A DNA stretch of 64,000 nucleotides from Bacteroidota bacterium. GTDB taxonomy: Bacteria > Bacteroidota > Bacteroidia > Palsa-965. This document shows positions 1 through 64,000 of this stretch, in pieces. The DNA lies in contig JABDAO010000004.1 of NCBI GenBank assembly GCA_013289095.1, positions 1,530 to 65,529 on the forward strand. Reading direction: 5' to 3'. The notes beneath the pieces are model-generated. The model did no database searches. It saw only the letters and a list, made by a program, of their open reading frames with translations, and was not told the DNA's origin. The position numbers were made by a program, and so were the translations under genes. Each line of letters begins with the position of its first letter. The first letter of the stretch is position 1.

Positions 1-224
1 TCTTCTTTTTTTTCAATTCCTCTTCGCAAAATTCTGGAAATCAATGCGAATTAACCGGTGAAGGATTTGATGTACCTCGATTGCAGACCCCGTGAATAGC
101 TGATTTTTCAAATCGTTCTCCTTCAAAAGGGTGAACAGCGCCGTAGACGCCGAGGCATACTGCATTGATATCGCGATCGGGTGTATTTTGTACCTTGCAG
201 CCGATTTTCAAACCAACTTGTTCC

Positions 225-812
225 ATGCACGCACTTCTGGCTCTTCATATTATTTTTATCGTGACCTGGTTTGCAGGGCTCTTCTATATTGTCCGTTTGT
301 TTATCTATATGACAGAAACACAAAACCTTCAAGAACCTGACCGGAGCATCTTGCAAAAACAGTACAAGATCATGATGCGGAGGCTTTGGTTTGGCATTAC
401 CTGGCCATCGGCCATCGCAACATTTATATTTGGGCCCTGGCTCCTGTTTGGCTATTTCCCATTTTATCTGCGGGAATCGTTCTTTTTACTAAAGTTGTGT
501 TTTGTGTTTGGGCTGGCCTTGTACCATATCCAGTGCCATGTCATTTTTAAGCAATTGAAGGCCGATGTATTCAAACATTCATCGATGTGGCTGAGGTTCT
601 GGAATGAAGTGGCAAGCATTTTTCTGGTAGCCATTGTATTCATCATCGAACTGAAACAAAACAACAGCGGTATGTGGACTGCCCTGGGGTTGATTGTTTT
701 TGCTACAGCGCTTTATCTGGGCGTGCAGCTTTATAAGAAGAGCAGGATGAAGGATATGGAAGAGGAGAAAAACAAAAACGTAAGCGGAGCAGACAAAGAG
801 GGCAAAGCCTAG
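225..812 (+). CDS. hemJ: HemJ-like protoporphyrinogen IX oxidase / UPF0093 membrane protein
   Basis: ORF 165-812. The internal Met at 225 begins MHALLALHIIFIVTWFAGLFYIVRLFIY, the N-terminal TM signature I associate with HemJ. Several further hydrophobic helices follow. Confidence 0.65.
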   Translation: MHALLALHIIFIVTWFAGLFYIVRLFIYMTETQNLQEPDRSILQKQYKIMMRRLWFGITWPSAIATFIFGPWLLFGYFPFYLRESFFLLKLCFVFGLALYHIQCHVIFKQLKADVFKHSSMWLRFWNEVASIFLVAIVFIIELKQNNSGMWTALGLIVFATALYLGVQLYKKSRMKDMEEEKNKNVSGADKEGKA

Positions 813-830
813 CGGGAGACAATCCATAAT

Positions 831-874
831 CAGCCCTCAATTCTCAGGTCTTTTTGCCAGAGGGTTGAGGGCTG
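831..874. terminator. hairpin between convergent genes (possible bidirectional terminator)
   Basis: CAGCCCTCAA (831-840) pairs with TTGAGGGCTG (865-874) and is followed by TTTG. The loop is long (24 nt). Confidence 0.4.
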
Positions 875-924
875 TTTGCAACCGCCAGTAGTGATCGATA
901 CATTGTTTTGGGGGAAAGCAAGAC

Positions 925-2025
925 CTATCTGATCAGCATCCACGCATCCTTGTTGGTGGTGCGGGCTTTGGCAAGGGCTTCGATCGCTTGTGCATAAGAG
1001 GCATAGCTGCCGTAACTCACATGGCGTAAAGAGCTGTTGGTTTTAAGGATGAAAGCATCAACGCCTTCGGTACGGAGTTTAGCTACGTAATGATCGGCGT
1101 TTTCGGGGATGGCAAAACAACCGCCTATGATGCTGTATTTTTCTCCCGTTGTTACATTTACGGTTTCGTTCTTTACTTTTTCGGAAACGGTTGTGGATAC
1201 CGCCGTTGATTCAGCCGCGGCTTCCTGCTTTAATTTCACCACAACAGGGGTCGTGTCTTTTTTGGCTGCGGCAAGCGGCTGTGCATTCGAAGTATCGATG
1301 CCCGGAGCTATTGGTTGAATGGGTTGTGAAAGAAGCGGTTTGATAAGGGGTGCCGTGAAACTCTTTTCGGTATAAACGCTTTTTTCTTTGTTTGCAAAAG
1401 GGTTCAGATTGGCATAATTCACGCCTTTCAGCAGATCGGTCCTGAGGGGGATCCAGATACCGGTAAATATAACCGCCGCTGCAAGGGTAAGCACCACATA
1501 CCGTTTTATGTTGAGTTTGCGTTTTACTTCGGCCGGAAGCACATCGCGGTCTTTCGGTTCTTTTTCCAGACGTGTCACAAAACCATCTCTTTTGATGGCT
1601 GGTGATTGAATGGAACAAAGACCAAATGAATCAAGCAGGTAATTAATGGCTGCATCGGGCTGGAACTGGATGTTCTTTTCGATGTCATGAAAAAGAATTC
1701 CGATATTGCTGAGAACGAGTTTCTTGCCTGTATATAGTGTTGAAGTGGAAGAAGCTGCAAATTCATTTATTTTTCCAAGAGCTTCCTGATAAGAAAGTTG
1801 TTGGGTAGCTACCAGATGGTTGGCAAGAAGCCCGTCGTTGTTTTTAAGATTTTTGTTGAAAACAATACTCCGGGAAGGAGGGGTAAATGTGTGTTGGGTA
1901 GGATGCACTTCTGCCGGACGATAATTGGTCACAAATCCCCCAAAACCGGGTATAATTACACACTCATGTGTAAACAATAATTCGCTGATTGACTGATCGA
2001 GATTCATCTCTGCAAATTTAGACAA
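925..2025 (-). CDS. HU-CCDC81-like N-terminal domain plus C-terminal SPOR domain protein
   Basis: 366-aa ORF. N-terminus is LLFTHECVIIPGFGGFVTNYRPAEVHP. There is a central TM helix. The C-terminus YSIIGGCFAIPENADHYVAKLRTEGVDAFIL...SYGSYASYAQA is typical of SPOR. Confidence 0.75.
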   Translation of the reverse strand: MSKFAEMNLDQSISELLFTHECVIIPGFGGFVTNYRPAEVHPTQHTFTPPSRSIVFNKNLKNNDGLLANHLVATQQLSYQEALGKINEFAASSTSTLYTGKKLVLSNIGILFHDIEKNIQFQPDAAINYLLDSFGLCSIQSPAIKRDGFVTRLEKEPKDRDVLPAEVKRKLNIKRYVVLTLAAAVIFTGIWIPLRTDLLKGVNYANLNPFANKEKSVYTEKSFTAPLIKPLLSQPIQPIAPGIDTSNAQPLAAAKKDTTPVVVKLKQEAAAESTAVSTTVSEKVKNETVNVTTGEKYSIIGGCFAIPENADHYVAKLRTEGVDAFILKTNSSLRHVSYGSYASYAQAIEALAKARTTNKDAWMLIR

Positions 2026-2236
2026 AAATGCGTTTCGGGGTTTGATTTCTGGTTCTTTAATCTCACCTGTTCCCGGTTAACGCATCGATCAACTGGGGGG
2101 TGTGATTCGCTGTCTGATTCAGAATCAGGGAGTTCGGCGCTCAGCAGCCGCTTATGGGGGGGCATCCTCGAACAAACCCTCAACTCCCAATAACTTTGTT
2201 TTTCTCGCGTGGAAAAGCTACGTTTGCAAATAGCCT

Positions 2237-3145
2237 ATGTCTCCTTTAAAACAACGCCGTCTTCAGTCTGTGCTCCTGGTCTTTGCGTTGTGCCTGTCGG
2301 GGTTGATCAGTATCAGTTTTGGTGTCCATTCCTCAGTCATCCTACACACCACTGTTCTGCCCGGAGAGGAAAAACCAACCGCAAAAACCATCGTTTCCAA
2401 ACTGATTGCCTCGGCCGATGCATTGCGTGGGGCTGCATTCGACCTGAAAATACAGGAACGGACCGGTTCCAAATTCAGGAATTCGACCTCACATGTAAAG
2501 CTTCAACGGTTTCCTGAAAAGATCTACATTAAAATGGCGGGCCCGGAGCTGCTCTATGCAAAAGGCATGAACAACGACAAAGTGCTTGTAAACCCAGCCG
2601 GGTTTCCGTATGTCGATTTAAACCTCGACATCAACAGCACAACCCTTCATAAAGACCAGCATCATACCATGCATGACGTAGGTTTTGATTTCATGACGGA
2701 GATCATCAAAGACGCCCTGGTCCGTACAGGCCCCAAATTTGAAGAATATTTTAAATACGAGGGACTGGTGACCTGGAACAACCAGAGTTGCTATAAAATT
2801 ACCATCACCGATGCAGCGTACAAGTTTACGAGTTACATTGCAAAAAAAGGCGAATCGCTTATTTCCATTGCCCGGAGAATGAAACTGAGTGAATATAAAA
2901 TAGGCGAACTGAACAAACTGACCGAATACGATGCGTTGCTAAAACCCGGCAAAGTGCTTGTCATCCCTACCTCGTATGCACGCATGACCGAACTGCTGAT
3001 CGACCCGGTCTCCTGGCTTCCGGTGAGCTCTAAGGTATTCGACAATGAAGGCCTTTTCGAAGCATACGAATACCTGAACCTGAAGATAAATCCTGACTTC
3101 GCCGCAAATGAATTTACGAAAGATTTTAAGGGCTACGGTTTTTGA
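2237..3145 (+). CDS. secreted LysM-domain protein (DUF1571-like)
   Basis: 302-aa ORF with an N-terminal signal/TM. LysM-like stretch: YIAKKGESLISIARRMKLSEYKIGELNKLTEYDALLKPGKVLVIP. Confidence 0.65.
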   Translation: MSPLKQRRLQSVLLVFALCLSGLISISFGVHSSVILHTTVLPGEEKPTAKTIVSKLIASADALRGAAFDLKIQERTGSKFRNSTSHVKLQRFPEKIYIKMAGPELLYAKGMNNDKVLVNPAGFPYVDLNLDINSTTLHKDQHHTMHDVGFDFMTEIIKDALVRTGPKFEEYFKYEGLVTWNNQSCYKITITDAAYKFTSYIAKKGESLISIARRMKLSEYKIGELNKLTEYDALLKPGKVLVIPTSYARMTELLIDPVSWLPVSSKVFDNEGLFEAYEYLNLKINPDFAANEFTKDFKGYGF

Positions 3146-3250
3146 TCATTGCTTAAAGTCTGGGGCTCCTTATCCGCTTGTCAGAACCGAAGAAATTGTT
3201 TTTTAAACCTGTGCCGCCTGTTTGCCGTTTAGTGTCATACCGTAAAGAGC

Positions 3251-4261
3251 ATGAAGCGATTTCTAAGTATTTTTTTTATGTTTTTTCCTTCTTTTATCCA
3301 GGTGCCGTTGCGCAGGTTATCTGGACAGAGGATCGGTAAAGGCTCCCGTATCAGGTTTGGCACACTCCTGATCGCACAAGAGGTAAATCTCGGTCAAGGA
3401 GTTTCTCTGGGCCCTTTTTGTTTGATCCGCGCAGAAAAGCTGACGCTGGCCGACTATAGCATGGTCAAAACACTCAGTCTTGTTTCAACCCGCATTGTCT
3501 CCTTCGGAAAGTACGTACACATCGCACCGCTCTCCATCATCCTGAGCGAATTCACCGAAAATTCCAGGATTGAAATCGGCGACCACAGCCGTGTATTTCC
3601 GTTCAGCTGGATGGACACCGGCGAAGGCATCAGCATCGGCAAACAAACAAGCGTGGGCACCCATACACTGATCTATTCGCATGGTACATGGCCCGACTAT
3701 TTAAAGGGTGGGGCGGTGACATTCGGTCCTGTTGTGGTGGGTGATGAGGTGTATCTGGCTACCCGTATTACCATCCTGCCCAATGTGGTGATCGGCAACA
3801 ACACCATCGTAGGCTCAAGCTCGTTTGTGAATAAATCGTTTCCGGATAATGTCATGATCGGCGGAACTCCGGCAAGGATCATCAAAGAAAATTTAGCCAC
3901 CGCATTAGACCCGGCCCAGAAGCTTGCCAAGGCCAACGAAATTCTGTTGGGCTTTAAGAACTACATGGAATTTAAGTATAAGATCGCTGTTCAGGGCCAG
4001 CCCGGCCAGCTCCGCTTTGATACAGGTAAAATAATTATTGATGATGTCTCCACGTTACAGGCAGGCGATTTGTTGTTCCTGGTGAACACGCATCTGACCG
4101 CCGATCAGCTTAAAAATTTCAAAGAGCGAAAGATCTCCGTACTCGATCATCAGGAAAAACAGATCTGGCTTGGCGGAAAAGATCGCGGAGGACATCAGGT
4201 AGTTACAAATTTCATTTCCTTTATACGTCGGTACGGAGTACGTCTTTACATCAACAAATAG
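3251..4261 (+). CDS. hexapeptide-repeat (left-handed beta-helix) acyltransferase
   Basis: 336-aa ORF with repeated [LIV]G-x4 hexapeptide pattern (IGDHSRVFP..., IGKQTSVG..., VGDEVYLA..., IGNNTIVG...) and an extra C-terminal domain. Confidence 0.7.
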   Translation: MKRFLSIFFMFFPSFIQVPLRRLSGQRIGKGSRIRFGTLLIAQEVNLGQGVSLGPFCLIRAEKLTLADYSMVKTLSLVSTRIVSFGKYVHIAPLSIILSEFTENSRIEIGDHSRVFPFSWMDTGEGISIGKQTSVGTHTLIYSHGTWPDYLKGGAVTFGPVVVGDEVYLATRITILPNVVIGNNTIVGSSSFVNKSFPDNVMIGGTPARIIKENLATALDPAQKLAKANEILLGFKNYMEFKYKIAVQGQPGQLRFDTGKIIIDDVSTLQAGDLLFLVNTHLTADQLKNFKERKISVLDHQEKQIWLGGKDRGGHQVVTNFISFIRRYGVRLYINK

Positions 4262-4283
4262 CCTTCCTTCAATTATTCACCCT

Positions 4284-4993
4284 ATGAGCCTTATTTTAAG
4301 AGCAGATGTTGATAAGCCTTATGGCCACTCCAATCTCATCCGAAAAGTGAGCAGTAAATGGGTGGAGGAATTTTTTTCGATCCCGTTCTTCGGAAGCATC
4401 GGTTATCTGACCCACCAGATTCAATTCCTCGAATATTGTAATTCCATGCACATCGCCGGGTTTATGTATCACCGTACATGTACCGCACCGAATGCGGAAG
4501 TGTTTGAATTGCTAAGTTCGGGCGGGCACAAGCTGTGTTTCATGCCGAGAATACCCGGAGCCTGGAAACGTTTACGGCCGAGTTGAATTTGTTTAAGACC
4601 AAAGTTGCCCCGAACCCGGTTGAATCGTTTACCAAACATGGCTCTGGGGTGCTGAAACTCGGGCGGCATCATTATCCGGCCTATGAGCCTGAAAAATACA
4701 AACAATGGGCGGTCCAGACGGCTACCCGTTTCGATTTCGGGAATGGCATTGCAACCTGGGAAGCTGAGCTTTTTGCCGCCGACGGGTTCTATGCGAATAT
4801 GTTTTGGATAGAACGTGATTACCGGGCCCCTGAATTTAATGAGCTTCAGCAAGCGCTTGATGCGGCAAAGAAAGCAGACGTGGTGGTGCTCATTCATCCC
4901 TGCAATTTTCACAGCTCAGCGATCGTGTCAGACAATTTCAAACAACTGGCTGAACTTGCTCAAGCGCAGGACGTAGCGTGGAAGGTCTATTAA
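4284..4993 (+). pseudogene. polysaccharide-deacetylase-like gene split by a frameshift (or sequencing error)
   Basis: ORFs 4284-4586 and 4535-4993 overlap by 52 nt in different frames. The first ends ...SSGGHKLCFM and the second begins (GTG) FHAENTRSLETF. Joined they give GHKL-x-FHAEN, a plausible metal-binding His motif. The second ORF has no convincing start of its own. Confidence 0.45.
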
Positions 4994-5113
4994 CGTTCCG
5001 CAAGGTGAACCTGGGGTGAAAAAACCAACAGGTATGCCTCCTGTGGCAAAACAGCTCTCTTCTGAACAAACCTTGTTCAGGATCTGAACAGAATACAGAT
5101 CCCCACTCAGACT

Positions 5114-7420
5114 TCAGAACTTAACGCTTATCTGCAAGGCGTAGTTACGCATTGGCAAAACATCTGCCGGGCGGCTCGTTACTTCGCGGTTAAACATATT
5201 GTTGGTGATGAGCGATATTTTTGCCCGTTTGTTTAACTGGTACGAAATGCGGTTGTCGAAAACAATGTCGCCGTTTGGATATTCCTGCCTGTATTGTGCA
5301 ATCCCGGGGAGTACACCGGCAAACTGAGGATTTACAAAGAACTTGTCGATGTTTACCATGAAGCTGTTGTAACGCATGCTTAGTCCAAAAGCAAACTTTT
5401 TGTAGGTGAATTCGATGTCGGCTTTTGCGATGTGCTGATAACGGTATTTCAGGATGTTTTTTGTGGATGAATTTACAAGGGTATCAACTTTGGGGTTAAA
5501 ATTCAGGCTGATCGGGTCTATATAAGTATATCCAAACATTCCTCTGATCCCGACTTTCCCGATATGTCCTCCTCCTTCGAGCGAAACATCAACTCCGGTA
5601 ATCTGCGTAGTGCCTACATCGTTTTGAGCCCTGAAGCCGGTCCCAAACAGGGGGTCTGTATTGGGGTTTCCCCATTGCCCGAAGGTAGGTTCAATCATAT
5701 TCTGGTATAGCATCTGAAACCCGGCAACATCCAGAAAGCCGCGGATGCCGCCTATCTGAAAACCTTGTTTGATCCCGATCTCCGCGCTCGAACCGGTCTC
5801 GGGTTTGAGCCCGGCATTGGGATAGATTTCGAGACCGCTTTCATCGGCCCGGATGTATTTTTCGGCAACAGCCGGAAAACGATAACCCTGTCCGTAGGAA
5901 GCACGCAGATAGGTTGCTTTGAAGAGCTGATAGTTAAGACCAGCGCGCATCACCGGGTGGAAGGGTACCTTGCCAAGGGTGTCTTTGCCGTTATGGATGT
6001 AAAAAGCAGTCTGGCTGGTATCCATCTTATACGATTCAGCCCTGAAACCCAACGAAGCGGTAAGTCTTTTAAAGAATTTTTTATCGAATTGCATGTAGGC
6101 CGATTCGTTGGATGAATAATGATTGCCATACAGGGCCGAAACGATCTGCGAATAATTCATGGTTACCCCGGCCGTCATCGTCAATCCGTTCTCGAAATGT
6201 TTCTGATATTGATATTCGAAGTAATAAAGCCCGCCCATGGCCTTCTGATCGGTATTGTTTGTATTGAGGGTATAGAAGTAACGGGTATGGATGCTGTGTT
6301 TTGCGCCCTTCCTGGTGAAATAGGTGATATAGGGATCGATGTTGCACCGGATGTTGTCATACTGCTGTGCGGAGCCTCCTAACGGAACCAGGGCGCCTGC
6401 ATTGCCGTTCGACCAGAGGATGAAATTTCCACCGCTCACATCCATATAATTCACATTGATGCCCGCGCTCAAACCTGTAATGCGTTTGAAGCGGTAGCGG
6501 GTATTGATATTGAAACGGTACCGTTTTTCGGGTGAATCCATGTCATAACCCTGGTTGTCGTATAGATTTCCTCCAATGGTGAGATCCAGTTGTTTGATTT
6601 GCTGGGAATGGAAAAAGTAGCAACCGTTGAATACAGGGTTTTGGTTGTTTTTCCACCAGGCCAGTTCCGGACGCGCCGGGTTATCATAGATGCCCGAATA
6701 CATCACAATAGACGATTGGGGGGTAGCTGTAGGATACGCCGTTCGGATGTTGATGACCCCATCCAGGGCCGAGGAACCGAAAAGAGCAGAGGATGCGCCT
6801 TTGATGACTTCAACCTGTTGCAGGTTTTCGATCGGTAAAAAATTCCATTTGATGTCACCGGCATCGGCAGACAACATCGGGATATCATCCACGAGCAACA
6901 AAACCCTGCTGCCCCCTCCATACGAGTATCCGCTGCCTCCCCGGATATTTGCCTGACCATCGGTTACATTGACCCCGGGAACCTGGTCAATGATATTTTC
7001 CATCGAAGTGGTGTTCCTGCTTTCTACCAGTTGTGGGGTGATGACTTCCATCGAAACGGTAACATCTCCCAGTTTTTGTTCGAATTTTCCGGCCGATACA
7101 ACAACCATATCGAGCGATCTGGAACTTGTTTCCATCGTAATATCGAGCCGTAGTGAATCACCAGTCTTCAATTCAATGGCACGGGTTACGGGGTTATATC
7201 CCAAAAGCTTAAATTCGAGGTTGTGTTTTCCTTCGGTGAGGCTGAGTGTATAGTTCCCATTTACATCGCTTATGCCCCCGGTTCTTGAATCGGCAATGAT
7301 GGCTACACCCATGAGCCCATCGGAGGTTAGTTTGTCCTTGATTTTTCCTTTTACAACAATCTGGGCTTCAGCGAAGGAACAAACGAAAAACAGGGACAGG
7401 GATAAAATGATATTCTTCAT
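5114..7420 (-). CDS. TonB-dependent receptor with N-terminal carboxypeptidase-regulatory-like domain
   Basis: 768-aa ORF with a signal peptide and CarbopepD_reg-like VKGKIKDKLTSDGLMGVAII. Plug motifs DQVPGVNV, ANIRGGS and LLLVDDIP are present. C-terminal beta-barrel ends in F. Confidence 0.9.
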   Translation of the reverse strand: MKNIILSLSLFFVCSFAEAQIVVKGKIKDKLTSDGLMGVAIIADSRTGGISDVNGNYTLSLTEGKHNLEFKLLGYNPVTRAIELKTGDSLRLDITMETSSRSLDMVVVSAGKFEQKLGDVTVSMEVITPQLVESRNTTSMENIIDQVPGVNVTDGQANIRGGSGYSYGGGSRVLLLVDDIPMLSADAGDIKWNFLPIENLQQVEVIKGASSALFGSSALDGVINIRTAYPTATPQSSIVMYSGIYDNPARPELAWWKNNQNPVFNGCYFFHSQQIKQLDLTIGGNLYDNQGYDMDSPEKRYRFNINTRYRFKRITGLSAGINVNYMDVSGGNFILWSNGNAGALVPLGGSAQQYDNIRCNIDPYITYFTRKGAKHSIHTRYFYTLNTNNTDQKAMGGLYYFEYQYQKHFENGLTMTAGVTMNYSQIVSALYGNHYSSNESAYMQFDKKFFKRLTASLGFRAESYKMDTSQTAFYIHNGKDTLGKVPFHPVMRAGLNYQLFKATYLRASYGQGYRFPAVAEKYIRADESGLEIYPNAGLKPETGSSAEIGIKQGFQIGGIRGFLDVAGFQMLYQNMIEPTFGQWGNPNTDPLFGTGFRAQNDVGTTQITGVDVSLEGGGHIGKVGIRGMFGYTYIDPISLNFNPKVDTLVNSSTKNILKYRYQHIAKADIEFTYKKFAFGLSMRYNSFMVNIDKFFVNPQFAGVLPGIAQYRQEYPNGDIVFDNRISYQLNKRAKISLITNNMFNREVTSRPADVLPMRNYALQISVKF

Positions 7421-7487
7421 GAAAAGAGTCCTTTTATTTTGTCAGGTTGAGTTTAACTTGGGCTAAAGTACAAACTAAAACAAATAA

Positions 7488-8603
7488 ATGGATAAAACGT
7501 TTAGGATGGAAGAAGAATTAATATACAAAATTGCCCTGACGCTTATTCCAGGCATTGGCGATGTGTTGGGAAAGAAGTTGGTGGCCTATAGCGGAGGGGC
7601 TGAAGCAGTGTTCAAACAAAAGAAATCGGCCCTGCTAAAAATTCCGGGCATAGGCACTATTTTTGCGAATGCCGTGCTTCGGCAGCAGGTATTCGGACAG
7701 GCGGAGGCCGAAGTTTATTTTATGGAAAAGCATGGGATAAAACCGTTCTTCTATCTCGATGATGAGTATCCCTACAGGTTGAAGCAATGTGCAGACAGCC
7801 CGCTCATGCTTTATTTCAAAGGAGTGGCAGATCTCAATCCCCCGAAAATAATAGGCATAGTAGGCACGCGTAAACCAACACCCTTTGGTAAGGACCTTTG
7901 TACGGACCTGGTCGCGGCGCTTCAATCAGTCCAGGTCTGCGTTGTCAGCGGTCTGGCTTATGGCATAGACATCTGTGCGCATAAAACGTGTCTGAAACAG
8001 AAGCTCAGCACGGTTGGCGTACTGGCTCACGGACTGGATATGGTCTATCCTGCCCTGCACAAACCCATAGCGGATGAGATGATCCTGAATGGAGGATTAT
8101 TGACCGATTATCCAAGCGCCACAAAACCCGAGAAGGAGAACTTTCCCAGACGTAACCGGATTGTAGCCGGGTTGTGTGATGCAATCATCGTCGTTGAATC
8201 GGCGGTGGAAGGAGGATCAATGATTACGGCTGAAATAGCGAACTCGTACAGCCGAGAGGTTTTTGCGTTTCCCGGGCGTCCGAATGAATTTCTCTCGGCA
8301 GGCTGTAACAGGCTCATCAAAGACAACAAGGCTGCACTGATCGAAAACGGGGCCGATCTGATACGGATGATGCGGTGGGAAGAGGATAAAAAGCCCAAGC
8401 CCGTTCAGCCTGAATTATTTATTGAGCTTAAACCGGAGGAAGAAAGCGTGGTAGCTGTCATGAAGGATAAAGGGAACATACACATCGATGAAATAAGCGC
8501 CCGGGCAGGCATGCCGGTTTACAAAATATCCAGCCTGCTCCTGAACCTCGAATTTGCCGGAATCCTCCAGTCTCTGCCCGGAAAGATGTACCGGCTCAAC
8601 TGA
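7488..8603 (+). CDS. dprA: DNA-processing protein DprA (Smf)
   Basis: 371-aa ORF. Motifs IGIVGTRKPTPFGK, VVSGLAYGIDICAHK and RNRIVAGLCDAIIVVES match the DprA Rossmann core. The start could be the Met at 7506. Confidence 0.9.
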   Translation: MDKTFRMEEELIYKIALTLIPGIGDVLGKKLVAYSGGAEAVFKQKKSALLKIPGIGTIFANAVLRQQVFGQAEAEVYFMEKHGIKPFFYLDDEYPYRLKQCADSPLMLYFKGVADLNPPKIIGIVGTRKPTPFGKDLCTDLVAALQSVQVCVVSGLAYGIDICAHKTCLKQKLSTVGVLAHGLDMVYPALHKPIADEMILNGGLLTDYPSATKPEKENFPRRNRIVAGLCDAIIVVESAVEGGSMITAEIANSYSREVFAFPGRPNEFLSAGCNRLIKDNKAALIENGADLIRMMRWEEDKKPKPVQPELFIELKPEEESVVAVMKDKGNIHIDEISARAGMPVYKISSLLLNLEFAGILQSLPGKMYRLN

Positions 8604-8675
8604 GGAGAAGGCATTTCTCAAAGAAGCATAGTTTGATTAATTTCGCTCCCGGAATCACCCATTAAACTATTCATT

Positions 8676-9866
8676 ATGTACGGCAAATTCAAAGCGCATT
8701 TACAGACAGAACTAAATACAATCGAAGAAAACGGTCTTTATAAACGTGAACGGATCATCACCACTGCCCAAGGCGCTGTAGTGAAGGTGAATACCGGCGA
8801 AGAAGTGCTTGTTTTTTGTGCAAACAATTATCTGGGTTTATCCTCCCACCCCAAGGTGGTGGAAGCAGCTCATCAAACACTGGATGAATATGGGTATGGC
8901 ATGTCGTCGGTGAGGTTTATCTGCGGCACACAAACCATCCATAAAAAGCTGGAAGAAAAACTATCGGAGTTTCTAAAACAGGAAGATACGATCCTGTATG
9001 CAGCCTGTTTTGATGCCAACGGAGGGATTTTCGAACCCCTGCTGGGCGAAGAAGACGCCATCATTTCCGACGAACTCAACCATGCATCTATCATCGATGG
9101 GGTGCGTCTATGCAAGGCCCAGCGTTACCGCTATAAAAACAGCGATATGGCCGATCTCGAAGAACAGCTCATCAAAGCCCAGGCCCAGCGGTTCAGACTC
9201 ATTGTCACCGATGGTGTTTTTTCAATGGATGGTTATGTGGCCCCGCTTAATAAAATCTGTGATCTGGCCGATAAATACAATGCCATGGTGATGGTTGATG
9301 AAAGCCATGCCAGCGGTTTTATCGGTAAGACCGGGAGGGGGGCCATCGAACTAAAAAACGTGATGCACCGCGTTGATATTATTACCGGTACCCTTGGTAA
9401 GGCGCTGGGTGGTGCAATGGGAGGGTTTACTTCGGGCAAGAAAGAAATTATTGATCTTCTGCGCCAGCGTTCAAGGCCTTATCTTTTCTCAAACTCCCTG
9501 GCCCCGCATATTGCAGGGGCATCTATCGCCGTACTTGATATGTTGAGCAGCAATACCGAGCTGCGCGACAAACTCGAAGAAAATGTGATTTACTTTAAAA
9601 AAGGGATCAAGGCTGCCGGGTTCGAAATCAAGGATGGCGATTCGGCCATCGTACCGGTGATGCTTTACGATGCAAAACTGTCGCAGCAATTTGCCAATAA
9701 ACTGCTGGCCGAAGGAATATATGTGGTCGGTTTCTTTTATCCGGTGGTTCCTAAAGGCCAGGCAAGAATCAGGGTCCAGCTAAGCGCTGCACACGAACGG
9801 ATACATCTTGATAAAGCCATAAAGGCCTTCGAAAAGGTAGGCCGCGAACTGGGTGTGATTTCCTGA
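8676..9866 (+). CDS. kbl: glycine C-acetyltransferase (2-amino-3-ketobutyrate CoA ligase)
   Basis: 396-aa ORF. It is collinear with E. coli Kbl as I recall it ([41 protein letters not shown]-lysine region GTLGKALGG). Confidence 0.92.
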
Positions 9867-9947
9867 GAACGGTTTGGCCAGGAATCTGCTTTTCAGAATC
9901 AACTAATTTTCTTTGCCTTGTGTCAAATTCTGTGAATCCTACTGCTC

Positions 9948-10652
9948 ATGAGAAATGCCGATCGTTTTGAGAATGTGCTGATCGTTCTGTTTACATTAAT
10001 CATCCTTACATTCCTGCTTTTTATTACCGGGGTCTTCCATTTCAAGGCTCCTGCCGGGCCCCCGGTTAAATACGGGTTCATCAACAGGCTCGGTAAACTT
10101 CAGACGGATATAGTTTACGACAGTGTAGGCGATTTTCACGGGGGATTTGCAACGGTAAAAAAGGGGGGACAAGTCTTTGTCATCGATACTGCAGGACGAA
10201 AGACCACCCTGAAACCCTTTTATTTCAAGGCCGTCAGCTTCGATATCCATCACCATATTTCCTCCACAACAACAACTGAATTTCAGGCCCTGAACCGTCC
10301 CTATCTGGCCCTGGGCAATGAAAAAGACGGGAAGACGCTCTTTCGGATTCTCCGCCAGATGCGTGGCAGCAAGAGCTCCGAAGGCAAACACGACTTCGAT
10401 TTTGTGTACGCCTTTATCGACCGCCATGACCCCCGTTTTAAACCTGTTGTCTTTGAGGAGGCCTATCCGTTTTGCGACAGCATGGCCCTGGTAAGGGGCG
10501 CCTATGGAGTACGGCAGGGAAGGCCTTTCTCTGCACGCAGCTGGGGATATATCGGCCCCGATGGTCAATTCGTGGTCAGACCCATGTACTACGATGCACA
10601 CAGCTACAGCGAAGGCCTTGCTGCCGTTGCTATCCTGATGATACCACATTGA
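9948..10652 (+). CDS. WG-repeat (KWG-like) membrane-anchored protein
   Basis: 234-aa ORF with an N-terminal TM. Repeats are of the form GFINRLGKLQTDIVYDSVGDFHGGFATV and WGYIGPDGQFVVRPMYYDAHSYSEGLAAV. Confidence 0.6.
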   Translation: MRNADRFENVLIVLFTLIILTFLLFITGVFHFKAPAGPPVKYGFINRLGKLQTDIVYDSVGDFHGGFATVKKGGQVFVIDTAGRKTTLKPFYFKAVSFDIHHHISSTTTTEFQALNRPYLALGNEKDGKTLFRILRQMRGSKSSEGKHDFDFVYAFIDRHDPRFKPVVFEEAYPFCDSMALVRGAYGVRQGRPFSARSWGYIGPDGQFVVRPMYYDAHSYSEGLAAVAILMIPH

Positions 10653-10748
10653 TCCGGACCACCCTCTCCCGATGTCATTTTACACCCGTTTCTTCCAGCC
10701 AACAGGCATTTCGCTTACATTTACGCCGATCCGATACTCGTATACGAA

Positions 10749-11000
10749 ATGAAAATAAAAAATCACAACGCCGAACTCTTCATCGAAGCAAACCGGAAGC
10801 AATTTGTAGGCAAGGATCTTACCTCGTTTGAGACTTCCTACAAGATCAAAGATCTCGTTTTTCAGGAAGGCGAAGTCCTGGCCTTGCTTGCTCTGGCTGA
10901 TAACCCGGAAACAGCCCTGATTTTGTATATGGACATAGACCGTGCTGCCGAACTCCTGGGAATGACCATTGACTGGAAGAAATTCGGGTTTAAAATCTAA
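10749..11000 (+). CDS. hypothetical small protein
   Basis: 83-aa ORF with protein-like composition. It is in the same frame as the upstream WG-repeat ORF (see findings). The competing antisense ORF 10680-11021 looks less protein-like. Confidence 0.3.
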   Translation: MKIKNHNAELFIEANRKQFVGKDLTSFETSYKIKDLVFQEGEVLALLALADNPETALILYMDIDRAAELLGMTIDWKKFGFKI

Positions 11001-11140
11001 GTCTTTAAAGAACCCTGACAATCTGTTTTCACCGCCTGTCCGGCAAGGGATATAATAAGGTTAAATCGTATCTTGCAGCGGGATAGAACAAGTGCGAGGT
11101 CCGAACCCCGGTCTTCATTTTTTGAATTAATGACAGCTCT

Positions 11141-11548
11141 ATGAAAACACAGAAAAAAAAGACATCTGACAAATATGAGATGGTTGAACAAAACCTGACA
11201 TCCTATGCCTACATTCCAGAAATGAAGGATGACGGTTCTGTGTTTGAAAAAAGGAAAATAACCAGTGCAACATTTTCGCCCGATAAAACCTTGCTGATCC
11301 TCAACGGAGGATCACCCGACAACATACCCTACACCATCGTATTGAAAAGCCTTCGGAAAATCTATTCCAGAATCGATAGGGAATTTGATAAGATTATTAT
11401 TAACGGGTTTATAACTGTTGGCGAGGATTTCACCCTGTCAGACCGTTACAGACTTACAATCTACCTAAAAGGCTACCCGCAAAACAAGCATATCGGCGTC
11501 CATATCAAGAAAGCGCTGATGGAAGCTTCAGAACAGTTGAATTCCTGA
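11141..11548 (+). CDS. hypothetical protein
   Basis: 135-aa ORF with no recognisable motif. Called on length and composition only. Confidence 0.4.
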   Translation: MKTQKKKTSDKYEMVEQNLTSYAYIPEMKDDGSVFEKRKITSATFSPDKTLLILNGGSPDNIPYTIVLKSLRKIYSRIDREFDKIIINGFITVGEDFTLSDRYRLTIYLKGYPQNKHIGVHIKKALMEASEQLNS

Positions 11549-11795
11549 TAAACGCATCTTCTTCAAAACAATGAATCGGGCATCTGCTCCCGATGCCAGC
11601 GGTACCTGTCCCGCAAACGCACTCCATGCACGGTAAAATTACTCATCTCAACCATGCTTTGTCTGCATAAGACCGGGCACGGTCTGTCAATATCCCCACT
11701 TCATCGAATACCACAATTTGGTAATAATCTACAAACGCATTGGAGGGTTTTCTTTTTTACTATTGTGTCAGATTAGTCTTTCAGAAATCAGTTTC

Positions 11796-11934
11796 CTATA
11801 AACCAGGATTTTGCATGAGCCGTGTAACAGGCTAATGCAAAATGCGTTAAGCCTTGTGTGTGCCCCGATATCTATCGGGACGGTTATCCCGCTGGGTGCA
11901 TGTGTTGTCAGCCTTTTGAGCAGGGCGGGATAAA
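11796..11934 (-). repeat. core repeat, copy A (shortest copy, lacks the variable insert)
   Basis: The reverse complement reads TTATCCCGCCCTGCTCAAAAGGCTGACAACACATGCACCCAGCGGGATAACCGTCCCGATAGATATCGGGG...GCTTAACGCATTTTGCATTAGCCTGTTACACGGCTCATGCAAAATCCTGGTTTATAG. Confidence 0.8.
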
Positions 11935-12068
11935 AGTATCAGCTTTCATTTAGTGACGTGTTGTTTGTATTCAGTCGTGTAATCCAGGAAGAGCAAGCGT
12001 GGTCTGCATTTTTTACAGAACGAAAATGCAGTTTGAAAAGGGCAGGTTATAGTTAATAACGGTTGAAA

Positions 12069-12935
12069 ATGTTGAGTATGGCACTGACTGAACAACGCAG
12101 AATAGAATTGGGAAGCACAGAAGACGTTGCTTTTCTGGATCTTCAACAGGAATATCAGCGTTTATTTCGCAACAACAAAGAACTGGTGGATGGCATTCAT
12201 TATGCCAAACTTATTCAACAAGGCATCCTTCCACAAGACCGGCATCTGAAACGGCTTTTTGACGATTACTTTGTGATTTACAAACCCCAGAATATCATCG
12301 GTGGAGATCTCTATTGGGTGGGTCAGAAGGGGAACCTGAAAATATTTGCCGTGGCCGATTGTACGGGTCATGGCGTAAGCGGGGCCCTGCTTTCGGTGCT
12401 TGCCCTCTCCTTTCTGAACTATGTGATCCTGGGCAAAGAATTTACCGAAGTGCATGAAGTGCTCGAAGAGCTCGACAAGAAATGGATCGAAACCTTTCAC
12501 CAGGGTGTGGAGTTTGGGTTCGACAACGATTGGATGGAAATAGGTCTTTGTTCATTTAATACCGAAACACGCGAACTTCAGTTTGCCGGGGCTTTTAATA
12601 AAGTTACCTGTATCACCGGTACAGAGGTGGTAAATATGTACGGAAGCCGATATCCGATAGGAGGCTGGCAGCTTGAAAAGATGCGTACGTTTCAAAATCA
12701 TTCGATGGCGCTTCCCCCTGATACCATGGTATATCTGAGCAGCGATGGGTTTAAAGACCAGTTTGGTTTTACCCAGCGTAAACGGTTCGGCTCCAAACGG
12801 CTCACCGAACTTATCTTGTCGGGAGCATCCTTGTCTGTTTCAGAACAGAAAAAGAGAATGGAATCAGCCTTTGAAAATTGGAAAGGCAAGGAAACCCAGA
12901 CAGATGATGTCTGTATGCTGGGTATAAAACTCTGA
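12069..12935 (+). CDS. PP2C/SpoIIE-family protein serine/threonine phosphatase
   Basis: The ORF track starts at TTG 12063; the first ATG is at 12069. Motifs GGDLYWV and ADCTGHGVSGALLS, plus C-terminal DDVCMLGIKL, are typical of SpoIIE/PP2C. Confidence 0.8.
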   Translation: MLSMALTEQRRIELGSTEDVAFLDLQQEYQRLFRNNKELVDGIHYAKLIQQGILPQDRHLKRLFDDYFVIYKPQNIIGGDLYWVGQKGNLKIFAVADCTGHGVSGALLSVLALSFLNYVILGKEFTEVHEVLEELDKKWIETFHQGVEFGFDNDWMEIGLCSFNTETRELQFAGAFNKVTCITGTEVVNMYGSRYPIGGWQLEKMRTFQNHSMALPPDTMVYLSSDGFKDQFGFTQRKRFGSKRLTELILSGASLSVSEQKKRMESAFENWKGKETQTDDVCMLGIKL

Positions 12936-12936
12936 T

Positions 12937-12970
12937 CCCCCTTGCTGATTTGTTGCCAAGGGGGCTTTTT
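12937..12970 (+). terminator. rho-independent terminator
   Basis: CCCCCTTG (12937-12944) pairs with CAAGGGGG (12957-12964) and is followed by CTTTTT. It lies directly after the phosphatase stop. Confidence 0.7.
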
Positions 12971-13731
12971 AACCCGCATAAGGCATTTGCGCACAAGCCA
13001 TCTGATGCACACGCTGGGATGATCTGAAAATCCCTGAAATAGAGGGTTCCTGATTTGTCACATGCATCGATGAAACAGTGGGCTATGAAAACGGGCTGTT
13101 GGTCTGTTGCAGGTTCGGGTTGATACTTGTAAAAGACAGGCCACGTCTAAATAATGAAAATAGTTCTTGCTTTTCTAATTTCTTTATCCTATACTTGTAT
13201 TATCAATTAGGAAAAGAAGCGAATATCCTACAAGAGTCCTGAACCTTCAGGACAATCCGAAGCCGCTTCAAGCATGTTGTCACTCACAACTTTTAAACGC
13301 TTGAAGCCATGTTTCAAAACAAAATCACACAAACCTTAGGAGTTATTTATTCGGCAGTGCGTAACCTGGTGTTTACACCGGTCTTACAACGTATCTCTAT
13401 TGTTAACTCGCCGATAAATGTGGATTGTTCCTGGAACTAAACAACCATTTCGGCGTACAAGATTACCGAACAAGATTTAGTGAAGCTTAATTTTTACCGG
13501 TCGATGAAATGACTGCAGACCATTTCAGCCGATCATCCCGTTTGTTATTGCACGCATACCTCTTTCAAAAGTCAACGTACGAGTACCCATCAGCCAGGCT
13601 GAGTGAACGGAAAAAAAACGTGAACCCCGCCCAGGGCCATACGCATGCCAAAACTGAAAATCACAACAACGTTTGCGCACCACAAACGAAACGAACAAAA
13701 CCAGAAAAACGCCACAAACACACACACACCG

Positions 13732-14709
13732 ATGAACAAAGAAATGATTACCCTTGGATCAAAAAAAGCGCTTACACTTATAGCCATGGCCGGAACACTC
13801 GGTCTGTTTTCGCAGCATGCCCTGGCTCAAGCAGCCACACAACAAACAAAGCCGGTTCAAACAGAACAGGTAAAAGATAAGGATGAGGACGGGGAAGAAG
13901 AGGCAGAACGCGATGGAAGGGCCATAAACTGCGGAGGCACCGAACGCTGGGCTCAAAAGACCCTCACCGATGCCGCCGAGAACACCATTAATTTTACTCC
14001 TGTTTTGCAAACCGTGCAGCAGCTTGCCGGTTTGACCACACCAACGCCTTCTACCACGATGCTCAGAACGGCGCCAGTGGAGACTACTACGTATATTACG
14101 CATTGCACAATCACCGAAAAACGGGCAGAGACAGACAACGATTATCACCTGGTATTAACAGACGGTGGTGCAAATACCATTATCGGCGAAATACCCGACC
14201 CCACCTGCGCCACCGCAGCATCATCGCCTTATGTGAACCAGTTTATTGCTGCCCGTAATTTTATTGATGCACACATTGCCAGCGGAAATGTACTAAGCGT
14301 AAATATCGGCGCGGTGGTCATTACCGGCGTAGGTTTTGTTGATCCGCCGCATGGTCAGACCGGTGTTGCACCAAACAACTTTGAACTGCACCCCATCATC
14401 AACATTGTATTCGAAACAGCAACCGGAATAGAAGATCTGTCTAAAACCCTCAATGTAACCGTTGGCCCCAACCCTATGACCACTTCCATGGTCTTTAAAG
14501 CCACCTCCACACTCGGCAACCTCGGAACATGTTCACTGGCGCTGTACGACATGCTTGGCGAAATCGTAAAAGAAGTGCCTGTTCCGGTAATGGGCAATAA
14601 CACCATTGAGTATACCCTGGTGAAAGACGACCTGAAAGCAGGCATCTATCTCTACCGCTTGAAAAACAACGGAGCCCCGCTCTACGAAGGAAAAATAGTA
14701 GTTCAGTAA
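13732..14709 (+). CDS. secreted protein with T9SS type A C-terminal sorting domain
   Basis: ORF 13645-14709. The Met at 13732 starts a signal peptide (MNKEMITLGSKKALTLIAMAGTLGLFSQHALAQ). The C-terminus LALYDMLGEIVKEVPVP...GIYLYRLKNNGAPLYEGKIVVQ is Por_Secre_tail-like. Confidence 0.8.
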   Translation: MNKEMITLGSKKALTLIAMAGTLGLFSQHALAQAATQQTKPVQTEQVKDKDEDGEEEAERDGRAINCGGTERWAQKTLTDAAENTINFTPVLQTVQQLAGLTTPTPSTTMLRTAPVETTTYITHCTITEKRAETDNDYHLVLTDGGANTIIGEIPDPTCATAASSPYVNQFIAARNFIDAHIASGNVLSVNIGAVVITGVGFVDPPHGQTGVAPNNFELHPIINIVFETATGIEDLSKTLNVTVGPNPMTTSMVFKATSTLGNLGTCSLALYDMLGEIVKEVPVPVMGNNTIEYTLVKDDLKAGIYLYRLKNNGAPLYEGKIVVQ

Positions 14710-14764
14710 ACTACATCTTACAACGTGCATTGGTTGTGTGTTGTCCAATGTGCGTTTTGTGCAA

Positions 14765-14812
14765 TCCCCGGGAGACAGAGGTCAAGGACCTGTCGGCCCG
14801 GGGATTTTTTTT
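14765..14812 (+). terminator. rho-independent terminator
   Basis: TCCCCGGG (14765-14772) pairs with CCCGGGGA (14797-14804) and is followed by a T8 run. Confidence 0.65.
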
Positions 14813-14818
14813 GTCCTT

Positions 14819-15040
14819 CCCCACGACTCACCCCCCGGCCCCCTCTCTGCAAGCAGAGAGGGGGAGAAAAAAAGCTGGACAAAACGATGGGTGTTTTGTT
14901 CAAATGAATTCAGTTGAATTCATTTGAATAATTCAACACAAAGGCTCCCCCTCTCTGCTTGCAGAGAGGGGGCCGGCTGCCTTCGCTTGAACGTACTTCC
15001 CTTCGGGCTTCGGCAGCTAAAAGGGGGGTGAGTCGTGGGG
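14819..15040. repeat. ~220-bp palindromic REP-like element
   Basis: The left arm CCCCACGACTCACCCCCCGGCCCCCTCTCTGCAAGCAGAGAGGGGG is mirrored by CCCCCTCTCTGCTTGCAGAGAGGGGGCCGG ... GGGGGGTGAGTCGTGGGG. The centre is the palindrome TTCAAATGAATTCAGTTGAATTCATTTGAA. It sits between convergent 3' ends. Confidence 0.75.
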
Positions 15041-15046
15041 TGGGTG

Positions 15047-15832
15047 CTACAGCACATACGAGTGTGCAATCTGCCCAATCTGTATTTCGCCCCCGCGTAT
15101 GGTGCGCATCACTTTTCCATAGTAAAGTGTTCCCGATATCAGACCGGTAATGGTGACGCGGCAAACATCCGATTTCATGGCCAGTTTAAAATTCACACCG
15201 TCGGTGCTTAGCCAGTAATCATGCCCGGTCTGACGGGGCCCTGCTTTTACGGTTATTTCCAGTTCGCCCGGGTGTTTGCCGGGTTTCATGTTCATGGCGG
15301 GTTTTTCAAACACACCGTCGCTCTTCACCTCCATTCCCGCCAGGTGTATGGTAGCTACTGCTGTCTTAGGGTTCAGGTTCGCCAGATTTTCGACATACAT
15401 AGCCAGCACTTTGAGCGCTGCCATGAGGTCTCTTTTCGCGATTTTCGCAAGATCAGTAGCGGCGCCTATGGCTTTTCGTGAAGCCGTTTCAGCGCTCAGG
15501 ACTGCGTCGATGAGTGCAGAAATGGCTGCCAGGGTTGGGGTAGGGTTTGTAAAGGTGGTGGCATTGGTGGTCATGCACGTCACATAATGTTTCGCATCGC
15601 TCGCCACCTGCAGCGTCGATTTGTTGTGAAGTTTGAGTACTACAAGGGCTCTTTTTACCTTTTCCTGAAGAGCAAGCAGAATAAGTGCGGGAACGATGTT
15701 CTTGGCTTTTTCATGTTTTTTGTTTTTAGCTGTGAATTGATGCTGATGCTTGTACCGGCTGCGGTTGATAGTGCCGGGTAATTTATTGCATTTCAGAGAT
15801 TTGCAGGCTATTTCGCATGCCATCCCGAGCAA
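15047..15832 (-). CDS. hypothetical protein, helical N-terminal half plus fibronectin-III-like C-terminal half
   Basis: 261-aa ORF. MTTNATTFTNPTPTLAAISALIDAV ... LAMYVENLANLNPKTA resembles a Bacteroidota family I know only as hypothetical/FN3. The start is uncertain (15832, 15823 or 15574). Confidence 0.6.
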   Translation of the reverse strand: MLGMACEIACKSLKCNKLPGTINRSRYKHQHQFTAKNKKHEKAKNIVPALILLALQEKVKRALVVLKLHNKSTLQVASDAKHYVTCMTTNATTFTNPTPTLAAISALIDAVLSAETASRKAIGAATDLAKIAKRDLMAALKVLAMYVENLANLNPKTAVATIHLAGMEVKSDGVFEKPAMNMKPGKHPGELEITVKAGPRQTGHDYWLSTDGVNFKLAMKSDVCRVTITGLISGTLYYGKVMRTIRGGEIQIGQIAHSYVL

Positions 15833-15860
15833 AATGACCTGTTGAAAGTGCCTGGAGGGT

Positions 15861-16260
15861 CTTTACGGGTTGCTATCTCCCCTTTACGGGTTGCTATCTC
15901 CCATCTACGGGTTGCTATCTCCCCTTTACGTGTTGCTATCACCTAGATACGGGTTGCTATCCCCCATACACGGGTTGCTATCACCCAGATACGGGTTGCT
16001 ATCACCCCTCTACGGGTTGCTATCACCCAGATACGGATAGCTATCACCCATATACAGATTGCTATCACCCAGATACGGATAGCTATCACCCATATACAGA
16101 TTGCTATCACCCAGATACGGGTAGCTATCACCCAGATACAGTTAGCTTTCACCCATATACAGATTGCTATCATCCAGATGCGGATTGCTATCACCCATAT
16201 ACAGATTGCTATCATCCAGATGCGGGTTGCTGTACCTCATGTAGCTATAGAGATAACCCG
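15861..16260. repeat. tandem array 1, 21-nt period, ~19 units (unit TACGGGTTGCTATCACCCAGA)
   Basis: ACGGG recurs at 15865, 15886 and so on, exactly 21 nt apart. Later units alternate in a 42-nt higher-order pattern. The array starts 29 nt upstream of the 15832 start codon. Confidence 0.9.
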
Positions 16261-16460
16261 CCTGGTAGCCCGTGTGCACAGATTGCCAAGAGGGGCGGTT
16301 CCGCAGTTTCCAGATTCCGGCTTGCCGGGCTTGGTGGAATGCTGTCTTTTTTCAATGAACGATTGTATAGTATGCAAAAAACGCTATTCAATGTTTATAT
16401 TAACTGTAAAAATCGGAAAATATCGTATAGGAGATAAACTATTTAGCTTATTTGTGAATA

Positions 16461-16660
16461 ATTTGGGGTCAACGTCATTTTCCGGGGAGTAACCTGTTTT
16501 ATCACGCATGCTGCATTCGTAGCAGGCTTTCGTGCTCAAAAGGCCAGCAGCTCAACGAACCCGCGGGATAAGCCATCCCGATGACTATCGGGACACACAC
16601 AAAGCTTAACGCACGTTGCATTAGCCTGTTACACGGCTTTTCCAAAATCCCGGTTTATAG
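16461..16660 (+). repeat. module (16461-16498) plus core repeat, copy B (16499-16660)
   Basis: The module ATTTGGGGTCAACGTCATTTTCCGGGGAGTAACCTGTT is shared (inverted) with 35399-35436. The core runs from TTATCACGC to CCCGGTTTATAG and is collinear with copies A, C and E. Confidence 0.8.
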
Positions 16661-16740
16661 CATAGACTTTCGATAAAAAACGTTTGATATTCCTCATTCC
16701 GGTACGAAACGTTCGGAAATCTGTCAGAACAGGAATGGAA

Positions 16741-17340
16741 CCTTAGGGAATGTATCAGGAACATTTAAAGGCATCTTACAACTTTGACAAGGCATCTCGT
16801 AGCCTTTGAAAGACATCTTACAACCTTGCAAAGGCATCACGCAGCCTTGATAAGGAACCAGAGGGAAAGTATCAGGAACCTCGGGGAACATGTCGGGAAG
16901 CTTAGGGAACATGTCGGGAAACTAAGGGAACATGTCGGGAAGCTTAGTAAACATGTCGGGAATCTTGGGGAACATGTCGGGAAGCATAGTAAACATGTCG
17001 GGATCCTCGGGGAACATGTCGGGAAACTAAGGAAACATGTCGGGAAGCTTAGTAAACGTGTCGGGAAGCTTAGCAAACATGTCGGGAAGCTTAGTAAACG
17101 TGTCGGGAAACTTGGGGAACATGTCGGGAAGCTTAGTAAACATGTCGGGAAACTTGGGGAACATGTCGGGAAGCTTAGTAAACATGTCGGGAAGCTTGGG
17201 GAACATGTCGGGAAGCTTAGTAAACGTGTCGGGAAGCTTGGGGAACATGTCGGGAAGCTTAGTAAACATGTCGGGAACCTTGGGGAACATGTCGGGAACC
17301 TTCGGGAATGTGTCGGGAACCCCGGGGGAACGTGTTTCTG
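16741..17340. repeat. tandem array 2, 21-nt period, ~28 units (main unit GGGAACATGTCGGGAAGCTTA; four units of AAGGCATCTTACAACYTTGMN at 16767-16852)
   Basis: TGTCGGG recurs at 16891, 16912 and so on, 21 nt apart. The ORF track shows open frames on both strands across it. Confidence 0.9.
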
Positions 17341-17400
17341 GCTGGACCAACATGCAGCAGTCATTCGATCTCTGCCCCCCAGCTTTTGACATTGACCCAT
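17327..17400 (+). repeat. conserved segment S, copy B
   Basis: GGAACGTGTTTCTGGCTGGACCAACATGCAGCAGTCATTCGATCTCTGCCCCCCAGCTTTTGACATTGACCC is nearly identical to the reverse complement of 34941-35025, apart from a ~9-nt indel. Confidence 0.8.
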
Positions 17401-17586
17401 AATTTGAAGGTGAATTTTGGGGAGAGCAATCTGATTTTCTTGAACGGTTGGGAAAATAAGTGTGTGGGAAAACTGATTTACTGAGGGAAGACGGGTGGGG
17501 GCGGGAGCCAATAACCCCATGATTTAGTACTACCGTGTATCCCTGTTTTTTTGTGACAATCAAAACCCGGGACATCGCGCCCGGCT

Positions 17587-17706
17587 GGAGCGCAACGGTT
17601 GTTTGGATGGTGTTTCTACAGACATTACGCCCCTCCGCGGCGTTAAGATGTAGCCCCAGGGGGCGGAATGTTTGCAGAAAAGAGTAGAATAGAATCGTTG
17701 CGCTCC
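17587..17706. repeat. REP-like long hairpin
   Basis: GGAGCGCAACG (17587-17597) pairs with CGTTGCGCTCC (17696-17706). The inner CTACAGACATTACGCCCC pairs imperfectly with GGGGCGGAATGTTTGCAG. This sequence type commonly yields spurious ORFs in Bacteroidota. Confidence 0.4.
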
Positions 17707-17767
17707 GGCGGAGCGCGAGGTATGGACCTGGGTGGAACAGGAATGCGCCTGTTGTTAATAACACTCC

Positions 17768-18175
17768 TTATTTCTTGATCTCCACCGGCAAGCCCTGCTT
17801 TTTCCAATCATTAAAACCCTTCTCGAGATTTATCACCTTTTTGAAACCGTGTTCTTTCAGATAGGTCGAAGCATCGCCGCTGCGGCCTCCTCCGGCGCAA
17901 TACACATAGGTGGGTTTGTCTTTGTTGAGTTTGGCAAACTCTTTTTCGTAGCTTTTGTCGGTATAATCAATCATCACCGAGCCTTTGATGAATCCTTTTT
18001 CGATTTCGCCGGGTGTACGCAAATCGATGAGGATGCCGTCTTTCTTTTCGAGAAGTTCATTGAATTTTTTTGCATCTACATTCTCGATCACCGGTGTGTC
18101 TGTGGCTTTTTGTGCAAGGACAGAGACAGAGGAGAACAGAAAAATTGCGAGCAGGGAACGCATTGCGTGTTTCAT
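17768..18175 (-). CDS. periplasmic rhodanese-domain sulfurtransferase
   Basis: 135-aa ORF with a signal peptide and the rhodanese active-site loop YVYCAGGGRSGDAS. Confidence 0.85.
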   Translation of the reverse strand: MKHAMRSLLAIFLFSSVSVLAQKATDTPVIENVDAKKFNELLEKKDGILIDLRTPGEIEKGFIKGSVMIDYTDKSYEKEFAKLNKDKPTYVYCAGGGRSGDASTYLKEHGFKKVINLEKGFNDWKKQGLPVEIKK

Positions 18176-18198
18176 GATTTTTTTTTAATTGATGTTAC

Positions 18199-18292
18199 TT
18201 GAGGGCATCTACTAACCCCGTTTTCTTGCCCTCTCCCTGCCCTCTCCCAAGGAGAGGGCAGGTTTGGATGGGGTTATCAGAGATGCCCTTGA
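18199..18292. repeat. REP hairpin family 1, copy 1
   Basis: TTGAGGGCATCT...CCCTCTCCCAAGGAGAGGGCAGG...AGATGCCCTTGA has nested inverted repeats. It is nearly the same sequence as 44294-44390. Confidence 0.8.
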
Positions 18293-18303
18293 TTTGGTTT
18301 GGA

Positions 18304-18345
18304 TTTACCACGGAGACACAGCGGGCACGGAGAATCGCGGAGACC
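18304..18345. repeat. REP family 2 fragment (TTACCACGGAGACAC type)
   Basis: TTTACCACGGAGACACAGCGGGCACGGAGAAT resembles GATAACCACGCAGACACGAAAGACACGAAGAAT at 19852. Confidence 0.45.
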
Positions 18346-18384
18346 ATTACCTGACAGCGCTGTGTTGAATGCAAAGAACTTCCT

Positions 18385-19773
18385 TCACGCCTCCACCTTG
18401 GTAGCCTCCGTAGGCGCCCCGGCTTCTTTGATCTTTGCCATCCCTCCCGATACATTCCTGATATTGGTGATGCCATGCAGTTTGAGTATGGAAGAAGCAA
18501 TCATCGAACGGTATCCGCCTGCGCAATGGATGAGGTATTTTTTGTTGGGTTCAAAAAACCGGATCTGGGCTTCGAGGTCGGAAAGGGGAATAAGCTTGGC
18601 CCCCTTTACATGGCAGGTATCATATTCGCCCGCTTTTCTGACATCGATCACCGTTTCGTTCTTGTTGCCCATGAGCGAACAAAAGACCTGTGGGGTAACC
18701 GAGTCGATTGTTTCTAAACCATTGCCGGCCTTGGTCCAGGCCTTGATGCCCCCATCCAGATAACCCAAAATATTTTCATACCCAACCCTGGCCAGACGCA
18801 GGATTGTTTCTTTTTCTTTTCCGGCATCGGCCACAATAACCAAGGGGCTGTTGATATCGATGAGTGTGCCTACCCATACGGCAAAGGTACCTTCCAGGCC
18901 AATGTTGATGGAATGATGGATAAAACCTTTCTCGAATGCAGCTGCCTCGCGGGTATCGAGTATTTTGGCGCCTTGTTCCATCTCCAGTTCCAGATCGTGG
19001 GGGGAGAGGGGTTTCATGTTTTTTTGCATCACACTGTCGAGTGCATCGTAACCATTTTTGTTGATGGCTGCATCGTTGAAGAAATAGGGAGGAGGTGTAT
19101 TCAACCCCGTGGTGAGGATGCTTATAAATGCCTCCCGGCTCATGTTGCCAAGGGCATAATTTGTTTTGCGCTGCTCGCCTATAGTCGACCAGGTTTCCTT
19201 GCCAATGTTTTTCCCGCAGGCAGAACCGGGGCCATGTGCCGGGTAAACCAGGGTTTTATCGTTTAACGGAAGGATGTGTTTTCGCAATGAATCGTACATC
19301 ATCCCTGCCAGTTCTTCCTTGCTCATCGTGCCATCGAGCAGGTCTGGACGGCCCACATCGCCTACAAAAAGCGTATCGCCCGTGAACACACAATACTCAT
19401 TGCCTTGCTCATCAAGCAGCAGATAACAGGTTGATTCGGGTGTATGCCCGGGTGTATGCAGCACCCGGATGCTGATTTTTCCGATGGTCAGGACTTCGCC
19501 ATCGGTGGCATGATGTACCTTGTAAGCCGTATTGGCATGAGGCCCGAACACGATTTCAGCCCCGGTTTCGCGGGCCAGGTCAAGATGACCGGATACAAAA
19601 TCGGCATGGAAATGGGTTTCGAATACATATTTTATTTTTACGCCGCGTTCTTTTGCCTTGAGCACATAGGGGTTTGTTTCGCGTATCGGGTCTATAATGG
19701 CTGCTTCACCGTCGGACTCAATATAGTAAGCCGCTTCGGCAAGGCAATTGGTATACATTTGTTCTATATGCAT
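18385..19773 (-). CDS. MBL-fold persulfide-dioxygenase-like hydrolase fused to two rhodanese domains
   Basis: ORF 18385-20040. The start is trimmed to the Met at 19773 (MHIEQMYTNCLAEAAYYIE) because the extension overlaps the TauE gene and a REP hairpin. It has the HFHADFVSGH metallo-beta-lactamase motif. The C-terminal rhodanese loop is IHCAGGYRS. Confidence 0.85.
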   Translation of the reverse strand: MHIEQMYTNCLAEAAYYIESDGEAAIIDPIRETNPYVLKAKERGVKIKYVFETHFHADFVSGHLDLARETGAEIVFGPHANTAYKVHHATDGEVLTIGKISIRVLHTPGHTPESTCYLLLDEQGNEYCVFTGDTLFVGDVGRPDLLDGTMSKEELAGMMYDSLRKHILPLNDKTLVYPAHGPGSACGKNIGKETWSTIGEQRKTNYALGNMSREAFISILTTGLNTPPPYFFNDAAINKNGYDALDSVMQKNMKPLSPHDLELEMEQGAKILDTREAAAFEKGFIHHSINIGLEGTFAVWVGTLIDINSPLVIVADAGKEKETILRLARVGYENILGYLDGGIKAWTKAGNGLETIDSVTPQVFCSLMGNKNETVIDVRKAGEYDTCHVKGAKLIPLSDLEAQIRFFEPNKKYLIHCAGGYRSMIASSILKLHGITNIRNVSGGMAKIKEAGAPTEATKVEA

Positions 19774-19851
19774 GGATGATTCTGTTTTGTTTGATTTAAG
19801 TTTTGTATCATCAACTTTACTAAATGTCATCTTTACCCGGATGTTTGTAAA

Positions 19852-19939
19852 GATAACCACGCAGACACGAAAGACACGAAGAATAGTTTTGAGCCACCTC
19901 CGTGTTTCTGAGTGCCCTTTGTGTCTCATCGTGGTTACC
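19852..19939. repeat. REP family 2 hairpin
   Basis: GATAACCACGCAGACACGAAAG (19852-) pairs with CTTTGTGTCTCATCGTGGTTACC (-19939). It lies in the TauE-MBL intergenic gap. Confidence 0.6.
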
Positions 19940-19979
19940 TTCAGCACAAAGCTATACCCTTTTGATGGATACCGCCCGG

Positions 19980-20807
19980 TTAAAAGAGTTTGGCAACCTG
20001 TTGCGAAATAATAAATCCTCCGATCAACAAAATAAACCAACCGAATGCCGGTTTGAGCGATGCTCCCGAAATGAAACGGCTCAGGTACATCCCTCCAAAG
20101 ATACCGCTAACCGACAAGCTGGTAAACAGCAGCAAAAAAGGCCAGTCGATGGTTCCGCCCTTTTGAAGATCGCCAAAAAAGCCTACCCCCGAATTGATCG
20201 AGATGATAAGCAGCGAACTGCCTATGGCCTCCTTCATGGGCAGACGGGCAAGCACCACCAGGGCGGGGATAATCAAAAAACCTCCTCCCGCGCCTACCAG
20301 ACCCGCCAGAAACCCTACACAGATGCCAGCCAATACCATCTGTAGTGATGGATAGGCATCGGTTGCACGTCTTCTGGCCTGTTCTTCATCATTCAATTGT
20401 AAAGGCCTGATCATCGAAATAGATGCTGCCAGCATAAGGATTGCAAAAACAACCAGCAGAAAAACGTCCTTGCTCAATGAAAAACTCCCGAAGAGATGAA
20501 GTGTGGTTGGGATGGCAGGCGAGAGCCAGGTGCGTGTAAAATAGACAGCTAAAAGCGAAGGAATGCCAAACGTAAGAATGGATTGGAAACAGATCAGTTT
20601 TTTGGAAAGATAGGTCAGCGCCCCGACGAAGGAAGAAACACCAACGATAAACAACGAATCGGGAACAGCCCGGGTAGGTACGATGTGAAAGAGGTACACA
20701 AGCACCGGCACTGCCAGGGCCGATCCTCCTCCGCCGATAAGACCAAGACTGATGCCGATAAGAATGGCTGCGGTATATCCTATCATTTCCATCATCGGGG
20801 TGCACAC
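19980..20807 (-). CDS. TauE/SafE-family sulfite/anion exporter
   Basis: 275-aa polytopic ORF with duplicated G-rich helices (GLIGGGGSALAVPVL and GLVGAGGGFLIIPAL). Confidence 0.85.
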   Translation of the reverse strand: MCTPMMEMIGYTAAILIGISLGLIGGGGSALAVPVLVYLFHIVPTRAVPDSLFIVGVSSFVGALTYLSKKLICFQSILTFGIPSLLAVYFTRTWLSPAIPTTLHLFGSFSLSKDVFLLVVFAILMLAASISMIRPLQLNDEEQARRRATDAYPSLQMVLAGICVGFLAGLVGAGGGFLIIPALVVLARLPMKEAIGSSLLIISINSGVGFFGDLQKGGTIDWPFLLLFTSLSVSGIFGGMYLSRFISGASLKPAFGWFILLIGGFIISQQVAKLF

Positions 20808-21112
20808 GTTTTAAGACAATCCAGGATTACGGAAAGACACGGATGTTTGAGCGAATAGACCGAATTCTTTCCTTCCCGCTCGCACACCAGCACATTCTTT
20901 ATACGGAGGATGGAAAGCTGTTGTGAAACAACGGCCTGTTCGAGTTTGAGCGATTCCTGTATCTGGCTGACTGTACAGCTCTTTTTTTCGCTGATCAAAC
21001 ACACAATGCCAAGACGCATCGGGTGCCCCAGGGCTTTGAGCATTTCGGCCGAATAGGCTGTCTGGACCGGATGTTCGAAGGGCATTAACATTTCTGGTGA
21101 TATGGGCCTCAA
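20792..21112 (-). CDS. ArsR/SmtB-family (BigR-like) transcriptional repressor
   Basis: 106-aa ORF. MLKALGHPMRLGIVCLISEKKSCTVSQIQESLKLEQAVVSQQLSILR is the ArsR wHTH. The track start is TTG; ATG 21091 is an alternative. It overlaps the TauE start by 16 nt. Confidence 0.85.
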   Translation of the reverse strand: MRPISPEMLMPFEHPVQTAYSAEMLKALGHPMRLGIVCLISEKKSCTVSQIQESLKLEQAVVSQQLSILRIKNVLVCEREGKNSVYSLKHPCLSVILDCLKTCAPR

Positions 21113-21132
21113 AGATATCTACTTTATTATAT

Positions 21133-21148
21133 ATATTAAAATTAATAT
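21133..21148. promoter_or_regulatory. candidate ArsR-type operator (7-2-7 perfect inverted repeat)
   Basis: ATATTAA-AA-TTAATAT lies 21 nt upstream of the repressor ORF start, in the divergent promoter region. Confidence 0.35.
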
Positions 21149-21232
21149 GTATGTCGTATCCCCGCGATATTTTGCAAATTAGCGATCAGAAATTCAACCC
21201 GCATTGAACGTGAACACCCAAGCCAGCATGAA

Positions 21233-21802
21233 ATGGAAGAACATCTAATGGGCAACACCTGTCTTTCGTTCCCCCGGCTCGAAACCGAGCGTCTGGTGTT
21301 ACGGTTGATTGTGATGGCCGACCGGGAGGCTATTTATACATTGTACAACGACGAGGCCGTGATGCAATACCGGGGCACAGATCTGTTTGCAGCAAGGACT
21401 CAGGCCGACTCGCTGATCCGTGGTTTTGAGGAAGCCAGACAACAAAAAACAGGGTTGCGCTGGGCCCTTGTTTTCAAAGGAAAGGAAGAAGAGCTCCTGG
21501 GTACCGCAGGGCTGAATAAAATAGACTGGAGACATTTCAGGGGAGAAATCGGGTATGAGCTCTCGCCCGCCCATTGGAACAAAGGATTGATGACCGAAGC
21601 GCTCCGTGCCATCACCAACTATTCTTTTAAAAACCTGGGGTTGCATACGCTCGAAGCAAATATTGCTCCTGCAAATCTCGCTTCAGAACGAGTCCTGCAA
21701 AAATTGCAGTTTGTAAAAGAAGCCCATTTCAGGGAAAATTGGTACTACAAAGGCTGGTGGGATTCGGTGATTTATACCCTGCACTCCAATCAGAACCGTT
21801 AG
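21233..21802 (+). CDS. GNAT-family N-acetyltransferase (RimJ/RimL-like)
   Basis: 189-aa ORF. TERLVLRL...GEIGYELSPAHWNKGLMTEALRAITNYSF...LEANIAPANLASERVLQKLQF is the classic RimJ-like pattern. Confidence 0.85.
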   Translation: MEEHLMGNTCLSFPRLETERLVLRLIVMADREAIYTLYNDEAVMQYRGTDLFAARTQADSLIRGFEEARQQKTGLRWALVFKGKEEELLGTAGLNKIDWRHFRGEIGYELSPAHWNKGLMTEALRAITNYSFKNLGLHTLEANIAPANLASERVLQKLQFVKEAHFRENWYYKGWWDSVIYTLHSNQNR

Positions 21803-22728
21803 TTTGAACCTCCTGCCACAGGGGCTGCTTTGTGGCCAGCTTCACGAAACCGCATACTCACAAACAACTCGTGCGAGCCGGTGCTGTAATTCTGAATATC
21901 GGTAATCGCATAATCATAGGCATACCCAATGGTGATATTGTCCTGATAGGTATAACCGATAAGCGCCACGATTGCATCGAGGTTACGGTAAGCGGCCCCT
22001 ATCCAGATTTTTTTACGATAGATCAATCTCGCGCCTAGATCGAATTGTACCGGTGAAGGATCCACATACCGGGCAATCAGGGTTGGTTGAATGGCCCAGA
22101 GATCGTTGATGTCATATTTGTAGCCGGCCATGAGTGTATAGTGGCGGGTGATTACGCTCGGAGTGCTGGCCATGTAATCAAAGAACTTCAGTTTATTCTC
22201 CACCATCTCCGGACATGAAAATCCGGCATACCATTTATCTCCGCTGTAAGCATAGACCCCGGCGCCGAATTCGGGCATCATCACACTTTGCAAACCATTG
22301 CTCAGGACATTGTCATTCGGGTCGTGGAGTATTATTTTAGAACCATCCACCATATATTGTAACAACCCGCCCTGTATCCCGGCAGCCAATCTGATCTTTT
22401 TGGTGAGGTTGATATGATAGGCGTAGGATAGATAACAGCCTGTACGGCGTGTGGGCCCATCGATATCGGTAAACACCTGTCCGCCAAAACCCATATTCGG
22501 GTTACTGAGTTGTCCGTTCACACTCAAGACATAGGTGCGGGGTGCATCGGTAATTCCGAACCATTGATAGCGGTTGATGGATGAAGCCTCCACGTAAGGA
22601 TTCTTTCCTGCTATCGCGCAGTTCTCCACATAATCATTCAGCATATACTGACTGAAATGGGGCAATTGTTGTGCAATCAGTGGCTTTAAGGCAATGAGAG
22701 CGAAAAAGGCCAGTAGGAATTTTTTCAT
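21799..22728 (-). CDS. PorP/SprF-family T9SS membrane protein
   Basis: 309-aa ORF with a signal peptide then QQLPHFSQYMLNDY, the family N-terminal signature. It lies directly downstream of a type B CTD giant protein. Confidence 0.85.
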   Translation of the reverse strand: MKKFLLAFFALIALKPLIAQQLPHFSQYMLNDYVENCAIAGKNPYVEASSINRYQWFGITDAPRTYVLSVNGQLSNPNMGFGGQVFTDIDGPTRRTGCYLSYAYHINLTKKIRLAAGIQGGLLQYMVDGSKIILHDPNDNVLSNGLQSVMMPEFGAGVYAYSGDKWYAGFSCPEMVENKLKFFDYMASTPSVITRHYTLMAGYKYDINDLWAIQPTLIARYVDPSPVQFDLGARLIYRKKIWIGAAYRNLDAIVALIGYTYQDNITIGYAYDYAITDIQNYSTGSHELFVSMRFREAGHKAAPVAGGSN

Positions 22729-22730
22729 CT

Positions 22731-25700
22731 TTATCGCATTATGGTTATGGAACCTGAATATTTTGTTGTGTACAGCGGATCATGCAGATCTACCAGATAG
22801 TAGTAGGTGCCTACAGGCAGGGGTTTGCCTTTATAGGTTCCGTCGAAGTCATTCTGGTAATCTTTTTCCTGGAAGAGGAGCTCGCCCCAACGGTTAAATA
22901 CCTCTACCACATTGTTCGGGAATTTGTGGATATTGTCGATCACCCACAGATCATTGACCCCATCGCCATTGGGTGTAATACCGTTGGCAAAGATAATTTC
23001 GGGAAGCACGGTAACAACAACCGTATCGCTCGATTTACAACCGTTTGCATCTGTCACGGTTACGGTATAAATTGTTGTCGTGATCGGGTTTACGGTCGGG
23101 TTAGAATTGGATGAATCGTTTACACTGGCCGATGGCGACCAGTGGAACAGAACACCGTCAGCACAGGTAGGGCTGCCGCCAATGGTGATGTCTGCATTGG
23201 TAAGGATGGTCTGTGGAGGGCCAGCGCTTACTACAGGCGGAGGATTTGAAGTTACAACCACCACTGCGGAGTCTGTACATCCCGAATTTCCGATAATCAG
23301 TTCGTAGGTTGTAGCTCCGGCGGGAGGTGTAACATGGGTCTTCTGTGTGGTATCACCAACCAGTACAAACCCCGGCATCTGGTACCAATGGTAGGACAGT
23401 GCGTTGGTGCTCAGAGAGCCATCCAGAAGCAACGAACCCTGGATACAGAATGGCATATTGGGTCCGGCATTGGCATTTAGGGAGATGATCGGTTTGAGGG
23501 TGTCGAGAATATGCTGCACACAACCGTTTGCATCGGTCACGGTAAGCGCATAGTCTCCACCCATCCTGCTGGTGAGGTTCATACTGGCCGATATAAATGC
23601 ACCCGAGCCGGTCCAGTTAAACGTATAGGGGGTTGTTCCGCCCAGCGGAGTGATTGTGATACTTCCGCCCGGAGCATTGTCGCAAGGCGGTTCGACCAGC
23701 GAAGAAGTAAATGCAAGCGACGAGGGTTGGATAATACTCACAATCAGGCTGTCGGCGCAGGCATGGTTGTCTTTCAGCTGGAGCGTATACGAACCGGCGC
23801 AAAGCAACGAATCTGTTCCCGATACATTGATTCCAGGGCTCCAGGAATAGGTATAAGGAGCTGTTCCTCCCGAAGGAACGGAAACGATCTTTCCGTTACA
23901 GGTTGCGTTACAGAGGATATTGGTAACCTGAGGGGAGCTGAAGGAAAGCTGTTGAGGCTGTGTGATCACAAAACCGGTTGAATTTGCACAGCCGATGGCA
24001 TCTGTTACCTGCACGACATAGCTTCCGGCACAAAGCCCTGTGCCGCCTGATGTAGCCTGACCAGCACCCGGAGCAGGTGTCCAGGAGTAGGTGTAAGCAG
24101 GATGGCCTCCGGCAACAATCACCGTATCCTTGCCTCCACAGAGGTTGTTACAGGAAATATTTGTAGAAAGGTTGCGTATCACCGGGCCGTTCGACGTGTT
24201 GATGACGATCACGAAGATATGCGAACAGCCTGTGGCATCGGTTATCATAACAGAGTCAAGACCTTTACAAAGGGCGGTTTGAGAAGCCGTTGGAGGCAAT
24301 CCACCCGACCAGGAATAGGTGTAAGGTGCAGTACCCCCGCTGGGGTTTAACGTGATCGAACCATTACAAAGACCGCAGGTGGAAGGTACAACAAGCTGAT
24401 TGGTGATGTAATTGCCCGGCTGGGTGATCGAAACCGAATCGGTACGTATACATCCGTGGGCATCACTCACTTCGAGGAAGTATTGCCCGGCGCATTGTCC
24501 GGAAAGGCTGTTTGTGTTTTGCCCTCCGGGCGTCCAGCTGAAGGTATAGGGTGGAGTTCCTGCGCTCGGTGTGGCAGTAACGGCCCCGTTGCAAGTGCCA
24601 AAACAGGAGATATTTGTCAGAGCCATTGCCGACGGGCCGGGCCCGTTGATATTGCTCAATGGCATGTTGAATGAATAATTACAGCCTGCCGCATCCGACA
24701 CACTGACTGAATAAACACCGGCGCATAGACTTGTAGCCAAAGCCGTGGTCGACCCTGTGCTCCACTGATAGGTGTACAGACCGGTACCTCCTGTGGCTGT
24801 GATGGTAGCGCTGCCATTGCAGATTCCGCAGGCAGGGCTTACAATTACAGATTGCTCTGTTATGGCAGCAGGCGCAACGAGTGTAACTGCCGGTTTGATA
24901 TTGCAACCGTTTGCATCCAGCACATTGACAGAATACGTACCAGCACATAAATTGGTAGCGGTAGAATCTGATTGCCCAAGCGGATCTGTCCACTGATAGG
25001 TATACGGTGCGGTTCCCGTGCTCATCGTAATGGTAGCTGCGCCGGCACAGGTATTGTTGCAAGGCGGGTTCAGCTGGGTCATATTCCCCTGGAAAATAGT
25101 TGACGGAACAAACGAGTTGACAAAGGATGAGTCGCATCCATTGGCATCTGTTAGTAACAACGTATAACTACCCGCGCAAAGATTATTGTCGAGCGCTGTG
25201 GCAGAACCTCCTGTCCAGGAATAGGTATAGGCCCCGGTGCCTCCGGTTGGATTGGCCAGAACAGAACCGTTACAAAGACCGGTACAGGTTGATTGGGTTA
25301 CGGTTGGGTGTTCGAGTAACTGGCCTGGGGATGCGATATGGAATATTTGGTTGTAGATACAATGATGGGCATCTGTTACCGTGAGTACATATCCCCCGGC
25401 ACATAAATTTGTCAGGTTTGATGCTGTACTGCCCAGGCTATTGTTGAGCGAATCTGTCCAGGCATAGGTATAGAGGGGTGTGCCCCCTACAACCACGGTA
25501 AGATTTGCAGTGGCATTACACGTTTGGAAACAGGTTGGTTCGGTGGTTGTGATCGTGTCGCTGGTTGGCCCTCCTGTGTTGTTGAGCGGTATTGGCGCCG
25601 AGGTTGAAGAACACCCGTTTGCATCGGTTATTTTAACCACATATAAACCGGCACAAAGCGAGGATATATTCGTAGTGCCCTGACCGGTAACACCTGCCGG

Positions 25701-28700
25701 GGTCCACGCGAATGTATAGGGAGCGTTTCCACCGGCAGGAATGATGCTGATGGTTCCGTTACAGGCTCCGCAATTTGAATTTCCGACTGCGTTTGCAGAG
25801 GATATCAGAGCCGGATTCGTGAGGACAACAGTCTGGGTATCTCTACAGGAGTGCGCATCGGTGGTTATCAGGGTGTAACTTCCGGCACAAAGACTTGAAA
25901 GGTTTTGTGTGGTGGCCGAATTAGACCAACTGTAGGTATACGGGGCCGTTCCACCAACAGGGTTGGCTGCAGCTGTTCCGTTACAAGATGCGTTACACGA
26001 TGGACTTATGCCCGAAGTTCCTGCCAGGAGGGCTGTAGGCTGGGTGATGATGGATGTTTGTGAGCCGTTACAGCCATGAGCATCTGTCACTGTTAATGTA
26101 TACGTCCCCACACAAAGAGCAGAGAGTCCGGATGTAGTCAAACCGCCTGGAGACCACGAGAATGAATAGGCCAGGGTCCCGCCGGTTACGGCAGAGCTGA
26201 TTGATCCATTGCAAAGTGCATTACAGGTGGTGGCCACAGGTGTAAGCGTGATGCTGACAGGGGCAGGTTCGGTAATGGTTGCATTGGCCGTAACGGTGCA
26301 ACCGTGTGCATCGGTACCTGTTGAACTGTAGCTCCCGGCACAAAGTCCGTTCAGTGTGGTACCCGACTGGCTTCCGGGGGCCCACAAGAATGTATAGGGC
26401 GAGGTTCCGCCGCTTGCCGAAACAATTGCGGTTCCATCACAAATGCCAGAACAGCTGGCATTGGTTACAACAATGGTATCTTTTAAAACCGCGGGTTGGA
26501 TGATGGTGCAGTTTTGGCTTTGAGTACAACCGTTCTGATCGGTAACTTGTACGGTAAAAGAACCCGGGCAAAGATTCGTGATGTTTGAAGCGAGCGGCCC
26601 GTTCGACCAGGAATAGGTAAAAGGTGCAGTGCCTCCTGAAACAACGCTTGTGGCAGATCCGTTACACAAACCGTTACACGAAACGTTCGTAGCATTGATA
26701 AGGACGCCGAGTGAGCCGGGCTGTGTAATCGTGTAGACCCCTTGCTGGGAGCAGCCATTCTGATCTGTAACGGTAACGGTATAAGTGCCTGGAATCAAAC
26801 CGGTGACTGTGGGTGTTGAATTGATCAGCGGGAGCGCCCAGGAATAGGTATAGGAGCCGGTACCACCTGTAACTCCAACGGTAATCTTTCCGTTATTTGC
26901 CCCGCCACAGCTAACCTGGGTAATGGCAGGTGTGAGTGTGAGGGCGGCAGGTTGGGCAATAGTGAGTGAAACAATCTTAATACAACCGATTGCATCCTGA
27001 ATTTCGAACGTATATGCCCCCTGACAGAGGGCTGAAGCATTGGCTGTGCCCTGACCCGTTATAGCGCCTGGGGCCCAGCTCAGCGTATACGGAGGTGTTC
27101 CACCCGAAACAGTAGCTGCTGCAGATCCGTTGCATCCTCCGTTGCAGGAAACAGGAGTTGGGAGGATAGCGGCAGTGGGGCCGGTCGGGCTGCTCAGTCC
27201 TACTGACAATACCGTATCGCATCCGTCATTATCAGTGATGGTGCAGGTGTAAAAACCAGTACAGAGTCCCGTTATTGACGATGTTGCCGGCTCCACCGGG
27301 GTCCAGCTATAGGTATAAGGAATTGTTCCGCCGGTAGGGCCGAGCGTAATTTTTCCGTCACATGCTGCACAGGTTGATGGCTGGGTGGTAAGGGTGTTTG
27401 GAACAATGGAGGCAGGCTGGGCAATCGTAATAACCTGTATGCTGTCACAGCCTTTCGAATCTGTTACATCCAGGGTGTAGTTCCCTGCACATAGATTATG
27501 GATGCTGGATGATGTTTGACCTCCCGGAGTCCAGGAATAGGTATATGCACCTGTGCCCCCAGTTACCGCCGCAGAAGCGCTGCCTGTACAAAGCCCATGA
27601 CAAGCCGGGTTTGTAATAGTAACGAGCGGGCTTACTTTTCCGGGATTGGCAAAGGTAACTGTAGCAGAATTAAAACAACCATTGGCATCCGTTGCTTCGA
27701 CTGTATACGTGCCGGCGCACAGATTTATTGCATTTTGTGTAAGCTGTGCCGGGACAAGTGGGCTCCAGGAATACGTATAGGGTGATAAACCGCCCGATGC
27801 GTTTGCGGAAGCGCTGCCATCGCAGGAATTGTGACAGGTTACATTTGTAGAAGTGCTGGAAATACTGATAAAGACCGTCTGAACGATGGTAGCCACTGCT
27901 GAAACCGCGCAGCCGTTATGATCGGTAACACTACAGGTATAGTTGCCTACACAAAGTGTATTTGCCGTAGGGTTGGTCTGCACCGGTACTGTATTCCAGG
28001 AGATCGTATAGCTGCCTGTGCCACCCGTAATGCCAACGGTGGCGGTGCCCTGACAACTGCCACACGTGGTTGTTTGCCCTGAAATGACCGCATTTAAAAC
28101 AGGTGGCTGCCCGATTGTGAAGATCTGGGTACCGTTACAACCGTTTGCATCGGTAACTACACAGGTATAGGTACCGGGGCAAAGATTGGTAATATGTGTA
28201 GTTCCTTGCTGGGCCGGAGTAATAGAAGCAGTTGGTGTCCATGAATAGGTATAGGCCCCGGTTCCACCGGTTGGAGCTGCAAGGGCTGCACCGTCGCATA
28301 TACTTGCGCACGTCACCGCCGTTGTCCCTACGTTTGGAGCAACCACGCTCGGAGTTGTGACAATGACCGTCTGAACACTTGAACAACTGTTGGCATCTGT
28401 AACCGTTACCACATAACTTCCTGTTCCCAGGTTGTTCTCGCAGGGCGTATTAAGTCCGGATGGGTTCCATGAATAAGTATACGGCGTTGTGCCTCCGGTT
28501 GGTGCAGCGCACACCTGGCCTGTGCTCGAACCAGAGCATGCCGTTGGGCTCGATGTGGCATTGGCGGCCAGCAGATTGGGCTGTGTCAGTGTCGAGGTAT
28601 TCGTAGCAACGCAGTTATGGGCATCGGTCACCGTAACGGTATAGGTGCCATTGCACAGGTTGCTCAAGATAGGTGTTCCGGGATTGGCTGGAACCCAGGC

Positions 28701-31286
28701 ATACGAATATCCGGCAGTTCCACCGCTTACACTGGTAGAGAGCGTACCATTACACAATCCATTACAGGACACCGAAGTTGGTGTGATCGATACTACGAGT
28801 GGAGGCGGGCTGGTAATCGTTATCACTTGAGTCTTCACACAGCTGTTCGCGTCTGTAACGGTAACGGTATAGTTTCCAGCACATAAATTTGTGAGCGTCT
28901 GGTGCAGGCCGCCTGGTGACCACGAATAGGTGTAAGCTGCAAGCCCCCCGGTGGCATTGGCAGTAGCCGACCCGTCACAGGGAGAGTTACAACTTTGATT
29001 TGTCCCAACAGCCCCTGGCACTAATAACGCCGGCTGGGTGATGACAATTGTTTGTGTCGCGGTACAGGCATTTGCATCTGTTACGGTAAGGGAATATGTG
29101 CCAGGGCAAAGCCCCGTTGCTGTTGCTGTGGTGCCGCCCCCCCCGATTGATCCGGCCGGTGTCCAGGAATAGGTATAAGTGCCGGTGCCACCTGAGACAG
29201 CTGCGGAGGCTCTGCCGTTACAATTCCCATTACAAGTTACCATGGTCGGGGTGATGGTAATACCTATAGAGCTGGGCTCAACAACGGCCACAGAATCAAG
29301 AAAGGTACAACCCTTGGCATCTGTAACATTAACCGTATACTCATTTTTACAGAGGGAGGTCACGGTGGCTGTATTCATCGCACCAGGATTCCAAGAATAG
29401 GTGTATGGAAGGTTCCCCCCCGACAGAGTGGCCGTTGCTTTTCCGGTGCAGATGGCATTGCAGGTAAGATTAACCTTTGTCATGACAGCCGAAATTGCAA
29501 TCGGTTGAGTGATGGTTACCGTGGTCGTGAATGGGCAGTGGTTAGCATCTGTAACGTTCAAGGTATACGTACCTGCACCCAGGGCACTAAGCGTAGGGAC
29601 GGTAATTCCGCTTGGGGGATTCCAGGAATAGGTATACCCTGGGGTTCCACCGCTAACGGCTGCGCTCACAGAGGCATTCGTATTTCCATTGCAATTCAAG
29701 GGGTTGTTTGTGGTGGTATTGACCGAACTCAGTGGAGCAGCCGGTTGTGAAATGGTAGAAGTAAAAATGGCGGTACAACCACCGGCATCTGAAACCGTGC
29801 ATGTATAGGTGGTCGCGCCGGCGCATAACCCTGAAATGGTCGTCGCGTTTGGATTTGCCGGGTTCCAGGAACAGGTATATGGGGAGGTGCCTCCGGTGGG
29901 CGCTACGGTTAACGACCCTGTGCAGGACCCGAAACAGAGCACATTCACAGCGCTTCCATTGGCATTCACAAGCGATGGGGCAGTTAATGTGACCACGTAG
30001 GGTGATGAAAGGGTACATCCGTTTCCATCGGTGATGTTACAGGTATAAGATGCAGCACAAAGCGAGGTTAAATTTGGTGTGTTTTGGCCTTGTGCGTTGG
30101 TGACAATGCCAATGGATGATGTCCAGGAATAGGTATAGGCCCCACTTCCTCCCGTAGCAACCAATGATGCCGTTCCATCACAACTGCCGTTACAAACCGG
30201 ATTTGTTTCTCCGGTCGAAATCGCACTCATCGCAGGAGGGGCAGTCAGGTTGATATTGCAAAAACAAGTCTTTGCAGGTGTTTCAGAATCGGTTACTTTG
30301 ATCGAATAATTACTGGTTCCAATGCAAACGTTTGAACAGGAGGCTGTCGTGCAAGAAATATCAGCTGAGGGAAACCAGGAATACGTAAAGGGCGCTGTTC
30401 CTCCGGCTATCGAAGCATTAAGCGTTGCATCACAAGAACCTCCACAGGTTTCGGGTGTATCGGTCAGCGTAATTGTAAATGCGGCACAGCTGGTGCCGGC
30501 AGGTACACAGCCCGACGGAGCCCCCTGAACACGATGGAAACGGGAATTTCCGTTTTGGTAATTCTGGTACATCTGAGCATCCCGTAATAAAAGAACTGCC
30601 GTTGATGCATGAAGTTCAAAGTTTTGGTTTTCGTTTATGTACCAGGTATGCCAGACAACCACGGTGGAACTGCCCAAGTCAAATGTACATTTACCGTTAG
30701 GACGGTGTATTACGTTTCCAAAACAGAGATTCTTGTCGTTCGTGACGAGGGTTCCTCGTTTAAAGACCAGTGTGGAATTCCAGTTTGTGTTAATGTCGTT
30801 TTTTAAGCTCCAGATACCGGTTCCGTCAAGGATCAGCTCGCTGCCCTCAAACCGACTACCCCCAAAATCAATCACTTCATTGTCGGAAGCGCCCAAATAA
30901 ATGTTTCCGGAATAAGAAAAGTCGATATTGCTTTGTGCCGGAAGCATAAACGACCCATAAACGGAAAGCACGGGCGAGTTGCCTTGTGACCTAAACTGAG
31001 GATAGTTGGTCGTCGCGGTCCATAAAAAACTGGAACAAGTCGCAGAGTCGCTGATCGTTACTGCCTGATTCGGACCGGAGAACGAACTCTGGTCAAAATG
31101 TACATTGTCAACCAATCCTGGAATGGGGGCGCCGCCAACTCCCCCGCTTTGTAGCGACCAATGGGAGGCGTCAGACCACTGACCGGTTCCACCTACCCAA
31201 TACTTATCGGTTCCGCTTGAAAAGGCTGAGAGTGAGGTAATAAGAATAAGGGAAAGAAGTATCGTTCTTTTCAAACTGGTGATCAT
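22731..31286 (-). CDS. giant cell-surface adhesin with ~30 SprB repeats and a T9SS type B (gliding-motility-associated) C-terminal domain
   Basis: 2851-aa ORF with a signal peptide. I count about 30 occurrences of the C-x-G-x-C(D/N)G...GGT-x-PYTYSW module. The C-terminus GITPNGDGVNDLWVIDNI...VFNRWGELLF...GTYYYLV is the CHU_C/type B sorting domain. Confidence 0.95.
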   Translation of the reverse strand: MITSLKRTILLSLILITSLSAFSSGTDKYWVGGTGQWSDASHWSLQSGGVGGAPIPGLVDNVHFDQSSFSGPNQAVTISDSATCSSFLWTATTNYPQFRSQGNSPVLSVYGSFMLPAQSNIDFSYSGNIYLGASDNEVIDFGGSRFEGSELILDGTGIWSLKNDINTNWNSTLVFKRGTLVTNDKNLCFGNVIHRPNGKCTFDLGSSTVVVWHTWYINENQNFELHASTAVLLLRDAQMYQNYQNGNSRFHRVQGAPSGCVPAGTSCAAFTITLTDTPETCGGSCDATLNASIAGGTAPFTYSWFPSADISCTTASCSNVCIGTSNYSIKVTDSETPAKTCFCNINLTAPPAMSAISTGETNPVCNGSCDGTASLVATGGSGAYTYSWTSSIGIVTNAQGQNTPNLTSLCAASYTCNITDGNGCTLSSPYVVTLTAPSLVNANGSAVNVLCFGSCTGSLTVAPTGGTSPYTCSWNPANPNATTISGLCAGATTYTCTVSDAGGCTAIFTSTISQPAAPLSSVNTTTNNPLNCNGNTNASVSAAVSGGTPGYTYSWNPPSGITVPTLSALGAGTYTLNVTDANHCPFTTTVTITQPIAISAVMTKVNLTCNAICTGKATATLSGGNLPYTYSWNPGAMNTATVTSLCKNEYTVNVTDAKGCTFLDSVAVVEPSSIGITITPTMVTCNGNCNGRASAAVSGGTGTYTYSWTPAGSIGGGGTTATATGLCPGTYSLTVTDANACTATQTIVITQPALLVPGAVGTNQSCNSPCDGSATANATGGLAAYTYSWSPGGLHQTLTNLCAGNYTVTVTDANSCVKTQVITITSPPPLVVSITPTSVSCNGLCNGTLSTSVSGGTAGYSYAWVPANPGTPILSNLCNGTYTVTVTDAHNCVATNTSTLTQPNLLAANATSSPTACSGSSTGQVCAAPTGGTTPYTYSWNPSGLNTPCENNLGTGSYVVTVTDANSCSSVQTVIVTTPSVVAPNVGTTAVTCASICDGAALAAPTGGTGAYTYSWTPTASITPAQQGTTHITNLCPGTYTCVVTDANGCNGTQIFTIGQPPVLNAVISGQTTTCGSCQGTATVGITGGTGSYTISWNTVPVQTNPTANTLCVGNYTCSVTDHNGCAVSAVATIVQTVFISISSTSTNVTCHNSCDGSASANASGGLSPYTYSWSPLVPAQLTQNAINLCAGTYTVEATDANGCFNSATVTFANPGKVSPLVTITNPACHGLCTGSASAAVTGGTGAYTYSWTPGGQTSSSIHNLCAGNYTLDVTDSKGCDSIQVITIAQPASIVPNTLTTQPSTCAACDGKITLGPTGGTIPYTYSWTPVEPATSSITGLCTGFYTCTITDNDGCDTVLSVGLSSPTGPTAAILPTPVSCNGGCNGSAAATVSGGTPPYTLSWAPGAITGQGTANASALCQGAYTFEIQDAIGCIKIVSLTIAQPAALTLTPAITQVSCGGANNGKITVGVTGGTGSYTYSWALPLINSTPTVTGLIPGTYTVTVTDQNGCSQQGVYTITQPGSLGVLINATNVSCNGLCNGSATSVVSGGTAPFTYSWSNGPLASNITNLCPGSFTVQVTDQNGCTQSQNCTIIQPAVLKDTIVVTNASCSGICDGTAIVSASGGTSPYTFLWAPGSQSGTTLNGLCAGSYSSTGTDAHGCTVTANATITEPAPVSITLTPVATTCNALCNGSISSAVTGGTLAYSFSWSPGGLTTSGLSALCVGTYTLTVTDAHGCNGSQTSIITQPTALLAGTSGISPSCNASCNGTAAANPVGGTAPYTYSWSNSATTQNLSSLCAGSYTLITTDAHSCRDTQTVVLTNPALISSANAVGNSNCGACNGTISIIPAGGNAPYTFAWTPAGVTGQGTTNISSLCAGLYVVKITDANGCSSTSAPIPLNNTGGPTSDTITTTEPTCFQTCNATANLTVVVGGTPLYTYAWTDSLNNSLGSTASNLTNLCAGGYVLTVTDAHHCIYNQIFHIASPGQLLEHPTVTQSTCTGLCNGSVLANPTGGTGAYTYSWTGGSATALDNNLCAGSYTLLLTDANGCDSSFVNSFVPSTIFQGNMTQLNPPCNNTCAGAATITMSTGTAPYTYQWTDPLGQSDSTATNLCAGTYSVNVLDANGCNIKPAVTLVAPAAITEQSVIVSPACGICNGSATITATGGTGLYTYQWSTGSTTALATSLCAGVYSVSVSDAAGCNYSFNMPLSNINGPGPSAMALTNISCFGTCNGAVTATPSAGTPPYTFSWTPGGQNTNSLSGQCAGQYFLEVSDAHGCIRTDSVSITQPGNYITNQLVVPSTCGLCNGSITLNPSGGTAPYTYSWSGGLPPTASQTALCKGLDSVMITDATGCSHIFVIVINTSNGPVIRNLSTNISCNNLCGGKDTVIVAGGHPAYTYSWTPAPGAGQATSGGTGLCAGSYVVQVTDAIGCANSTGFVITQPQQLSFSSPQVTNILCNATCNGKIVSVPSGGTAPYTYSWSPGINVSGTDSLLCAGSYTLQLKDNHACADSLIVSIIQPSSLAFTSSLVEPPCDNAPGGSITITPLGGTTPYTFNWTGSGAFISASMNLTSRMGGDYALTVTDANGCVQHILDTLKPIISLNANAGPNMPFCIQGSLLLDGSLSTNALSYHWYQMPGFVLVGDTTQKTHVTPPAGATTYELIIGNSGCTDSAVVVVTSNPPPVVSAGPPQTILTNADITIGGSPTCADGVLFHWSPSASVNDSSNSNPTVNPITTTIYTVTVTDANGCKSSDTVVVTVLPEIIFANGITPNGDGVNDLWVIDNIHKFPNNVVEVFNRWGELLFQEKDYQNDFDGTYKGKPLPVGTYYYLVDLHDPLYTTKYSGSITIMR

Positions 31287-31535
31287 TAAAAAATGTGTAT
31301 GAATCGTTATACGGTCTGTATACTAATTAGTTTCAGCTGCAAAAGTTGGTAATAACACCTGTCGATTATCAAGGTCTGAGAGATTGATTTCAACAGTGAT
31401 ATGAACACCCAAAACTAAGGAAAAATTCAGTAACTACGAATTACATAAAGGTTCGGAGTTGAGAATCGTTTTCGGGGTCAATAAAGTGGAGGTCAGAGCG
31501 CTTTGAAGACACCTGATTCCTTCTCCGCAACCCCT

Positions 31536-31699
31536 TTATCCCGCATTATTCATTCGGAATCGGCCTTCCCGCTCAAAAGGCTGACAACACATGCACCCAG
31601 CGGGATAACCCGTCTCCCGATGTCTATCGTGACACATACAAGGCTTAACGCACCTTGCATTAGCCTGTAACACGGCAAATGCAAAATTCCGGTTTATAT
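31536..31699 (+). repeat. core repeat, copy C
   Basis: TTATCCCGCATTATTCATTCGGAATCGGCCTTCCCGCTCAAAAGGCTGACAACACATGCACCCAGCGGGATAACCCGTCTCCCGATGTCTATCGTG...TTGCATTAGCCTGTAACACGGCAAATGCAAAATTCCGGTTTATAT. It lies 250 nt upstream of the adhesin start. Confidence 0.8.
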
Positions 31700-31773
31700 C
31701 TTTCACCAATTCCAATTCCTACGGAATAATACGTTTGTATGATAAGCAGAAATTGGTGTAATGGCTTTGCCGG

Positions 31774-31784
31774 CCCCCCCCCCC
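31774..31784. repeat. C11 homopolymer tract
   Basis: CGG followed by 11 C at 31774-31784. This reads as poly-G in the sense of the adhesin gene, ~490 nt upstream of its start. Confidence 0.9.
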
Positions 31785-32651
31785 TTATTTTTAGGGTGCG
31801 GTCTAAGCTTTTGTGATCTTGCAACCCGATCTGCTGGTTTCTGGCTCACCGGAAGTGAAGTGCAAAGATACTTCTTGCCAATTTTGCGAAACCAGTCGTT
31901 AAACCCATTCTGGCACCACACTCCAAGTAGATGCCCTTAAATCAGGATAGGTATAGTAATAGTTCGGGAGAGTCAAATGCTATATGCACAAGGGATCGTT
32001 TGGGAAATAATATACATTTATATATTGCTTTGTGCCAGTACTTTATGAGTAAAAATAAGTCCATAAATGGTCTGATGATACTATAGAATCGCTAATAAAC
32101 TGGTTTTGAAGGGCATTTTGATTGAAATAATTTTACACCCTAAGTTCATCCCAAAAATCGCACCATGAAGGAGCAATCAGAACATAGAAACCAGGGAGAA
32201 GACCTGTTAAAAGCCGGATCATGGCAGGAACACCTGATTTTCTTTGCACTTCTGGGTGAAGAAAGGAACAAGGAGCCTGAGGACATTTTCTCAGATCCAT
32301 ACAGACCAGAATTCCATCAGTTCAGCATTCCCCGGAAAAACTCTTCGGCAATGCTCTTCATACATCTGACCCCTCAGAAAAATGTACGTCCTAGTTAATC
32401 TTGGGGGCATAAGGTGTTTTGAAAATTTCATTAACTGTTCGGGAAAATAGGGGAGAGGAAATGTGCTGTCTATGCGCCTGGGATACCTGAGTTCATGACT
32501 GCCGAAAAGGTCAGTAAATCTTGCCCGACCAGGAATGGGACGGCTATAATTGTGCAGTTGGATACTAGTTGGTTGCTAGTGTGCTTAGTGTGAGGACCTT
32601 TGTCGTTGCTGGATAGAACACAGCAAGACGGGGTCAGTAGATTAGATGGAG

Positions 32652-32690
32652 CGTCACCTTCACGAGAGTGGGGGTGGCGTTTTTTTGTTT
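32652..32690 (+). terminator. possible rho-independent terminator inside the long non-coding stretch
   Basis: CGTCACC (32652-58) pairs with GGTGGCG (32673-79, one G-U pair) and is followed by T7. No convincing upstream gene. Confidence 0.4.
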
Positions 32691-32956
32691 TTAGTAAAGT
32701 TGAGAAAAGAAATCGGGGCCAGATGATGTTGTGTCTTTTCTTCAGAGTGCCTGCCTTCGGGGAATGCCGCGGTTTAATCTCTTGCGGGTCAATTCCCCTC
32801 AGCTCGCTGAGGAGTCTTCGCCCGTGTGTTTGCCTTTTTTAGATACCTCGCAGCTCTGCTGCGAGGAGGTTCATTTATCTGCCTGGAACATACATACATG
32901 CAGCTGAGTGTGGTCAGGCATCCCATCTCAAAAAAAGTACTTACAAAAATCTGCGC

Positions 32957-33212
32957 TTGCAGTGCATCATCAACCTTGACTATACTGGAGAACATGCCTT
33001 ATCTGAAGAATTTCAGGAGATGACGATCCTGGAGATCGACCACGAATTGGGCCGGGCATTGCAGATGCTTAATTTAACGGAGCTGGATCTGCTCGGTATA
33101 CGGTTCTTCGAAATGCGTTCAGTTCAAGCACCAGGTATTATTCCTGGATTGGCGGGGAAGAGCTGTAAGAATGAAGTGGTATAGGATCCTGGAAAACTCA
33201 GAAATGAATTAA
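32957..33212 (+). pseudogene. possible remnant of a sigma-70/ECF region-4 coding sequence
   Basis: ORF 32957-33184 reads ...RALQMLNLTELDLLGIRFFEMRSVQ. A shifted frame continues VRMKWYRILENSEMN*. Together they resemble the region-4 HTH and C-terminal tail, but no region 2 is recognisable upstream. Confidence 0.25.
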
Positions 33213-33335
33213 TCGAAAGAAACAGGTAGAATCATGGAGACTGTTTAACACACTTTGGCAATGTTTTTTTAAACAAACAACAAGAATGTTGTGCTCAGAT
33301 TGAAGATAAACCCTAATTTTCAACACTGATTTCCG

Positions 33336-34880
33336 ATGGCAAACCATAAGATGAGCAAAAACAGGGAAAATCTTTCGGATGAAGACCTTCGAAAAAAGAT
33401 GAACTACGACCAGTTCATTCAGGAATATAAACCCACTCCTTTTTATAAAAGCAAGAAATTCTATTTAACCCTCGTAGCGCTTGGAGCAATCTTTATAGGG
33501 GGCTATATTCTCCTATATGAAGAATCAGGACCCGGTGCATCCGGCAAGCAGCCTTTGGCCGCTTTTATCCACCCTCCGTTACAAGGAGTTGATGTTCTGG
33601 ATTCTATATATGAAATAGACCCTGCCTCCGATACCGTTATCGGTTATTTGAACGGATCCTCTATTCATATTCCGGCCCAGGCATTTCTTGACAAGCAAGG
33701 GAAGACCGTTAAAGGTATTGTACAGCTCCATTACCGGGAGTTTCACGATGCTGTTGATTTTTTTCTGAGCGGAATTCCAATGACCTATGATTCGGCTGGA
33801 AAAATTTTTTGCTTTAAGTCTGCCGGAATGCTCGACATCAGTGCCTTTCAGTACGAAAATCAAGTGTTCACGAATCCAGCAGCTCCTATTACAGTCAAAC
33901 TTAGTTCTGATGTGACTGAAGGCCGGTTCAATATCTATTATCTGGACACAGCACAGAAAAAATGGGAATATATAAATCAGGATTTTGTCAGGCCGTTGAT
34001 GGGTGATGGTCAGCCGGCCGAAGCCTTCAGCCCCTTTAAAACCCCGATTAAAGCTAGTGGTATTCAACCCAAGTTTGCCATTGTATTCGATAAAAAACAA
34101 TTTCCAGAGCTTGCCACCTACGATGGGGTCAGCTTTGAGGTAACAGCCGACGAAAAATATTATGACCCTAAACTTGCGATGAAGGAATGGGATCAAGTGA
34201 AACTTGCTCGGCATCCGGATGGAATTCACTACCTCGTCACGTTTATGAATCCAGGTGAGGAGCATGTTTTTAAGGTGCAACCCGTTTTTAGTGGAGTTGA
34301 CTATACGAGGGCCATGCTGCTCTACGACGGAAAAATGAAAAACTATGAATCCATGCTCGCAAAAAATAAAGAGATAGCCGATCAAAAGAAACGTAAACTT
34401 GATTCGGCCGATGCATCGCGAAACAAGAAGATGCGCTCCGTCAATTCGGGGATGAAGACAGACATGCGGTTCGATGCAGATAAAGAGACAACGAGCAGCT
34501 TAATATTCCGATTATTTACCATCAGCCGGTTTGGAATTTGGAATTCTGATTGCCCCAAATCTCTTCCGCAGGGAAAAATAATCAGCGCTCGTTTTATGGA
34601 TGCGAAAGCGAATCCACTTGAGTTCGACCATGTATATCTAGTGGAGAAAGGTCGAAAACTGATGTATAGCTACTACCCCGATCAATTCGATAAATTTTCA
34701 TACAATCCTGCCTCGACCAACCTGTTGTGGGCGGTTACAAAAGACGGCAAGCTTGCTGTGTTCGGGCCGGAGGAATTTGAAAAGATAAAAGCAGATAAAG
34801 ACAGTAGCAATTTTACGATGAAGCTGCTCGAACGCAAAATCTCCTCTGTGTTTGAGGTAAAGGTCCTGCTTGGGATTTGA
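33336..34880 (+). CDS. hypothetical single-pass membrane protein
   Basis: 514-aa ORF. It has a basic N-terminus, then a TM helix (FYLTLVALGAIFIGGYILLY), then a large extracytoplasmic region. No recognised domain. Confidence 0.7.
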   Translation: MANHKMSKNRENLSDEDLRKKMNYDQFIQEYKPTPFYKSKKFYLTLVALGAIFIGGYILLYEESGPGASGKQPLAAFIHPPLQGVDVLDSIYEIDPASDTVIGYLNGSSIHIPAQAFLDKQGKTVKGIVQLHYREFHDAVDFFLSGIPMTYDSAGKIFCFKSAGMLDISAFQYENQVFTNPAAPITVKLSSDVTEGRFNIYYLDTAQKKWEYINQDFVRPLMGDGQPAEAFSPFKTPIKASGIQPKFAIVFDKKQFPELATYDGVSFEVTADEKYYDPKLAMKEWDQVKLARHPDGIHYLVTFMNPGEEHVFKVQPVFSGVDYTRAMLLYDGKMKNYESMLAKNKEIADQKKRKLDSADASRNKKMRSVNSGMKTDMRFDADKETTSSLIFRLFTISRFGIWNSDCPKSLPQGKIISARFMDAKANPLEFDHVYLVEKGRKLMYSYYPDQFDKFSYNPASTNLLWAVTKDGKLAVFGPEEFEKIKADKDSSNFTMKLLERKISSVFEVKVLLGI

Positions 34881-34940
34881 CCTTCAACCCCCAGAATCTG
34901 TGTTTGCTTTTGGCGGTTTGGGTGCAATGAACGCCGAAAA

Positions 34941-35025
34941 ACGGGTCAATGCCAAAAAGCTGGGGGGCAGAGATCGAATGACTGCTGCCTGTTGGTCCAG
35001 CCAGTGGATGCAGAGACACGTTTCC
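34941..35025 (-). repeat. conserved segment S, copy D
   Basis: The reverse complement reads GGAAACGTGTCTCTGCATCCACTGGCTGGACCAACAGGCAGCAGTCATTCGATCTCTGCCCCCCAGCTTTTTGGCATTGACCCGT. It matches 17327-17400. Confidence 0.8.
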
Positions 35026-35057
35026 GTTTTTCAGTTTGTCTTCTGAAGGGGTGATTC

Positions 35058-35180
35058 ACTCTTTATACAGCGCTAAACAGTCTTTATCACATTCTATACA
35101 CACTTTATCACATTCTATTCAGTCTTTATACCAAGCATTACAGTTTCCAGACACTTCTATACACCCTTTATCGGCTGCAG
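35058..35180. repeat. tandem array D, 21-nt period, ~6 units (unit CTTTATCACATTCTATACACA)
   Basis: CTTTAT recurs at 35061, 35082, 35103 and 35124 (21-nt spacing). The unit sequence is unrelated to arrays 1 and 2. Confidence 0.75.
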
Positions 35181-35253
35181 GAGCGCTTTCTTCCATTTGA
35201 AGGCTCATCCCGGGAGCCATCGGGTCTTTAAAATGACTAAGAAAGGGTCTAAA

Positions 35254-35436
35254 CCCGCATTATGCATTAGAAGCAGGCATTCGCGCTCAAAAGGCCAGCA
35301 GCACGACGAACCCGCGGGATGGGTTATCCCGCTGCTCCTGATATCTGGCGGCCCTTTCAGAGCATTAGCCATCTTTAACTGAAAAATGCGGGATAAAACA
35401 GGTTACTCCCCTGAAAAGGATTTTGACCCGTCAAAT
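35254..35436 (+). repeat. core repeat copy D (variant, 35254-35385) plus inverted module (35388-35436)
   Basis: CCCGCATTATGCATTAGAAGCAGGCATTCGCGCTCAAAAGGCCAGCAGCACGACGAACCCGCGGGAT is collinear with copy B. The right end GCGGGATAAAACAGGTTACTCCCCTGAAAAGGATTTTGACCCGTCAAAT is the inverse of the module at 16461-16507. Confidence 0.75.
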
Positions 35437-35664
35437 CGGTTCTTAAAATATAATTTCTTTAATGAATATTAGTTGTCAATAACCGACAGTGGAGATCCTG
35501 GTTGTTAAGTCGGTCCAGATATAGGTGGATGGAAGGTAAACGTATATGGCGGGTGATCGAAAGACAGGAAGAAGAAAACAGCCATTCCGTCTAGTTGAAT
35601 GATAATTATTCCGGCATCAAAACGAGTGAGTGGTCAACCGTGTTAATCACGATACGCCCGAGGC

Positions 35665-36492
35665 CTAAAATATTTTCATCTGTATGCCATTCTGCCGTTT
35701 TAATTCTGTTTTGATTTCAGCAATTTCCATCCTCAGCTCTTTGAGCGTATTGCTTATTCTGTCCTTGCTGATATTGGGTTCGGGAAGCTCCCGGCTCATA
35801 TACGTATTAAATTTCCAGACTTCCAGAATTTCTGAAAGATCAATCTCATAGGGCTGATATTCGGGATTCGTGCTCACAAGCATAAGCGATTTACGCTCCC
35901 CGATCTTGTTATAAACGCTTTTGAAAACAATCCCCTCGTCCTTCGTCACAATGATGTAGGGATAGCCATCCTTGATATGGTTCCAGTTTTCGACATATTC
36001 GGCCACTACCCACGATCCATGTGGCACAGGGGGCATGCTATCGCCGCTGATTTCGAATGAGCGGTATTTACGATTCCTGTCCAGAAAGGGCAGGCTGAAC
36101 GCCTGCAACACTTTGATGTAAGACGGATCAGCAAACCCTGCGGTATAACCGGCTTTTGCTTTGATGGGAACAAGTTCAATATTCTCTTCATTGTCCTGGT
36201 TTACAGTGGTTGCCAGGACACGGATGCGGTTGCCAGTAATATCAATATCATGACCACGCTCTATCTCACTAAGCAGGCTTTCTGAAATCTTCCCCAGTTC
36301 CACCCGGATCAGTTTGTCGAGGGTGATCTTGAAATATTCTGCAAACCGGATCAACGTATCCATGCTGGGCTCGGTAGACCCATTCTCATAACTGCAAAGG
36401 GTGGTTCGCTTTATGCCAAGGGTGGTTGCCACATCATCCTGAGATCGTTTACGGCGTTTGCGAAGTAGGCGGATATTGTCTGAAAAGTACAT
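35665..36492 (-). CDS. XRE-family HTH regulator fused to an S24 (LexA/CI-like) peptidase domain
   Basis: 275-aa ORF. The N-terminal HTH is RSQDDVATTLGIKRTTLCSYENGSTEPSMDTLIRFAEYF. The S24 core is FEISGDSMPP...YPYIIVTKDEGIVFKSV. There is a ~40-aa helical C-terminal tail. Confidence 0.85.
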   Translation of the reverse strand: MYFSDNIRLLRKRRKRSQDDVATTLGIKRTTLCSYENGSTEPSMDTLIRFAEYFKITLDKLIRVELGKISESLLSEIERGHDIDITGNRIRVLATTVNQDNEENIELVPIKAKAGYTAGFADPSYIKVLQAFSLPFLDRNRKYRSFEISGDSMPPVPHGSWVVAEYVENWNHIKDGYPYIIVTKDEGIVFKSVYNKIGERKSLMLVSTNPEYQPYEIDLSEILEVWKFNTYMSRELPEPNISKDRISNTLKELRMEIAEIKTELKRQNGIQMKIF

Positions 36493-36923
36493 GGGCTTTG
36501 TTTTTTGTGCAAGATAGCAAATGTTTTAAAATACAACAACACATTGTCATGTTAGTCGACATTTTATATGAAAAGGGCATGGAGATGCTGTCTTTTCTAT
36601 TTGCCCGGCAGACATCTGTCTTTTCCCAATTGGAATGTATGAGTTTCATAACGACGACTGTTTCTTTCAGAACGGACTGTTTACTCTCCAGTTGGTGTTG
36701 GAGTCTTTCCGATAAGGGTATGGCATGCCTCGTCTTCGAAAGCTGATTTAGCGAATGATATCGTTGCTTTTATATTTGACAAAGGAAAAGGGAACTTCAT
36801 GCCAATCGACTCCACCGTTTGTAGTCAAGCTGCGTGGGAAAGTGATTGGATTGGATATAGCAGAGAAAAGCCCAGGAAGGGCGAAAATAGCAGGCGCTTT
36901 GACGACCCCAGGCCCAAAGAAAG

Positions 36924-38033
36924 CTATTTTACAGTAAGGGCAAGTACACAGGTAATATCGCCGGCATTGTGTTTTCCGCCTTCCCATTGGGGCATTGCGG
37001 AGATCAGGCGAATGATTTCAACATCCAACTCCGGGTCAATGGAGTGGGTGATTTCAATATCTGCAATTTTTCCTCGCGAAGTGACCGTAAACATAACACC
37101 GACAGCCTTTCCAGTTAGTGTTCTTTTGTCTTTTACAGGATTTTTGAAGTGAGTAGCCACATAGTCCTCCAGCATTTCATCTCCCCCAGGAAAGGCGGGC
37201 ATATCTTCAGGAAGCGCCAGAGTAGCTCCTCTGTCTCTCGGCACCGAAAGTTGACCGTTCCTGGCCGCTTTCCGGCTATTGCCAGAGGTTTTTGTCATTT
37301 TCTGAAGCACCTTGACGTTCACAATTTGAAGATTTGCATAGTTCTCGTTTCGAACTGAAATTTCGGAACTAGTCACTTCTTTATTTGGCGGATCAGCTAC
37401 TGCGTCAGTCTGATTGGCCACATTTGGAACACTTGAAGCGGAGGATTCAGACTTTGGGGATTCGGGGGGCACTGGAGTAGCGGATGCTACGGCTGGATTT
37501 TCCACACTCCTCGAAGCACCGGAAGAAGGTTGGATCGTGGTTTTATGGGTTGAAAACTCCTCTTCAGTAATTAGATTGCGTGACGTGTCAGAAATAGGTA
37601 ATGAACTGGTATTGGAAGGAGGCAATGGTTGGACGGCTAGATGACTGGTTGCAGAGATAGGGTTGTTTTGCTTTTCGGGTTGATTTGCAAAATGATAAAG
37701 TACCCCCCCTCCGATAAGCAACAAGAGTGCTGCCCCGCCAGCTGCAAAATAGGCTCCCGGTCTTGTCCAGAAAGCAATTTTTGGAGCGGGGCCCACCAGG
37801 TCCGAAATTCGGGCATTTACGTTCTTTGCAATGCTTGAAATATCAGGCGACGCTTCCTGACTTAGATCCATATCCTCAAGGACCTGTGAACAGAAATCAC
37901 AATCAAGCAGATGTTTTTCTACTTCGTGCACATTTTTACGCGAAAGCGAGCCATCGATGTATTCACGCAAGAATCCCGTCGAAAGGCAATTGCCACCCGA
38001 GAAAGAAGGGGAATATGATGCTTCAGTGTTCAT
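36924..38033 (-). CDS. anti-sigma factor (zf-HC2) fused to a TonB C-terminal domain
   Basis: 369-aa ORF. N-terminus EVEKHLLDCDFCSQVLEDM (zf-HC2). It has a TM helix and a low-complexity S/P-rich linker. C-terminus MPAFPGGDEMLEDYVATHFKNPV...GKAVGVMFTVTSRGKIADIEI (TonB_C). Confidence 0.75.
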   Translation of the reverse strand: MNTEASYSPSFSGGNCLSTGFLREYIDGSLSRKNVHEVEKHLLDCDFCSQVLEDMDLSQEASPDISSIAKNVNARISDLVGPAPKIAFWTRPGAYFAAGGAALLLLIGGGVLYHFANQPEKQNNPISATSHLAVQPLPPSNTSSLPISDTSRNLITEEEFSTHKTTIQPSSGASRSVENPAVASATPVPPESPKSESSASSVPNVANQTDAVADPPNKEVTSSEISVRNENYANLQIVNVKVLQKMTKTSGNSRKAARNGQLSVPRDRGATLALPEDMPAFPGGDEMLEDYVATHFKNPVKDKRTLTGKAVGVMFTVTSRGKIADIEITHSIDPELDVEIIRLISAMPQWEGGKHNAGDITCVLALTVK

Positions 38034-38598
38034 TTACTGTGTGTGAAAGCAGGCCTTTTAGATTACGTTTCCCATTTTGCAGATAACTTTTCACCTCATT
38101 GAGCGGGTATCCGGTAATATCCGATACTTCCTTGTAACTTTTTTCCTGGAGATAAAACAGGTCGATACACACTTGTTGCTCGGTGTTCAGATTTGATATG
38201 GCTTTCTTCAAATCATCCAGCTGGTTATCGAGCAAGTAAGGGTCAAAATCGTAATTTGTTTCATCCGGAATATATTTTAAAACCGCCTCGGGTTTAAACT
38301 TCTTGTCGTTTGCACTTCTGATCTTTTTCAGACAATGGTGCTTTGTCACGCTATAGGCCCAGGCCCTGAAATTAGTGATGGTGTGCGTTTTTAAATCTTT
38401 CAGGATGATTTCAAAGACCTCCATCAGGGCATCTTCTGCATCCGCCTGTTTTTTGAGGTATCGGTAGGTGACCACCGCAAGCTGTTGGGTAAAACGCTGA
38501 AACAGCACTCCGGCATAATACGGCTCAGCCGAACCCTTATACAGGGCAATGAGTTCATCATCGCTCAAACTGTCTATGTTTTTCGGGTGTGGTCTCAA
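38023..38598 (-). CDS. ECF-type RNA polymerase sigma-70 factor
   Basis: 191-aa ORF. Region 2 is FRAWAYSVTKHHCLKKIR and region 4 is QQVCIDLFYLQEKSYKEVSDITGYPLNEVKSYLQNGKRNL. It overlaps the anti-sigma start by 11 nt. Confidence 0.9.
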   Translation of the reverse strand: MRPHPKNIDSLSDDELIALYKGSAEPYYAGVLFQRFTQQLAVVTYRYLKKQADAEDALMEVFEIILKDLKTHTITNFRAWAYSVTKHHCLKKIRSANDKKFKPEAVLKYIPDETNYDFDPYLLDNQLDDLKKAISNLNTEQQVCIDLFYLQEKSYKEVSDITGYPLNEVKSYLQNGKRNLKGLLSHTVNEH

Positions 38599-39226
38599 TT
38601 CCTGCGGCCTTAGTGGTTCCTGAGGTGGATTTTTTCAAATCACTTATTGAATCACTAATATACAAAGATTTATCAGCAAATTCAAATCCTGGTTCAGTCA
38701 TCCTGCAATGATGGGGAAGGGGAGGCGCCGATTCCATAAAAAAAGAAACAATATATCTTTTTTACCACTTTCGTGTGGAATTTCTGGGTTCGTCACCCTT
38801 ATCAATTAAACAAACTGAAACCCGGAAAACATCATGACGCCAAACCGCCAAACTCCCCCCACTCACGTTTCATTCGTTAAATTGATTATTTTCGGAAAGA
38901 CCGGGAGAGCGTTCCTCGGTAAGAGCCTGGTGTTCGCTTTTGTGGCACTGATGATGCTGCCATCCTGCAAAAGCCATAAACTTTGTGAAGCCTATTCAGA
39001 TGCCAGGACCCTGAAACACGGGCCTGTAGAAAAAAGCATTTCAAGCAACACAATCAGCAAAGACCACACACATCCGATGTAACCCGGTATCCTTTTCACA
39101 CAAGGGCAGGCTAATTCAACAGGCTGGACTGGGCAAGTGGCTACAGGCGTTTCTCCATAGTGAGGGCGTCTGTTTTTTTTTCGTTTCAGGCTCCTGGCCA
39201 GGTCGTGCTTGCGGCGCCTCTGGATT

Positions 39227-39609
39227 ATTTAGGGTTCACTCAAACACCTCCAACCATCACTCAATCAACACATAATGTCTCATTTTCATCATTGAGATGC
39301 AAGACTAAATGTCGATTCCAATCAAAACCCTTGCACCAAGCAGTACGTGGACGAACTTTGTGTTCAAAGGAATTTTTTAGTTACTTTTTGCTCGTCCAAC
39401 CCCGCCTGCCGACGCGCAGGAAGCTTGAGGGGCGGGGCAGGAAAGTAACGCAAAAAAGACGCCACGCGGACCAACTTCAAGATGGCTTTTCAGCACAGGC
39501 CATCGCTTCTCGCCAGCCATCTTGAAGTTCGCTCTCCGCGTGGACTCCCCAGCGCACAGGGCGATTCGTCCTCCACTAGATTGCCGACTTTTTGAGTGGA
39601 CCCTATTTA
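39227..39609. mobile_element. MITE-like element (~380 bp) with terminal inverted repeats and dense internal hairpins
   Basis: The left end ATTTAGGGTTCACTCAAA matches the right end TTTGAGTGGACCCTATTTA at 16 of 19 positions when inverted. TGGATTA occurs just outside both ends. Internally, CCACGCGGACCAACTTCAAGATGGCT pairs with AGCCATCTTGAAGTTCGCTCTCCGCGTGG. No coding capacity. Confidence 0.55.
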
Positions 39610-39717
39610 TGGATGGATTATCCTCTGTTAAATAATGTTAATCTACCACCCGTGCCCCTGTTGTGTGTAATTTTACTGATGAAACCTTCTGTTCCTCCCA
39701 GAAGGCAAGAGTGAGCG

Positions 39718-41301
39718 ATGAAGATCAGGCATGTAAAGATGATAAGTATCCTGGCCGGTTTAGCCCTTTTTGGGCTTATCGGGATTCAGTTGTATTGGGT
39801 AAAAAATGCCATTGCTCTGAAGCAACAACACTTTGAACAGGGCGTGAATGAGGCGCTCAACATGGTTGTGTACAAGTTGGAGAAACAATATGCGGGGGAG
39901 AAAGTCAGAAGACGTATGCAGATGCGTGAGCATGGACGGCGCTGGATGCTCAAACGAGACTCGATGATCAGCCGGGTGGTGTTTTTCAGGAATGCAGATT
40001 CGATCAAGGATCAGCTCAGCCGTCTCAATGGTTATACTGAAGAATATATTGTTCAGAATTCATTGCCCCATGAACAATGCAGTGACCCCGAAAATTGTGT
40101 CCATGCCAGGGAGAATGTGCCCTGCACACCCGGCGCTACCATCTTGTTCCACCGGAATGATTCTTCGAGCATGCATGTGCAGCTCATGATCCAGCATTCT
40201 GACCTGATGAGCGATGTATTCGATGAACTGGCAGGGATCGACCTCCTTAACGATGTGCATACACACATTGATACTGCCGCCCTGGATTCACTCTTACGCG
40301 CAGAGTTTCACAACAAAGGTATTTTCACTTCTTACAAGTTTGGTATAATCAGACCCAATCGTATTAATATACCCGTGAACGCTGTGGACGAAGACAATGT
40401 GGCTCAACTTGTTTCTTCCAGATACCGGACCAATCTGTCTCCCCAAAACGTTTATACCGAACCTCGTTATCTCTCGGTTTTTTTTCCCAACGAAAAGCAC
40501 TACATCCTCCGGCAAATGTGGATCATGCTCCTGCTCTCTGCGGTATTAATGTGTGTGCTCATCTATTCCTTTTATTTTACCGTTTCCACCATAGTGAAAC
40601 AGAAGAAGCTCTCTGATATCAAAAATGATTTTATAAATAACATGACCCATGAGTTCAAAACACCCATCGCAACCATTTCCCTGGCTTGCGAAGTATTGAA
40701 CGATGTTTCGGTCGAAAAGTCAACGGAGAAGGTGAATAATTATGTGCGGGTCATTAATGAGGAGAACAAACGTCTTGGTACGCTGGTAGAGAACGTACTT
40801 CGTACTGCTATCATCGACAAAGGTGAGCTAAAACTCAAGATCACCGATGTCAACCTGCACGATGTCATCGAACAAGCCATCAGTAATAGCCGTTTGCAGG
40901 TGGAACGCCAGGAGGGCAGCATCACTACCGAGTTGCACGCAGAGAGGCCTGTTATTGCGGTGGATAGAGTGCACTTCACCAATGTGATCTATAACCTCAT
41001 CGACAATGCCCTGAAATACACCACCGACAAACCCCGGATCAGTATTTCTACACAGGACACTAAGGATGGAATCCTGGTATCGGTAAAAGACAATGGCATT
41101 GGCATAAGCAGTGAAAACCAAAAAAAGATCTTTGAGAAACTCTTCCGTGTACCGACCGGAAATATCCACAATGTAAAAGGTTTTGGACTCGGTCTCAGTT
41201 ATGTGAAAGCCATTGTCGAAAAACATGGAGGTTCCATCCGTGTCGAAAGTGAACTTGGGAAGGGAAGCGAGTTCATCATCTTTCTGCCGGCGAAGGCTTA
41301 A
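39718..41301 (+). CDS. sensor histidine kinase (two TM helices, HisKA + HATPase_c)
   Basis: 527-aa ORF. The H-box is FINNMTHEFKTPIATI, the N-box is NLIDNALKYT, and the G-boxes are DNGIGIS and GFGLGLSYV. Confidence 0.9.
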   Translation: MKIRHVKMISILAGLALFGLIGIQLYWVKNAIALKQQHFEQGVNEALNMVVYKLEKQYAGEKVRRRMQMREHGRRWMLKRDSMISRVVFFRNADSIKDQLSRLNGYTEEYIVQNSLPHEQCSDPENCVHARENVPCTPGATILFHRNDSSSMHVQLMIQHSDLMSDVFDELAGIDLLNDVHTHIDTAALDSLLRAEFHNKGIFTSYKFGIIRPNRINIPVNAVDEDNVAQLVSSRYRTNLSPQNVYTEPRYLSVFFPNEKHYILRQMWIMLLLSAVLMCVLIYSFYFTVSTIVKQKKLSDIKNDFINNMTHEFKTPIATISLACEVLNDVSVEKSTEKVNNYVRVINEENKRLGTLVENVLRTAIIDKGELKLKITDVNLHDVIEQAISNSRLQVERQEGSITTELHAERPVIAVDRVHFTNVIYNLIDNALKYTTDKPRISISTQDTKDGILVSVKDNGIGISSENQKKIFEKLFRVPTGNIHNVKGFGLGLSYVKAIVEKHGGSIRVESELGKGSEFIIFLPAKA

Positions 41302-41355
41302 CATGCCGGGTTATTGTGCGGAGAGTGTATATTGTAACCAACATATCAGAAAACC

Positions 41356-42057
41356 ATGTCTGAAGAAAAAGTAAAAGTACTCCTCGCCGAAGACGACCGT
41401 AACCTGGGCAGCTTGCTCAAGGAGTACCTGGACGCAAAGGGATATTCCACATCGCTTGCCGCAAATGGAAAAGAGGCCATGGATCTCTTCAGACGGAATA
41501 AATTCGATATCTGTTTGTTCGATGTCATGATGCCTGTGAAAGATGGTTTCACCCTGGCACGCGAGGTGCGCGAGCTGGACGCGGCCATCCCGGTAGTTTT
41601 CCTCACGGCGAAATCCATGAAGGAGGACGCGATCGAAGGGTTTACAGTGGGGGCTGATGATTACATTACAAAACCATTCAGTATGGAGGAACTGCTCCTG
41701 AGGCTGAAAGCAATCCTCCGCCGCACGCGCAGCCAGAATGTGGCCAATTCTACCCAACATGAATTCAAAGTGGGCGCCTATGACTTTGACTACAACAGAC
41801 AGGTGCTCTTGCACAAAGGCAAACCCGAGAAACTTACTTCCAAAGAAGCCGATTTGCTTCGTCTGCTCTGTCTAAACTCAAACGATATTCTCGACCGTTC
41901 TTTTGCGCTGAACACCATCTGGAAAGACGACAGCTATTTCAACTCCCGTAGCATGGATGTTTACATTGCAAAGCTCCGCAAATACCTCAAAGAGGATCCT
42001 TCTGTAGAGATACTCAATATACATGGCAAGGGCTTTAAACTGTTGGTGGGAAATTAA
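41356..42057 (+). CDS. OmpR/PhoB-family response regulator
   Basis: 233-aa ORF. The receiver domain has LLAEDD...DICLFDVMMP...FLTAK. The C-terminal winged-helix has LTSKEADLLRLL...DVYIAKLRKYL. Confidence 0.92.
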   Translation: MSEEKVKVLLAEDDRNLGSLLKEYLDAKGYSTSLAANGKEAMDLFRRNKFDICLFDVMMPVKDGFTLAREVRELDAAIPVVFLTAKSMKEDAIEGFTVGADDYITKPFSMEELLLRLKAILRRTRSQNVANSTQHEFKVGAYDFDYNRQVLLHKGKPEKLTSKEADLLRLLCLNSNDILDRSFALNTIWKDDSYFNSRSMDVYIAKLRKYLKEDPSVEILNIHGKGFKLLVGN

Positions 42058-42077
42058 ACACTACCTGCTTTCTTCTT

Positions 42078-42605
42078 TTATTGAAGCGCTGCCTGAGCTG
42101 CCGATACAAATTCTTCATAACTTTTCCGCCGGTCTTTCGTAAACGGAATTGTCATAAAGCTATAACTGTCCCAAAAGAGACTGTACCTCTTTGCTGGAAC
42201 TGATAGGCTAAAAGTGTATCGTGAGGTTTCTTGCATCACTTTGTCCTCTACCTCGATTTCAAGATTTGCATAATCCCGAATCTGCCTGTTTGTAGACCTT
42301 AATCCCCCCATATGTGGCGTCCATTCAGTTAGTCGTATGTGTCGGATTTCATTCCGGGCGTATAGATTCACGGTGGAGAATGAACGGCCATAAAAACTGG
42401 GTACAACAACGCGCAGATGGGAGTCGTCCAGAATCAGTTCGAAATCGACCCGGTTCATGGAATTCAGGACTGCGAGTAACCCTATCCCGATTGGAACAGC
42501 AAGCGGAAAGTGGTAGATTGAATAAAAAAAGAAAGACACAGGGATTAAAGCAAATACACACACCCTGGAAAAGTAAAAACTACCAGGAACTGTAGTCTGC
42601 AACAT
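42078..42605 (-). CDS. hypothetical membrane protein
   Basis: 175-aa ORF with two N-terminal hydrophobic helices and no recognised domain. Confidence 0.5.
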   Translation of the reverse strand: MLQTTVPGSFYFSRVCVFALIPVSFFFYSIYHFPLAVPIGIGLLAVLNSMNRVDFELILDDSHLRVVVPSFYGRSFSTVNLYARNEIRHIRLTEWTPHMGGLRSTNRQIRDYANLEIEVEDKVMQETSRYTFSLSVPAKRYSLFWDSYSFMTIPFTKDRRKSYEEFVSAAQAALQ

Positions 42606-42674
42606 AGGATGCCCAGGTTATTGAACTGGTGATTAATTGGTCTAATGCCTTGTCTTGATCTTTTGCTGGCAGGC

Positions 42675-43463
42675 TTAAAGACACGCCGTCCTTCCACCGT
42701 CCACAGGCACATTGATGCCCGATATATACGCAGCAGCCGGTGATACCAGAAATGCAACTGCATTGGCAATCTCCGCAGCTTCGGCAAAACGGCCGACAGG
42801 TATTTCAGCCAGCATCTCTTTCCGTACATCAGCGAGTGTATGTCCTGTCTTGGCCGCCTTGTTTTCAATGATGGAACTCAGACGTACCGTATTTGTTGCC
42901 CCAGGGAGCACATTGTTTACCGTTATGCCCATTGGCCCCAGCTCGATGGAAAGTGTTTTAGACCAGTTGGCTACTGCAGCCCTCACGGTGTTCGATACTC
43001 CAAGCCCGTGTAGGGGCTGTTTTACAGAAGTGGAGATAATGTTTACGATACGCCCGTAGCCGCTGCGGCGCATACCATCAACCAGGGTCTGAACAAGGAG
43101 ATGGTTGCACAAAAGGTGGTTGGAGAACGCCTGTGTAAACTCTTCGGGTTTGGCAAGAACAATCGGGCCGCCTGGAGGGCCTCCGGTATTGTTGACAAGA
43201 ATGTTTACGGCGCCGTTGCGAATGACATAACGGTTTATCTTATCCTGTAACTCAACCGGGTTGGTGAAATCAACAGGTATATAATCATGTTGCTGGCCTT
43301 TTGCAGTGCTTAGTTCGGCTTTCACGGCGCGAAGGTTTTCTTCATTGCGGGCAACCAGTATCACTTTAGCTCCCATTTGCGCCAGCTCGAGGGCGATGGC
43401 TTTTCCGATGCCCTGTGTGCTTCCGCAGACGAGGGCTGATTTGGTACTCAGATCGAGGTTCAT
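42675..43463 (-). CDS. SDR-family oxidoreductase (FabG-like)
   Basis: 262-aa ORF with the cofactor motif VCGSTQGIGKAIA, NNTGG, and a catalytic-region S...VSNTVRAAV context. Confidence 0.88.
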   Translation of the reverse strand: MNLDLSTKSALVCGSTQGIGKAIALELAQMGAKVILVARNEENLRAVKAELSTAKGQQHDYIPVDFTNPVELQDKINRYVIRNGAVNILVNNTGGPPGGPIVLAKPEEFTQAFSNHLLCNHLLVQTLVDGMRRSGYGRIVNIISTSVKQPLHGLGVSNTVRAAVANWSKTLSIELGPMGITVNNVLPGATNTVRLSSIIENKAAKTGHTLADVRKEMLAEIPVGRFAEAAEIANAVAFLVSPAAAYISGINVPVDGGRTACL

Positions 43464-43566
43464 GTTGTCAAAGATACTAATTCAGAAAGACGCATAATTC
43501 TAGTTATCTGTGAATTTTGCTGGCCGCATCATCCCGCTTCACACCGGGAGTGCGTCAGGCATTGTG

Positions 43567-44283
43567 TTATCGCTCAAAGCAGTAGCCCGTGGTAATGCTT
43601 ACATAACCCTTTGCCGTGCCTTCCTGTAACTTGGTGATGGAACTGAATTCCTGCGAATTCTTCAGGTTCCAGGCCGATCCCGGCATGCAGTCTACACCGA
43701 CAATGAGGCCCATGGAAAACCGTTTCGAACAACGATAGCTGTAGGAAACCGAATAGTTGTATAAAAACAAACCTGCTCCCAACGGGCGTATGTTGTAGAG
43801 GGCGTATGTTGCAGGGGCTGATGGTTTTTCAATGCCTCCGGGCAGTTCGGATGGGCGCAGGTACACATTCATGTAACCAAGGCCAAAACCGGTAAGCACC
43901 GAGACCTCTGCTTTTTCTCCATCGTAGAACTTGTATCCGGCATAGAAATAGCCAAACCCTCCACTTTGTACATAGTCTCCCGTCTGAAAGATAGTGTGAA
44001 AGATGACCAGGTCGGAGCCCACCAGCAACCGGTCTTGCATGATCATGCCCCCGCAACCTACGGCTTGGGCATTGGCATTGATCTGGGGCAAGTTGGCGGC
44101 CAGAAGCAACATGTTTACATTGTTGTATTTGCCATAAAGGTGTGAGCCGGTGAGGTAGAGCGTCACTGTTTTTTCTTCCTCGAAATTTTTGTACTTTTCA
44201 TACAACTGCGTATAATCCATTTGGGCGTGTATGTCAACCGCACTGACACTGCCTGCAAGCAACAGAAAGAGTGGTTTTCGCAT
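43567..44283 (-). CDS. hypothetical outer-membrane beta-barrel-like protein
   Basis: 238-aa ORF with a signal peptide. It has alternating aromatic/glycine-rich strands and ends ...GYCFER. Confidence 0.6.
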   Translation of the reverse strand: MRKPLFLLLAGSVSAVDIHAQMDYTQLYEKYKNFEEEKTVTLYLTGSHLYGKYNNVNMLLLAANLPQINANAQAVGCGGMIMQDRLLVGSDLVIFHTIFQTGDYVQSGGFGYFYAGYKFYDGEKAEVSVLTGFGLGYMNVYLRPSELPGGIEKPSAPATYALYNIRPLGAGLFLYNYSVSYSYRCSKRFSMGLIVGVDCMPGSAWNLKNSQEFSSITKLQEGTAKGYVSITTGYCFER

Positions 44284-44293
44284 GGGGGATGAG

Positions 44294-44390
44294 TTGAGGG
44301 CATCTCTAATAAACCCGTTTTCTTGACCTCTCCCTGCCCCTCTCCCAAGGAGAGAGCATGTTTGGATGGGGTTATTAGAGATGCCCTTGA
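44294..44390. repeat. REP hairpin family 1, copy 2
   Basis: TTGAGGGCATCTCTAATAAACCCGTTTTCTTGACCTCTCCCTGCCCCTCTCCCAAGGAGAGAGCATGTTTGGATGGGGTTATTAGAGATGCCCTTGA. It begins 10 nt upstream of the 44283 start codon. Confidence 0.8.
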
Positions 44391-44598
44391 GTCTGTTCTT
44401 TAATAACTCTGTTTTGGGGTTGTTTATTGTGAGGCCTCACAAAAAAGCGGAAAGATTCAGCGATTTGAACGGTTTTTTTACAAAACAATGATAGTGACTC
44501 GTCCCCGATCGGATAAGTTTCAGGCATCTAATCGATACCAACCCGGTCAGAAATTTATACAGTTTACTACCTTAGCAGCTAATTAATACCTACAGCCC

Positions 44599-45141
44599 AT
44601 GAGTATCCGCCGCCCTTTCAATTTCAAAAAATGGATCGATGAAAACCGTCACCTGCTCAAACCTCCGGTAGGAAACAAGGTGGTGTACGAAAACACGGAG
44701 TTTATTGTCATGGTGGTTGGCGGCCCCAACTCGCGCAAGGATTATCATTTAAACGAAAGCGAAGAGTTTTTCTACCAGCTCGAAGGCGACATTGTGGTAC
44801 AAATACAGGAAGACGGCAAAGCCGTGGAAGTGCCCATCCGCGAAGGCGATATCTTCCTGCTCCCCCCAAACGTTCCGCATAACCCCCGCAGGGGCCCCAA
44901 CACCATCGGCCTGGTGATGGAGCGTAAACGCAAAGCCACCGAACAAGACGGGCTGCTCTGGTTCTGCGAAAAATGCAACCACAAACTCTTCGACAAACGT
45001 TTTGCCCTCACCAATATCATGACCCAGTTTCAGGAAACATTTGCCGAGTTCTATGGAAGCGTTGAACTTCGTACTTGCAGGCAATGCGGAACGGTGATGC
45101 AGCCTCCCCTGGCTCCGAAGGAAGTTTCTTCGCCTACTTAG
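44599..45141 (+). CDS. nbaC: 3-hydroxyanthranilate 3,4-dioxygenase
   Basis: 180-aa ORF. FNFKKWIDENRHLLKPPVGNK...DYHLNESEEFFYQLEGD...DIFLLPPNVPHNPRR is the cupin core of HAAO. The C-terminal CEKC...CRQC is a rubredoxin-like site. Confidence 0.88.
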   Translation: MSIRRPFNFKKWIDENRHLLKPPVGNKVVYENTEFIVMVVGGPNSRKDYHLNESEEFFYQLEGDIVVQIQEDGKAVEVPIREGDIFLLPPNVPHNPRRGPNTIGLVMERKRKATEQDGLLWFCEKCNHKLFDKRFALTNIMTQFQETFAEFYGSVELRTCRQCGTVMQPPLAPKEVSSPT

Positions 45142-45253
45142 GGTAGGTTGGTTGAACCCTGCATAATGGTTGTTATACAATTGTATGAACTCCATCCTGC
45201 TCAATCCGGGTAAGATGTTGGTGTTTCCCTATCAGACGGTGGCTGATTGCAAG

Positions 45254-45600
45254 CCAGAAACACCCATTCCGGATCCGGATAGAGGTGATAGAAACCCGGA
45301 AATACCCTTTCCTGACTCGGATGTGAGTGATAGCAACCCGGAAACACCTTTTCCTGACTCGGATGTGAGTGATAGCAACCCGGAAACACCTTTTCCTGAC
45401 TCGGATGTGAGTGATAGCAACCCGGAAATACCCTTTCCGGACTCGGATGTGAGTGATAGCAACCCGGAAACACCTTTTCCTGACTCGGATGTGAGTGATA
45501 GCAACCCGGAAACACCCCTTCCGGATCCGGATGTAGGTAATAGCAACCCGGAAACACCTTTCCCGGATCCGGATATGGCTGATAGCAATCCGGAAATACC
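45254..45600. repeat. tandem array 3, 42-nt (2 x 21) period, ~8 units
   Basis: The unit CGGATGTGAGTGATAGCAACCCGGAAACACCTTTTCCTGACT recurs at 45318, 45360 and so on. It contains GTGATAGCAACCCG, the inverse of the array 1 core CGGGTTGCTATCAC. Confidence 0.9.
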
Positions 45601-45733
45601 ATCAAGTCACTTTCAAACCCATTTACGCTGGAAATGTGATTTATTGAGCTATTGTTTTAATCAGGGGCCATCGAGGCTTCAGACAGACCAGAACCCACGC
45701 TTTTAAGTGTGAGTTAGCTATAGGAGGGTTAAT

Positions 45734-46177
45734 TTATTTCGGATCTTCTTCCTTTGGTTCTTCCTTCTTAATATCGAGATCGGGATACTCGATTTTCATT
45801 TCTACAATAAATGCGTTTGGGAAATCGGTCTGGATTTGTTTGTAAATCTTGTAGGAATCGAGACGGGTGCGATAATTGCCCACGGTAATCGAAAAATTGG
45901 GGGTATCATAATCCATATACGCCGGGACATCGGGGTATTTCTGGCAGAATTTTGCCTTTATCTCGTTGGCCTTGGCTTTTTCTGCCCCGAAATGGATTTT
46001 TACCCGGTATCCTTTCAGATTTTTGGTGCCTAGTGCTTTTCGTTTATCAAGCAAGGAAAAGATGGACGCGTCGGCATGGATTTCCTTGACAGTTGAATCA
46101 GACGCGGTCTGGGCATGAACCGGTTTGACGGCGCACATACCCCCAACAAACACAACAACCATCCCCCTTTTTAGCAT
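45734..46177 (-). CDS. SPOR-domain protein
   Basis: 147-aa ORF with a signal peptide. GYRVKIHFGAEKAKANEIKAKFCQKYPDVPAYMDYDTPNFSITVGNYRTRLDSYKIYKQI is SPOR-like. Confidence 0.75.
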   Translation of the reverse strand: MLKRGMVVVFVGGMCAVKPVHAQTASDSTVKEIHADASIFSLLDKRKALGTKNLKGYRVKIHFGAEKAKANEIKAKFCQKYPDVPAYMDYDTPNFSITVGNYRTRLDSYKIYKQIQTDFPNAFIVEMKIEYPDLDIKKEEPKEEDPK

Positions 46178-46522
46178 GGGCCAAAGGTAAAAAGAAATAT
46201 TAACCCTTAGATGATTGCCCGATTTTTAAAGACAAAACCCACTCTTTGAATGCCTAACGGAAAAGTAAAACAAACATGTTATTTAGAATGAATATAAATT
46301 GAATTGGGTTTAAAATATTCCCTCTGTTTTTGAATCATGGTGCTAGGTTTCTTATAAATTTGTCGCGAATTATACAGAAACCATTTGATTTTTTGCCGAA
46401 TTGGCAGAGTATATCAGAATTCAGGTAGTGAATCTGATCGGCGTTTGGCCGGTTTTTCAACACCCTGAAGGCTGCAACGTATGAGACAAGCACACAGATT
46501 CGACTTCTTTAATAACCAGGAT

Positions 46523-47782
46523 ATGCGCAAATCGTACCAACAACCACAAAGGAAAGCCTTTGTGATTCCTCGTTTCCTTATTTTCTTCCTCTTCTTCCTT
46601 CACTTCCAGAGCGCATCTGCCTCCGATGGCAAGGCCTTGTTTAAGGCCAATTGTGCGTCCTGTCATAAGGCGAGTGAGGCGAAACTGACAGGCCCCGGTC
46701 TGAAAGGCGTATTAAGCCGTATCCCTGAGGGAGACTGGAAATACAACTGGGTACACAACTCTTTTGAGGTGATCAAAGGTGGTGATGCCTATGCCAAGAA
46801 AATATTTGGTGAAAACGGCGGTACCGCGATGACCCCATTCCCTGGTTTGAGCAAGGAAGATATTGATGCCATCCTTGCGTATGCCGATAAAGGAGACGAG
46901 CCAGCCAAGGCTGTAGTTACTCCCGGTGCAGAGAACCCCAATGGCCCTCCGGTCGAAAAAGGCGTTGATCCGTTCTGGATTCTGTTGGTCATCATCGGTC
47001 TGCTGATCATCCTTACACTTGTTCTTCGCACCACCAAACGCAGTCTTAAAAACGTAGTCAACGAAAAGGCCGGTCTTGCTCCTGAGCCAGATCGTAGCCT
47101 GTGGGAATCATTTAAATTCTGGTGCGACCAGAACAAACGCATTGTAGCCGTCATCATTCTTTATTTCCTCTGTGTGGGGGTGAAAACATGCTGGTATACG
47201 TTGAAAGATATCGGTGTGTATCAGGGTTACCATCCTGAGCAGCCTATCAAATTCAGCCACAAGATCCACGCCGGCGATAACGGTATTCAGTGTGTGTATT
47301 GCCACAGCGGCGCTGAGAAATCTAAAACAGCCGGTGTTCCTTCGGTGAACATTTGTATGAACTGTCACAAAGGCATTCAGGAAACGGCGAATCCAGGCAG
47401 CAAGGAAGAAATTGCAAAGATCTATGCGGCTGCAGGCTGGGACCCATCAAAGATGGCCTATACCGGAGAACAGAAACCCATCCAGTGGAACAAGGTACAT
47501 GTACTGCCCGATTTTGTGTTCTTCCCACACAGCCAGCACGTCATGGTCGGAAAGGTTGAATGCGAAACTTGTCATGGCGATGTTAAAAAAATGACAACCG
47601 TCGAACAGTTCTCTCCGCTTACCATGGGCTGGTGTATCAATTGCCACCGCACGACTGAAGTGAAGATGGAAGGCAATAAATACTACGACGAGCTTCACGA
47701 AAAGCTGAAAAAGAAATACGGCAAACAGCCTATCACCGTTGCCAAAATGGGCGGTCTGGATTGTGCCAAATGTCACTATTAA
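46523..47782 (+). CDS. actA: alternative complex III subunit ActA (multihaem cytochrome c)
   Basis: ORF 46481-47782; the Met at 46523 precedes the signal/TM. It has six CxxCH motifs (CASCH, CVYCH, CMNCH, CETCH, CINCH, CAKCH). Confidence 0.85.
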   Translation: MRKSYQQPQRKAFVIPRFLIFFLFFLHFQSASASDGKALFKANCASCHKASEAKLTGPGLKGVLSRIPEGDWKYNWVHNSFEVIKGGDAYAKKIFGENGGTAMTPFPGLSKEDIDAILAYADKGDEPAKAVVTPGAENPNGPPVEKGVDPFWILLVIIGLLIILTLVLRTTKRSLKNVVNEKAGLAPEPDRSLWESFKFWCDQNKRIVAVIILYFLCVGVKTCWYTLKDIGVYQGYHPEQPIKFSHKIHAGDNGIQCVYCHSGAEKSKTAGVPSVNICMNCHKGIQETANPGSKEEIAKIYAAAGWDPSKMAYTGEQKPIQWNKVHVLPDFVFFPHSQHVMVGKVECETCHGDVKKMTTVEQFSPLTMGWCINCHRTTEVKMEGNKYYDELHEKLKKKYGKQPITVAKMGGLDCAKCHY

Positions 47783-47842
47783 TAAAGAAGTTCATAGTTC
47801 GCACTTTGACTGCGATCGATAACAAATAATCAACGAAGCAAT

Positions 47843-50800
47843 ATGGGTAACTCAAAAAAATACTGGAAAGGCCTGGACGAACTGAACGACAATCCCGCGT
47901 TTTTGAAACAGCGTGATAATGAATTCAATGAGTATGTGCCTGTTGATCAGTTCCTGGCCAATACCTCGGCCATGGAAGAATCATCCACCAGCCGCCGCGA
48001 CTTCCTGAAGTTCCTGGGTTTCAGCGTTACTGCCGTGACCCTGGCTGCCTGCGAAACACCTGTTACCAAAGTAGTGCCGTATGTGATCAAGCCCGAAGAA
48101 ATTACCCCGGGTATGGCCAACTGGTATGCTTCTTCTTATTTCGACGGACACGATTATTGCAGCATCATTGTTAAAACACGCGAGGCCCGCCCGATCAAGA
48201 TTGAAGGCAACTCCTTCTCTAAAATAACGCAAGGCGGCGTAAGTGCACGTGTACAAGCTTCCCTGCTTTCTTTATACGATTCAGATCGTTTCCAGGGCCC
48301 GCAGACAGGTAAAGGCGAGGAAATAGAATGGGCCAAGGCCGATAACCTGGTAAAAGCAGGTATTGAACAGGCCGTTGCTTCTAAGAAAGATGTGGTGTTG
48401 CTTTCTTCTACCATCATCAGTCCTTCTACCAAGGCAGCTATTGCCGAATTCACCGGCGCGCATGGTGTTAAACATGTAACCTACGACGCAGTTTCTTTTT
48501 CAGGTATGCTGCTTGCCAATAAAAATTCGTTCGGCCACCCGTTTATACCAACCTACAATTTCGACAAGGCAAATGTCATCGTAAGTTTTGGCGCTGATTT
48601 CCTGACCAACTGGATCAGTCCGATTGAACATTCTAAACAATACGCCAAAACACGCCGTATCAGCAAGGAGAAAAAGGAAATGTCCAAACACGTACAGTTT
48701 GAATCTATCCTTTCGCTTACCGGTTCAAATGCCGATGAGCGTCATACGCTGAAACCATCCGAAATGGGCGCTGCCGTGGTAGCTCTCTATAACAAGATCA
48801 GCGGAAGCAACCTGCCTGTTTCCGGAAAGGTACACGAACATGCCATCGACGAAACAGCCAAATGGTTGTTGGATAACAAAGGAAAATCGCTCGTAGTAAG
48901 CGGTTCGAACGATGGAAACATCCAGATGGTTGTGAATGCCATTAACGAAACACTTGGCAACTACGGTAAAACCATCGATACAAATACGCAGGACTACACC
49001 CGTCAGGGCATTGACGAACATTTCGTTAAACTTGTTGCCGATATGCAGGCCGGAAATGTGGGATCGATCATCTTCTACAATTGTAACCCGGTATATACTG
49101 CTCCGGCAAAACTCAAATTCTCCGAAGCGCTTGCCAAAGTAGCTTCCAAAGTATCGCTGGCGTCACGTTCAGATGAGACTACTGCCCTGTGCGATGTAAT
49201 TTGTCCGGATCATAACTTCCTTGAATCCTGGAACGATCACAACCCCCGCAAAGGACATTATAGCTTACAACAACCTACGATTTCTCCTTTGTTCGCTCCG
49301 CGTAATGCAGGTGCCGTACACAGCCAGGGGTCACGTCAGGCACAGGAAAGTATCCTGCGTTGGGCGGGGAATGGAACCAATTTCCATACCTATATGACCA
49401 CCAACTGGAAGGCCATGTTCAATAATTCGGGCGATGCAACCACCTTCTGGAACCAGAGCCTGCACGATGGGGCAATCTACGTTGAAGGTCTTGGCGCTGA
49501 GATAACCGAGCACAAAGCCGACGAAAAGAAAGAAGCAAAACACGATTCCAAAAAAGGAAAAGCGGCGCCGGTAGCAGCAGCGGCCGCAGGCGCTGTCCTG
49601 GCCGATAAAGAAGAAGAGCCGAAAGATGAAAAAGAAATCAACCCGAAGATCGAACTGGGTGCAGCAGCAACAGCGCTCGCCACAGTGAAAGGGTCTGAAA
49701 ACGAGGTTGTGTTCTATGAAAGCACGGCACTGGGCAGTGGTTTGCTTGCCAACATCCCCTGGTTGCAGGAATTACCGGACCCGATCACCAAGATTACCTG
49801 GGACAACTATATTACCATGAACCCTGCCGACATGGAAGCCGGCAAATACAATATCCTCGAACGCTTCGACCAGCTCGAAGACGAACCCGATACGGCCATT
49901 GTAACCGTTGACGGTATTGCGCTCGAAGCGCTTCCGGTATTCCCACAGCCAGGTCAGGCTATCGGAACCATTGGTATTGCATTGGGCTACGGACGCACCA
50001 ATTCCGGCAAATGCGCCAACGAGATAGGGGTAAACGCATACAAAACGGTACAGTGGGTGAACAACACCATGCAGTACACCGCCAACGTAACGTCTATCGA
50101 AAACGCACACAAGACGCATGCCATAGCCTGTACCCAGACTCACCATACCATGATGGGCCGCGAGATTGTGAAAGAAACATCTATCATGGCCTGGTTGAAA
50201 GATGAGGCAGCAGGAAACGAAAAGGAAACGGTTGAGTTCAAAGGAAAAACAGTTGATCCGCTCACGGTAAACCTTTGGGAAGATTTTGACCGCCCCGGAC
50301 ACAAATGGGCCCTGGCTATCGACCTCAATACCTGTACCGGTTGCGCAGCCTGCGTGGTAAGCTGTACGGCCGAGAACAACGTGCCTGTAGTAGGCAAACT
50401 CGAAGTGCGCCGCAGCCGCGAAATGCACTGGATCCGAATTGACCGATACTACTCCAGCGATATGTCGAAAGCGCGTGGCAAGGAAGAAGGAAAAGGCAAG
50501 ATTGCCACCTACCGCGAGATGGAGCATGCCTCATCGGCCAACCCGCGTGTGTTCTTTCAACCCATCATGTGTCAGCATTGCAACCACGCACCCTGCGAAA
50601 CGGTGTGTCCGGTTCTTGCAACCAGCCACAGCGGCGAAGGCCTGAACATGATGACGTACAACCGTTGTGTAGGCACGCGTTATTGCGCCAACAACTGTCC
50701 GTTTAAAGTTCGTCGTTTCAATTGGTTTAACTATACAGGCAACAATAAGTTCAAAGATGTAAATCCTGGTATGGATGATATCGGACGCATGGTGCTGAAC

Positions 50801-51169
50801 CCCGATGTCGTGGTTCGCTCACGCGGTGTAATGGAAAAATGTTCCATGTGCGTACAACGTATCCAGGCCGGAAAACTCGAAGCAAAGAAAGCCGGTGAAA
50901 AACTGAAAGACGGAGCCATTCAGACAGCCTGTTCTCAATCGTGCCCGACCAATGCTATCATCTTCGGAGATCTGAGCGATCCCGAAAGCCAGGTATCAAA
51001 ATGGTTTGAGAACGAACGTCATTACAAACTGCTTGAAGAAACGGGTATACGCCCCAATGTGGCCTACCTGACCAAGGTGCGTAACATCGACCATATTGAA
51101 GAAGAACACGGGAAAGAAGAGCGGCACGAGGCAAAGGAAGAAAAGAAAGAGGAAAAAGCGCATTCGTAA
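47843..51169 (+). CDS. actB: alternative complex III subunit ActB (molybdopterin-oxidoreductase-like + FeS domains)
   Basis: 1108-aa ORF with the Tat motif SRRDFLKF. The Cys clusters are CTGCAACVVSC, CQHCNHAPCETVCP and CVGTRYCANNCP. Confidence 0.9.
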   Translation: MGNSKKYWKGLDELNDNPAFLKQRDNEFNEYVPVDQFLANTSAMEESSTSRRDFLKFLGFSVTAVTLAACETPVTKVVPYVIKPEEITPGMANWYASSYFDGHDYCSIIVKTREARPIKIEGNSFSKITQGGVSARVQASLLSLYDSDRFQGPQTGKGEEIEWAKADNLVKAGIEQAVASKKDVVLLSSTIISPSTKAAIAEFTGAHGVKHVTYDAVSFSGMLLANKNSFGHPFIPTYNFDKANVIVSFGADFLTNWISPIEHSKQYAKTRRISKEKKEMSKHVQFESILSLTGSNADERHTLKPSEMGAAVVALYNKISGSNLPVSGKVHEHAIDETAKWLLDNKGKSLVVSGSNDGNIQMVVNAINETLGNYGKTIDTNTQDYTRQGIDEHFVKLVADMQAGNVGSIIFYNCNPVYTAPAKLKFSEALAKVASKVSLASRSDETTALCDVICPDHNFLESWNDHNPRKGHYSLQQPTISPLFAPRNAGAVHSQGSRQAQESILRWAGNGTNFHTYMTTNWKAMFNNSGDATTFWNQSLHDGAIYVEGLGAEITEHKADEKKEAKHDSKKGKAAPVAAAAAGAVLADKEEEPKDEKEINPKIELGAAATALATVKGSENEVVFYESTALGSGLLANIPWLQELPDPITKITWDNYITMNPADMEAGKYNILERFDQLEDEPDTAIVTVDGIALEALPVFPQPGQAIGTIGIALGYGRTNSGKCANEIGVNAYKTVQWVNNTMQYTANVTSIENAHKTHAIACTQTHHTMMGREIVKETSIMAWLKDEAAGNEKETVEFKGKTVDPLTVNLWEDFDRPGHKWALAIDLNTCTGCAACVVSCTAENNVPVVGKLEVRRSREMHWIRIDRYYSSDMSKARGKEEGKGKIATYREMEHASSANPRVFFQPIMCQHCNHAPCETVCPVLATSHSGEGLNMMTYNRCVGTRYCANNCPFKVRRFNWFNYTGNNKFKDVNPGMDDIGRMVLNPDVVVRSRGVMEKCSMCVQRIQAGKLEAKKAGEKLKDGAIQTACSQSCPTNAIIFGDLSDPESQVSKWFENERHYKLLEETGIRPNVAYLTKVRNIDHIEEEHGKEERHEAKEEKKEEKAHS

Positions 51170-51221
51170 CCCGACTCACTTAAACGTAGAACAAAGTAGG
51201 AACAACATTTAAATAAAGTAT

Positions 51222-52610
51222 ATGCAACACGAAAGTGCCATCAGAGAGCCGCTCATTTTAGGACACAGGACCTATCATGACATCACCGAGGATATTGCAA
51301 GACCCATCGAAGGTAAGGCCAACAAATATTGGTACCTGGTCTTCACCATCGCCGTCTGCGCCTTTACCTGGGGAATCGGATGTTTGTTTTACACCATCGG
51401 TACCGGTATCGGAGCCTGGGGTGCAAACAAAACAGTAGGCTGGGCCTGGGACATTACGAACTTTGTATGGTGGATCGGTATCGGTCACGCCGGAACCCTG
51501 ATCTCAGCTGTGCTTTTATTGTTCCGTCAAAAATGGCGTATGGCCATCAACCGCTCGGCCGAAGCAATGACCATCTTTGCCGTAATGTGCGCTGCCATCT
51601 TCGTAACCATGCACACCGGTCGTCCTTGGCTCGATTACTGGCTCTTCCCACATGCCAACCAGTTCGGTTCGTTGTGGGTGAACTTCAACTCCCCGCTTCT
51701 TTGGGATGTGTTTGCGGTTTCTACCTACTTCTCCATTTCCCTGGTATTCTGGTACACCGGTCTGATCCCCGACTTTGCTACCATCCGCGACCGTGCCGTG
51801 AAGCCCATGTCGAAAAAAATCTACAAATTCCTTTCCTTTGGTTGGAGCGGTCGTGCAAAAGACTGGACCCGTTTCGAGGAAGTATCACTTGTGCTTGCCG
51901 GTCTTTCCACACCACTTGTATTCTCCGTGCACTCGATTGTATCCATGGACTTTGCCACCTCCATCGTACCGGGCTGGCACACCACCATCTTCCCTCCATA
52001 CTTTGTGGCAGGCGCTATCTTCTCCGGTTTTGCAATGGTCGAAACACTCCTGCTCATCGTCCGAAAAGTATTGAGCCTCGAACATTACATTACCGTGAAG
52101 CACATGGAATATATGAACATCGTTATCATCCTTACCGGTTCTATGGTTGGTGTGGCTTACCTCAGCGAATTGTTCATCTCCTGGTACTCGGGTGTTGAAT
52201 ACGAAGCCTACGCATTCCTGAACCGTGCTACTGGGCCTTATTGGTGGAGTTATGCAGGGATGATGACCTGTAACGTTATTTCGCCACAGTTGTATTGGTT
52301 TAAGAAAATCCGTACCAGTCTTACTGCAACCTTCATTCTTTCGATTGTTGTAAACATCGGTATGTGGTTCGAACGTTTTGTCATTATCGTGACCTCACTT
52401 CACCGCGATTATATTCCATCCAGCTGGACCATGTATCACCCGACCTGGATTGAGGTTGGTATTTTTACCGGCACCATCGGTATGTTCTTTACCTTCTTCC
52501 TTTTGTTCGCACGGGTGTTCCCGGTAATCGCACTCAATGAGTTGAAGACGATCCTGAAGATCAGCGGAGAAAGCTACAAGAAGGAAGCCGCAAACGCAGC
52601 ACATCATTAA
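51222..52610 (+). CDS. actC: alternative complex III subunit ActC (NrfD/PsrC-like quinol-interacting membrane subunit)
   Basis: 462-aa polytopic ORF. It lies directly after actB, in the canonical gene order. Confidence 0.88.
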   Translation: MQHESAIREPLILGHRTYHDITEDIARPIEGKANKYWYLVFTIAVCAFTWGIGCLFYTIGTGIGAWGANKTVGWAWDITNFVWWIGIGHAGTLISAVLLLFRQKWRMAINRSAEAMTIFAVMCAAIFVTMHTGRPWLDYWLFPHANQFGSLWVNFNSPLLWDVFAVSTYFSISLVFWYTGLIPDFATIRDRAVKPMSKKIYKFLSFGWSGRAKDWTRFEEVSLVLAGLSTPLVFSVHSIVSMDFATSIVPGWHTTIFPPYFVAGAIFSGFAMVETLLLIVRKVLSLEHYITVKHMEYMNIVIILTGSMVGVAYLSELFISWYSGVEYEAYAFLNRATGPYWWSYAGMMTCNVISPQLYWFKKIRTSLTATFILSIVVNIGMWFERFVIIVTSLHRDYIPSSWTMYHPTWIEVGIFTGTIGMFFTFFLLFARVFPVIALNELKTILKISGESYKKEAANAAHH

Positions 52611-52636
52611 TACAAACATAAAAGCAATACGCAATT

Positions 52637-53158
52637 ATGAGCGCTAAAACAATCATACACGGAATTTACAACGACGAGGAGAAGCTCAAGGAAGGAGCCA
52701 TACAGCTTCGTTCGGCAAGGATCCGCGTGAAAGAAGTTTTTTCACCCTTCCCCATCCACGGCATCGACCCGATCATCGGGGTTGACCGCACCTGGATCTC
52801 CATCTGCTGTTTCATCTACGGGTTGACCGGTATGTCACTCGCATTATTGATGACCTGGTACATGATGGTAGGCGACTGGCCAGCAGACATCGGAGGAAAA
52901 CCAAGCATGGCCTTTTACATGGCTATCCCGGCCTTCATCCCCGTAACGTTTGAATCGACGGTGTTTTGTGCCGGTCACGGTATGGCCATCACCTTCTTCC
53001 TGCGTAGCTGGATCCTCCCAGGTGTTTCACCCAAGAATCCTGACCCACGTACAACCGATGATATGTTCCTGATGGAGATCGAAGCAAAACCGGAAGACGA
53101 ATCACGCATTGTTGCCATGCTCAAAGCAAGTGGAGCAGCCGAAGTAAATGTTAAATAA
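52637..53158 (+). CDS. actD: alternative complex III subunit ActD (DUF3341)
   Basis: 173-aa ORF. The N-terminal soluble part is IHGIYNDEEKLKEGA and two TM helices follow. The call also rests on its position in the operon. Confidence 0.8.
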   Translation: MSAKTIIHGIYNDEEKLKEGAIQLRSARIRVKEVFSPFPIHGIDPIIGVDRTWISICCFIYGLTGMSLALLMTWYMMVGDWPADIGGKPSMAFYMAIPAFIPVTFESTVFCAGHGMAITFFLRSWILPGVSPKNPDPRTTDDMFLMEIEAKPEDESRIVAMLKASGAAEVNVK

Positions 53159-53183
53159 AGGAATGCAAAGACACTTTCATCCT

Positions 53184-53831
53184 ATGAAAATTTCAATGAA
53201 ATACCTTGTTCTTGGTTCAGTAGCGCTGGCGGCGGTGTCGTTCTTCGCATCCTGCGACAAAATGGACCCGAACAGTCCTGGAGTAGAGTACATGCCCGAT
53301 ATGTATCGTTCTCCTTCGTACGAAACAAACGCAATCACCACCTTTCGGGGTGATACCGTTTCCTGCAACCGTTTGCCGGTAGCCGGTACGATTGCACGTG
53401 GTTTCATGCCTTACACCCTTCCGAATGATACCATGGGCTATAGGATGTCTGGAATCACCATGCACAACCCGCTCCCAAACACACCCGAAATTGTTGAACA
53501 AGGAAAGATTATTTACGGAAAGTTCTGTGTGCATTGCCACGGTAAATCAGGTCAGGGTGATGGCAAAGTAGGGCTCATCCTGGGTGGAATGCCTCATTAC
53601 GATGATGCAGCCCACAAAGACCTGCCTGAAGGAAAGATGTTTCATTCGATCACCTACGGAAAAAATCTCATGGGCTCGCATGCTTCACAGCTGAGTGTAG
53701 ACGATCGCTGGAAAGTGATCCGTTATGTACAAACCCTGCAAGGAAAGAAAGAAACAGCCTCGGTAACAGACAGTACTGCTGCTGCCAAACCAGCCGTGAA
53801 AATGCTAAAAGGCAAGAAGGCTCCGAAATAA
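53184..53831 (+). CDS. actE: alternative complex III subunit ActE (monohaem cytochrome c lipoprotein)
   Basis: ORF 53148-53831; the Met at 53184 gives the lipoprotein signal ...VSFFASC. It has a single CVHCH haem motif. Confidence 0.8.
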   Translation: MKISMKYLVLGSVALAAVSFFASCDKMDPNSPGVEYMPDMYRSPSYETNAITTFRGDTVSCNRLPVAGTIARGFMPYTLPNDTMGYRMSGITMHNPLPNTPEIVEQGKIIYGKFCVHCHGKSGQGDGKVGLILGGMPHYDDAAHKDLPEGKMFHSITYGKNLMGSHASQLSVDDRWKVIRYVQTLQGKKETASVTDSTAAAKPAVKMLKGKKAPK

Positions 53832-53864
53832 TAGTATAAGCGAATCAAGAAAACACGTTATCAT

Positions 53865-55073
53865 ATGGACACAAGTGGAATGAATTTAACCTATATCCTC
53901 AGCCCGAAGACCAAGAACATTTGCTTGACTCTTATTGGTGTTGGTTTGGTTGCAACCATTGTCGGGATCTTTCATGGCACGGCTGACCCCATGCACACAC
54001 AACGCATCTGGTCGAACATCTGGCTGGATATTTTCTTCTTTTTCTCCATCAGTTTATTGGCTACCTTCTTTTATGCCGTGCAATATGCTGCCGAGGCTGC
54101 ATGGGCTGTAGCTTACAAACGCATTATGGAAGCGGTCATGAAATTCCTTCCTGTTGGCGCATCGCTTGTGTTCCTGTATTGTATTCTGGGCGTACTCGGT
54201 GTGCATCATACCTGGAAATGGTTAAGCCCAACGGCTGTTGCTGCCGACAAGGTACTTCAGAACAAATCGGCATTTTTGAACCCCACCATGTTCCTGGGTC
54301 TTACCTTTCTGTTCCTGCTTGCTTATGTATCGTATCAGCGCTGGACCTGCAAAATGTCGCTCGAAGCAGATGCCGGGGGTGATGGAGTTAAATACTGGAA
54401 GATGAACCAGCGCAAGGCTGCTATTTTCCTCGTGTTCTTTGGTTTTACTTCGGTTGTAGGATCCTGGTTCTGGCTGATGTCTATCGATGCACATTGGTTC
54501 TCTACCCTGTTTGGCTGGTATGTATTTGCAGGTCAGTGGATCGGGGCCATCATCACTTTTAACCTGATTGGTCTGCACCTCAAGAGTAAAGGACAAGGAG
54601 AATTTTTGAACGATAGTCACCAACACGATATGGGCAAATGGATGTTTGCCGTGAGCTTTCTGTGGACCTATCTTTGGTTCTCCCAGTTCATGCTTATCTG
54701 GTATGCCAACCTTCCGGAAGAAGTAGCCTATTACAAAGCCCGTTGGGATGATTACCGCGGCTTGCTGTGGACCATGTTCTTTATGAACTTCTCCCTGCCC
54801 ATGCTCATGCTCATGTCTCGCGATGCAAAACGTAACCGGACCTTTATCTTTATCGTGGGTATTGTCATCTATTTCTTCCATTGGGTGGATACCTTTATCA
54901 TGATCATGCCTGGCTCTATCGGAGCAGGAGGTCATATCGGGATGATCGAAATCGGTATGTTTATGGCCGGTACCGGAGGCTTTGCATGGTTTGTACTCGC
55001 ACAATTGGCAAAAGCCCCGTTGCTCGTAAAGAACCATCCTTACCTGCAGGAGACACTGCACTTTCATATTTAA
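53865..55073 (+). CDS. actF: alternative complex III subunit ActF (second NrfD-like membrane subunit)
   Basis: 402-aa polytopic ORF in the canonical position after actE. Confidence 0.8.
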   Translation: MDTSGMNLTYILSPKTKNICLTLIGVGLVATIVGIFHGTADPMHTQRIWSNIWLDIFFFFSISLLATFFYAVQYAAEAAWAVAYKRIMEAVMKFLPVGASLVFLYCILGVLGVHHTWKWLSPTAVAADKVLQNKSAFLNPTMFLGLTFLFLLAYVSYQRWTCKMSLEADAGGDGVKYWKMNQRKAAIFLVFFGFTSVVGSWFWLMSIDAHWFSTLFGWYVFAGQWIGAIITFNLIGLHLKSKGQGEFLNDSHQHDMGKWMFAVSFLWTYLWFSQFMLIWYANLPEEVAYYKARWDDYRGLLWTMFFMNFSLPMLMLMSRDAKRNRTFIFIVGIVIYFFHWVDTFIMIMPGSIGAGGHIGMIEIGMFMAGTGGFAWFVLAQLAKAPLLVKNHPYLQETLHFHI

Positions 55074-55109
55074 TTGCGATTTTAGGACTAACGAAAAATA
55101 AAAGAGGTT

Positions 55110-56147
55110 ATGGTTCAATTACTGATTTATCTGGCAATAGCGCTTCTCATCATCACGGTGTCTCAGCTTGCTCGTGTATTCGAGCTGGCAGCTGAACTCA
55201 AAGGAGGGCATAAAAACAAACCGACTGAACGGGAAAACCGCAACAACGGGCGTCTCTGGTTGGTTTATCTGGTGGCGTTCTTTAGCTTCATCTTATGGCA
55301 GTTGCTCAACTACGGCCCTCGTACGCTTCCTGAGGCAGCTTCAGAAAGTGGCGTTAAGCTCGACTGGCTTTTCAATTTCAACATGATCATCATCTTTATC
55401 GTATTTATTATTACGCACATCCTGCTGTTCTTCTTTGCTTTCAAATACTATGGAAGAGACAACAACCGCGCTACCTTCTTCCCACACAACAACAAACTGG
55501 AGCTTATCTGGACTTCGGTTCCGGCTGCTGTTCTGGCTGTGATCATATTCCTGGGGCTGAAGCTCTGGACGGAAATCACAACTCCTGCTGATGATACAAA
55601 ATCAGAAGTTATTGAAATCTACACCAAACAATTCGATTTCACTGCCCGTTACGCCGGGAAAGATAATGTACTCGGAAAAGCCAATTACAAACTCGTTATC
55701 GGGGCCAACGTACTTGGTCTTGATTCTGCTGATGTAAACGGACATGATGACAAGATTGTAAAAGGCGAGCTGCACCTTCCGTTGAATAAAGAAATCAGCT
55801 TCAAGATCCGTTCTCAGGATGTGATCCACTCGGTTTACTTCCCTTACCACCGTGCCCAGATGAACTCTGTGCCGGGTATGACCACACTCATCCACTTTAA
55901 ACCGACGATCACTTCGGCCGATATGCGGAAGCGTTTGAAGAACGACAAATTTGATTACTATATTCTGTGTAACAAGATTTGCGGAACCAGTCACTATGCC
56001 ATGAAAATGCTGGTGGTTGTTGATTCGCCCGAAGAGTATGCAGCCTGGTTGGCCAAACAGCCGGAATTCCTGCCGGCTACAGCAAAGACTGCGGCGATAA
56101 CAGAGCCAACGGCTGCTGAACCGAAGAAGGAAGAAAAAGGAATGTAA
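55110..56147 (+). CDS. ctaC: cytochrome c oxidase subunit II
   Basis: 345-aa ORF with N-terminal TM helices. The CuA site is DVIHSVYFP ... CNKICGTSHYAM. Confidence 0.88.
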   Translation: MVQLLIYLAIALLIITVSQLARVFELAAELKGGHKNKPTERENRNNGRLWLVYLVAFFSFILWQLLNYGPRTLPEAASESGVKLDWLFNFNMIIIFIVFIITHILLFFFAFKYYGRDNNRATFFPHNNKLELIWTSVPAAVLAVIIFLGLKLWTEITTPADDTKSEVIEIYTKQFDFTARYAGKDNVLGKANYKLVIGANVLGLDSADVNGHDDKIVKGELHLPLNKEISFKIRSQDVIHSVYFPYHRAQMNSVPGMTTLIHFKPTITSADMRKRLKNDKFDYYILCNKICGTSHYAMKMLVVVDSPEEYAAWLAKQPEFLPATAKTAAITEPTAAEPKKEEKGM

Positions 56148-56179
56148 TTTTTAGTACTGAACGATTAAACTTTAGCAAT

Positions 56180-57991
56180 ATGTCAATGGATATTCACGCA
56201 GTAAACGATCATCACGATGCCCATGCCGATCATGAGCACCATCATGAGGAGTCTTTCGTATCGAAATACGTCTTCAGTATGGACCACAAAACCATTTCCC
56301 GTCAGTTCCTGATCACAGCTGTGGTCATGGCTGTAGTGGGGATGATGATGTCGGTGATGTTTCGTCTTCAGTTGGCTTGGCCTCATGAAGGCTTTGCATT
56401 GACCAACTTTATCCTCGGCGATAAATGGGCCCCGAAAGGAGTCCTCGACCCGAACATGTACATGGCATTGGTTACCCTTCACGGCACCATCATGGTGTTT
56501 ATGGTACTTACCGGCGGTTTGAGCGGGACATTCAGTAACCTGCTCATTCCGTACCAGATTGGTGCACGTGATATGGCTTCGGGTTTTCTGAACATGCTTT
56601 CGTATTGGTTCTTTTTTGCATCCAGCTTGGTGATGTTGTTGTCATGCTTTATCGAAACCGGACCAGCATCCGGAGGTTGGACGGTTTACCCTCCACTTTC
56701 GGCTGTGGCTGAATTCATGCCCGGCTCTGGTTTGGGTATGACCATGTGGCTGGTATCTATGAGCTTGTTCATTGTGTCCTCGCTGCTCGGTGGTTTGAAC
56801 TACATCATTACCGTAATCAACTTCCGGACAAAGGGTATGTCTATGACCCGTCTGCCACTTACGATCTGGGCTTTCTTTATCACTGCCATCCTGGGTGTTC
56901 TCTCTTTCCCGGTTCTGTTCTCTGCAGCCCTGCTGCTCATTTTCGACCGCAGCTTCGGTACCAGTTTCTACCTGAGTGATATTATTGTAAATGGCGCACC
57001 GCTCGAACAAACAGGCGGGAGCCCAATTCTGTACCAACACTTGTTCTGGTTCCTGGGCCACCCCGAGGTGTATATCATCCTCTTGCCGGCCCTGGGCCTT
57101 GCATCCGAAATCATTGCGGTAAACTCACGTAAACCTATTTTCGGTTACCGTGCCATGATCGGGTCTATGCTTGCCATTGGTTTCCTCTCGTTCATCGTTT
57201 GGGGTCACCACATGTTTATCACCGGGATGAACCCATTCCTTGGTTCCGTCTTCGTATTCACCACGCTCTTAATTGCCATTCCTTCGGCTGTAAAAGCGTT
57301 TAATTACATTACTACGCTGTGGAAGGGGAACATCCAATTTACGCCGGCCATGCTGTTTGCGATCGGTCTGGTTTCTACGTTTATCTCCGGTGGTGTAACC
57401 GGTATCATCCTGGCCGACTCGGCACTGGATATTCCGATTCACGATACGTATTTTGTTGTTGCCCACTTCCATATTGTAATGGGGCTTTCGGCTATTCTGG
57501 GTATGATTGGCGGAGTATATCACTGGTTTCCGAAATTGTTTCTGCGTAAGATGAACAAGACCATGGGTTATATCCACTTCTGGATAACATTTGTTTGTGC
57601 ATACGGCGTATTCTTCCCGATGCACTTCCTGGGTCTTGCCGGGGTGCCCCGTCGTTATTACACGAACTCAGAGGTGCCGATGTTCGACAATCTGATGGAT
57701 ATCAACGTGCTCATCACTTGTTTTGCCATCGTCGGCGCTTTAGGTCAGCTGATCTTCCTATTCAACTTCTTCTATAGTATCTTCAGAGGAGAAAAAGCGG
57801 AGCAAAACCCTTACAACTCGAATACACTCGAGTGGACTACACCCATGGCACATACCCACGGTAACTGGCCAGGGGCATTACCTGTTGTTCACCGCTGGCC
57901 TTATGATTACAGCAAACCCGGCGAAGAAGCTGATTTTATTCCTCAAACGGTTCCGCTCAGACCTGGTGAGGTTGATGGCGGTGGCCATTAA
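56180..57991 (+). CDS. ctaD: cytochrome c oxidase subunit I
   Basis: 603-aa ORF with the haem-copper oxidase signatures LFWFLGHPEVYI, VWGHHMF and VVAHFHIVM. Confidence 0.95.
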   Translation: MSMDIHAVNDHHDAHADHEHHHEESFVSKYVFSMDHKTISRQFLITAVVMAVVGMMMSVMFRLQLAWPHEGFALTNFILGDKWAPKGVLDPNMYMALVTLHGTIMVFMVLTGGLSGTFSNLLIPYQIGARDMASGFLNMLSYWFFFASSLVMLLSCFIETGPASGGWTVYPPLSAVAEFMPGSGLGMTMWLVSMSLFIVSSLLGGLNYIITVINFRTKGMSMTRLPLTIWAFFITAILGVLSFPVLFSAALLLIFDRSFGTSFYLSDIIVNGAPLEQTGGSPILYQHLFWFLGHPEVYIILLPALGLASEIIAVNSRKPIFGYRAMIGSMLAIGFLSFIVWGHHMFITGMNPFLGSVFVFTTLLIAIPSAVKAFNYITTLWKGNIQFTPAMLFAIGLVSTFISGGVTGIILADSALDIPIHDTYFVVAHFHIVMGLSAILGMIGGVYHWFPKLFLRKMNKTMGYIHFWITFVCAYGVFFPMHFLGLAGVPRRYYTNSEVPMFDNLMDINVLITCFAIVGALGQLIFLFNFFYSIFRGEKAEQNPYNSNTLEWTTPMAHTHGNWPGALPVVHRWPYDYSKPGEEADFIPQTVPLRPGEVDGGGH

Positions 57992-58013
57992 CTGAATCGG
58001 TCATGAACCAATA

Positions 58014-58050
58014 AAAGAAAGTCCCAATCAGTATTGGGACTTTCTTTTTG
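58014..58050 (+). terminator. rho-independent terminator of the act-cta operon
   Basis: AAAGAAAGTCCCAAT (58014-28) pairs perfectly with ATTGGGACTTTCTTT (58033-47). The loop is CAGT, followed by TTG. Confidence 0.85.
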
Positions 58051-58080
58051 CCGGAATCTGTCTTTCAGGTGCTGGGCTGA

Positions 58081-58252
58081 CCTATAATCCGGGATTTTGC
58101 ATTAGCCGTTCAACAGGCTAATGCAACGTGCGTTAGGCCTGTGAGGGTCCCGATGGCTCAGATAGACATCGGGAGACGGTTGTCACGCGGGCCAGCAGGA
58201 CTGATGGCTTTTTGAGCGTAAAGACGTGTTTCCGATGCATGAAGCGGGATAA
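58081..58252 (-). repeat. core repeat, copy E
   Basis: The reverse complement reads TTATCCCGCTTCATGCATCGGAAACACGTCTTTACGCTCAAAAAGCC...CCCGATGTCTATCTGAGCCATCGGG...TTGCATTAGCCTGTTGAACGGCTAATGCAAAATCCCGGATTATAGG. It ends ~40 nt upstream of the 58294 start. Confidence 0.8.
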
Positions 58253-58293
58253 TTACTGCCGGGAGAAAATTACCTTTACCGGAAGAATCACAC

Positions 58294-59004
58294 ATGAACA
58301 ACGGCTTCTGCAAAAAGCACTTCAATACAGCTGTCCATAAAACAGGAGTGTGCTTCTTTTTGTTTCTGTTTCTTGTCGGGTTCCCTGTGTCCTTCCAGGC
58401 CCAGACACCGATGATGGACACCCTGCTCTCGGCATTTCATTATCGCCCCAAACCCAGCTTCGATTTCGGTACGCGCAACTCGTTTGTTCAAAACAGCAGG
58501 GCTGATATCTGGGGCATTAAACTAGGGGTCTCGTTTCACAAACGCGTTCGTATCTATGCAGGTTATAATTATATGACCTCAGATCTTCAAGCTCCCTATG
58601 CTTTCATGGGCGATGGAAAACTTCAGGAGGTTACGCTGCACATGAAACTTAATTATGGGGCAGTCTGTTTTGAATATGTGTACTATAAAACAAAGCATTG
58701 GGAATTCAGCCTTCCGCTACAACTTGGAATCGGGGAGTCAAGATATCAATATGCCTATGAGGGAACGCTGCGCAACCGGGATGGGGGTTTGATAATTCTT
58801 TACGAGCCCATGGTAGCCACCGAATACTATATCTTTCCCTGGCTCGGAGTAGAGGTAGATGTTGGCTTGAGACTGATGCTCAGGAACAACTCTGCCATAA
58901 ACAAAGAATTTAACGGTCCGATGTATGCATTTGGTTTGTTTCTGGCTTACGATGAGCTGTATAAGGCCTTGTTCCCGCATTCAAGGCTCGCACAACAGAT
59001 GTAA
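58294..59004 (+). CDS. hypothetical outer-membrane beta-barrel-like protein
   Basis: 236-aa ORF with a signal peptide (VCFFLFLFLVGFPVSFQAQ) and alternating beta-strand-like composition. Confidence 0.6.
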   Translation: MNNGFCKKHFNTAVHKTGVCFFLFLFLVGFPVSFQAQTPMMDTLLSAFHYRPKPSFDFGTRNSFVQNSRADIWGIKLGVSFHKRVRIYAGYNYMTSDLQAPYAFMGDGKLQEVTLHMKLNYGAVCFEYVYYKTKHWEFSLPLQLGIGESRYQYAYEGTLRNRDGGLIILYEPMVATEYYIFPWLGVEVDVGLRLMLRNNSAINKEFNGPMYAFGLFLAYDELYKALFPHSRLAQQM

Positions 59005-59351
59005 GTTGCAGACGATTTTTATTCTGTTTGTATCGCTTCCCTGGGCTGATGTTCTGTGGTATCTGATTCCATGAAATTAAAGGTATCTGTTCCTTACCCG
59101 AAAGTTGCCGAAGAACGAACACCCTGGTCATGCGAACACATGGAATCATAAAGTATGAAAGCAATCTGTTTGTGTTGTATCGGTAAACTCAGGCAGTTAG
59201 GAAGTGCCGGGAGTGAGGGGTAAGTGCTGAGAAGTGACTCCGCAAGGCCATAACCTGTTTCAAATACCGGGGTACAAGACACCGCTTTTTGATCCAATTT
59301 ATCTCCGGGTTTGAAATAGGATTAAATTATCTTTTGTACATTAGTTGCGCG

Positions 59352-59753
59352 ATGAAACATCACCTCAAGTCATCTGTTCTTACAGTGCTCTCAGCTTTGC
59401 TGGTCATTCTTACATTTGGACAGGCCACGGTGCCGGCTGAAGGCTTGCCCGGAAAATGGACCATGTGCTACGATGGTTCCTTTTCTGCAACACACCGGTG
59501 CAATAATAAAGTACCCATTGATTGTCTTTTTGACAAAAACGGTCACTTCAAAATAAAAGTGGGGAATATGACCAGAAAGGGAAGATATGACCTCAACGGA
59601 ACCAGCCTCTTGCTCAAGTATGACAAAACAGGCAACCTGACTGGGGATAAAACAGAACAAACAATTGTTTGGATAGACCGAAATCATTTCTATTCCCAGG
59701 AAGAGCAAGGACATCGGGGCACTGTTTATTGTTATTTTGAACGCATTCAATAA
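59352..59753 (+). CDS. hypothetical secreted small protein
   Basis: The ORF track starts at TTG 59289. The Met at 59352 gives the signal peptide MKHHLKSSVLTVLSALLVILTFGQA. Confidence 0.55.
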   Translation: MKHHLKSSVLTVLSALLVILTFGQATVPAEGLPGKWTMCYDGSFSATHRCNNKVPIDCLFDKNGHFKIKVGNMTRKGRYDLNGTSLLLKYDKTGNLTGDKTEQTIVWIDRNHFYSQEEQGHRGTVYCYFERIQ

Positions 59754-59922
59754 CAGCACCATTTACCACACAACAGCCCTGGCAAACACCCGAATAATTG
59801 TGGTTCGGATTCACCCCCTATAGGCTTCCCTGGAACAGGGACATCGCCTGATCGATACTACAACAGGGGCTACGCATAATTCACGTAACTTTACAGCTAC
59901 TAATCCAGTCACTCTTCCTTGA

Positions 59923-60954
59923 ATGAATCCAAATGTAGACCCTGCCAGCGAAAATCTCAGTCCTGCTGAAAAGGAGGTGGAAAAGATGTTACGTCCTCAG
60001 GAGTTTGAGGACTTTGCCGGGCAGGATGCCGTAGTCGAAAACCTGCGTGTGTTTGTGCAGGCCGCCAAACAACGCGGAGAAGCCCTGGATCATGTGCTCC
60101 TGCATGGCCCTCCCGGTCTTGGAAAGACTACTCTTGCCAATATCATTGCACAGGAGCTCGGTGTAAGCATCCGTGTGACTTCCGGGCCTGTTCTCGACAA
60201 ACCCGGTGATCTGGCAGGCCTGCTGACCAATCTCGAAAAATTCGACGTTCTCTTTATCGATGAAATACATCGTCTGAGCCCGGTTGTGGAAGAATACCTG
60301 TACTCGGCCATGGAAGACTACCGCATTGATATCATGCTCGACAGTGGACCCAATGCCCGTAGTGTACAGATTAAACTCAATCCGTTTACACTGGTTGGTG
60401 CAACTACCCGTTCCGGACTTCTTACTTCACCGTTGCGGGCCCGGTTTGGGATCACCTCCCGTCTTAACTATTACGATTCAAAACTGCTCACCCATATCAT
60501 TCAACGTTCGGCTGAAATCCTGAAAGTAGAAATACAACCCGATGCAGCATTCGAACTCGCACGCCGCAGCCGGGGCACACCGCGCATAGCCAACGCCCTG
60601 CTCCGGCGTGTGCGCGACTTTGCCCAGATCAAGGGCGATGGAACCATCGATATGGAAATTGCGCACTATGGTTTAAGTGCATTGAATGTCGACAAAAACG
60701 GTTTGGACGAGATGGACATCCGTATTCTTTCTGCATTGATCGATAAATTCAAAGGAGGCCCTGTTGGCCTCACCACCATCTCAACCGCAGTAGGCGAAGA
60801 AGCCGGTACCATTGAGGAGGTGTATGAACCTTTTCTGATCCAGGAGGGATACCTCATCCGTACGCCTCGCGGAAGACAAGCCACAGAACAGGCTTACAAA
60901 CACCTGGGAAGAATGCCCGGATCAAACCGCGGTACGTTGTTTGGTGAAGAATAA
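59923..60954 (+). CDS. ruvB: Holliday junction branch-migration helicase RuvB
   Basis: 343-aa ORF with Walker [12 protein letters not shown], Walker [11 protein letters not shown] and sensor [16 protein letters not shown]. Confidence 0.95.
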
Positions 60955-61002
60955 TTTCTACAACCCGAACATCCACCCCAGACCAGCCACAAAGCCGATT
61001 AC

Positions 61003-61932
61003 ATGTCGCAAGCCACTCATACCGCACTGATCAAAGCTGAGGCAAAACGTCTTGGCTTCGACTTTTGTGGCGTAGCAAAGGCCGGATTTCTTGAGGAAGA
61101 AGCGCCCAGGCTCGAAACCTGGCTCAACGGGAACAAGCACGGACAGATGCATTACATGGCCAACCACTTCGACAAACGACTTGACCCTCGGTTGCTTGTG
61201 GATGGGGCACGTTCTGTGGTTTCCTTGCTCCTGAATTATTACCCCTCCCAGACTCAAACCGATGATTCTGCTCCAAAAATCTCCAAGTATGCGTATGGTC
61301 TGGATTACCATTTTGTGATCAAAGAAAAACTCCGGTCGCTCTACGCGTTTATTCAGGAGGAAATCGGAGAAGTAGACGGAAGGGTTTTTGTAGACTCGGC
61401 TCCCGTAATGGACAAGGTCTGGGCTAAACAGGCCGGAGCGGGCTGGGTGGGAAAGAACTCGAACTTGATCAACAAAGGCAATGGATCTTTTTTTTTCATT
61501 GCCGAACTGATACTAAACCTTGATCTGGAGTATGACGGGCCTGTACCCGATTATTGTGGCACCTGCACCCGCTGCATCGATGCATGCCCTACCGATGCCA
61601 TTTCTGAACCCTATGTAGTGGATGGAAGTAAATGTATTTCGTATTTCACCATCGAACTGAAAGAAAACCTTCCGGCTGAAATGAAAGGGAAGTTCGATAA
61701 CTGGGCCTTTGGCTGTGATATCTGCCAGGATGTTTGCCCCTGGAACCGTTTTTCGAAAGCACATCAGGAACCTCAGTTCCGGCCCCGGGAAGGCTTGTTG
61801 GACATGACAGCCAGACAATGGGAAGAAATGACAGAAGATGTGTTCCGAAAAGTCTTTAAAGATTCGGCCGTGAAACGTACCGGATATAAGGGGCTGAAAA
61901 GGAATGTGGAATTCCTGAAGATGCCAACCTGA
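61003..61932 (+). CDS. queG: epoxyqueuosine reductase QueG
   Basis: 309-aa ORF with ferredoxin motifs [16 protein letters not shown] and [11 protein letters not shown] in a QueG-typical context. Confidence 0.9.
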
Positions 61933-62067
61933 CTACAATTGCCGTATAGAACCAACCCCGGTAAGACAGCAAGAAAAAAAGCGCTTAAAGCAAAATGCTT
62001 TGCCACTCTTCACGAAGAATGGAAGATAAATCAACGTGAAGCTGGCTTGTTCAGCAAACCGGCATGC

Positions 62068-62331
62068 TCACACCTTGGTAACGCTCGTATAGACATCCAG
62101 GATAATATCTTTGTACATGTGCCCGAAGGTGGCCAGGGCCCAGACCTTGAGTATCATGGTATCCTGGGGCTGCAGCCATTTGATGGCTTTGCTGAGTTCT
62201 TTGCGGAACAATAGTTTATCAAAACTAACTTTCTCCAGAATGGTTTTGCTCATATCGAGCATTGCCACAGTTGTCTCTTTCATCATCGCGAACAAATTAG
62301 GGGATAGGACATCCGTGAAATTTGGGTGCAA
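62068..62331 (-). CDS. hypothetical small helical protein
   Basis: 87-aa ORF with more protein-like composition than the overlapping plus-strand ORFs. No motif recognised. Confidence 0.4.
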   Translation of the reverse strand: MHPNFTDVLSPNLFAMMKETTVAMLDMSKTILEKVSFDKLLFRKELSKAIKWLQPQDTMILKVWALATFGHMYKDIILDVYTSVTKV

Positions 62332-62490
62332 GTATATAAACGGATTGAAAACTGACTATGTTTCAACTGTTAACTCTTTTTTATGTTTTTTTATGAATTT
62401 GATCAACCCGGCCTGGATGGGGTATTGGGCCTGAGGAGTACAGAAATCGGGTAAAGCTTAGCTTATCCTGTAGCCCAGTTGAAGAAGTTT

Positions 62491-63066
62491 TTAAACTTTT
62501 TCGGCTCCCCAACGGTAGGTATCGAGTGTCAAGCCTGCAAGCCCCAGGGCCCGGTCGATCACGGTTGCAGCCAGCTCTTCCATGGTTTTCGGTTTGCTGT
62601 AAAAGGAAGGGCTTGCCGGGCAGATGATGCCTCCGGCCTCGGTAATGGTCTTCATATTGTTGAGATGGATCAGGCTCAAGGGTGTCTCTCGGCTGATCAG
62701 GATCAGCTTCCTGCGTTCCTTGAGGATGACATCTGCTGCTCTCGTAGTCAGATCGTTCGAAATGCCTGTTGCAATCCTGGCCAGTGCTCCCATCGAACAG
62801 GGGCAGATAATCATCGTGTCATAACCGGCTGAGCCCGAAGCAAAAGGAGCAAAAAAATCGCTCTTTTTATAGTTTGGAAAATGGATGCGTTCATAGTCTC
62901 TGTTGCCCAGCTCATACTCCCACACATCCTTGGCATTGTCTGACATAACTACCCCAACTTCTTCAATCTGTCCGCTCATTGCCCACAACTTGTCGAGCAA
63001 TACTTTTGCATACACCGCTCCGCTTGCTCCGGTTATTGCTACTACGATTTTCTTTTTTTGACTCAT
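62491..63066 (-). CDS. ubiX: flavin prenyltransferase UbiX
   Basis: 191-aa ORF. KKIVVAITGASGAVYA ... MIICPCSMGALARIATG ... is the UbiX/Pad1 pattern. Confidence 0.9.
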   Translation of the reverse strand: MSQKKKIVVAITGASGAVYAKVLLDKLWAMSGQIEEVGVVMSDNAKDVWEYELGNRDYERIHFPNYKKSDFFAPFASGSAGYDTMIICPCSMGALARIATGISNDLTTRAADVILKERRKLILISRETPLSLIHLNNMKTITEAGGIICPASPSFYSKPKTMEELAATVIDRALGLAGLTLDTYRWGAEKV

Positions 63067-63172
63067 GCTAAAAACCCATTCAGCCGTTAATAATTCTGAT
63101 GGATAGTAAAGGTACAGAAATTCACTGGTGTTTTCAATATGGGCACATGCCTGGCTGAATGAGCTTGAAACG

Positions 63173-63204
63173 AAAAAGCCATCCGGGTGGGGGGATGGCT
63201 TTTT
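63173..63204 (-). terminator. rho-independent terminator after yceI-like gene
   Basis: AAAAAGCCATCC pairs with GGATGGCTTTTT, with T runs on both strands. Confidence 0.7.
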
Positions 63205-63227
63205 CTGATTTGAATGTATTTTTAAGT

Positions 63228-63776
63228 CTACTTTTTCTTCAGGAGTTCAGCTTTCACGGTCAATTCCATGGCTTCGGCAAATTTGTTCCCAACAGCTTCC
63301 GGAATTTTGATGTCATGGTCTTTCATGGCCACATTGAATTTTGAATCAATGGTAATGATATCGCCCTTGATAACCAGGGTTCCTTCAATCTTCCTCGGTT
63401 TTTTTACCCCGTGCACATCCAATGTCCCATCCATGGTTATTTTGTACGTTCCATCTTTCGAGTAATCAATTTTCTCAACGATTTTTCCCTTGAATGAGCA
63501 ATAAGGAAATTTTTCAGTTTCCATATAATTCTCATTGTAGTGTTCTTGCATCAAACCGCTTTTAAATACAAAACCTTTGTTGCTCACCTGCGCTACAAAT
63601 TCACCCGTTTCTGATTTCAGTACAACAGCTTTTGTGATGGTGTTGGTGGCAGCGATATCCTCCATCGAGGTATGCGAATAAAACGAGATGACGGTTTTAT
63701 CTGTACCCACATAATTTTGGGCAGAGATCATCAAGCCGCAAGAGAGACTAAAACTGAGGAGGATGACTTTTTTCAT
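63228..63776 (-). CDS. YceI-family periplasmic protein
   Basis: 182-aa ORF with a signal peptide. ISFYSHTSMEDIAATN ... LDVHGVKKPRKIEGTL is typical of the YceI lipocalin-like fold. Confidence 0.85.
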   Translation of the reverse strand: MKKVILLSFSLSCGLMISAQNYVGTDKTVISFYSHTSMEDIAATNTITKAVVLKSETGEFVAQVSNKGFVFKSGLMQEHYNENYMETEKFPYCSFKGKIVEKIDYSKDGTYKITMDGTLDVHGVKKPRKIEGTLVIKGDIITIDSKFNVAMKDHDIKIPEAVGNKFAEAMELTVKAELLKKK

Positions 63777-64000
63777 ATAGATGTGGATTTGGTTTTATGG
63801 GTTTATGCAAGATACAGGCCAAAAATAACGATTCCTTCTTATCCGGCTCTTTTTTTTCAGAGCATCAACCGCCCTGATCAGATTCATTTCTGTAAACGCC
63901 TCAAACCGATTCGGAAGCTGGCTCTTTACAACGAATAAAAATCTGCTGTGATCATCACAAATATAGATTTTTTTTTGAATGAGGTAAAAAGGAATGTTTG

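Follow-up and report, generated by a model that had tools for sequence, protein, structure and literature searches.

Array loci and their surroundings

A 64-kb window from a Bacteroidota MAG contig was analysed for tandem repeats, and four places were examined, designated A1, A2 (comprising A2a and A2b), AD and A3 (Table 1). The source being a MAG contig, unit counts could be affected by assembly. Open reading frames within ~5 kb of the arrays, as annotated with Pfam and NCBIfam, included a SpoIIE phosphatase, T9SS-tail, FN3-like, rhodanese, MBL-rhodanese and TauE proteins, as well as GNAT, PorP/SprF, 3-HAO, SDR and cytochrome c proteins, an ECF sigma factor and an HTH-S24 repressor. Two of the array loci lie between convergent genes. 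No Rep, ParA/B/R, ParM or relaxase genes and no cas domains were found among these scanned neighbours. DnaA-box-like sites were not clustered (15 in the window against 16 expected, one of them near the arrays), and no AT-rich region was present, the lowest GC content in 100-nt windows being 0.33, in a single window.

The FN3-like neighbour of A1 has an FN3-type beta-sandwich, as had been proposed from the sequence. A1 had further been placed 29 nt from the start codon of this gene. That distance holds for the maximal ORF, which starts with TTG at 15832; in relatives, however, the protein starts MKKP..., for which the window has an ATG at 15714; this lies ~150 nt from A1 and is not in frame with the remainder of the gene.

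Table 1. Positions of the tandem arrays, conserved edges, end modules and composite elements in the 64-kb window
Feature	Position	Strand	Description
Type I conserved edge, A1 copy	15842..15868	+	TTGAAAGTGCCTGGAGGGTCTTTACGG; runs straight into A1
Array A1	15864..16241	+	18 units of TACGGGTTGCTATCACCCAGA type, in 42-nt dimers
Target-site duplication, left copy	16458..16465	.	ATAATTTG; abuts TIR
End-2 module with ~170-nt structured dispersed repeat	16461..16660	+	Nested hairpins; repeat families D14/D16 and I1-I5
Type II composite element, A2 copy	16466..17398	-	933 nt; 12-nt TIRs GGGTCAACGTCA (16466-16477) and reverse complement of GGGTCAATGTCA (17387-17398)
Array A2a	16767..16850	-	Four AAAGGCATCTTACAACTTTGA-type units between two direct copies of 18-nt GGGAAWGTATCAGGAAC, at 16746 and 16863
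Array A2b	16863..17336	-	~22 units, GGGAACATGTCGGGAAGCTTA alternating with GTAAACATGTCGGGAAGCTTG as a 42-nt dimer
End-1 module, A2 copy	17338..17398	-	Flank common to AD copy
Target-site duplication, right copy	17399..17406	.	ATAATTTG; abuts other TIR
Type II composite element, AD copy	34943..35429	+	487 nt; termini GGGTCAATGCCA and reverse complement of GGGTCAAAATCC
Array AD	35040..35186	+	~7 degenerate 21-nt units of CTTTATCACATTCTATACACA type (unit table)
Array A3	45239..45600	-	8.5 units of 42 nt; one half is GTGAGTGATAGCAACCCGGAA
Type I conserved edge, A3 copy	45590..45616	-	TTGAAAGTGACTTGATGGTATTTCCGG

The original prediction of a strict 21-nt step was borne out. Tandem Repeats Finder (TRF) reported A1 as 21 nt x 17.5 (15864-16231, 82% matches, 0% indels), A2b as 21 nt x 20.8 (16884-17319, 0% indels) and A3 as 42 nt x 8.5 (45244-45600, 0% indels), with A2a as 21 nt x ~4 (16767-16855). 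Core motifs stayed in perfect register over 17 consecutive units in A1, 20 in A2b and 8 x 42 nt in A3. Autocorrelation, run at high sensitivity over the whole window, detected tandem periods of 21, 42 and 63 nt solely; 21 nt and its multiples are thus the only tandem periodicities in the 64 kb, at four places. The units were contiguous and without spacers, each with constant and drifting positions, also as predicted (unit table). Array AD, likewise said to step 21 nt, does consist of about seven such units, but it is weak: TRF recovered 2.3 copies at 35082-35129, and lag-21 identity was 0.57-0.61 over 35019-35183.

The true repeat unit in every array is a 42-nt dimer, identity being higher at lag 42 than at lag 21. 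In the second half of A2b these identities were 0.96 and 0.82, respectively, and the closest identical A1 units were two units apart. In A3, the half that is not GTGAGTGATAGCAACCCGGAA retained a residual 21-nt echo only (identity 0.39 at lag 21 versus 0.89 at lag 42). Lag-7 and lag-14 identities of 0.14-0.30 were at chance level, showing no 7-nt substructure; an origin of the arrays from heptamers was thereby ruled out.

The arrays had been thought to keep the same phase throughout. This did not hold, as their offsets are 12, 17 and 12 mod 21 and no common genome-wide phase exists. Within A2, an A2b-like motif at 16746 is 9 nt off the A2b register, indicating that the register is lost across the A2a block, and the last A2b unit carries one additional nt. 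Pairwise unit comparison found five or more unrelated unit sequences at the four loci and no shared motif. Units of A2a, A2b and AD were mutually unrelated (8-11/21 matching, p>0.3).

Type I and type II elements

Unit sequence had been taken to be unrelated in all arrays. For A1 and A3 this was incorrect: one half of the A3 42-mer, read on the opposite strand, matches the A1 unit at 17/21 positions (p<0.0005), and both arrays adjoin a shared 27-nt flank. This edge pattern occurred only at 15842, at 45590-45616 (- strand) and at positions 1277-1303 of L082, a metagenome contig of a related organism from sample Ga0206851, against a chance expectation of 0, and was never seen without an array. 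All three type I members have a GCTATC-core 21-mer in common, and the A1 units nearest the edge match L082 units. Judged by sequence, A1 and A3 are thus related members of the same family. Neither TIR nor target-site duplication (TSD) was found for type I elements, and their right ends showed no homology to each other. Searches with the type I edge in viral contigs, and with the array region in plasmid and phage collections, returned no matches, and L082 was the one copy found outside the window. The orientation of type I elements relative to neighbouring genes differs among A1, A3 and L082.

In L082 the type I element is fused to a truncated T9SS surface-protein gene. The array there is in frame with a 990-aa T9SS ORF, which has no signal peptide, begins mid-domain and looks like a truncation. 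Traces of mobility among all these elements were the TIRs of the A2 copy, a single TSD and the non-orthologous place of the L082 element.

Arrays A2 and AD lie within a second type of element. The two loci are colinear at both ends, End-1 being 95% identical to 34943-35004 over 62 nt (98% over 50 nt) and End-2 94% identical over 32 nt, and these ends enclose ~28 units in A2 and ~7 in AD. The interiors are unrelated, with no interior match by blastn. Type II TIRs begin GGGTCAA and match at 11/12 positions in the A2 copy and 9/12 in the AD copy. The A2 copy is flanked at both ends by ATAATTTG as a perfect 8-bp direct duplication and, carrying this TSD, is the younger type II copy; the AD copy has none. 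The ~170-nt repeat next to End-2 recurs at 11795-11924, 31533-31698, 35247-35436 and 58081-58215, and had no Rfam match.

Type II is best read as a putative MITE-like, non-autonomous mobile element. No transposase was found in the 64-kb window. No other copy of the type II flank core, GCAGAGATCGAATGACTGCTGC, turned up in JGI metagenome contigs or among 185,579 species-representative genomes, the A2b unit had no match in viral contigs, and no homology was detected between type I and type II flanks. With ends 94-98% identical around unrelated interiors, selection for transposition may be holding the ends constant, or else the interiors may turn over extremely fast.

Together, these data suggest that the arrays are probably the variable inner parts of non-coding, dispersed composite repeats that resemble BOX elements and form two lineage-specific families, a setting that the original prediction had missed. 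A type I element would be built from the conserved 27-nt edge followed by an array on the GCTATC-core 21-mer, and a type II element from two end modules with TIRs, a tandem array between them and, in the younger copy, an 8-bp TSD. Once in place, each array gains and loses 42-nt dimers locally through duplication or deletion in register, for which slipped-strand mispairing or unequal recombination would be the mechanism. Units would be homogenised within an array and not between arrays; the step length would be inherited, while the unit sequence would drift or be founded anew, copy by copy, from a different unit. Copies would share the period and not the sequence for these reasons. Such elements would require no cellular function and may be selfish or neutral DNA that occupies intergenic regions of unusual length. 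No close relative was found in public genomes or metagenomes.

Strict unit length and alternative readings

At least 70 distinct substitution variants, and no indels, were counted inside the arrays. Other non-coding repeats of the same window carry ~0.2 indels per substitution, from which ~14 would be expected, and neutral slippage alone therefore does not predict this result. The strict period is a real, non-trivial and statistically meaningful property, and the complete lack of indels inside the arrays is left unaccounted for by the dispersed-repeat model. As a background, 80 related Bacteroidota loci were collected through relatives of the MBL-rhodanese gene; the best relative is only 71% identical, which ruled out an orthologous intergenic comparison. 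Of ten background arrays, three had a 21/42-nt step and six a period that is a multiple of 7. The occurrence of a 21/42-nt step in two families without homology could thus be a coincidence (p about 0.3) or a real bias.

It is conceivable, if unlikely, that what is maintained is unit length and not unit sequence, either by an amplification process tied to the ends that measures length and lays down or re-founds 21/42-nt steps, or as a phase-exact scaffold for a protein reading shape or spacing. Such a reading would cover the step common to two unrelated families, the 94-98% identical ends around unrelated units, and the absence of indels among at least 70 substitutions. If true, it would define a class of 'period-defined' bacterial repeats.

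The scaffold may also be considered by itself: every 21-bp unit, equal to two helical turns, would turn the same face to a DNA-binding or nucleoid protein polymerising along the array, with selection acting on spacing and not on sequence. The perfect register, maintained without indels despite at least 70 substitutions, and unit lengths of 21 and 42 nt, equivalent to two and four helical turns, are consistent with this. In A2b, GGGAA recurs every 10/11 nt and there are four palindromic hexamers per 42 nt (p<0.001), and some A1 units hold a 10-bp palindrome, GATAGCTATC. These palindromes are, however, missing from A2a, A3, AD and the edge-proximal A1 units. By predicted curvature, which counts as an internal comparison alone, A1 and A2b ranked among the highest 1.5% of the window; yet A3 was predicted to be straight, and the arrays were not consistently more curved than tandems of shuffled units. 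Intrinsic curvature as a conserved property was ruled out on these two grounds, as were palindromes as a feature shared by the arrays, their enrichment being confined to A2b.

The five unit types have no motif in common, so that several proteins, or recognition of shape only, would be needed. Neither a Rep or Par gene nor any other candidate partner adjoins the arrays, DnaA boxes and an AT-rich tract are absent, two of the loci lie between convergent genes, and the arrays sit inside elements with transposon-like ends. We consider the scaffold unlikely. The more specific proposal of iteron- or centromere-like binding arrays, which the original prediction had favoured, failed on every defining feature examined: there are 18-22 units per array instead of a handful, at least five unrelated unit sequences, two loci between convergent genes, and curvature and palindromes that the arrays do not share, while Rep, Par and relaxase genes, a DnaA-box cluster and an AT-rich region are all lacking. 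Beyond the absence of indels, nothing positive supports a role in phase-dependent binding.

Selection on a reading frame would explain a unit length of 3n if the arrays were translated into heptad or 14-residue repeat proteins, such as 'SDSNPETPFPDSDV' from A3, 'EHVGKLSKHVGKLG' from A2, or 'MVF(T/P)(D/G)CY...' from the ATG of the type I edge. The 3n length and the absence of frameshifting indels agree with this, as does the A3 + frame, with gene-like codon usage (0.205, compared with 0.263 +/- 0.08 for genes), no stops and the highest variability at third positions. The conserved edge supplies an ATG in A3 (reverse strand) and in L082, where the array is in frame with the T9SS ORF. The A2 + ORF draws many weak coiled-coil Pfam matches, a 21-nt array in Fulvivirga (L023) does encode a genuine coiled coil, and large BOX elements likewise form transcribed ORFs.

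Against translation, no frame showed a significant synonymous excess, the best clean frame reaching p=0.13 (A3 +), and variation was not centred on any codon position. All frames other than the one in A3 had codon-usage scores of 0.12 or below or contained stops, against 0.26 +/- 0.08 for real genes. The arrays had been said to stay open in at least four of six frames; this is true of A3 only, with one fully open frame in A1 and two in A2b. The only open frame of A1 has no start codon. Candidate frames of the homologous arrays fall on opposite strands: 'DSNP' is open in A3 and has five stops in A1, and 'GCYH' has no start in A1. Searches of 5.8 billion proteins and 1.8 billion cluster representatives returned no homologues for the A1-frame peptide, and for the A3 ORF gave matches of a compositional kind only. 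Six-frame translations of the flanks had no homologues, and changes in the aligned type I flanks followed no codon pattern on reading. None of the Pfam matches included a passing stretch, and the L082 ORF, as noted, appears truncated. A RiPP-like multi-core precursor ('TGCYHPD', 'GCYHSH') was ruled out, since A1 has no start codon and no genes for modifying enzymes lie nearby. Translation is thus quite improbable. The arrays are non-coding, and the heptad-like 'pseudo-proteins', as the original prediction called them, are not genes; their open frames would be a by-product of stop-free units of 3n length.

A role at the RNA level would place the arrays in UTRs, as multivalent platforms or decoys for an RNA-binding protein or a small RNA, a role of the kind proposed for intergenic TAACTGA heptamers. 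The arrays do lie by gene ends. Taken on the minus strand, A2 and A1 run in the same direction as the rhodanese operon and the FN3-like gene, and no convincing intrinsic terminator was seen between arrays and genes. BOX elements are transcribed and affect neighbouring genes, repeats of heptamer multiples are frequent in Bacteroidota, and heptamers have been proposed to act post-transcriptionally (PMC4679880). However, the arrays folded no better than shuffles (z-scores -2.1 to +0.6), and no Rfam family reached the gathering level anywhere in the window, with one match at chance level (E=0.5). These two results ruled out a reading as structured RNA. The missing 7-nt substructure and the inconsistent orientation of type I elements also argue against the UTR role, which would not need a strict unit length, and we find it distinctly improbable.

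It is very improbable that the arrays or their lengths arose by mis-assembly, even though repeats of 400-600 nt are hard for short reads in a MAG contig and L082 could be chimeric at the junction of array and gene, as variant units follow a specific, non-random order between clean unique flanks, a separate metagenome yielded the same unit and edge in an independent assembly, and the TIR/TSD architecture is biologically coherent.

Comparison with known repeat systems

Dispersed composite repeats, the preferred reading of the arrays, have their closest counterpart in BOX elements, in which conserved ends enclose a variable tandem array of boxB, a TIR and TSD are present, both strands carry open ORFs, and one of the end modules contains a start codon (PMC3049150). 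Like the BOX elements of S. pneumoniae and the BOX-type elements of S. suis, the elements described here are intergenic composites in which end modules surround a variable array, with TIR/TSD, and which form several families with differing end and internal modules, cluster with other small repeats, and have open frames on either strand that take a start codon from an end module. The correspondence is uneven between the two types. End modules are present in type II, whereas type I has one edge only; both TIR and TSD occur in the A2 copy, TIR alone in the AD copy and neither in type I; and a homologous internal module is absent from type II, though present within type I (A1, A3 and L082).

Several differences from BOX were also apparent. 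The phylum is a different one, and sequence similarity is not expected. Here the 21/42-nt unit runs in perfect register, in arrays of up to 18-22 units. While boxB is homologous among copies, the internal units of the two type II copies are wholly different, and type I, with its one edge, has no TIR/TSD.

The MIRU minisatellites of Mycobacterium tuberculosis are likewise intergenic and present at many loci, with variable unit numbers and small ORFs in phase with their neighbours. Their units, however, are 40-100 bp long and homologous between loci, and they lie inside operons and are not known to have conserved end modules or TIR. Iterons, such as the 22-bp repeats of R6K, and ParR-type centromeres typically consist of few units beside rep or par genes, each system having a single unit sequence. 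The present arrays resemble these as direct repeats of ~20 bp in helical phase, and differ in having no partner genes, several unit sequences, a chromosomal setting and transposon-like ends. Where iterons have ~3-7 units of one sequence, 18-22 units were found here, the phase of 21 nt being the one point of agreement. The contiguous units, with neither spacers nor cas domains, do not describe a CRISPR array.

Dispersed families of non-coding satellites, with repeat lengths that are not multiples of 3, are known from Leptospira interrogans and Methanocella conradii (PMC6749651). These, too, are related non-coding arrays scattered over a chromosome; they are rare and imply transposition. The present elements differ from them by a 21/42-nt step common to unrelated families and by conserved ends with TIR/TSD. 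One survey recorded dispersed non-coding satellite families in a single bacterial species (PMC6749651), and our elements are best read as belonging to a kind seldom found in bacteria and not reported from Bacteroidota in the literature searched.

Tandem heptamer repeats (TAACTGA; STRR of cyanobacteria) occupy intergenic regions in Cyanobacteria, Beggiatoaceae and some Bacteroidetes (PMC4679880). The arrays share with these an intergenic position and a period that is a multiple of 7, but have 21/42-nt units with no 7-nt substructure, and conserved flanking modules.

Modular BOX-type repeats are known mainly from streptococci. The window shows a BOX-like design in a Bacteroidota lineage at high local density, with four arrays in 64 kb, and a step length that the copies, and even the two families, keep in spite of replaced unit sequences. 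Should the register reflect selection or a measuring mechanism, these elements would offer a compact system in which to examine how a repeat period is set and kept in bacteria. The arrays are also likely to break assemblies and to mislead them on copy number, and they yield spurious ORFs of up to 245 aa, with weak coiled-coil matches, that can contaminate MAG annotations.

Register and units of the tandem arrays

Analysis with Tandem Repeats Finder placed four tandem-array loci in the window (see table), with 0% indels in each of the long arrays, A1, A2b (the second part of A2) and A3. Sliding autocorrelation of the whole 64 kb at lags 4–63 flagged lags of 21, 42 and 63 only, and only at these loci, and core motifs recurred in perfect register through 17 consecutive units of A1, 20 of A2b and 8 units of 42 nt in A3. 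Together, these analyses show that the 21-nt arrays claimed in the original prediction are real at all four loci. For AD the step held, although the array is weak and degenerate (lag-21 identity ~0.6). Identity was higher at lag 42 than at lag 21 in every case, which makes a 42-nt dimer the working unit. The arrays had been said to share a phase, but no single genome-wide phase was found; an A2b-like motif upstream of the A2a block lies 9 nt off the A2b register. The units had also been described as unrelated. Pairwise comparison of units agreed with this for all other pairs, but A1 and A3 proved related: read on the opposite strand, the A1 unit corresponds to half of the A3 42-mer (17/21, p < 0.0005).

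Coordinates of the arrays, composite elements and other repeats in the window
Feature	Position	Size or copies	Details
Array A1	15864-16231	21 nt × 17.5	Tandem Repeats Finder
Array A2	16767-17319		A2a, four AAAGGCATC-type units, then A2b, 20.8 GGGAACATGTCGGGAAGCTTA units; Tandem Repeats Finder
Array AD	35082-35129	21 nt × 2.3	Tandem Repeats Finder
Array A3	45244-45600	42 nt × 8.5	Tandem Repeats Finder
A2 composite	16466-17398	933 nt	Starts GGGTCAACGTCA, ends with the reverse complement of GGGTCAATGTCA; 11/12 match
Target-site duplication of A2 copy	16458-16465 and 17399-17406	8-mer	ATAATTTG, directly outside both ends
AD copy	34943-35429		GGGTCAA termini kept, 9/12; no duplication
~170-nt dispersed repeat	11795-11924(-), 16461-16660(+), 31533-31698(+), 58081-58215(-)
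~170-nt dispersed repeat	35247-35436		Two partial inverted copies
G/C-rich hairpin pair	18208-18299 and 44305-44397		90% identical
G/C-rich hairpin pair	14835-14866 / 14945-14976	32 nt	Perfect inverted repeat, arms themselves hairpins

Two dispersed families around the arrays

A2 and AD (type II) are colinear on either side of their arrays. One conserved end module, End-1, pairs 17398->17338 (minus strand) with 34943-35004 at 95% identity across 62 nt, rising to 98% across 50 nt. The other, End-2, is 94% identical over 32 nt between 16478-16509 and 35417-35386, and runs on into a hairpin-rich repeat of ~170 nt, of which the window has five copies or more. The 21-nt step is the sole feature common to the two interiors. 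The 8-mer duplication around A2 has a chance probability of ~1.5 × 10−5. The array of AD is degenerate, which fits the expectation that this copy is the older. The scanned ORFs included no recognisable transposase. Judged from its sequence, type II is a MITE-like, presumably mobile element, demonstrably transposon-like.

Type I comprises A1, A3 (inverted) and a metagenome contig, L082, found by a scan for the shared core. L082 carries 3.6 units near-identical to the edge-proximal units of A1. A 27-nt edge, TTGAAAGTG.CT.GA.GGT.TTT.CGG, is common to A1, A3 (reverse strand) and L082, and leads directly into the array; it had no other occurrence in the window or in 85 fetched loci. Neither inverted termini nor a target-site duplication was detectable. 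The L082 copy occupies a non-orthologous site adjoining an ORF for a T9SS type-B-sorted surface protein, and this site resembles a rearrangement junction, as the ORF lacks a signal peptide and starts mid-domain. Type I is likewise dispersed.

The adjoining ORF (L082 1270-4242, 990 aa) contains SprB repeats, the first truncated, and its frame extends upstream through the type I array ('TGCYLPD' ×3) to an ATG in the conserved edge. This suggests replacement of the 5′ part of the surface-protein gene by the element, or else a chimeric contig at this point. An unrelated contig (L081/L084, one metagenome sequence on opposite strands) carries GATAGCAAYCS motifs at 11-nt spacing and in 30-nt units, with the same core, GATAGCAA, as the type I unit; this may be a binding motif that recurs, or the search pattern may have brought it up by coincidence.

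The closest known design is BOX, a modular streptococcal repeat in which boxA and boxC ends surround a variable tandem boxB array, with terminal inverted repeats and a target-site duplication; its ORFs run open on both strands and take their start codon from an end module, and Streptococcus suis has additional BOX-type families with other modules (PMC3049150). In contrast to BOX, the arrays here keep a 21/42-nt step in perfect register, the internal unit is wholly replaced between type II copies, and type I is one-edged. Few prokaryotes exceed 4 satellites per Mb in surveys, and Leptospira interrogans and Methanocella conradii were the sole species reported to have dispersed non-coding satellite families (PMC6749651). 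Four arrays lie within 64 kb here. Heptamer repeats are known from some Bacteroidetes (PMC4679880), but the array units have no 7-nt substructure and are therefore a different thing. On balance, we favour the reading that the arrays form the inside of dispersed composite repeats that are BOX-like and probably selfish.

Array growth and alternative readings

Nearest identical units were nearly always two units apart, and in the second half of A2b identity was 0.96 at lag 42 versus 0.82 at lag 21. This pattern records 42-nt dimers that were duplicated recently and in register. The arrays expand locally in 42-nt steps, probably through slipped-strand mispairing or unequal exchange. A3 retains a 21-nt echo (0.39 versus 0.25 by chance), with ACYCGGAW ending both halves, as would fit an origin from two 21-mers that dimerised long ago.

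In one possible neutral account, each copy re-amplified an ancient degenerate 21-nt array starting from a different founder unit, and the ends were conserved because only intact ends transpose. The lack of indels is not predicted by this account. Type II ends are 94–98% identical between copies, with unrelated interiors. Other non-coding repeats in the window show ~0.2 indel events per substitution, while the three in-register runs held at least 70 distinct substitution variants and 0 indels versus ~14 expected; were the ratio as low as 0.05, P(0) would still be only ~0.03. No flank homology was detectable between type I and type II, yet the step is common to both. Related Bacteroidota DNA (1.36 Mb, 80 loci) contained 11 periodic stretches, one of simple low complexity; 3/10 of the others had a period of 21 or 42, and 6/10 a multiple of 7 (7, 7, 7, 21, 21/42 and 42). 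Given this background, the coincidence of step between families is not compelling alone (p ~0.3), and the common step may reflect a wider bias. The strict unit length may be kept by selection or by mechanism. Among these loci, L006 carries a TAACCCA heptamer array with a 21-nt super-period (1289-1587), and L003 an intergenic ~21-nt array with indels (1754-1947), just downstream of the MBL-rhodanese gene, which the window also has.

Coding arrays were unsupported by entropy, synonymous, codon-usage and homology tests. Entropy among units was not focused on any codon position (p = 0.19–0.43). When distinct variants were classed as synonymous or non-synonymous, no significant synonymous excess was found in any of the six frames; the lowest p value (0.07) belonged to a frame interrupted by four stops, and p was 0.13 for the A3 'SDSNPETPFPDSDV' frame. 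With 20 long ORFs of the window as the training set, real genes had codon-usage log-odds of 0.263 ± 0.08, and wrong frames −0.43 ± 0.28. The A3 plus frame alone among array frames reached such a level (0.205); every frame of A1, A2b and AD scored ≤0.12 or contained stops. The arrays had been described as open in at least four of six frames, which is true of A3 alone; A1 has one fully open frame, with no start codon, and A2b two. The best-looking frames of the homologous A1 and A3 lie on opposite strands. No homologue of the A1 frame was found in 5.8 billion proteins, exhaustive HMMER search with the A3 ORF gave no matches beyond compositional ones, to repeat proteins that are acidic and proline-rich but unrelated, and six-frame translations of both flank types had no match even at E ≤ 1. 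The A2 plus ORF drew many Pfam coiled-coil matches, with no passing stretch. The description of these frames as pseudo-proteins was thus well founded. A 21/42-nt array in a relative, Fulvivirga (L023), encodes a genuine NEELQ coiled coil, so a 21-nt step can be coding; the window arrays behave unlike it.

At L016 16521-16808, a 42-nt × 4.3 array is exactly spanned by an ATG-initiated predicted ORF of 88 aa (MEMRFLNLEMHVLDSDHDILSTETRILN...) with a heptad pattern. An open stretch at 17030-17767 (-) shares the rhodanese frame, begins with the codon that follows the rhodanese stop, and runs through 142 non-repeat stop-free codons into A2b; its codon-usage score (−0.10) is not gene-like, and it may be due to chance or be a decayed extension.

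The proposed iteron- or centromere-like function was not supported: the genes around the arrays are of ordinary chromosomal kinds and lack Rep, Par, relaxase and cas domains, DnaA-box-like sites occur at chance level only, and there is no AT-rich tract and no motif common to the five unit types. The AD and A3 loci are flanked by convergent genes. Under a wedge model, valid for internal comparison only, A1 and A2b were among the most-curved 1.5% of window segments and A3 was straight, with no array consistently beyond tandem repeats of shuffled units. Palindromic hexamers were enriched in A2b only. CRISPRs and known RNAs were dismissed, with no neighbouring cas domains, no Rfam match and RNA folding no better than shuffles. 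On the reading favoured here, the arrays are neither genes nor iterons, centromeres, CRISPRs or known RNAs.

Other repeats and neighbouring genes

Copies of the ~170-nt repeat are 65–88% identical, partly embedded in type II elements, and contain nested hairpins (TATCCCGC...GCGGGATA; CCCGATG.CTATCGGG; TTGCATTAGCC...GGCT.ATGCAA). No match was found in Rfam. The repeat resembles a separate family, either REP/MITE-like or small-RNA-like. G/C-rich hairpins of the CCCTCTCC..GGAGAGGG type lie downstream of genes, and similar hairpins occur in L003 (~1990-2110); these are possibly terminator- or REP-like elements of the clade.

Intergenic regions are unusually long for a bacterium (0.8–2 kb) and repeat-rich at 31287-33335, 15715-17767 and 34881-35664. 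The first, upstream of a 2851-aa SprB-repeat gene, has no ORF of at least 120 aa; it holds one dispersed-repeat copy and, at 32786, a single isolated site resembling a GGGTCAA-type terminus. An HTH_3 and peptidase S24 gene (35665-36492, minus strand), LexA/phage-repressor-like with an RstR-like N-terminus, lies at a distance of about 240 nt from the AD element, and no other phage or mobile-element genes were recognised near it.

In the start region of the FN3-like gene (15575-15832, minus strand), ATG AAA AAG CCA at 15714 is in a different frame from the downstream ORF; relatives P0002 and P0003 begin MKKP(I/K)MSF.... The out-of-frame ATG implies a frameshift near codon 9, for which programmed shifting, an error in sequencing or decay to a pseudogene could account. 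FN3 is nevertheless the predicted fold of the C-terminal domain (pLDDT 69), with a Foldseek probability of ~1 against many FN3 domains.

Follow-up and report, generated by a model that had tools for sequence, protein, structure and literature searches.

The 64-kb window considered here (the whole stretch of DNA that was analysed) contains a hairpin-rich sequence that recurs between genes. A preliminary description recorded it as five copies of a structured intergenic "core" and allowed for a MITE with short inverted ends, a structured RNA gene, or both. The question is which of these the core represents, and whether the boundaries first given to it are those of the whole repeated unit. The genes of the window include those for a PorP/SprF type-IX-secretion protein, a 2851-aa repeat protein, an alternative complex III/cytochrome oxidase operon, RuvB and QueG, which indicates an aerobic Bacteroidota genome. 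The GC content of the window is 47.5%, and its sequence is also found in the Logan assembly of run SRR8422484. The source is an uncultured lineage in which, to our knowledge, no mobile elements have been described.

The Repeat Family and Its Modules

A profile made from the five intervals of the preliminary description matched exactly five places in the window and no others (nhmmer; E-values from 6e-38 to 5e-61, Table 1). All five reported copies were recovered, all are intergenic, and they lie on both strands at a density of five per 64 kb. Homology between the copies runs about 30-35 nt further to the left than the boundaries first drawn, and the elements of the family range in size from 140 to 933 bp. 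Pairwise identity among the copies is 69-87%; that they differ by 13-31% suggests that most of them are old. There are subfamilies: over one 43-nt stretch, A is 98% identical to C, and in the same block B and D are about 80% identical to each other.

The ordered blocks are TTATCCCGC, GCTCAAAAGGC, CCCGCGGGATAA, CCCGAT-N4-ATCGGG, GCTTAACGCA and TTGCATTAGCC...ATGCAAAATCCCGGTTTATAG, as had been reported. Copy D, to which they had also been attributed, has the left part only. The insert reported to be missing from copy A comprises 23 nt after TTATCCCGC, and the loop of the first hairpin is 32 nt in this copy versus 55 nt in the others. Three stems recur: H1 (TTATCCCGC/GCGGGATAA), H3 (TCCCGAT/ATCGGGA) and H4 (TTGCATTAGCC/GGCTAATGCAA). 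They had been described as recurring in every copy, but in copy B they pair at 8/9, 7/7 and 8/11 positions, respectively, the first stem of copy E pairs at 7/9, and copy D lacks two of the hairpins.

Table 1. Positions of the repeat copies, of the modules of elements B and D, and of the profile matches within the window.
Feature	Positions	Strand	Description
Copy A, leader-only	11771-11958	-	23-nt deletion in first hairpin loop
Copy A, nhmmer match	11778-11958	-	E 5e-45
Target-site duplication, left copy ATAATTTG	16458-16465		Identical 8-mer abuts both element ends
Element B, 933 bp	16466-17398	+	Left TIR, leader, 21-nt minisatellites, tail, right TIR
Copy B core/leader	16479-16660	+	Left arm TTTTCCGGGGAGTAACCTG and hairpin modules H1, H3, H4
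Copy B, nhmmer match	16479-16678	+	E 5e-61
Element B minisatellites	16767-17319	+	AAAGGCATCTTACAACTTTG x ~4, then GGGAACATGTCGGGAAGCTTA x 20.8 (TRF)
Element B tail box	17338-17398	+	Ends in right inverted repeat
Target-site duplication, right copy ATAATTTG	17399-17406		Same 8-mer as left
Copy C, with preceding end-like stretch	31475-31699 (core 31536-31699)	+	GGGTCAA at 31475
Copy C, nhmmer match	31521-31715	+	E 4e-55
Element D, 487 bp	34943-35429	-	Opposite orientation; module order of B when read on - strand
Element D tail box	34943-35004	-	95% over 62 nt to tail of B
Element D 21-nt repeats	~35040-35180	-	
Element D hairpins	35247-35334 and 35315-35397		Two left-type hairpins, head to head
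Element D left arm and inverted repeat	ending at 35429		
Copy D core, rearranged variant	35239-35411	+	nhmmer on both strands; inverted match to left half of B
Copy D, nhmmer match	35239-35411	+, plus weaker - strand match	E 6e-38 and 4e-15
Copy E	58059-58290 (core 58081-58252)	-	Between COX1 terminator and gene at 58294; outer limits uncertain
Copy E, nhmmer match	58064-58268	-	E 4e-50

Element B as the Full-Length Form

What was first delimited as a copy (16499-16660) is no more than the left leader of a much longer unit, the 933-bp element B. The element begins with GGGTCAACGTCA... and finishes with ...TGACATTGACCC; compared as terminal inverted repeats (TIRs; GGGTCAAYGTCA), these ends are identical at 11/12 positions, and at 17/25 when extended. 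The element is flanked by a perfect 8/8 direct repeat, ATAATTTG. At two given sites, such a match is expected by chance with a probability of about 1.6e-5, and an 8-mer match at the spacing of element B occurs at only 2 of 63,050 positions in the window. The GC content of the element is 0.49, and it contains no credible ORF.

The combination of TIRs and a target-site duplication is the classical signature of DDE-type transposition. By this signature, element B is, as far as its sequence can tell, a complete non-autonomous transposon, of which the "core" is the left-hand leader. The suggestion of a MITE was thus right in kind, but the ends and boundaries proposed for it were not: the pairing of TTATCCCGC with CCCGGWTTATA is weak (about 13/19 by eye) and was rejected as a pair of transposon ends, the true TIRs and duplication lying outside the coordinates first given. 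An 8-bp duplication and ends that start with GGG are features that we take to be compatible with several families (the IS1595/IS1016 group, ISL3, IS6), and no assignment to any of these is claimed; a literature search on the end-repeat sequence gave nothing relevant.

Element D, a Rearranged Relative in Opposite Orientation

Both extremities of element B recur at copy D. The 62-nt tail box of B is found, inverted, beside copy D at 95% identity, and the left arms of the two, with the end repeat, are 72% identical over 122 nt; this shared arm (ATTTG..GGGTCAA..TTTTCNGGGGAGTAACCTGTTTTATC) includes a block of 26 nt that is exact. Read on the minus strand, element D consists of the left arm, the TTATCCCGC...GCGGGATAA hairpin, an array with a 21-nt period and the tail box. 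Its leader is internally rearranged: two left-type hairpins lie head to head, and the CCCGAT and TTGCATTAGCC hairpins are absent. GGGTCAA is present at both ends of element D, where the inverted repeats (12/25) are weaker than those of B, and a comparison of its flanks revealed no recognisable target-site duplication (4/8).

The Short Copies A, C and E

No significant flanking direct repeat was found for copy A, copy C or the "short" form of B when tested against shuffled flanks, and inverted repeats were not demonstrable in A, C or E. The right margin of copy A is limited by a host block that ends at 11770 and is conserved in relatives. Ahead of copy C is a GGGTCAAT... stretch similar to an inverted tail-type end (GGGTCAATAAAGTGGAGGTCAGAG, 61 nt upstream of the copy, aligns to that end, inverted); no matching opposite end was found for it. 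Copy E is flanked by a 9/10 direct repeat, TTCCGGTAAA / TTCCGGCAAA (TTCCGGYAAA), with p ~0.02 uncorrected and an ambiguous position, and its left margin aligns by eye to the end repeat of B at about 12/17 positions. At this margin lies a TACCTTT(G/A) motif, which is also found in relatives, immediately upstream of the orthologous gene. The motif fits the -7 promoter consensus of Bacteroidetes, TAnnTTTG. The sequence CCGGTAAAGGTAATTTTC at the left end of E was considered as a degenerate end repeat and set aside as ambiguous, because relatives carry the -7-box-like TACCTTTG at the equivalent host position.

On the right, copies A, B, C and E have the same limit of homology (...CCCGGTTTATAG; ...GGTTTATAG), beyond which their flanks differ. 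Such a common boundary is not explained by a simple truncation model. Copies A, C and E are treated here as leader-only forms, and their mode of spread is the point at which the transposon model is weakest.

Genomic Context and Distribution

Copy A is situated between a gene for a 135-aa protein and a gene for a SpoIIE-type phosphatase, copy C is 250 bp upstream of the giant gene, copy D is between two convergent genes, and copy E is between the COX1 terminator (58014-58047) and the next gene start at 58294. A Pfam scan of the 20 larger ORFs in the window revealed no transposase, integrase or HUH protein, which, for the ORFs scanned, bears out the earlier remark that the window has no transposase gene. 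ORFs that run over the elements are artefacts of the repeats, without Pfam match. Searches for gene calls lying over further copies found none: an alignment of one reverse frame and a 2,223-aa chimera joined from every open segment of the six frames returned nothing, and a 60-aa frame searched with HMMER against 1.84 billion representatives found only two unrelated repetitive proteins.

Thirteen loci of relatives (about 167 kb), retrieved by way of a neighbouring protein with 56-71% amino-acid identity, contain no core, left arm or tail. These loci share the order COX1 - hypothetical - RuvB - QueG with the window. Four relatives have a spacer of 86-128 bp between COX1 and the next gene and a fifth has one of 233 bp, versus 302 bp here, of which about 170-230 bp are element E. 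Exact degenerate patterns of the most conserved block gave 42 loci in GTDB representatives and JGI metagenome contigs, collections that do not include the source genome, and all 42 were due to chance (nhmmer). A pattern of the 3' block found nothing in IMG/VR viral contigs, and copy B with its flanks had no blastn match in plasmid and phage collections. Within the exact-pattern scans and the few relatives searched, the family thus appears to be confined to the source lineage.

Comparison with the relatives also revealed several features of the host sequence. Ahead of the SpoIIE-type phosphatase gene lies an intergenic block (11700-11770; TTCATCGAATACCACAATTTGGTAATAATCT ... TACTATTGTGTCA) that is conserved at loci L044 and L045 of relatives, where protein identity is only 60-70%; its function may be that of a promoter/operator or of a small regulatory RNA. 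Between the hypothetical gene and ruvB, the spacer (59004-59923) measures 918 bp here, whereas in relatives these genes overlap or are up to 254 bp apart; the spacer holds a lineage-specific small ORF (~59352-59753) with an N-terminus resembling a signal peptide. In the window, the block of 135-aa protein, SpoIIE and Por_Secre_tail genes (11141-14709) is about 45 kb from the COX-side block (56180-64000), whereas in relatives (L045, L049, L053) it adjoins the acyl-CoA dehydrogenase/YceI/flavoprotein/QueG/RuvB/COX block, which indicates that the source lineage has undergone a rearrangement or gained a large insertion. The giant 2851-aa ORF (22731-31286) consists of repeats of about 228 nt (76 aa), lies directly upstream of the PorP/SprF gene (21799-22728) and probably encodes a cargo of type-IX secretion or an adhesin.

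Other palindromic sequences are present in the window. At 14835-14976, another palindromic intergenic element has a pair of 32-nt arms that are fully complementary and separated by 78 nt, and each arm forms a hairpin of its own (CCCCCTCTCTGC-AAGC-AGAGAGGGGG); a CTCTCC/GGAGAG motif near 44330-44350 is similar to it. Just to the right of element B, at 17572-17721, a 29-nt inverted repeat (83% complementary) around GCGCTCC-GGCGGAGCGC looks like a further, unrelated palindromic repeat. A stretch of 1.6 kb without any ORF of at least 80 aa (31700-33336) contains a C11 homopolymer at 31774-31784, several GC-rich hairpins with T-tracts (e.g. ~32640-32690 and ~32790-32870) and another GGGTCAA at 32786; Rfam had no match within this stretch.

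A Probable Lineage-Specific MITE-Like Family

The core is probably the leader module of a lineage-specific, modular, non-autonomous, MITE-like transposon family. Most likely, then, it belongs to a known kind of genomic parasite, of which this is a new example, and is not a new RNA gene. MITEs are typically shorter than 500 bp, with end repeats of 4-30 bp, stable stem-loops and flanking direct repeats that become fainter as the copies age (PMC10969869). The family is short and non-coding and is dispersed in intergenic copies, although element B, at 933 bp, exceeds the typical length.

In a full-length member, the order would be: left TIR (GGGTCAAYGTCA...), a hairpin-rich leader of about 200 nt, a variable 21-nt minisatellite, a 62-nt tail and right TIR. 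A transposase encoded elsewhere in the genome, presumably of the DDE type, would recognise both ends in trans and, by an 8-bp staggered cut, place the element in AT-rich DNA between genes; the cut would have left the ATAATTTG duplication around element B. Copies A, C and E would be leader-only derivatives, either truncated or recombined, and copy D would be an internally rearranged member. The hairpins would be inherited palindromes that decay neutrally rather than a selected RNA fold, and could incidentally serve neighbouring genes as terminators or RNA-stabilising structures.

Several lines of evidence lead to this reading: the dispersal of five intergenic copies over both strands; the ends of B (11/12, or 17/25) with their perfect 8-bp direct repeat; the left arm and tail common to B and D, in the same order and with 21-nt arrays between them; the lack of coding capacity in the elements and of a transposase among the 20 larger ORFs scanned; the variability of the array, which is not codon-like; the uncompensated substitutions in the stems; the syntenic relatives, which lack the element in about 167 kb and have shorter COX1 spacers; and the design of leader, tandem repeat and tail that is shared with the BrickBuilt MITE (PMC4596501). 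Against it are that both end repeats and the duplication are found in only one of the five copies (B), element D having end repeats without a duplication, that A, C and E have no convincing ends yet share a right boundary with B, that the divergence of the copies points to an old age for most of them, that B is long for a MITE, and that the array units of B and D are unrelated, with only the 21-nt period in common.

Possible Mobilization by Hairpins

The short copies could also have been spread by another route. An HUH tyrosine transposase (RAYT or TnpA) encoded elsewhere would mobilize hairpin units of REP/REPIN-like or IS200/IS605-derived type, which have no end repeats or duplications. Among other mechanisms, REPIN/RAYT would be the chief candidate for the short copies that consist of hairpins only: neither end repeats nor a duplication could be demonstrated for A, C and E, every unit is built from strong hairpins, and, as with REPs, these intergenic units occur in both orientations, also relative to the GGGTCAA ends (C versus B). 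Copy D resembles the inverted dimer of a REPIN in that its first hairpin is present twice, head to head, and the arms of hairpin 1 are spaced by exactly 55 nt in 5/6 instances, even where the sequence of the loop has diverged. As an explanation for the family, this route is nevertheless unlikely. The TIRs and 8-bp duplication of B are not produced by single-strand HUH transposition; REPs are 20-40 nt in length with a conserved 5' tetranucleotide, versus units of 140-200 nt with loops of 32-55 nt here; there is no HUH/RAYT gene among the window ORFs scanned; and active REPINs keep their stems, whereas the stems here decay uncompensated.

Is the Core a Structured RNA?

The reading of the core as a structured RNA gene would make it a multi-copy small RNA gene, perhaps on a mobile element, with a transcript from one strand that acts in trans or in cis. 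In 4/5 copies (A, C, D and E), the minimum free energy is below that of dinucleotide shuffles (z -2.0 to -4.1), but in B it is not (z -1.2). The three recurring hairpins are accompanied by conserved single-stranded blocks such as GCTCAAAAGGC and GCTTAACGCA, only a few nucleotides separate the end of copy E from a gene start, and small RNAs and promoters borne by MITEs are known (PMC10969869).

Other properties of the copies argue against such a gene. Rfam 15 gave 0 matches in the window at gathering thresholds, the copies remained without a match at E<=5 in the search of the window and at E<=10 in the search of copy C alone, and ARAGORN found nothing; with the plasmid and phage searches also without match, the earlier remark that the repeat could not be placed in any familiar RNA family or IS is upheld as far as tested. 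Across A, B, C and E, the arms of the three stems contain 10 substitutions, 9 of which break a pair, one of which gives a G-U pair and none of which is compensatory; RNAalifold likewise found 0 pairs with double changes, in a covariation test that has little power with only 4-5 copies. The antisense strands of the copies fold as well or better, as is expected of DNA palindromes. No element contains a TAnnTTTG box, a scan of 11400-17500 (copies A and B) placed neither a sigma-70 promoter nor an intrinsic terminator on them, the orientation of the copies relative to their neighbours is inconsistent, and relatives lack them. A selected RNA fold in the core is thus not supported, and a small RNA gene is improbable as its explanation.

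Tandem Arrays With a 21-nt Period

There are five tandem arrays in the 64 kb, all with a period of 21 or 42 nt and with units that differ in sequence; only those at 15780-16283 and 45197-45658 are related. The units of the arrays in B and D are not significantly similar and share the 21-nt period alone. In the 20-unit array of B, an invariant core of 13 nt, AACATGTCGGGAA, which contains the palindrome ACATGT, lies beside one contiguous variable block of 7-8 nt. The variability is block-wise, without a period-3 pattern, and all frames are open only because the unit has no stops; in element D there is no ORF across the array. The arrays were considered as genes for heptad-repeat proteins and this was rejected, as D has no ORF and the variability is block-wise rather than codon-wise; the arrays of B and D are probably not coding.

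Of the arrays outside the elements, the one at 15780-16283 (21-nt unit TACGGGTTGCTATCACCCATA, 17.5 copies) is 175 nt to the left of element B and has stops in its best frame. Its unit matches, inversely, half of the 42-nt unit at 45244-45600 (15/21, p<0.001). The 42-nt array at 45197-45658 (8.5 copies) is in an ORF (45170-45706) that would encode DSNPETPFPDSDVS repeats, and is either coding or a minisatellite; a Logan short-read contig of the same organism ends inside it.

An invariant core that alternates with a variable linker is the pattern of iteron or centromere-like arrays. It is improbable that the core, or the unit of leader, 21-nt array and tail, is a functional module, be it a structured RNA borne by a transposon or a phased protein-binding array (a 13-nt core every two helical turns) that serves the host or the element in regulation or DNA organisation, with the 21-nt period selected while the sequence of the unit is free to change. 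Least probable of all, in our view, is that the core, the phased arrays and the tail together are cis-acting DNA modules, with binding sites two helical turns apart and transposon-like ends that explain their spread only: five arrays keep a period of 21 or 42 nt despite different units, and the 13-nt core of B alternates with its linker, but there is no binding protein, partition or replication gene nearby, 21 is also divisible by 3, arrays are lacking in copies A, C and E, and MITEs are known with internal minisatellites to which no function has been assigned (PMC4596501).

Comparison With Known Elements

The closest likeness in architecture is to BrickBuilt, a MITE of Porphyromonas gingivalis in which a leader is followed by 1-23 copies of a 23-nt tandem repeat without spacers and then by a tail, with small TIRs (Klein et al. 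2015; PMC4596501). Its 19 copies are all intergenic, reach 991 nt, are confined to the species and its sister and include some that are only leader or only tail (PMC4596501). BrickBuilt and the present family have in common a Bacteroidota host, strictly intergenic positions, an apparent restriction to a species, the occurrence of reduced copies, absence of an internal transposase, a size of up to about 1 kb and, here in B and D, the order leader - tandem repeat - tail with small TIRs; this likeness is architectural only. BrickBuilt has IS5-like end repeats, GAGACCTTTGCA / TGCAAAGGTCTC (PMC4596501, Table 2), versus GGGTCAACGTCA / TGACATTGACCC here, irregular duplications of 2-5 bp versus 8 bp, and a 23-nt unit that is conserved between copies versus unrelated units with a 21-nt period. 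Its leader is not described as three hairpins, and no partial leader-only copies without the 23-nt repeat are reported (PMC4596501), whereas A, C and E have no array. Judged by end repeats, duplication length, repeat period and unit conservation, all of which differ, the present elements are not members of the BrickBuilt family.

MITEPgRS/MITE464 of P. gingivalis is likewise a MITE of Bacteroidota with internal tandem direct repeats (PMC4596501); it differs in having 41-nt repeats, repetitive flanks and IS5-type ends, GAGACTGTTGCA, with sequences compared at the end repeats only. A variable number of tandem middle modules is also characteristic of the layout boxA-boxB(n)-boxC of BOX elements. 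BOX (Streptococcus pneumoniae), ERIC and Correia elements are similar to the present family as modular, hairpin-forming intergenic boxes with copies that lack modules (reviewed in part in PMC10969869). BOX belongs to a different phylum, has another sequence and no clear duplication, whereas here one copy has TIRs and a duplication.

Implications

If the MITE-like reading is correct, Bacteroidota would have in this family a second modular MITE with an internal minisatellite, unrelated to the first. Some oddities remain: the common right boundary of the leader-only copies, the 55-nt spacing in hairpin 1 and the period of 21 or 42 nt in five arrays. That arrays should share a 21-nt period and not a sequence is a small puzzle, and no long-standing question is opened by it. 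The main value of recognising the elements is in correct annotation. They create spurious ORFs and can break short-read assemblies, as in the Logan contig that ends in the 42-nt array. At five copies per 64 kb, they could account for an appreciable part of the intergenic sequence, and they may supply neighbouring genes with terminators or promoters, as the position of copy E between a terminator and a gene start suggests.

Follow-up and report, generated by a model that had tools for sequence, protein, structure and literature searches.

Two opposed cores at locus D of an interspersed intergenic repeat family in a Bacteroidota bacterium

Introduction

Locus D of a Bacteroidota bacterium, a non-coding region between two genes, raises the question of whether a short DNA segment was turned around there and, if so, whether it acts as a switch. 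The region contains one of five loci (A, B, C, D and E, all intergenic) of a repeat family that is known from the 64-kb window, i.e., the whole 64,000-nt stretch of DNA analyzed in this study. An earlier note on this DNA described loci B and D as collinear except for a single core that is flipped in D between the arms of an 8-bp inverted repeat. Two explanations were offered: site-specific inversion of a segment of approximately 130 nt, or independent insertion of a MITE-like core into the same target in either orientation. If the first of these were true, an uncultured lineage of Bacteroidia would have yielded a new device for phase variation.

In this study, the observation was partly confirmed and its interpretation partly supported, with insertion being the closer of the two explanations. 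The apparent flip is best seen as mistaken orthology: the counterpart of the B core is a second, divergent core, D2, and not the B-like core, D1. The account we favor, to which we give about an even chance, treats D not as a switch but as a fixed mosaic built from an interspersed intergenic repeat specific to this lineage, with D1 inserted into it in reverse.

Results and Discussion

The canonical element and its five loci

Canonical elements, found at A, B, C and E, are approximately 190 nt long (Table 1). In 5' to 3' order, they consist of a leader (...TTTTCCGGGGAGTAACCTGTTT), a 73-nt core, a 5-nt linker, hairpin 2 (TCCCGAT..ATCGGGA), the sequence GGCTTAACGCA and hairpin 1 (TTGCATTAGCC/GGCTAATGCAA), and they end in ...CCCGGTTTATAG. 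The core includes GCTCAAAAGGC and is bounded by a 9-bp inverted repeat, TTATCCCGC/GCGGGATAA; the linker is AACCC in C and AAGCC in B. As the earlier note had seen, the bounding motif recurs in the other copies: TTATCCCGC occurs 8 times in the window, compared with 0.5 expected occurrences, and all of these are within the five loci. The orientation of the core relative to the hairpin-1 module is identical in the four canonical copies.

The scaffold and the core of these elements differ in conservation. Every pair of modules from A, B, C and E shows a similar identity (84-87%), and the scaffold is approximately 85% identical between any two copies, whereas cores are 60-100% identical across the family. 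For core 3' halves, identity is 100% between A and C, 89% between B and D1, and 60-71% for E. The copies are also mosaic, in that the 5' half of the core is missing from A, D has two opposed cores but no module, and B and D have additional tandem arrays and a further repeat, designated S.

Table 1. Coordinates of repeat family members, of the parts of locus D and of tandem arrays in the window
Feature	Position	Strand	Remarks
Locus A element	11793-11932	-	core 5' half apparently deleted between CCCGC repeats
Locus B canonical element	about 16461-16664	+	leader 16461-16498, core 16499-16571, hairpin 2 16576-16593, hairpin-1 module 16602-16660
Locus C canonical element	31514-31702	+	canonical copy
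Locus D family matches	35246-35429	both strands	two cores, without hairpin-1 module
Locus E canonical element	58078-58273	-	canonical copy
D1 core copy	35251-35322	+	B-like; inverted relative to leader and S
D2 core copy	35324-35396	-	divergent; collinear with leader
Left arm of 8-bp inverted repeat (CCCGCATT)	35254-35261	+	conserved 5' end of D1
Right arm of 8-bp inverted repeat (AATGCGGG on +)	35385-35392	-	conserved 5' end of D2
D leader (ATTTGACGGGTCAAAATCCTTTTCAGGGGAGTAACCTGTTT)	35397-35436	-	B-type 5' flank of element
Candidate 90-nt insert	35225-35314	+	26 extra nt plus D1 minus its 3' repeat
Hairpin 2, distal part, of resident D element (ATGGCTCCCGGGATGAGCC on minus)	35202-35224	-	parted from 5' arm 35315-35320 by candidate insert
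D tandem array	35060-35180	-	short, degenerate, about 5 units, period 21 nt; consensus CTTTATCACATTCTATACACA on +; 35082-35129 detected, rest read off the sequence
S repeat at D	34943-35004	-	hairpin then U run on minus strand
Whole non-coding D region (784 nt)	34881-35664	.	between two convergent genes
Non-coding tandem arrays, strict 21-nt period	15864-16231, 16767-16855, 16884-17319, 35060-35180		unit sequences unrelated
Tandem array, 42-nt period	45244-45600		has TGATAGCAACCCG, reverse-complementary to a segment of the 15864-16231 unit

Searches for a known RNA in these sequences were negative. Rfam had no match anywhere in the window at gathering thresholds, and matches that appeared at C, D and B with lax thresholds were at chance level (ToxI, 13.8 bits; DUF2693 RNA, 15.5 bits, with the cut-off at 81.3; MIR5225). 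A tRNA/tmRNA search found none. RNAalifold, applied to four sequences, gave no covariation support (covariation term +0.81; 1/34 pairs compensatory). In A, B, C and E, the strand running from module to core is the sense strand of the neighboring gene or genes, and it folds 1-17 kcal/mol better than its complement in these four copies. This bias may mean transcription through the elements or mere base composition, and we did not rely on it. The minus-strand fold of D contains 8 G-U pairs.

Locus D contains two cores on opposite strands

The inversion of the marker relative to the leader and S was confirmed. An exact 18-mer, GCTCAAAAGGCCAGCAGC, is present on the plus strand in both loci, at 16534-16551 in B and at 35285-35302 in D. 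In BLAST comparisons of D with B, the S repeat (34943-35004 vs 17398-17338, 95% identity) and a stretch of leader and core (35315-35429 vs 16580-16466, 72%) align on the minus strand, and the core (35247-35334 vs 16496-16583, 81%) aligns on the plus strand. The best match to the core therefore runs opposite to the leader and S. The D leader is of the B type (local alignment score 49, z 17; 86% identity over 51 nt).

The idea of a single flipped core has to be given up, as D holds two. A search with nhmmer, using a model of the four canonical copies, yielded two matches in D: one on the plus strand (35246-35365, 54.1 bits) and one on the minus strand (35419-35315, 41.8 bits, model positions 7-111). 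The plus-strand core, D1, contains the marker and has degenerate ends (TAAACCCGC ... GCGGGATGG); it is 82% identical to the B core. The ends of the minus-strand core, D2, form the perfect 9-bp pair TTATCCCGC / GCGGGATAA with a spacing of 64 nt, which B, C and E share.

The identity of D2 with B and C is 63-65%, compared with 48 +/- 2.8% for shuffled sequences. Even without its terminal repeats, the D2 interior is core-like, and this holds for the minus strand only (comparison with B, C and D1, z 3.6-3.8; reverse-complement control, z 0-1.6). D2 is followed on that strand by AACCC, the canonical form of the linker, which reads GGGTT on the other strand.

D1 and D2 are both complete and repeat-bounded, and they lie tail to tail with one base between them. 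This arrangement accounts for the 8-bp inverted repeat and for an imperfect palindrome of 140 nt at D. The arms of the 8-bp repeat are present as the earlier note had described them, except that the right arm ends at 35392 and not at 35393. Rather than bounding one flipped piece, each arm is simply the 5' end, a conserved part, of one of the cores.

Outside the cores, too, D is not fully collinear with B. D has no hairpin-1 module, and the arrays of the two loci are alike in their 21-nt period alone, with BLAST finding two chance-level matches of 16-18 nt (E about 1). Similarity was not significant between the D1 5' flank and any leader or the flank of A, or between the D tail and the B 3' flank, and the hairpin-2 remnant of D, taken alone, is weakly significant.

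Possible histories: insertion of a reversed core or a past inversion

In the history that we favor, the resident D unit would have consisted, on the minus strand, of the leader, D2, the AACCC linker and hairpin 2, with D2 as the positional counterpart of the B core. A B-subtype core, D1, together with 26 nt and without its own 3' repeat, would then have entered the 5' arm of hairpin 2 in reverse, with duplication of CCCG. The candidate insert is indeed flanked by a direct repeat of 4 bp (CGGG on the plus strand, CCCG on the minus strand), at 35221-35224 and 35315-35318.

When 35221-35314 (the candidate insert plus one copy of the 4-bp repeat) was deleted in silico, the minus-strand match extended to model positions 8-124 and its score rose from 41.8 to 51.8 bits. 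The same deletion joins ...GCGGGATAACCCATCCCG to ATGGCTCCCGGGAT... and restores hairpin 2, with a junction that is identical to B at 27/31 positions. Two features of D2 as found were also counted for insertion, i.e., its perfect 9/9 repeat pair and the canonical linker that follows it; before any inversion, GGGTT would adjoin D1.

This restored junction, together with a scaffold that is approximately 85% alike and cores that range from 60 to 100%, argues that D2 is the counterpart of the B core and that D1 is most likely an additional copy put in backwards. D2 is unlike the B core because cores are the hypervariable part of an element whose scaffold stays approximately 85% alike. Given this variability, a B-like scaffold around a core that is not B-like is normal in the family.

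Independent insertion in reverse, as the earlier note had proposed it, thus comes close to the junction evidence. On this reading, its notion of the same target needs correction, since D keeps its own collinear core, D2, and D1 is an extra unit within hairpin 2. The boundaries of the insert are ambiguous because the direct repeat is 4 bp long and the junction is palindromic (CCCGCGGG). We infer the order of these events, and likewise that the 4-bp duplication is a target-site footprint and that some agent moved the core; none of the 43 large ORFs scanned in the window encodes such an agent.

Other points count against insertion: the direct repeat is short, the hairpin-2 remnant by itself is weakly significant, the evidence comes from five loci of one 64-kb window, and when the inversion between the 8-bp repeats is undone, D becomes a single, nearly full-length family match. 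The last of these points to the main rival, in which D once consisted of the leader, D1 in forward and D2 in reverse orientation, and its 123-nt interior was flipped across the CCCGCATT ends and then fixed. The agent would have been a single recombination or a replication template switch, and the event neither reversible nor regulated. We regard this history as unlikely, yet it is a serious rival because the family match scores 77 bits once the inversion is undone in silico, compared with 54 bits as found, and because such an event explains a uniform likeness to B.

Specifically, reverse-complementing 35262-35384 replaces the two matches (54.1 and 41.8 bits) with one that covers model positions 8-190 at 77.0 bits. 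The Smith-Waterman score against B rises from 78 to 147, and the alignment is contiguous, with approximately 88% identity through leader and core. The switch in B-likeness falls exactly within CGCAT, and the leader (86-91%), D1 (82-89%), the hairpin-2 junction (87%) and S (95%) would then all be similarly B-like.

However, this history requires two events, as D2 has to arrive reversed before the inversion takes place. The ancestral resident core would have been followed by GGGTT, a non-canonical linker, and must have lost the linker and hairpin arm that belonged to it. The 9/9 repeat pair and the canonical linker of D2 become coincidences. In addition, 8 bp is very short for homologous recombination, and the mismatch between scaffold and core identity is general in the family, so that an inversion is not required to explain it.

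A palindrome could also arise by inverted duplication, in which a replication strand switch at a CGGGAT-N5-ATCCCG hairpin copied the core back and the arms diverged later. The center of the D palindrome falls exactly on such a hairpin, and the minus-strand RNA fold has z = -4.0. Nevertheless, with D arms 63-65% alike and D1 82% identical to B, the duplication would be older than the split between B and D1, although no palindrome is present in B. At -48/-63 kcal/mol, the D1/D2 hairpin is no more stable than random pairings of family cores, i.e., artificial pairs of equally diverged cores (-37 to -63 kcal/mol), whereas a true inverted duplicate would have approximately -150 kcal/mol. We therefore consider inverted duplication very improbable.

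Locus D as a candidate switch

An active inverton at D would involve a site-specific recombinase, encoded elsewhere, that recognizes the TTATCCCGC(ATT) ends and flips the segment reversibly, causing phase variation. D resembles the invertible promoters of Bacteroidota, fimS and hin in that it is a short segment between inverted repeats, and the phylum is the right one. In Bacteroides, global invertases work on distant sites, which would allow for such an enzyme at D. Inverted repeats (CCCGCATT, 8 bp and perfect, the conserved ends of the two repeat copies) are present at both ends of the segment, the motif TTATCCCGC recurs in these loci only, and a size of approximately 130 nt fits known invertons, which are mostly under 300 nt (PMC11602134).

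Other observations make a working switch at D quite improbable. A Pfam scan covered 43 large ORFs of the approximately 45 likely genes in the window, with a 2851-aa repeat-rich gene left out, and detected no recombinase, resolvase or transposase domain among them and thus no serine or tyrosine invertase. Both neighboring genes face D with their 3' ends; thus, there is no downstream gene for a flipped promoter to drive. No promoter-like site was found in the segment (35254-35392) by a sigma-70 scan, which does not cover Bacteroidota-type promoters, and its sole match falls outside the segment.

The perfect repeat is just 8 bp long, and all four canonical cores share one orientation relative to the module. 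Because the segment is nearly palindromic, a flip would alter little. Moreover, a contig from the Logan assemblies crosses the right-hand repeat and continues 94 nt into the segment, unbranched and in the orientation of the window. In contrast to known invertons, D has no arrangement of promoter and target gene, and its segment is a palindrome of two repeat copies. The absence of a recombinase among the scanned ORFs, the convergent flanks and the independent assembly thus leave the inverton explanation of the earlier note with no positive support.

Assembly, genomic context and distribution

An opposed pair of cores could be produced by a metagenome contig that was mis-joined within a repeat and so given a false orientation. 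Logan contigs of SRR8422484 do break at family repeats (31600, 34984 and 35291), and 34985-35290 is outside all independent contigs that were retrieved. Against this, one Logan contig corresponds to 39254-35291 with 100% identity and spans the leader, D2, the center and the first 32 nt of the inverted D1. Since this stretch already holds the orientation conflict, a simple mis-join is ruled out as its source. The order of the flanking genes is also the same in all relatives, and an assembly artefact is barely conceivable as the cause.

Exact-protein look-ups returned solely Logan contigs that end at repeats. The contig ends at 31600, 34984 and 35291 (L015, L001; SRR8422484) fall exactly in the C core, in S and in the D1 core, respectively, and E is run through. 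The break at 35291 hints at a further D1-like copy elsewhere in the genome.

The window represents housekeeping chromosome, with genes for a TonB receptor, DprA, alternative complex III, cytochrome oxidase and RuvB, the 2851-aa repeat-rich gene (whose counterpart in relatives is annotated as SprB) and then SprF. D is flanked by convergent genes, 33351-34880 on the plus strand and an HTH-S24 regulator, 35665-36492, on the minus strand. In four relatives this gene pair is 21-92 nt apart (the regulator is 89% identical in one, and those of the others belong to the same 90%-identity cluster), and their orthologous loci contain no family member, array or S. The absence of the D region from these relatives indicates that the 784-nt region is lineage specific.

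Other sites gave a similar picture. At the B site, the distance after the rhodanese gene is 46 nt in a relative and approximately 1.9 kb in the window. At the E site, the distance from the cytochrome oxidase subunit I gene to the next gene is approximately 6 nt in a relative (L052 1015-1022) and 302 nt here. At C, a promoter-proximal stretch of the intergenic region aligns with a relative, and the element is not part of it. Thus, the D, B and E regions are missing in relatives that also lack the whole family. Locus E (57992-58293) contains a strong terminator-like hairpin (58014-58050) in addition to element E, both inserted between the same two genes; the downstream gene must therefore rely on read-through or on a promoter in or beside E.

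Pattern searches extended beyond the relatives. The core pattern had two matches in 185,579 species genomes, both due to chance, and 32 in JGI metagenomes, none of which was confirmed by nhmmer. The module pattern had 0 matches in JGI metagenomes, viral contigs had 0 matches to either pattern, and the B element matched nothing among plasmids and phages. Overall, the family behaves as a young, proliferating, lineage-restricted intergenic repeat.

Relation to known repeat systems

We filed the D family under the general class of interspersed mosaic intergenic repeats, as a previously undescribed family: its copies are non-coding and intergenic, and they share modules in variable combinations and orientations. 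One close comparison is with the BIMEs of Enterobacteria. These are clusters of REP units in alternating orientation, often tail to tail, with many copies per genome; their non-coding modules are combined differently from locus to locus and are located between genes, including at convergent gene ends.

The D family is likewise short, intergenic and modular, and it occurs in both orientations and at convergent gene ends. It has no sequence relation to BIMEs, however, and its unit is larger (a 73-nt core in an element of approximately 190 nt). In addition, it combines a conserved scaffold with a variable core, two of its loci add 21-nt arrays and a terminator-like S repeat, and it has no known associated transposase.

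REPINs, which are mobilized by RAYT transposases, are a second system of interest. They are REP doublets inverted into a long hairpin, with two orientation classes, and their arms belong to the same group, are 94-98% conserved and form near-perfect hairpins (PMC3337134, which also provides background on REP sequences). The two inverted copies at D similarly form a long hairpin. However, identity between its arms is 63-65%, and its stability does not exceed that of random pairings (-48/-63 kcal/mol, compared with approximately -150 kcal/mol for self doublets), so that D is not a near-perfect hairpin of same-group repeats. No single-copy RAYT (Y1 transposase) was found among the window ORFs that were scanned.

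BOX elements of Streptococcus pneumoniae and MITE-like repeats (Correia, ERIC, RUP) are modular, lineage-specific sequences of 100-200 nt with stem-loops and with empty sites in relatives. They insert between or inside transcription units. The D family shares with them its nature as a modular, lineage-specific intergenic insertion with stem-loops, but it has no sequence similarity to them, and its target duplication is an ambiguous 4 bp, CCCG in a palindromic context, at one junction. The sites of D, B and E are empty in relatives without the family. For B, C and E, similarity between the first 34 nt and the reverse complement of the last 34 nt was at shuffle level. With no significant terminal inverted repeats in the canonical element, the term MITE-like, used in the earlier note, is loosely right at most.

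The evidence points to an undescribed yet ordinary interspersed mosaic repeat of modest practical importance. Such repeats break short-read assemblies, as illustrated by the three Logan contig ends exactly on family repeats, and they can mislead orthology calls, as when a B-like marker is mistaken for the counterpart of the B core. As to a present function, one speculative possibility is that D contributes a hairpin to both convergent transcripts, in their 3' ends.

A conserved scaffold around a hypervariable, repeat-bounded core is mildly interesting and hints at cassette-like exchange. The 3' halves of the A and C cores (11882-11924 and 31568-31610) are 98-100% identical, and the adjacent modules are just 85-86% identical, which suggests a recent exchange or copying of cores that was independent of the scaffold. 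Cores bounded by TTATCCCGC/GCGGGATAA may represent non-coding cassettes that are inserted, exchanged and sometimes inverted in the scaffold by a dedicated recombinase or transposase. This is improbable, but it would account for identical A and C cores in differently diverged scaffolds, for hypervariable cores and for the D doublet.

Other repeats in the window

The two copies of S, 17338-17398 and 34943-35004, are in inverted orientation and 95% identical (98% over 50 nt). For each, a hairpin with a U run after it is predicted, on the plus strand in B and on the minus strand in D (z about -1.7), and by this predicted fold S looks like a terminator. In the improbable cassette reading, a long non-coding transcript might also proceed, at B and D, from the leader through a 21-nt array to the S terminator, with the scaffold as its 5' domain. 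Between the S copies lies a 17.5-kb block (rhodanese ... SprF, the 2851-aa SprB-like gene and a 509-aa gene). A contig of a relative has the same gene order for this block with respect to the HTH-S24 side.

Arrays with a 21-nt period flank the B and D elements, and none of the tandem arrays is present in relatives. ORFs that extend across arrays look like repeat artefacts; one of them, 17027-17764, was rejected as a gene, as it would encode an implausible protein ending in array-derived heptads.

Two further intergenic features were observed. Between two convergent genes, 14820-15040 contains nested inverted repeats: a perfect 32-nt pair (14835-14866 / 14945-14976, 78 nt apart), each arm of which is palindromic (CCCCCTCTCTGC..GCAGAGAGGGGG), and outer arms CCCACGACTCACCCCCC / GGGGGGTGAGTCGTGGG. 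By repeat length, this region is a better inverton candidate than D. A second intergenic repeat, with the hairpin CCCTCTCCCAAGGAGAGGG, occurs in direct orientation at 18208-18299 and 44305-44397, and its copies are approximately 90% identical. One copy adjoins the rhodanese gene on the B side, and the other is located upstream of the gene that comes before the 42-nt array.
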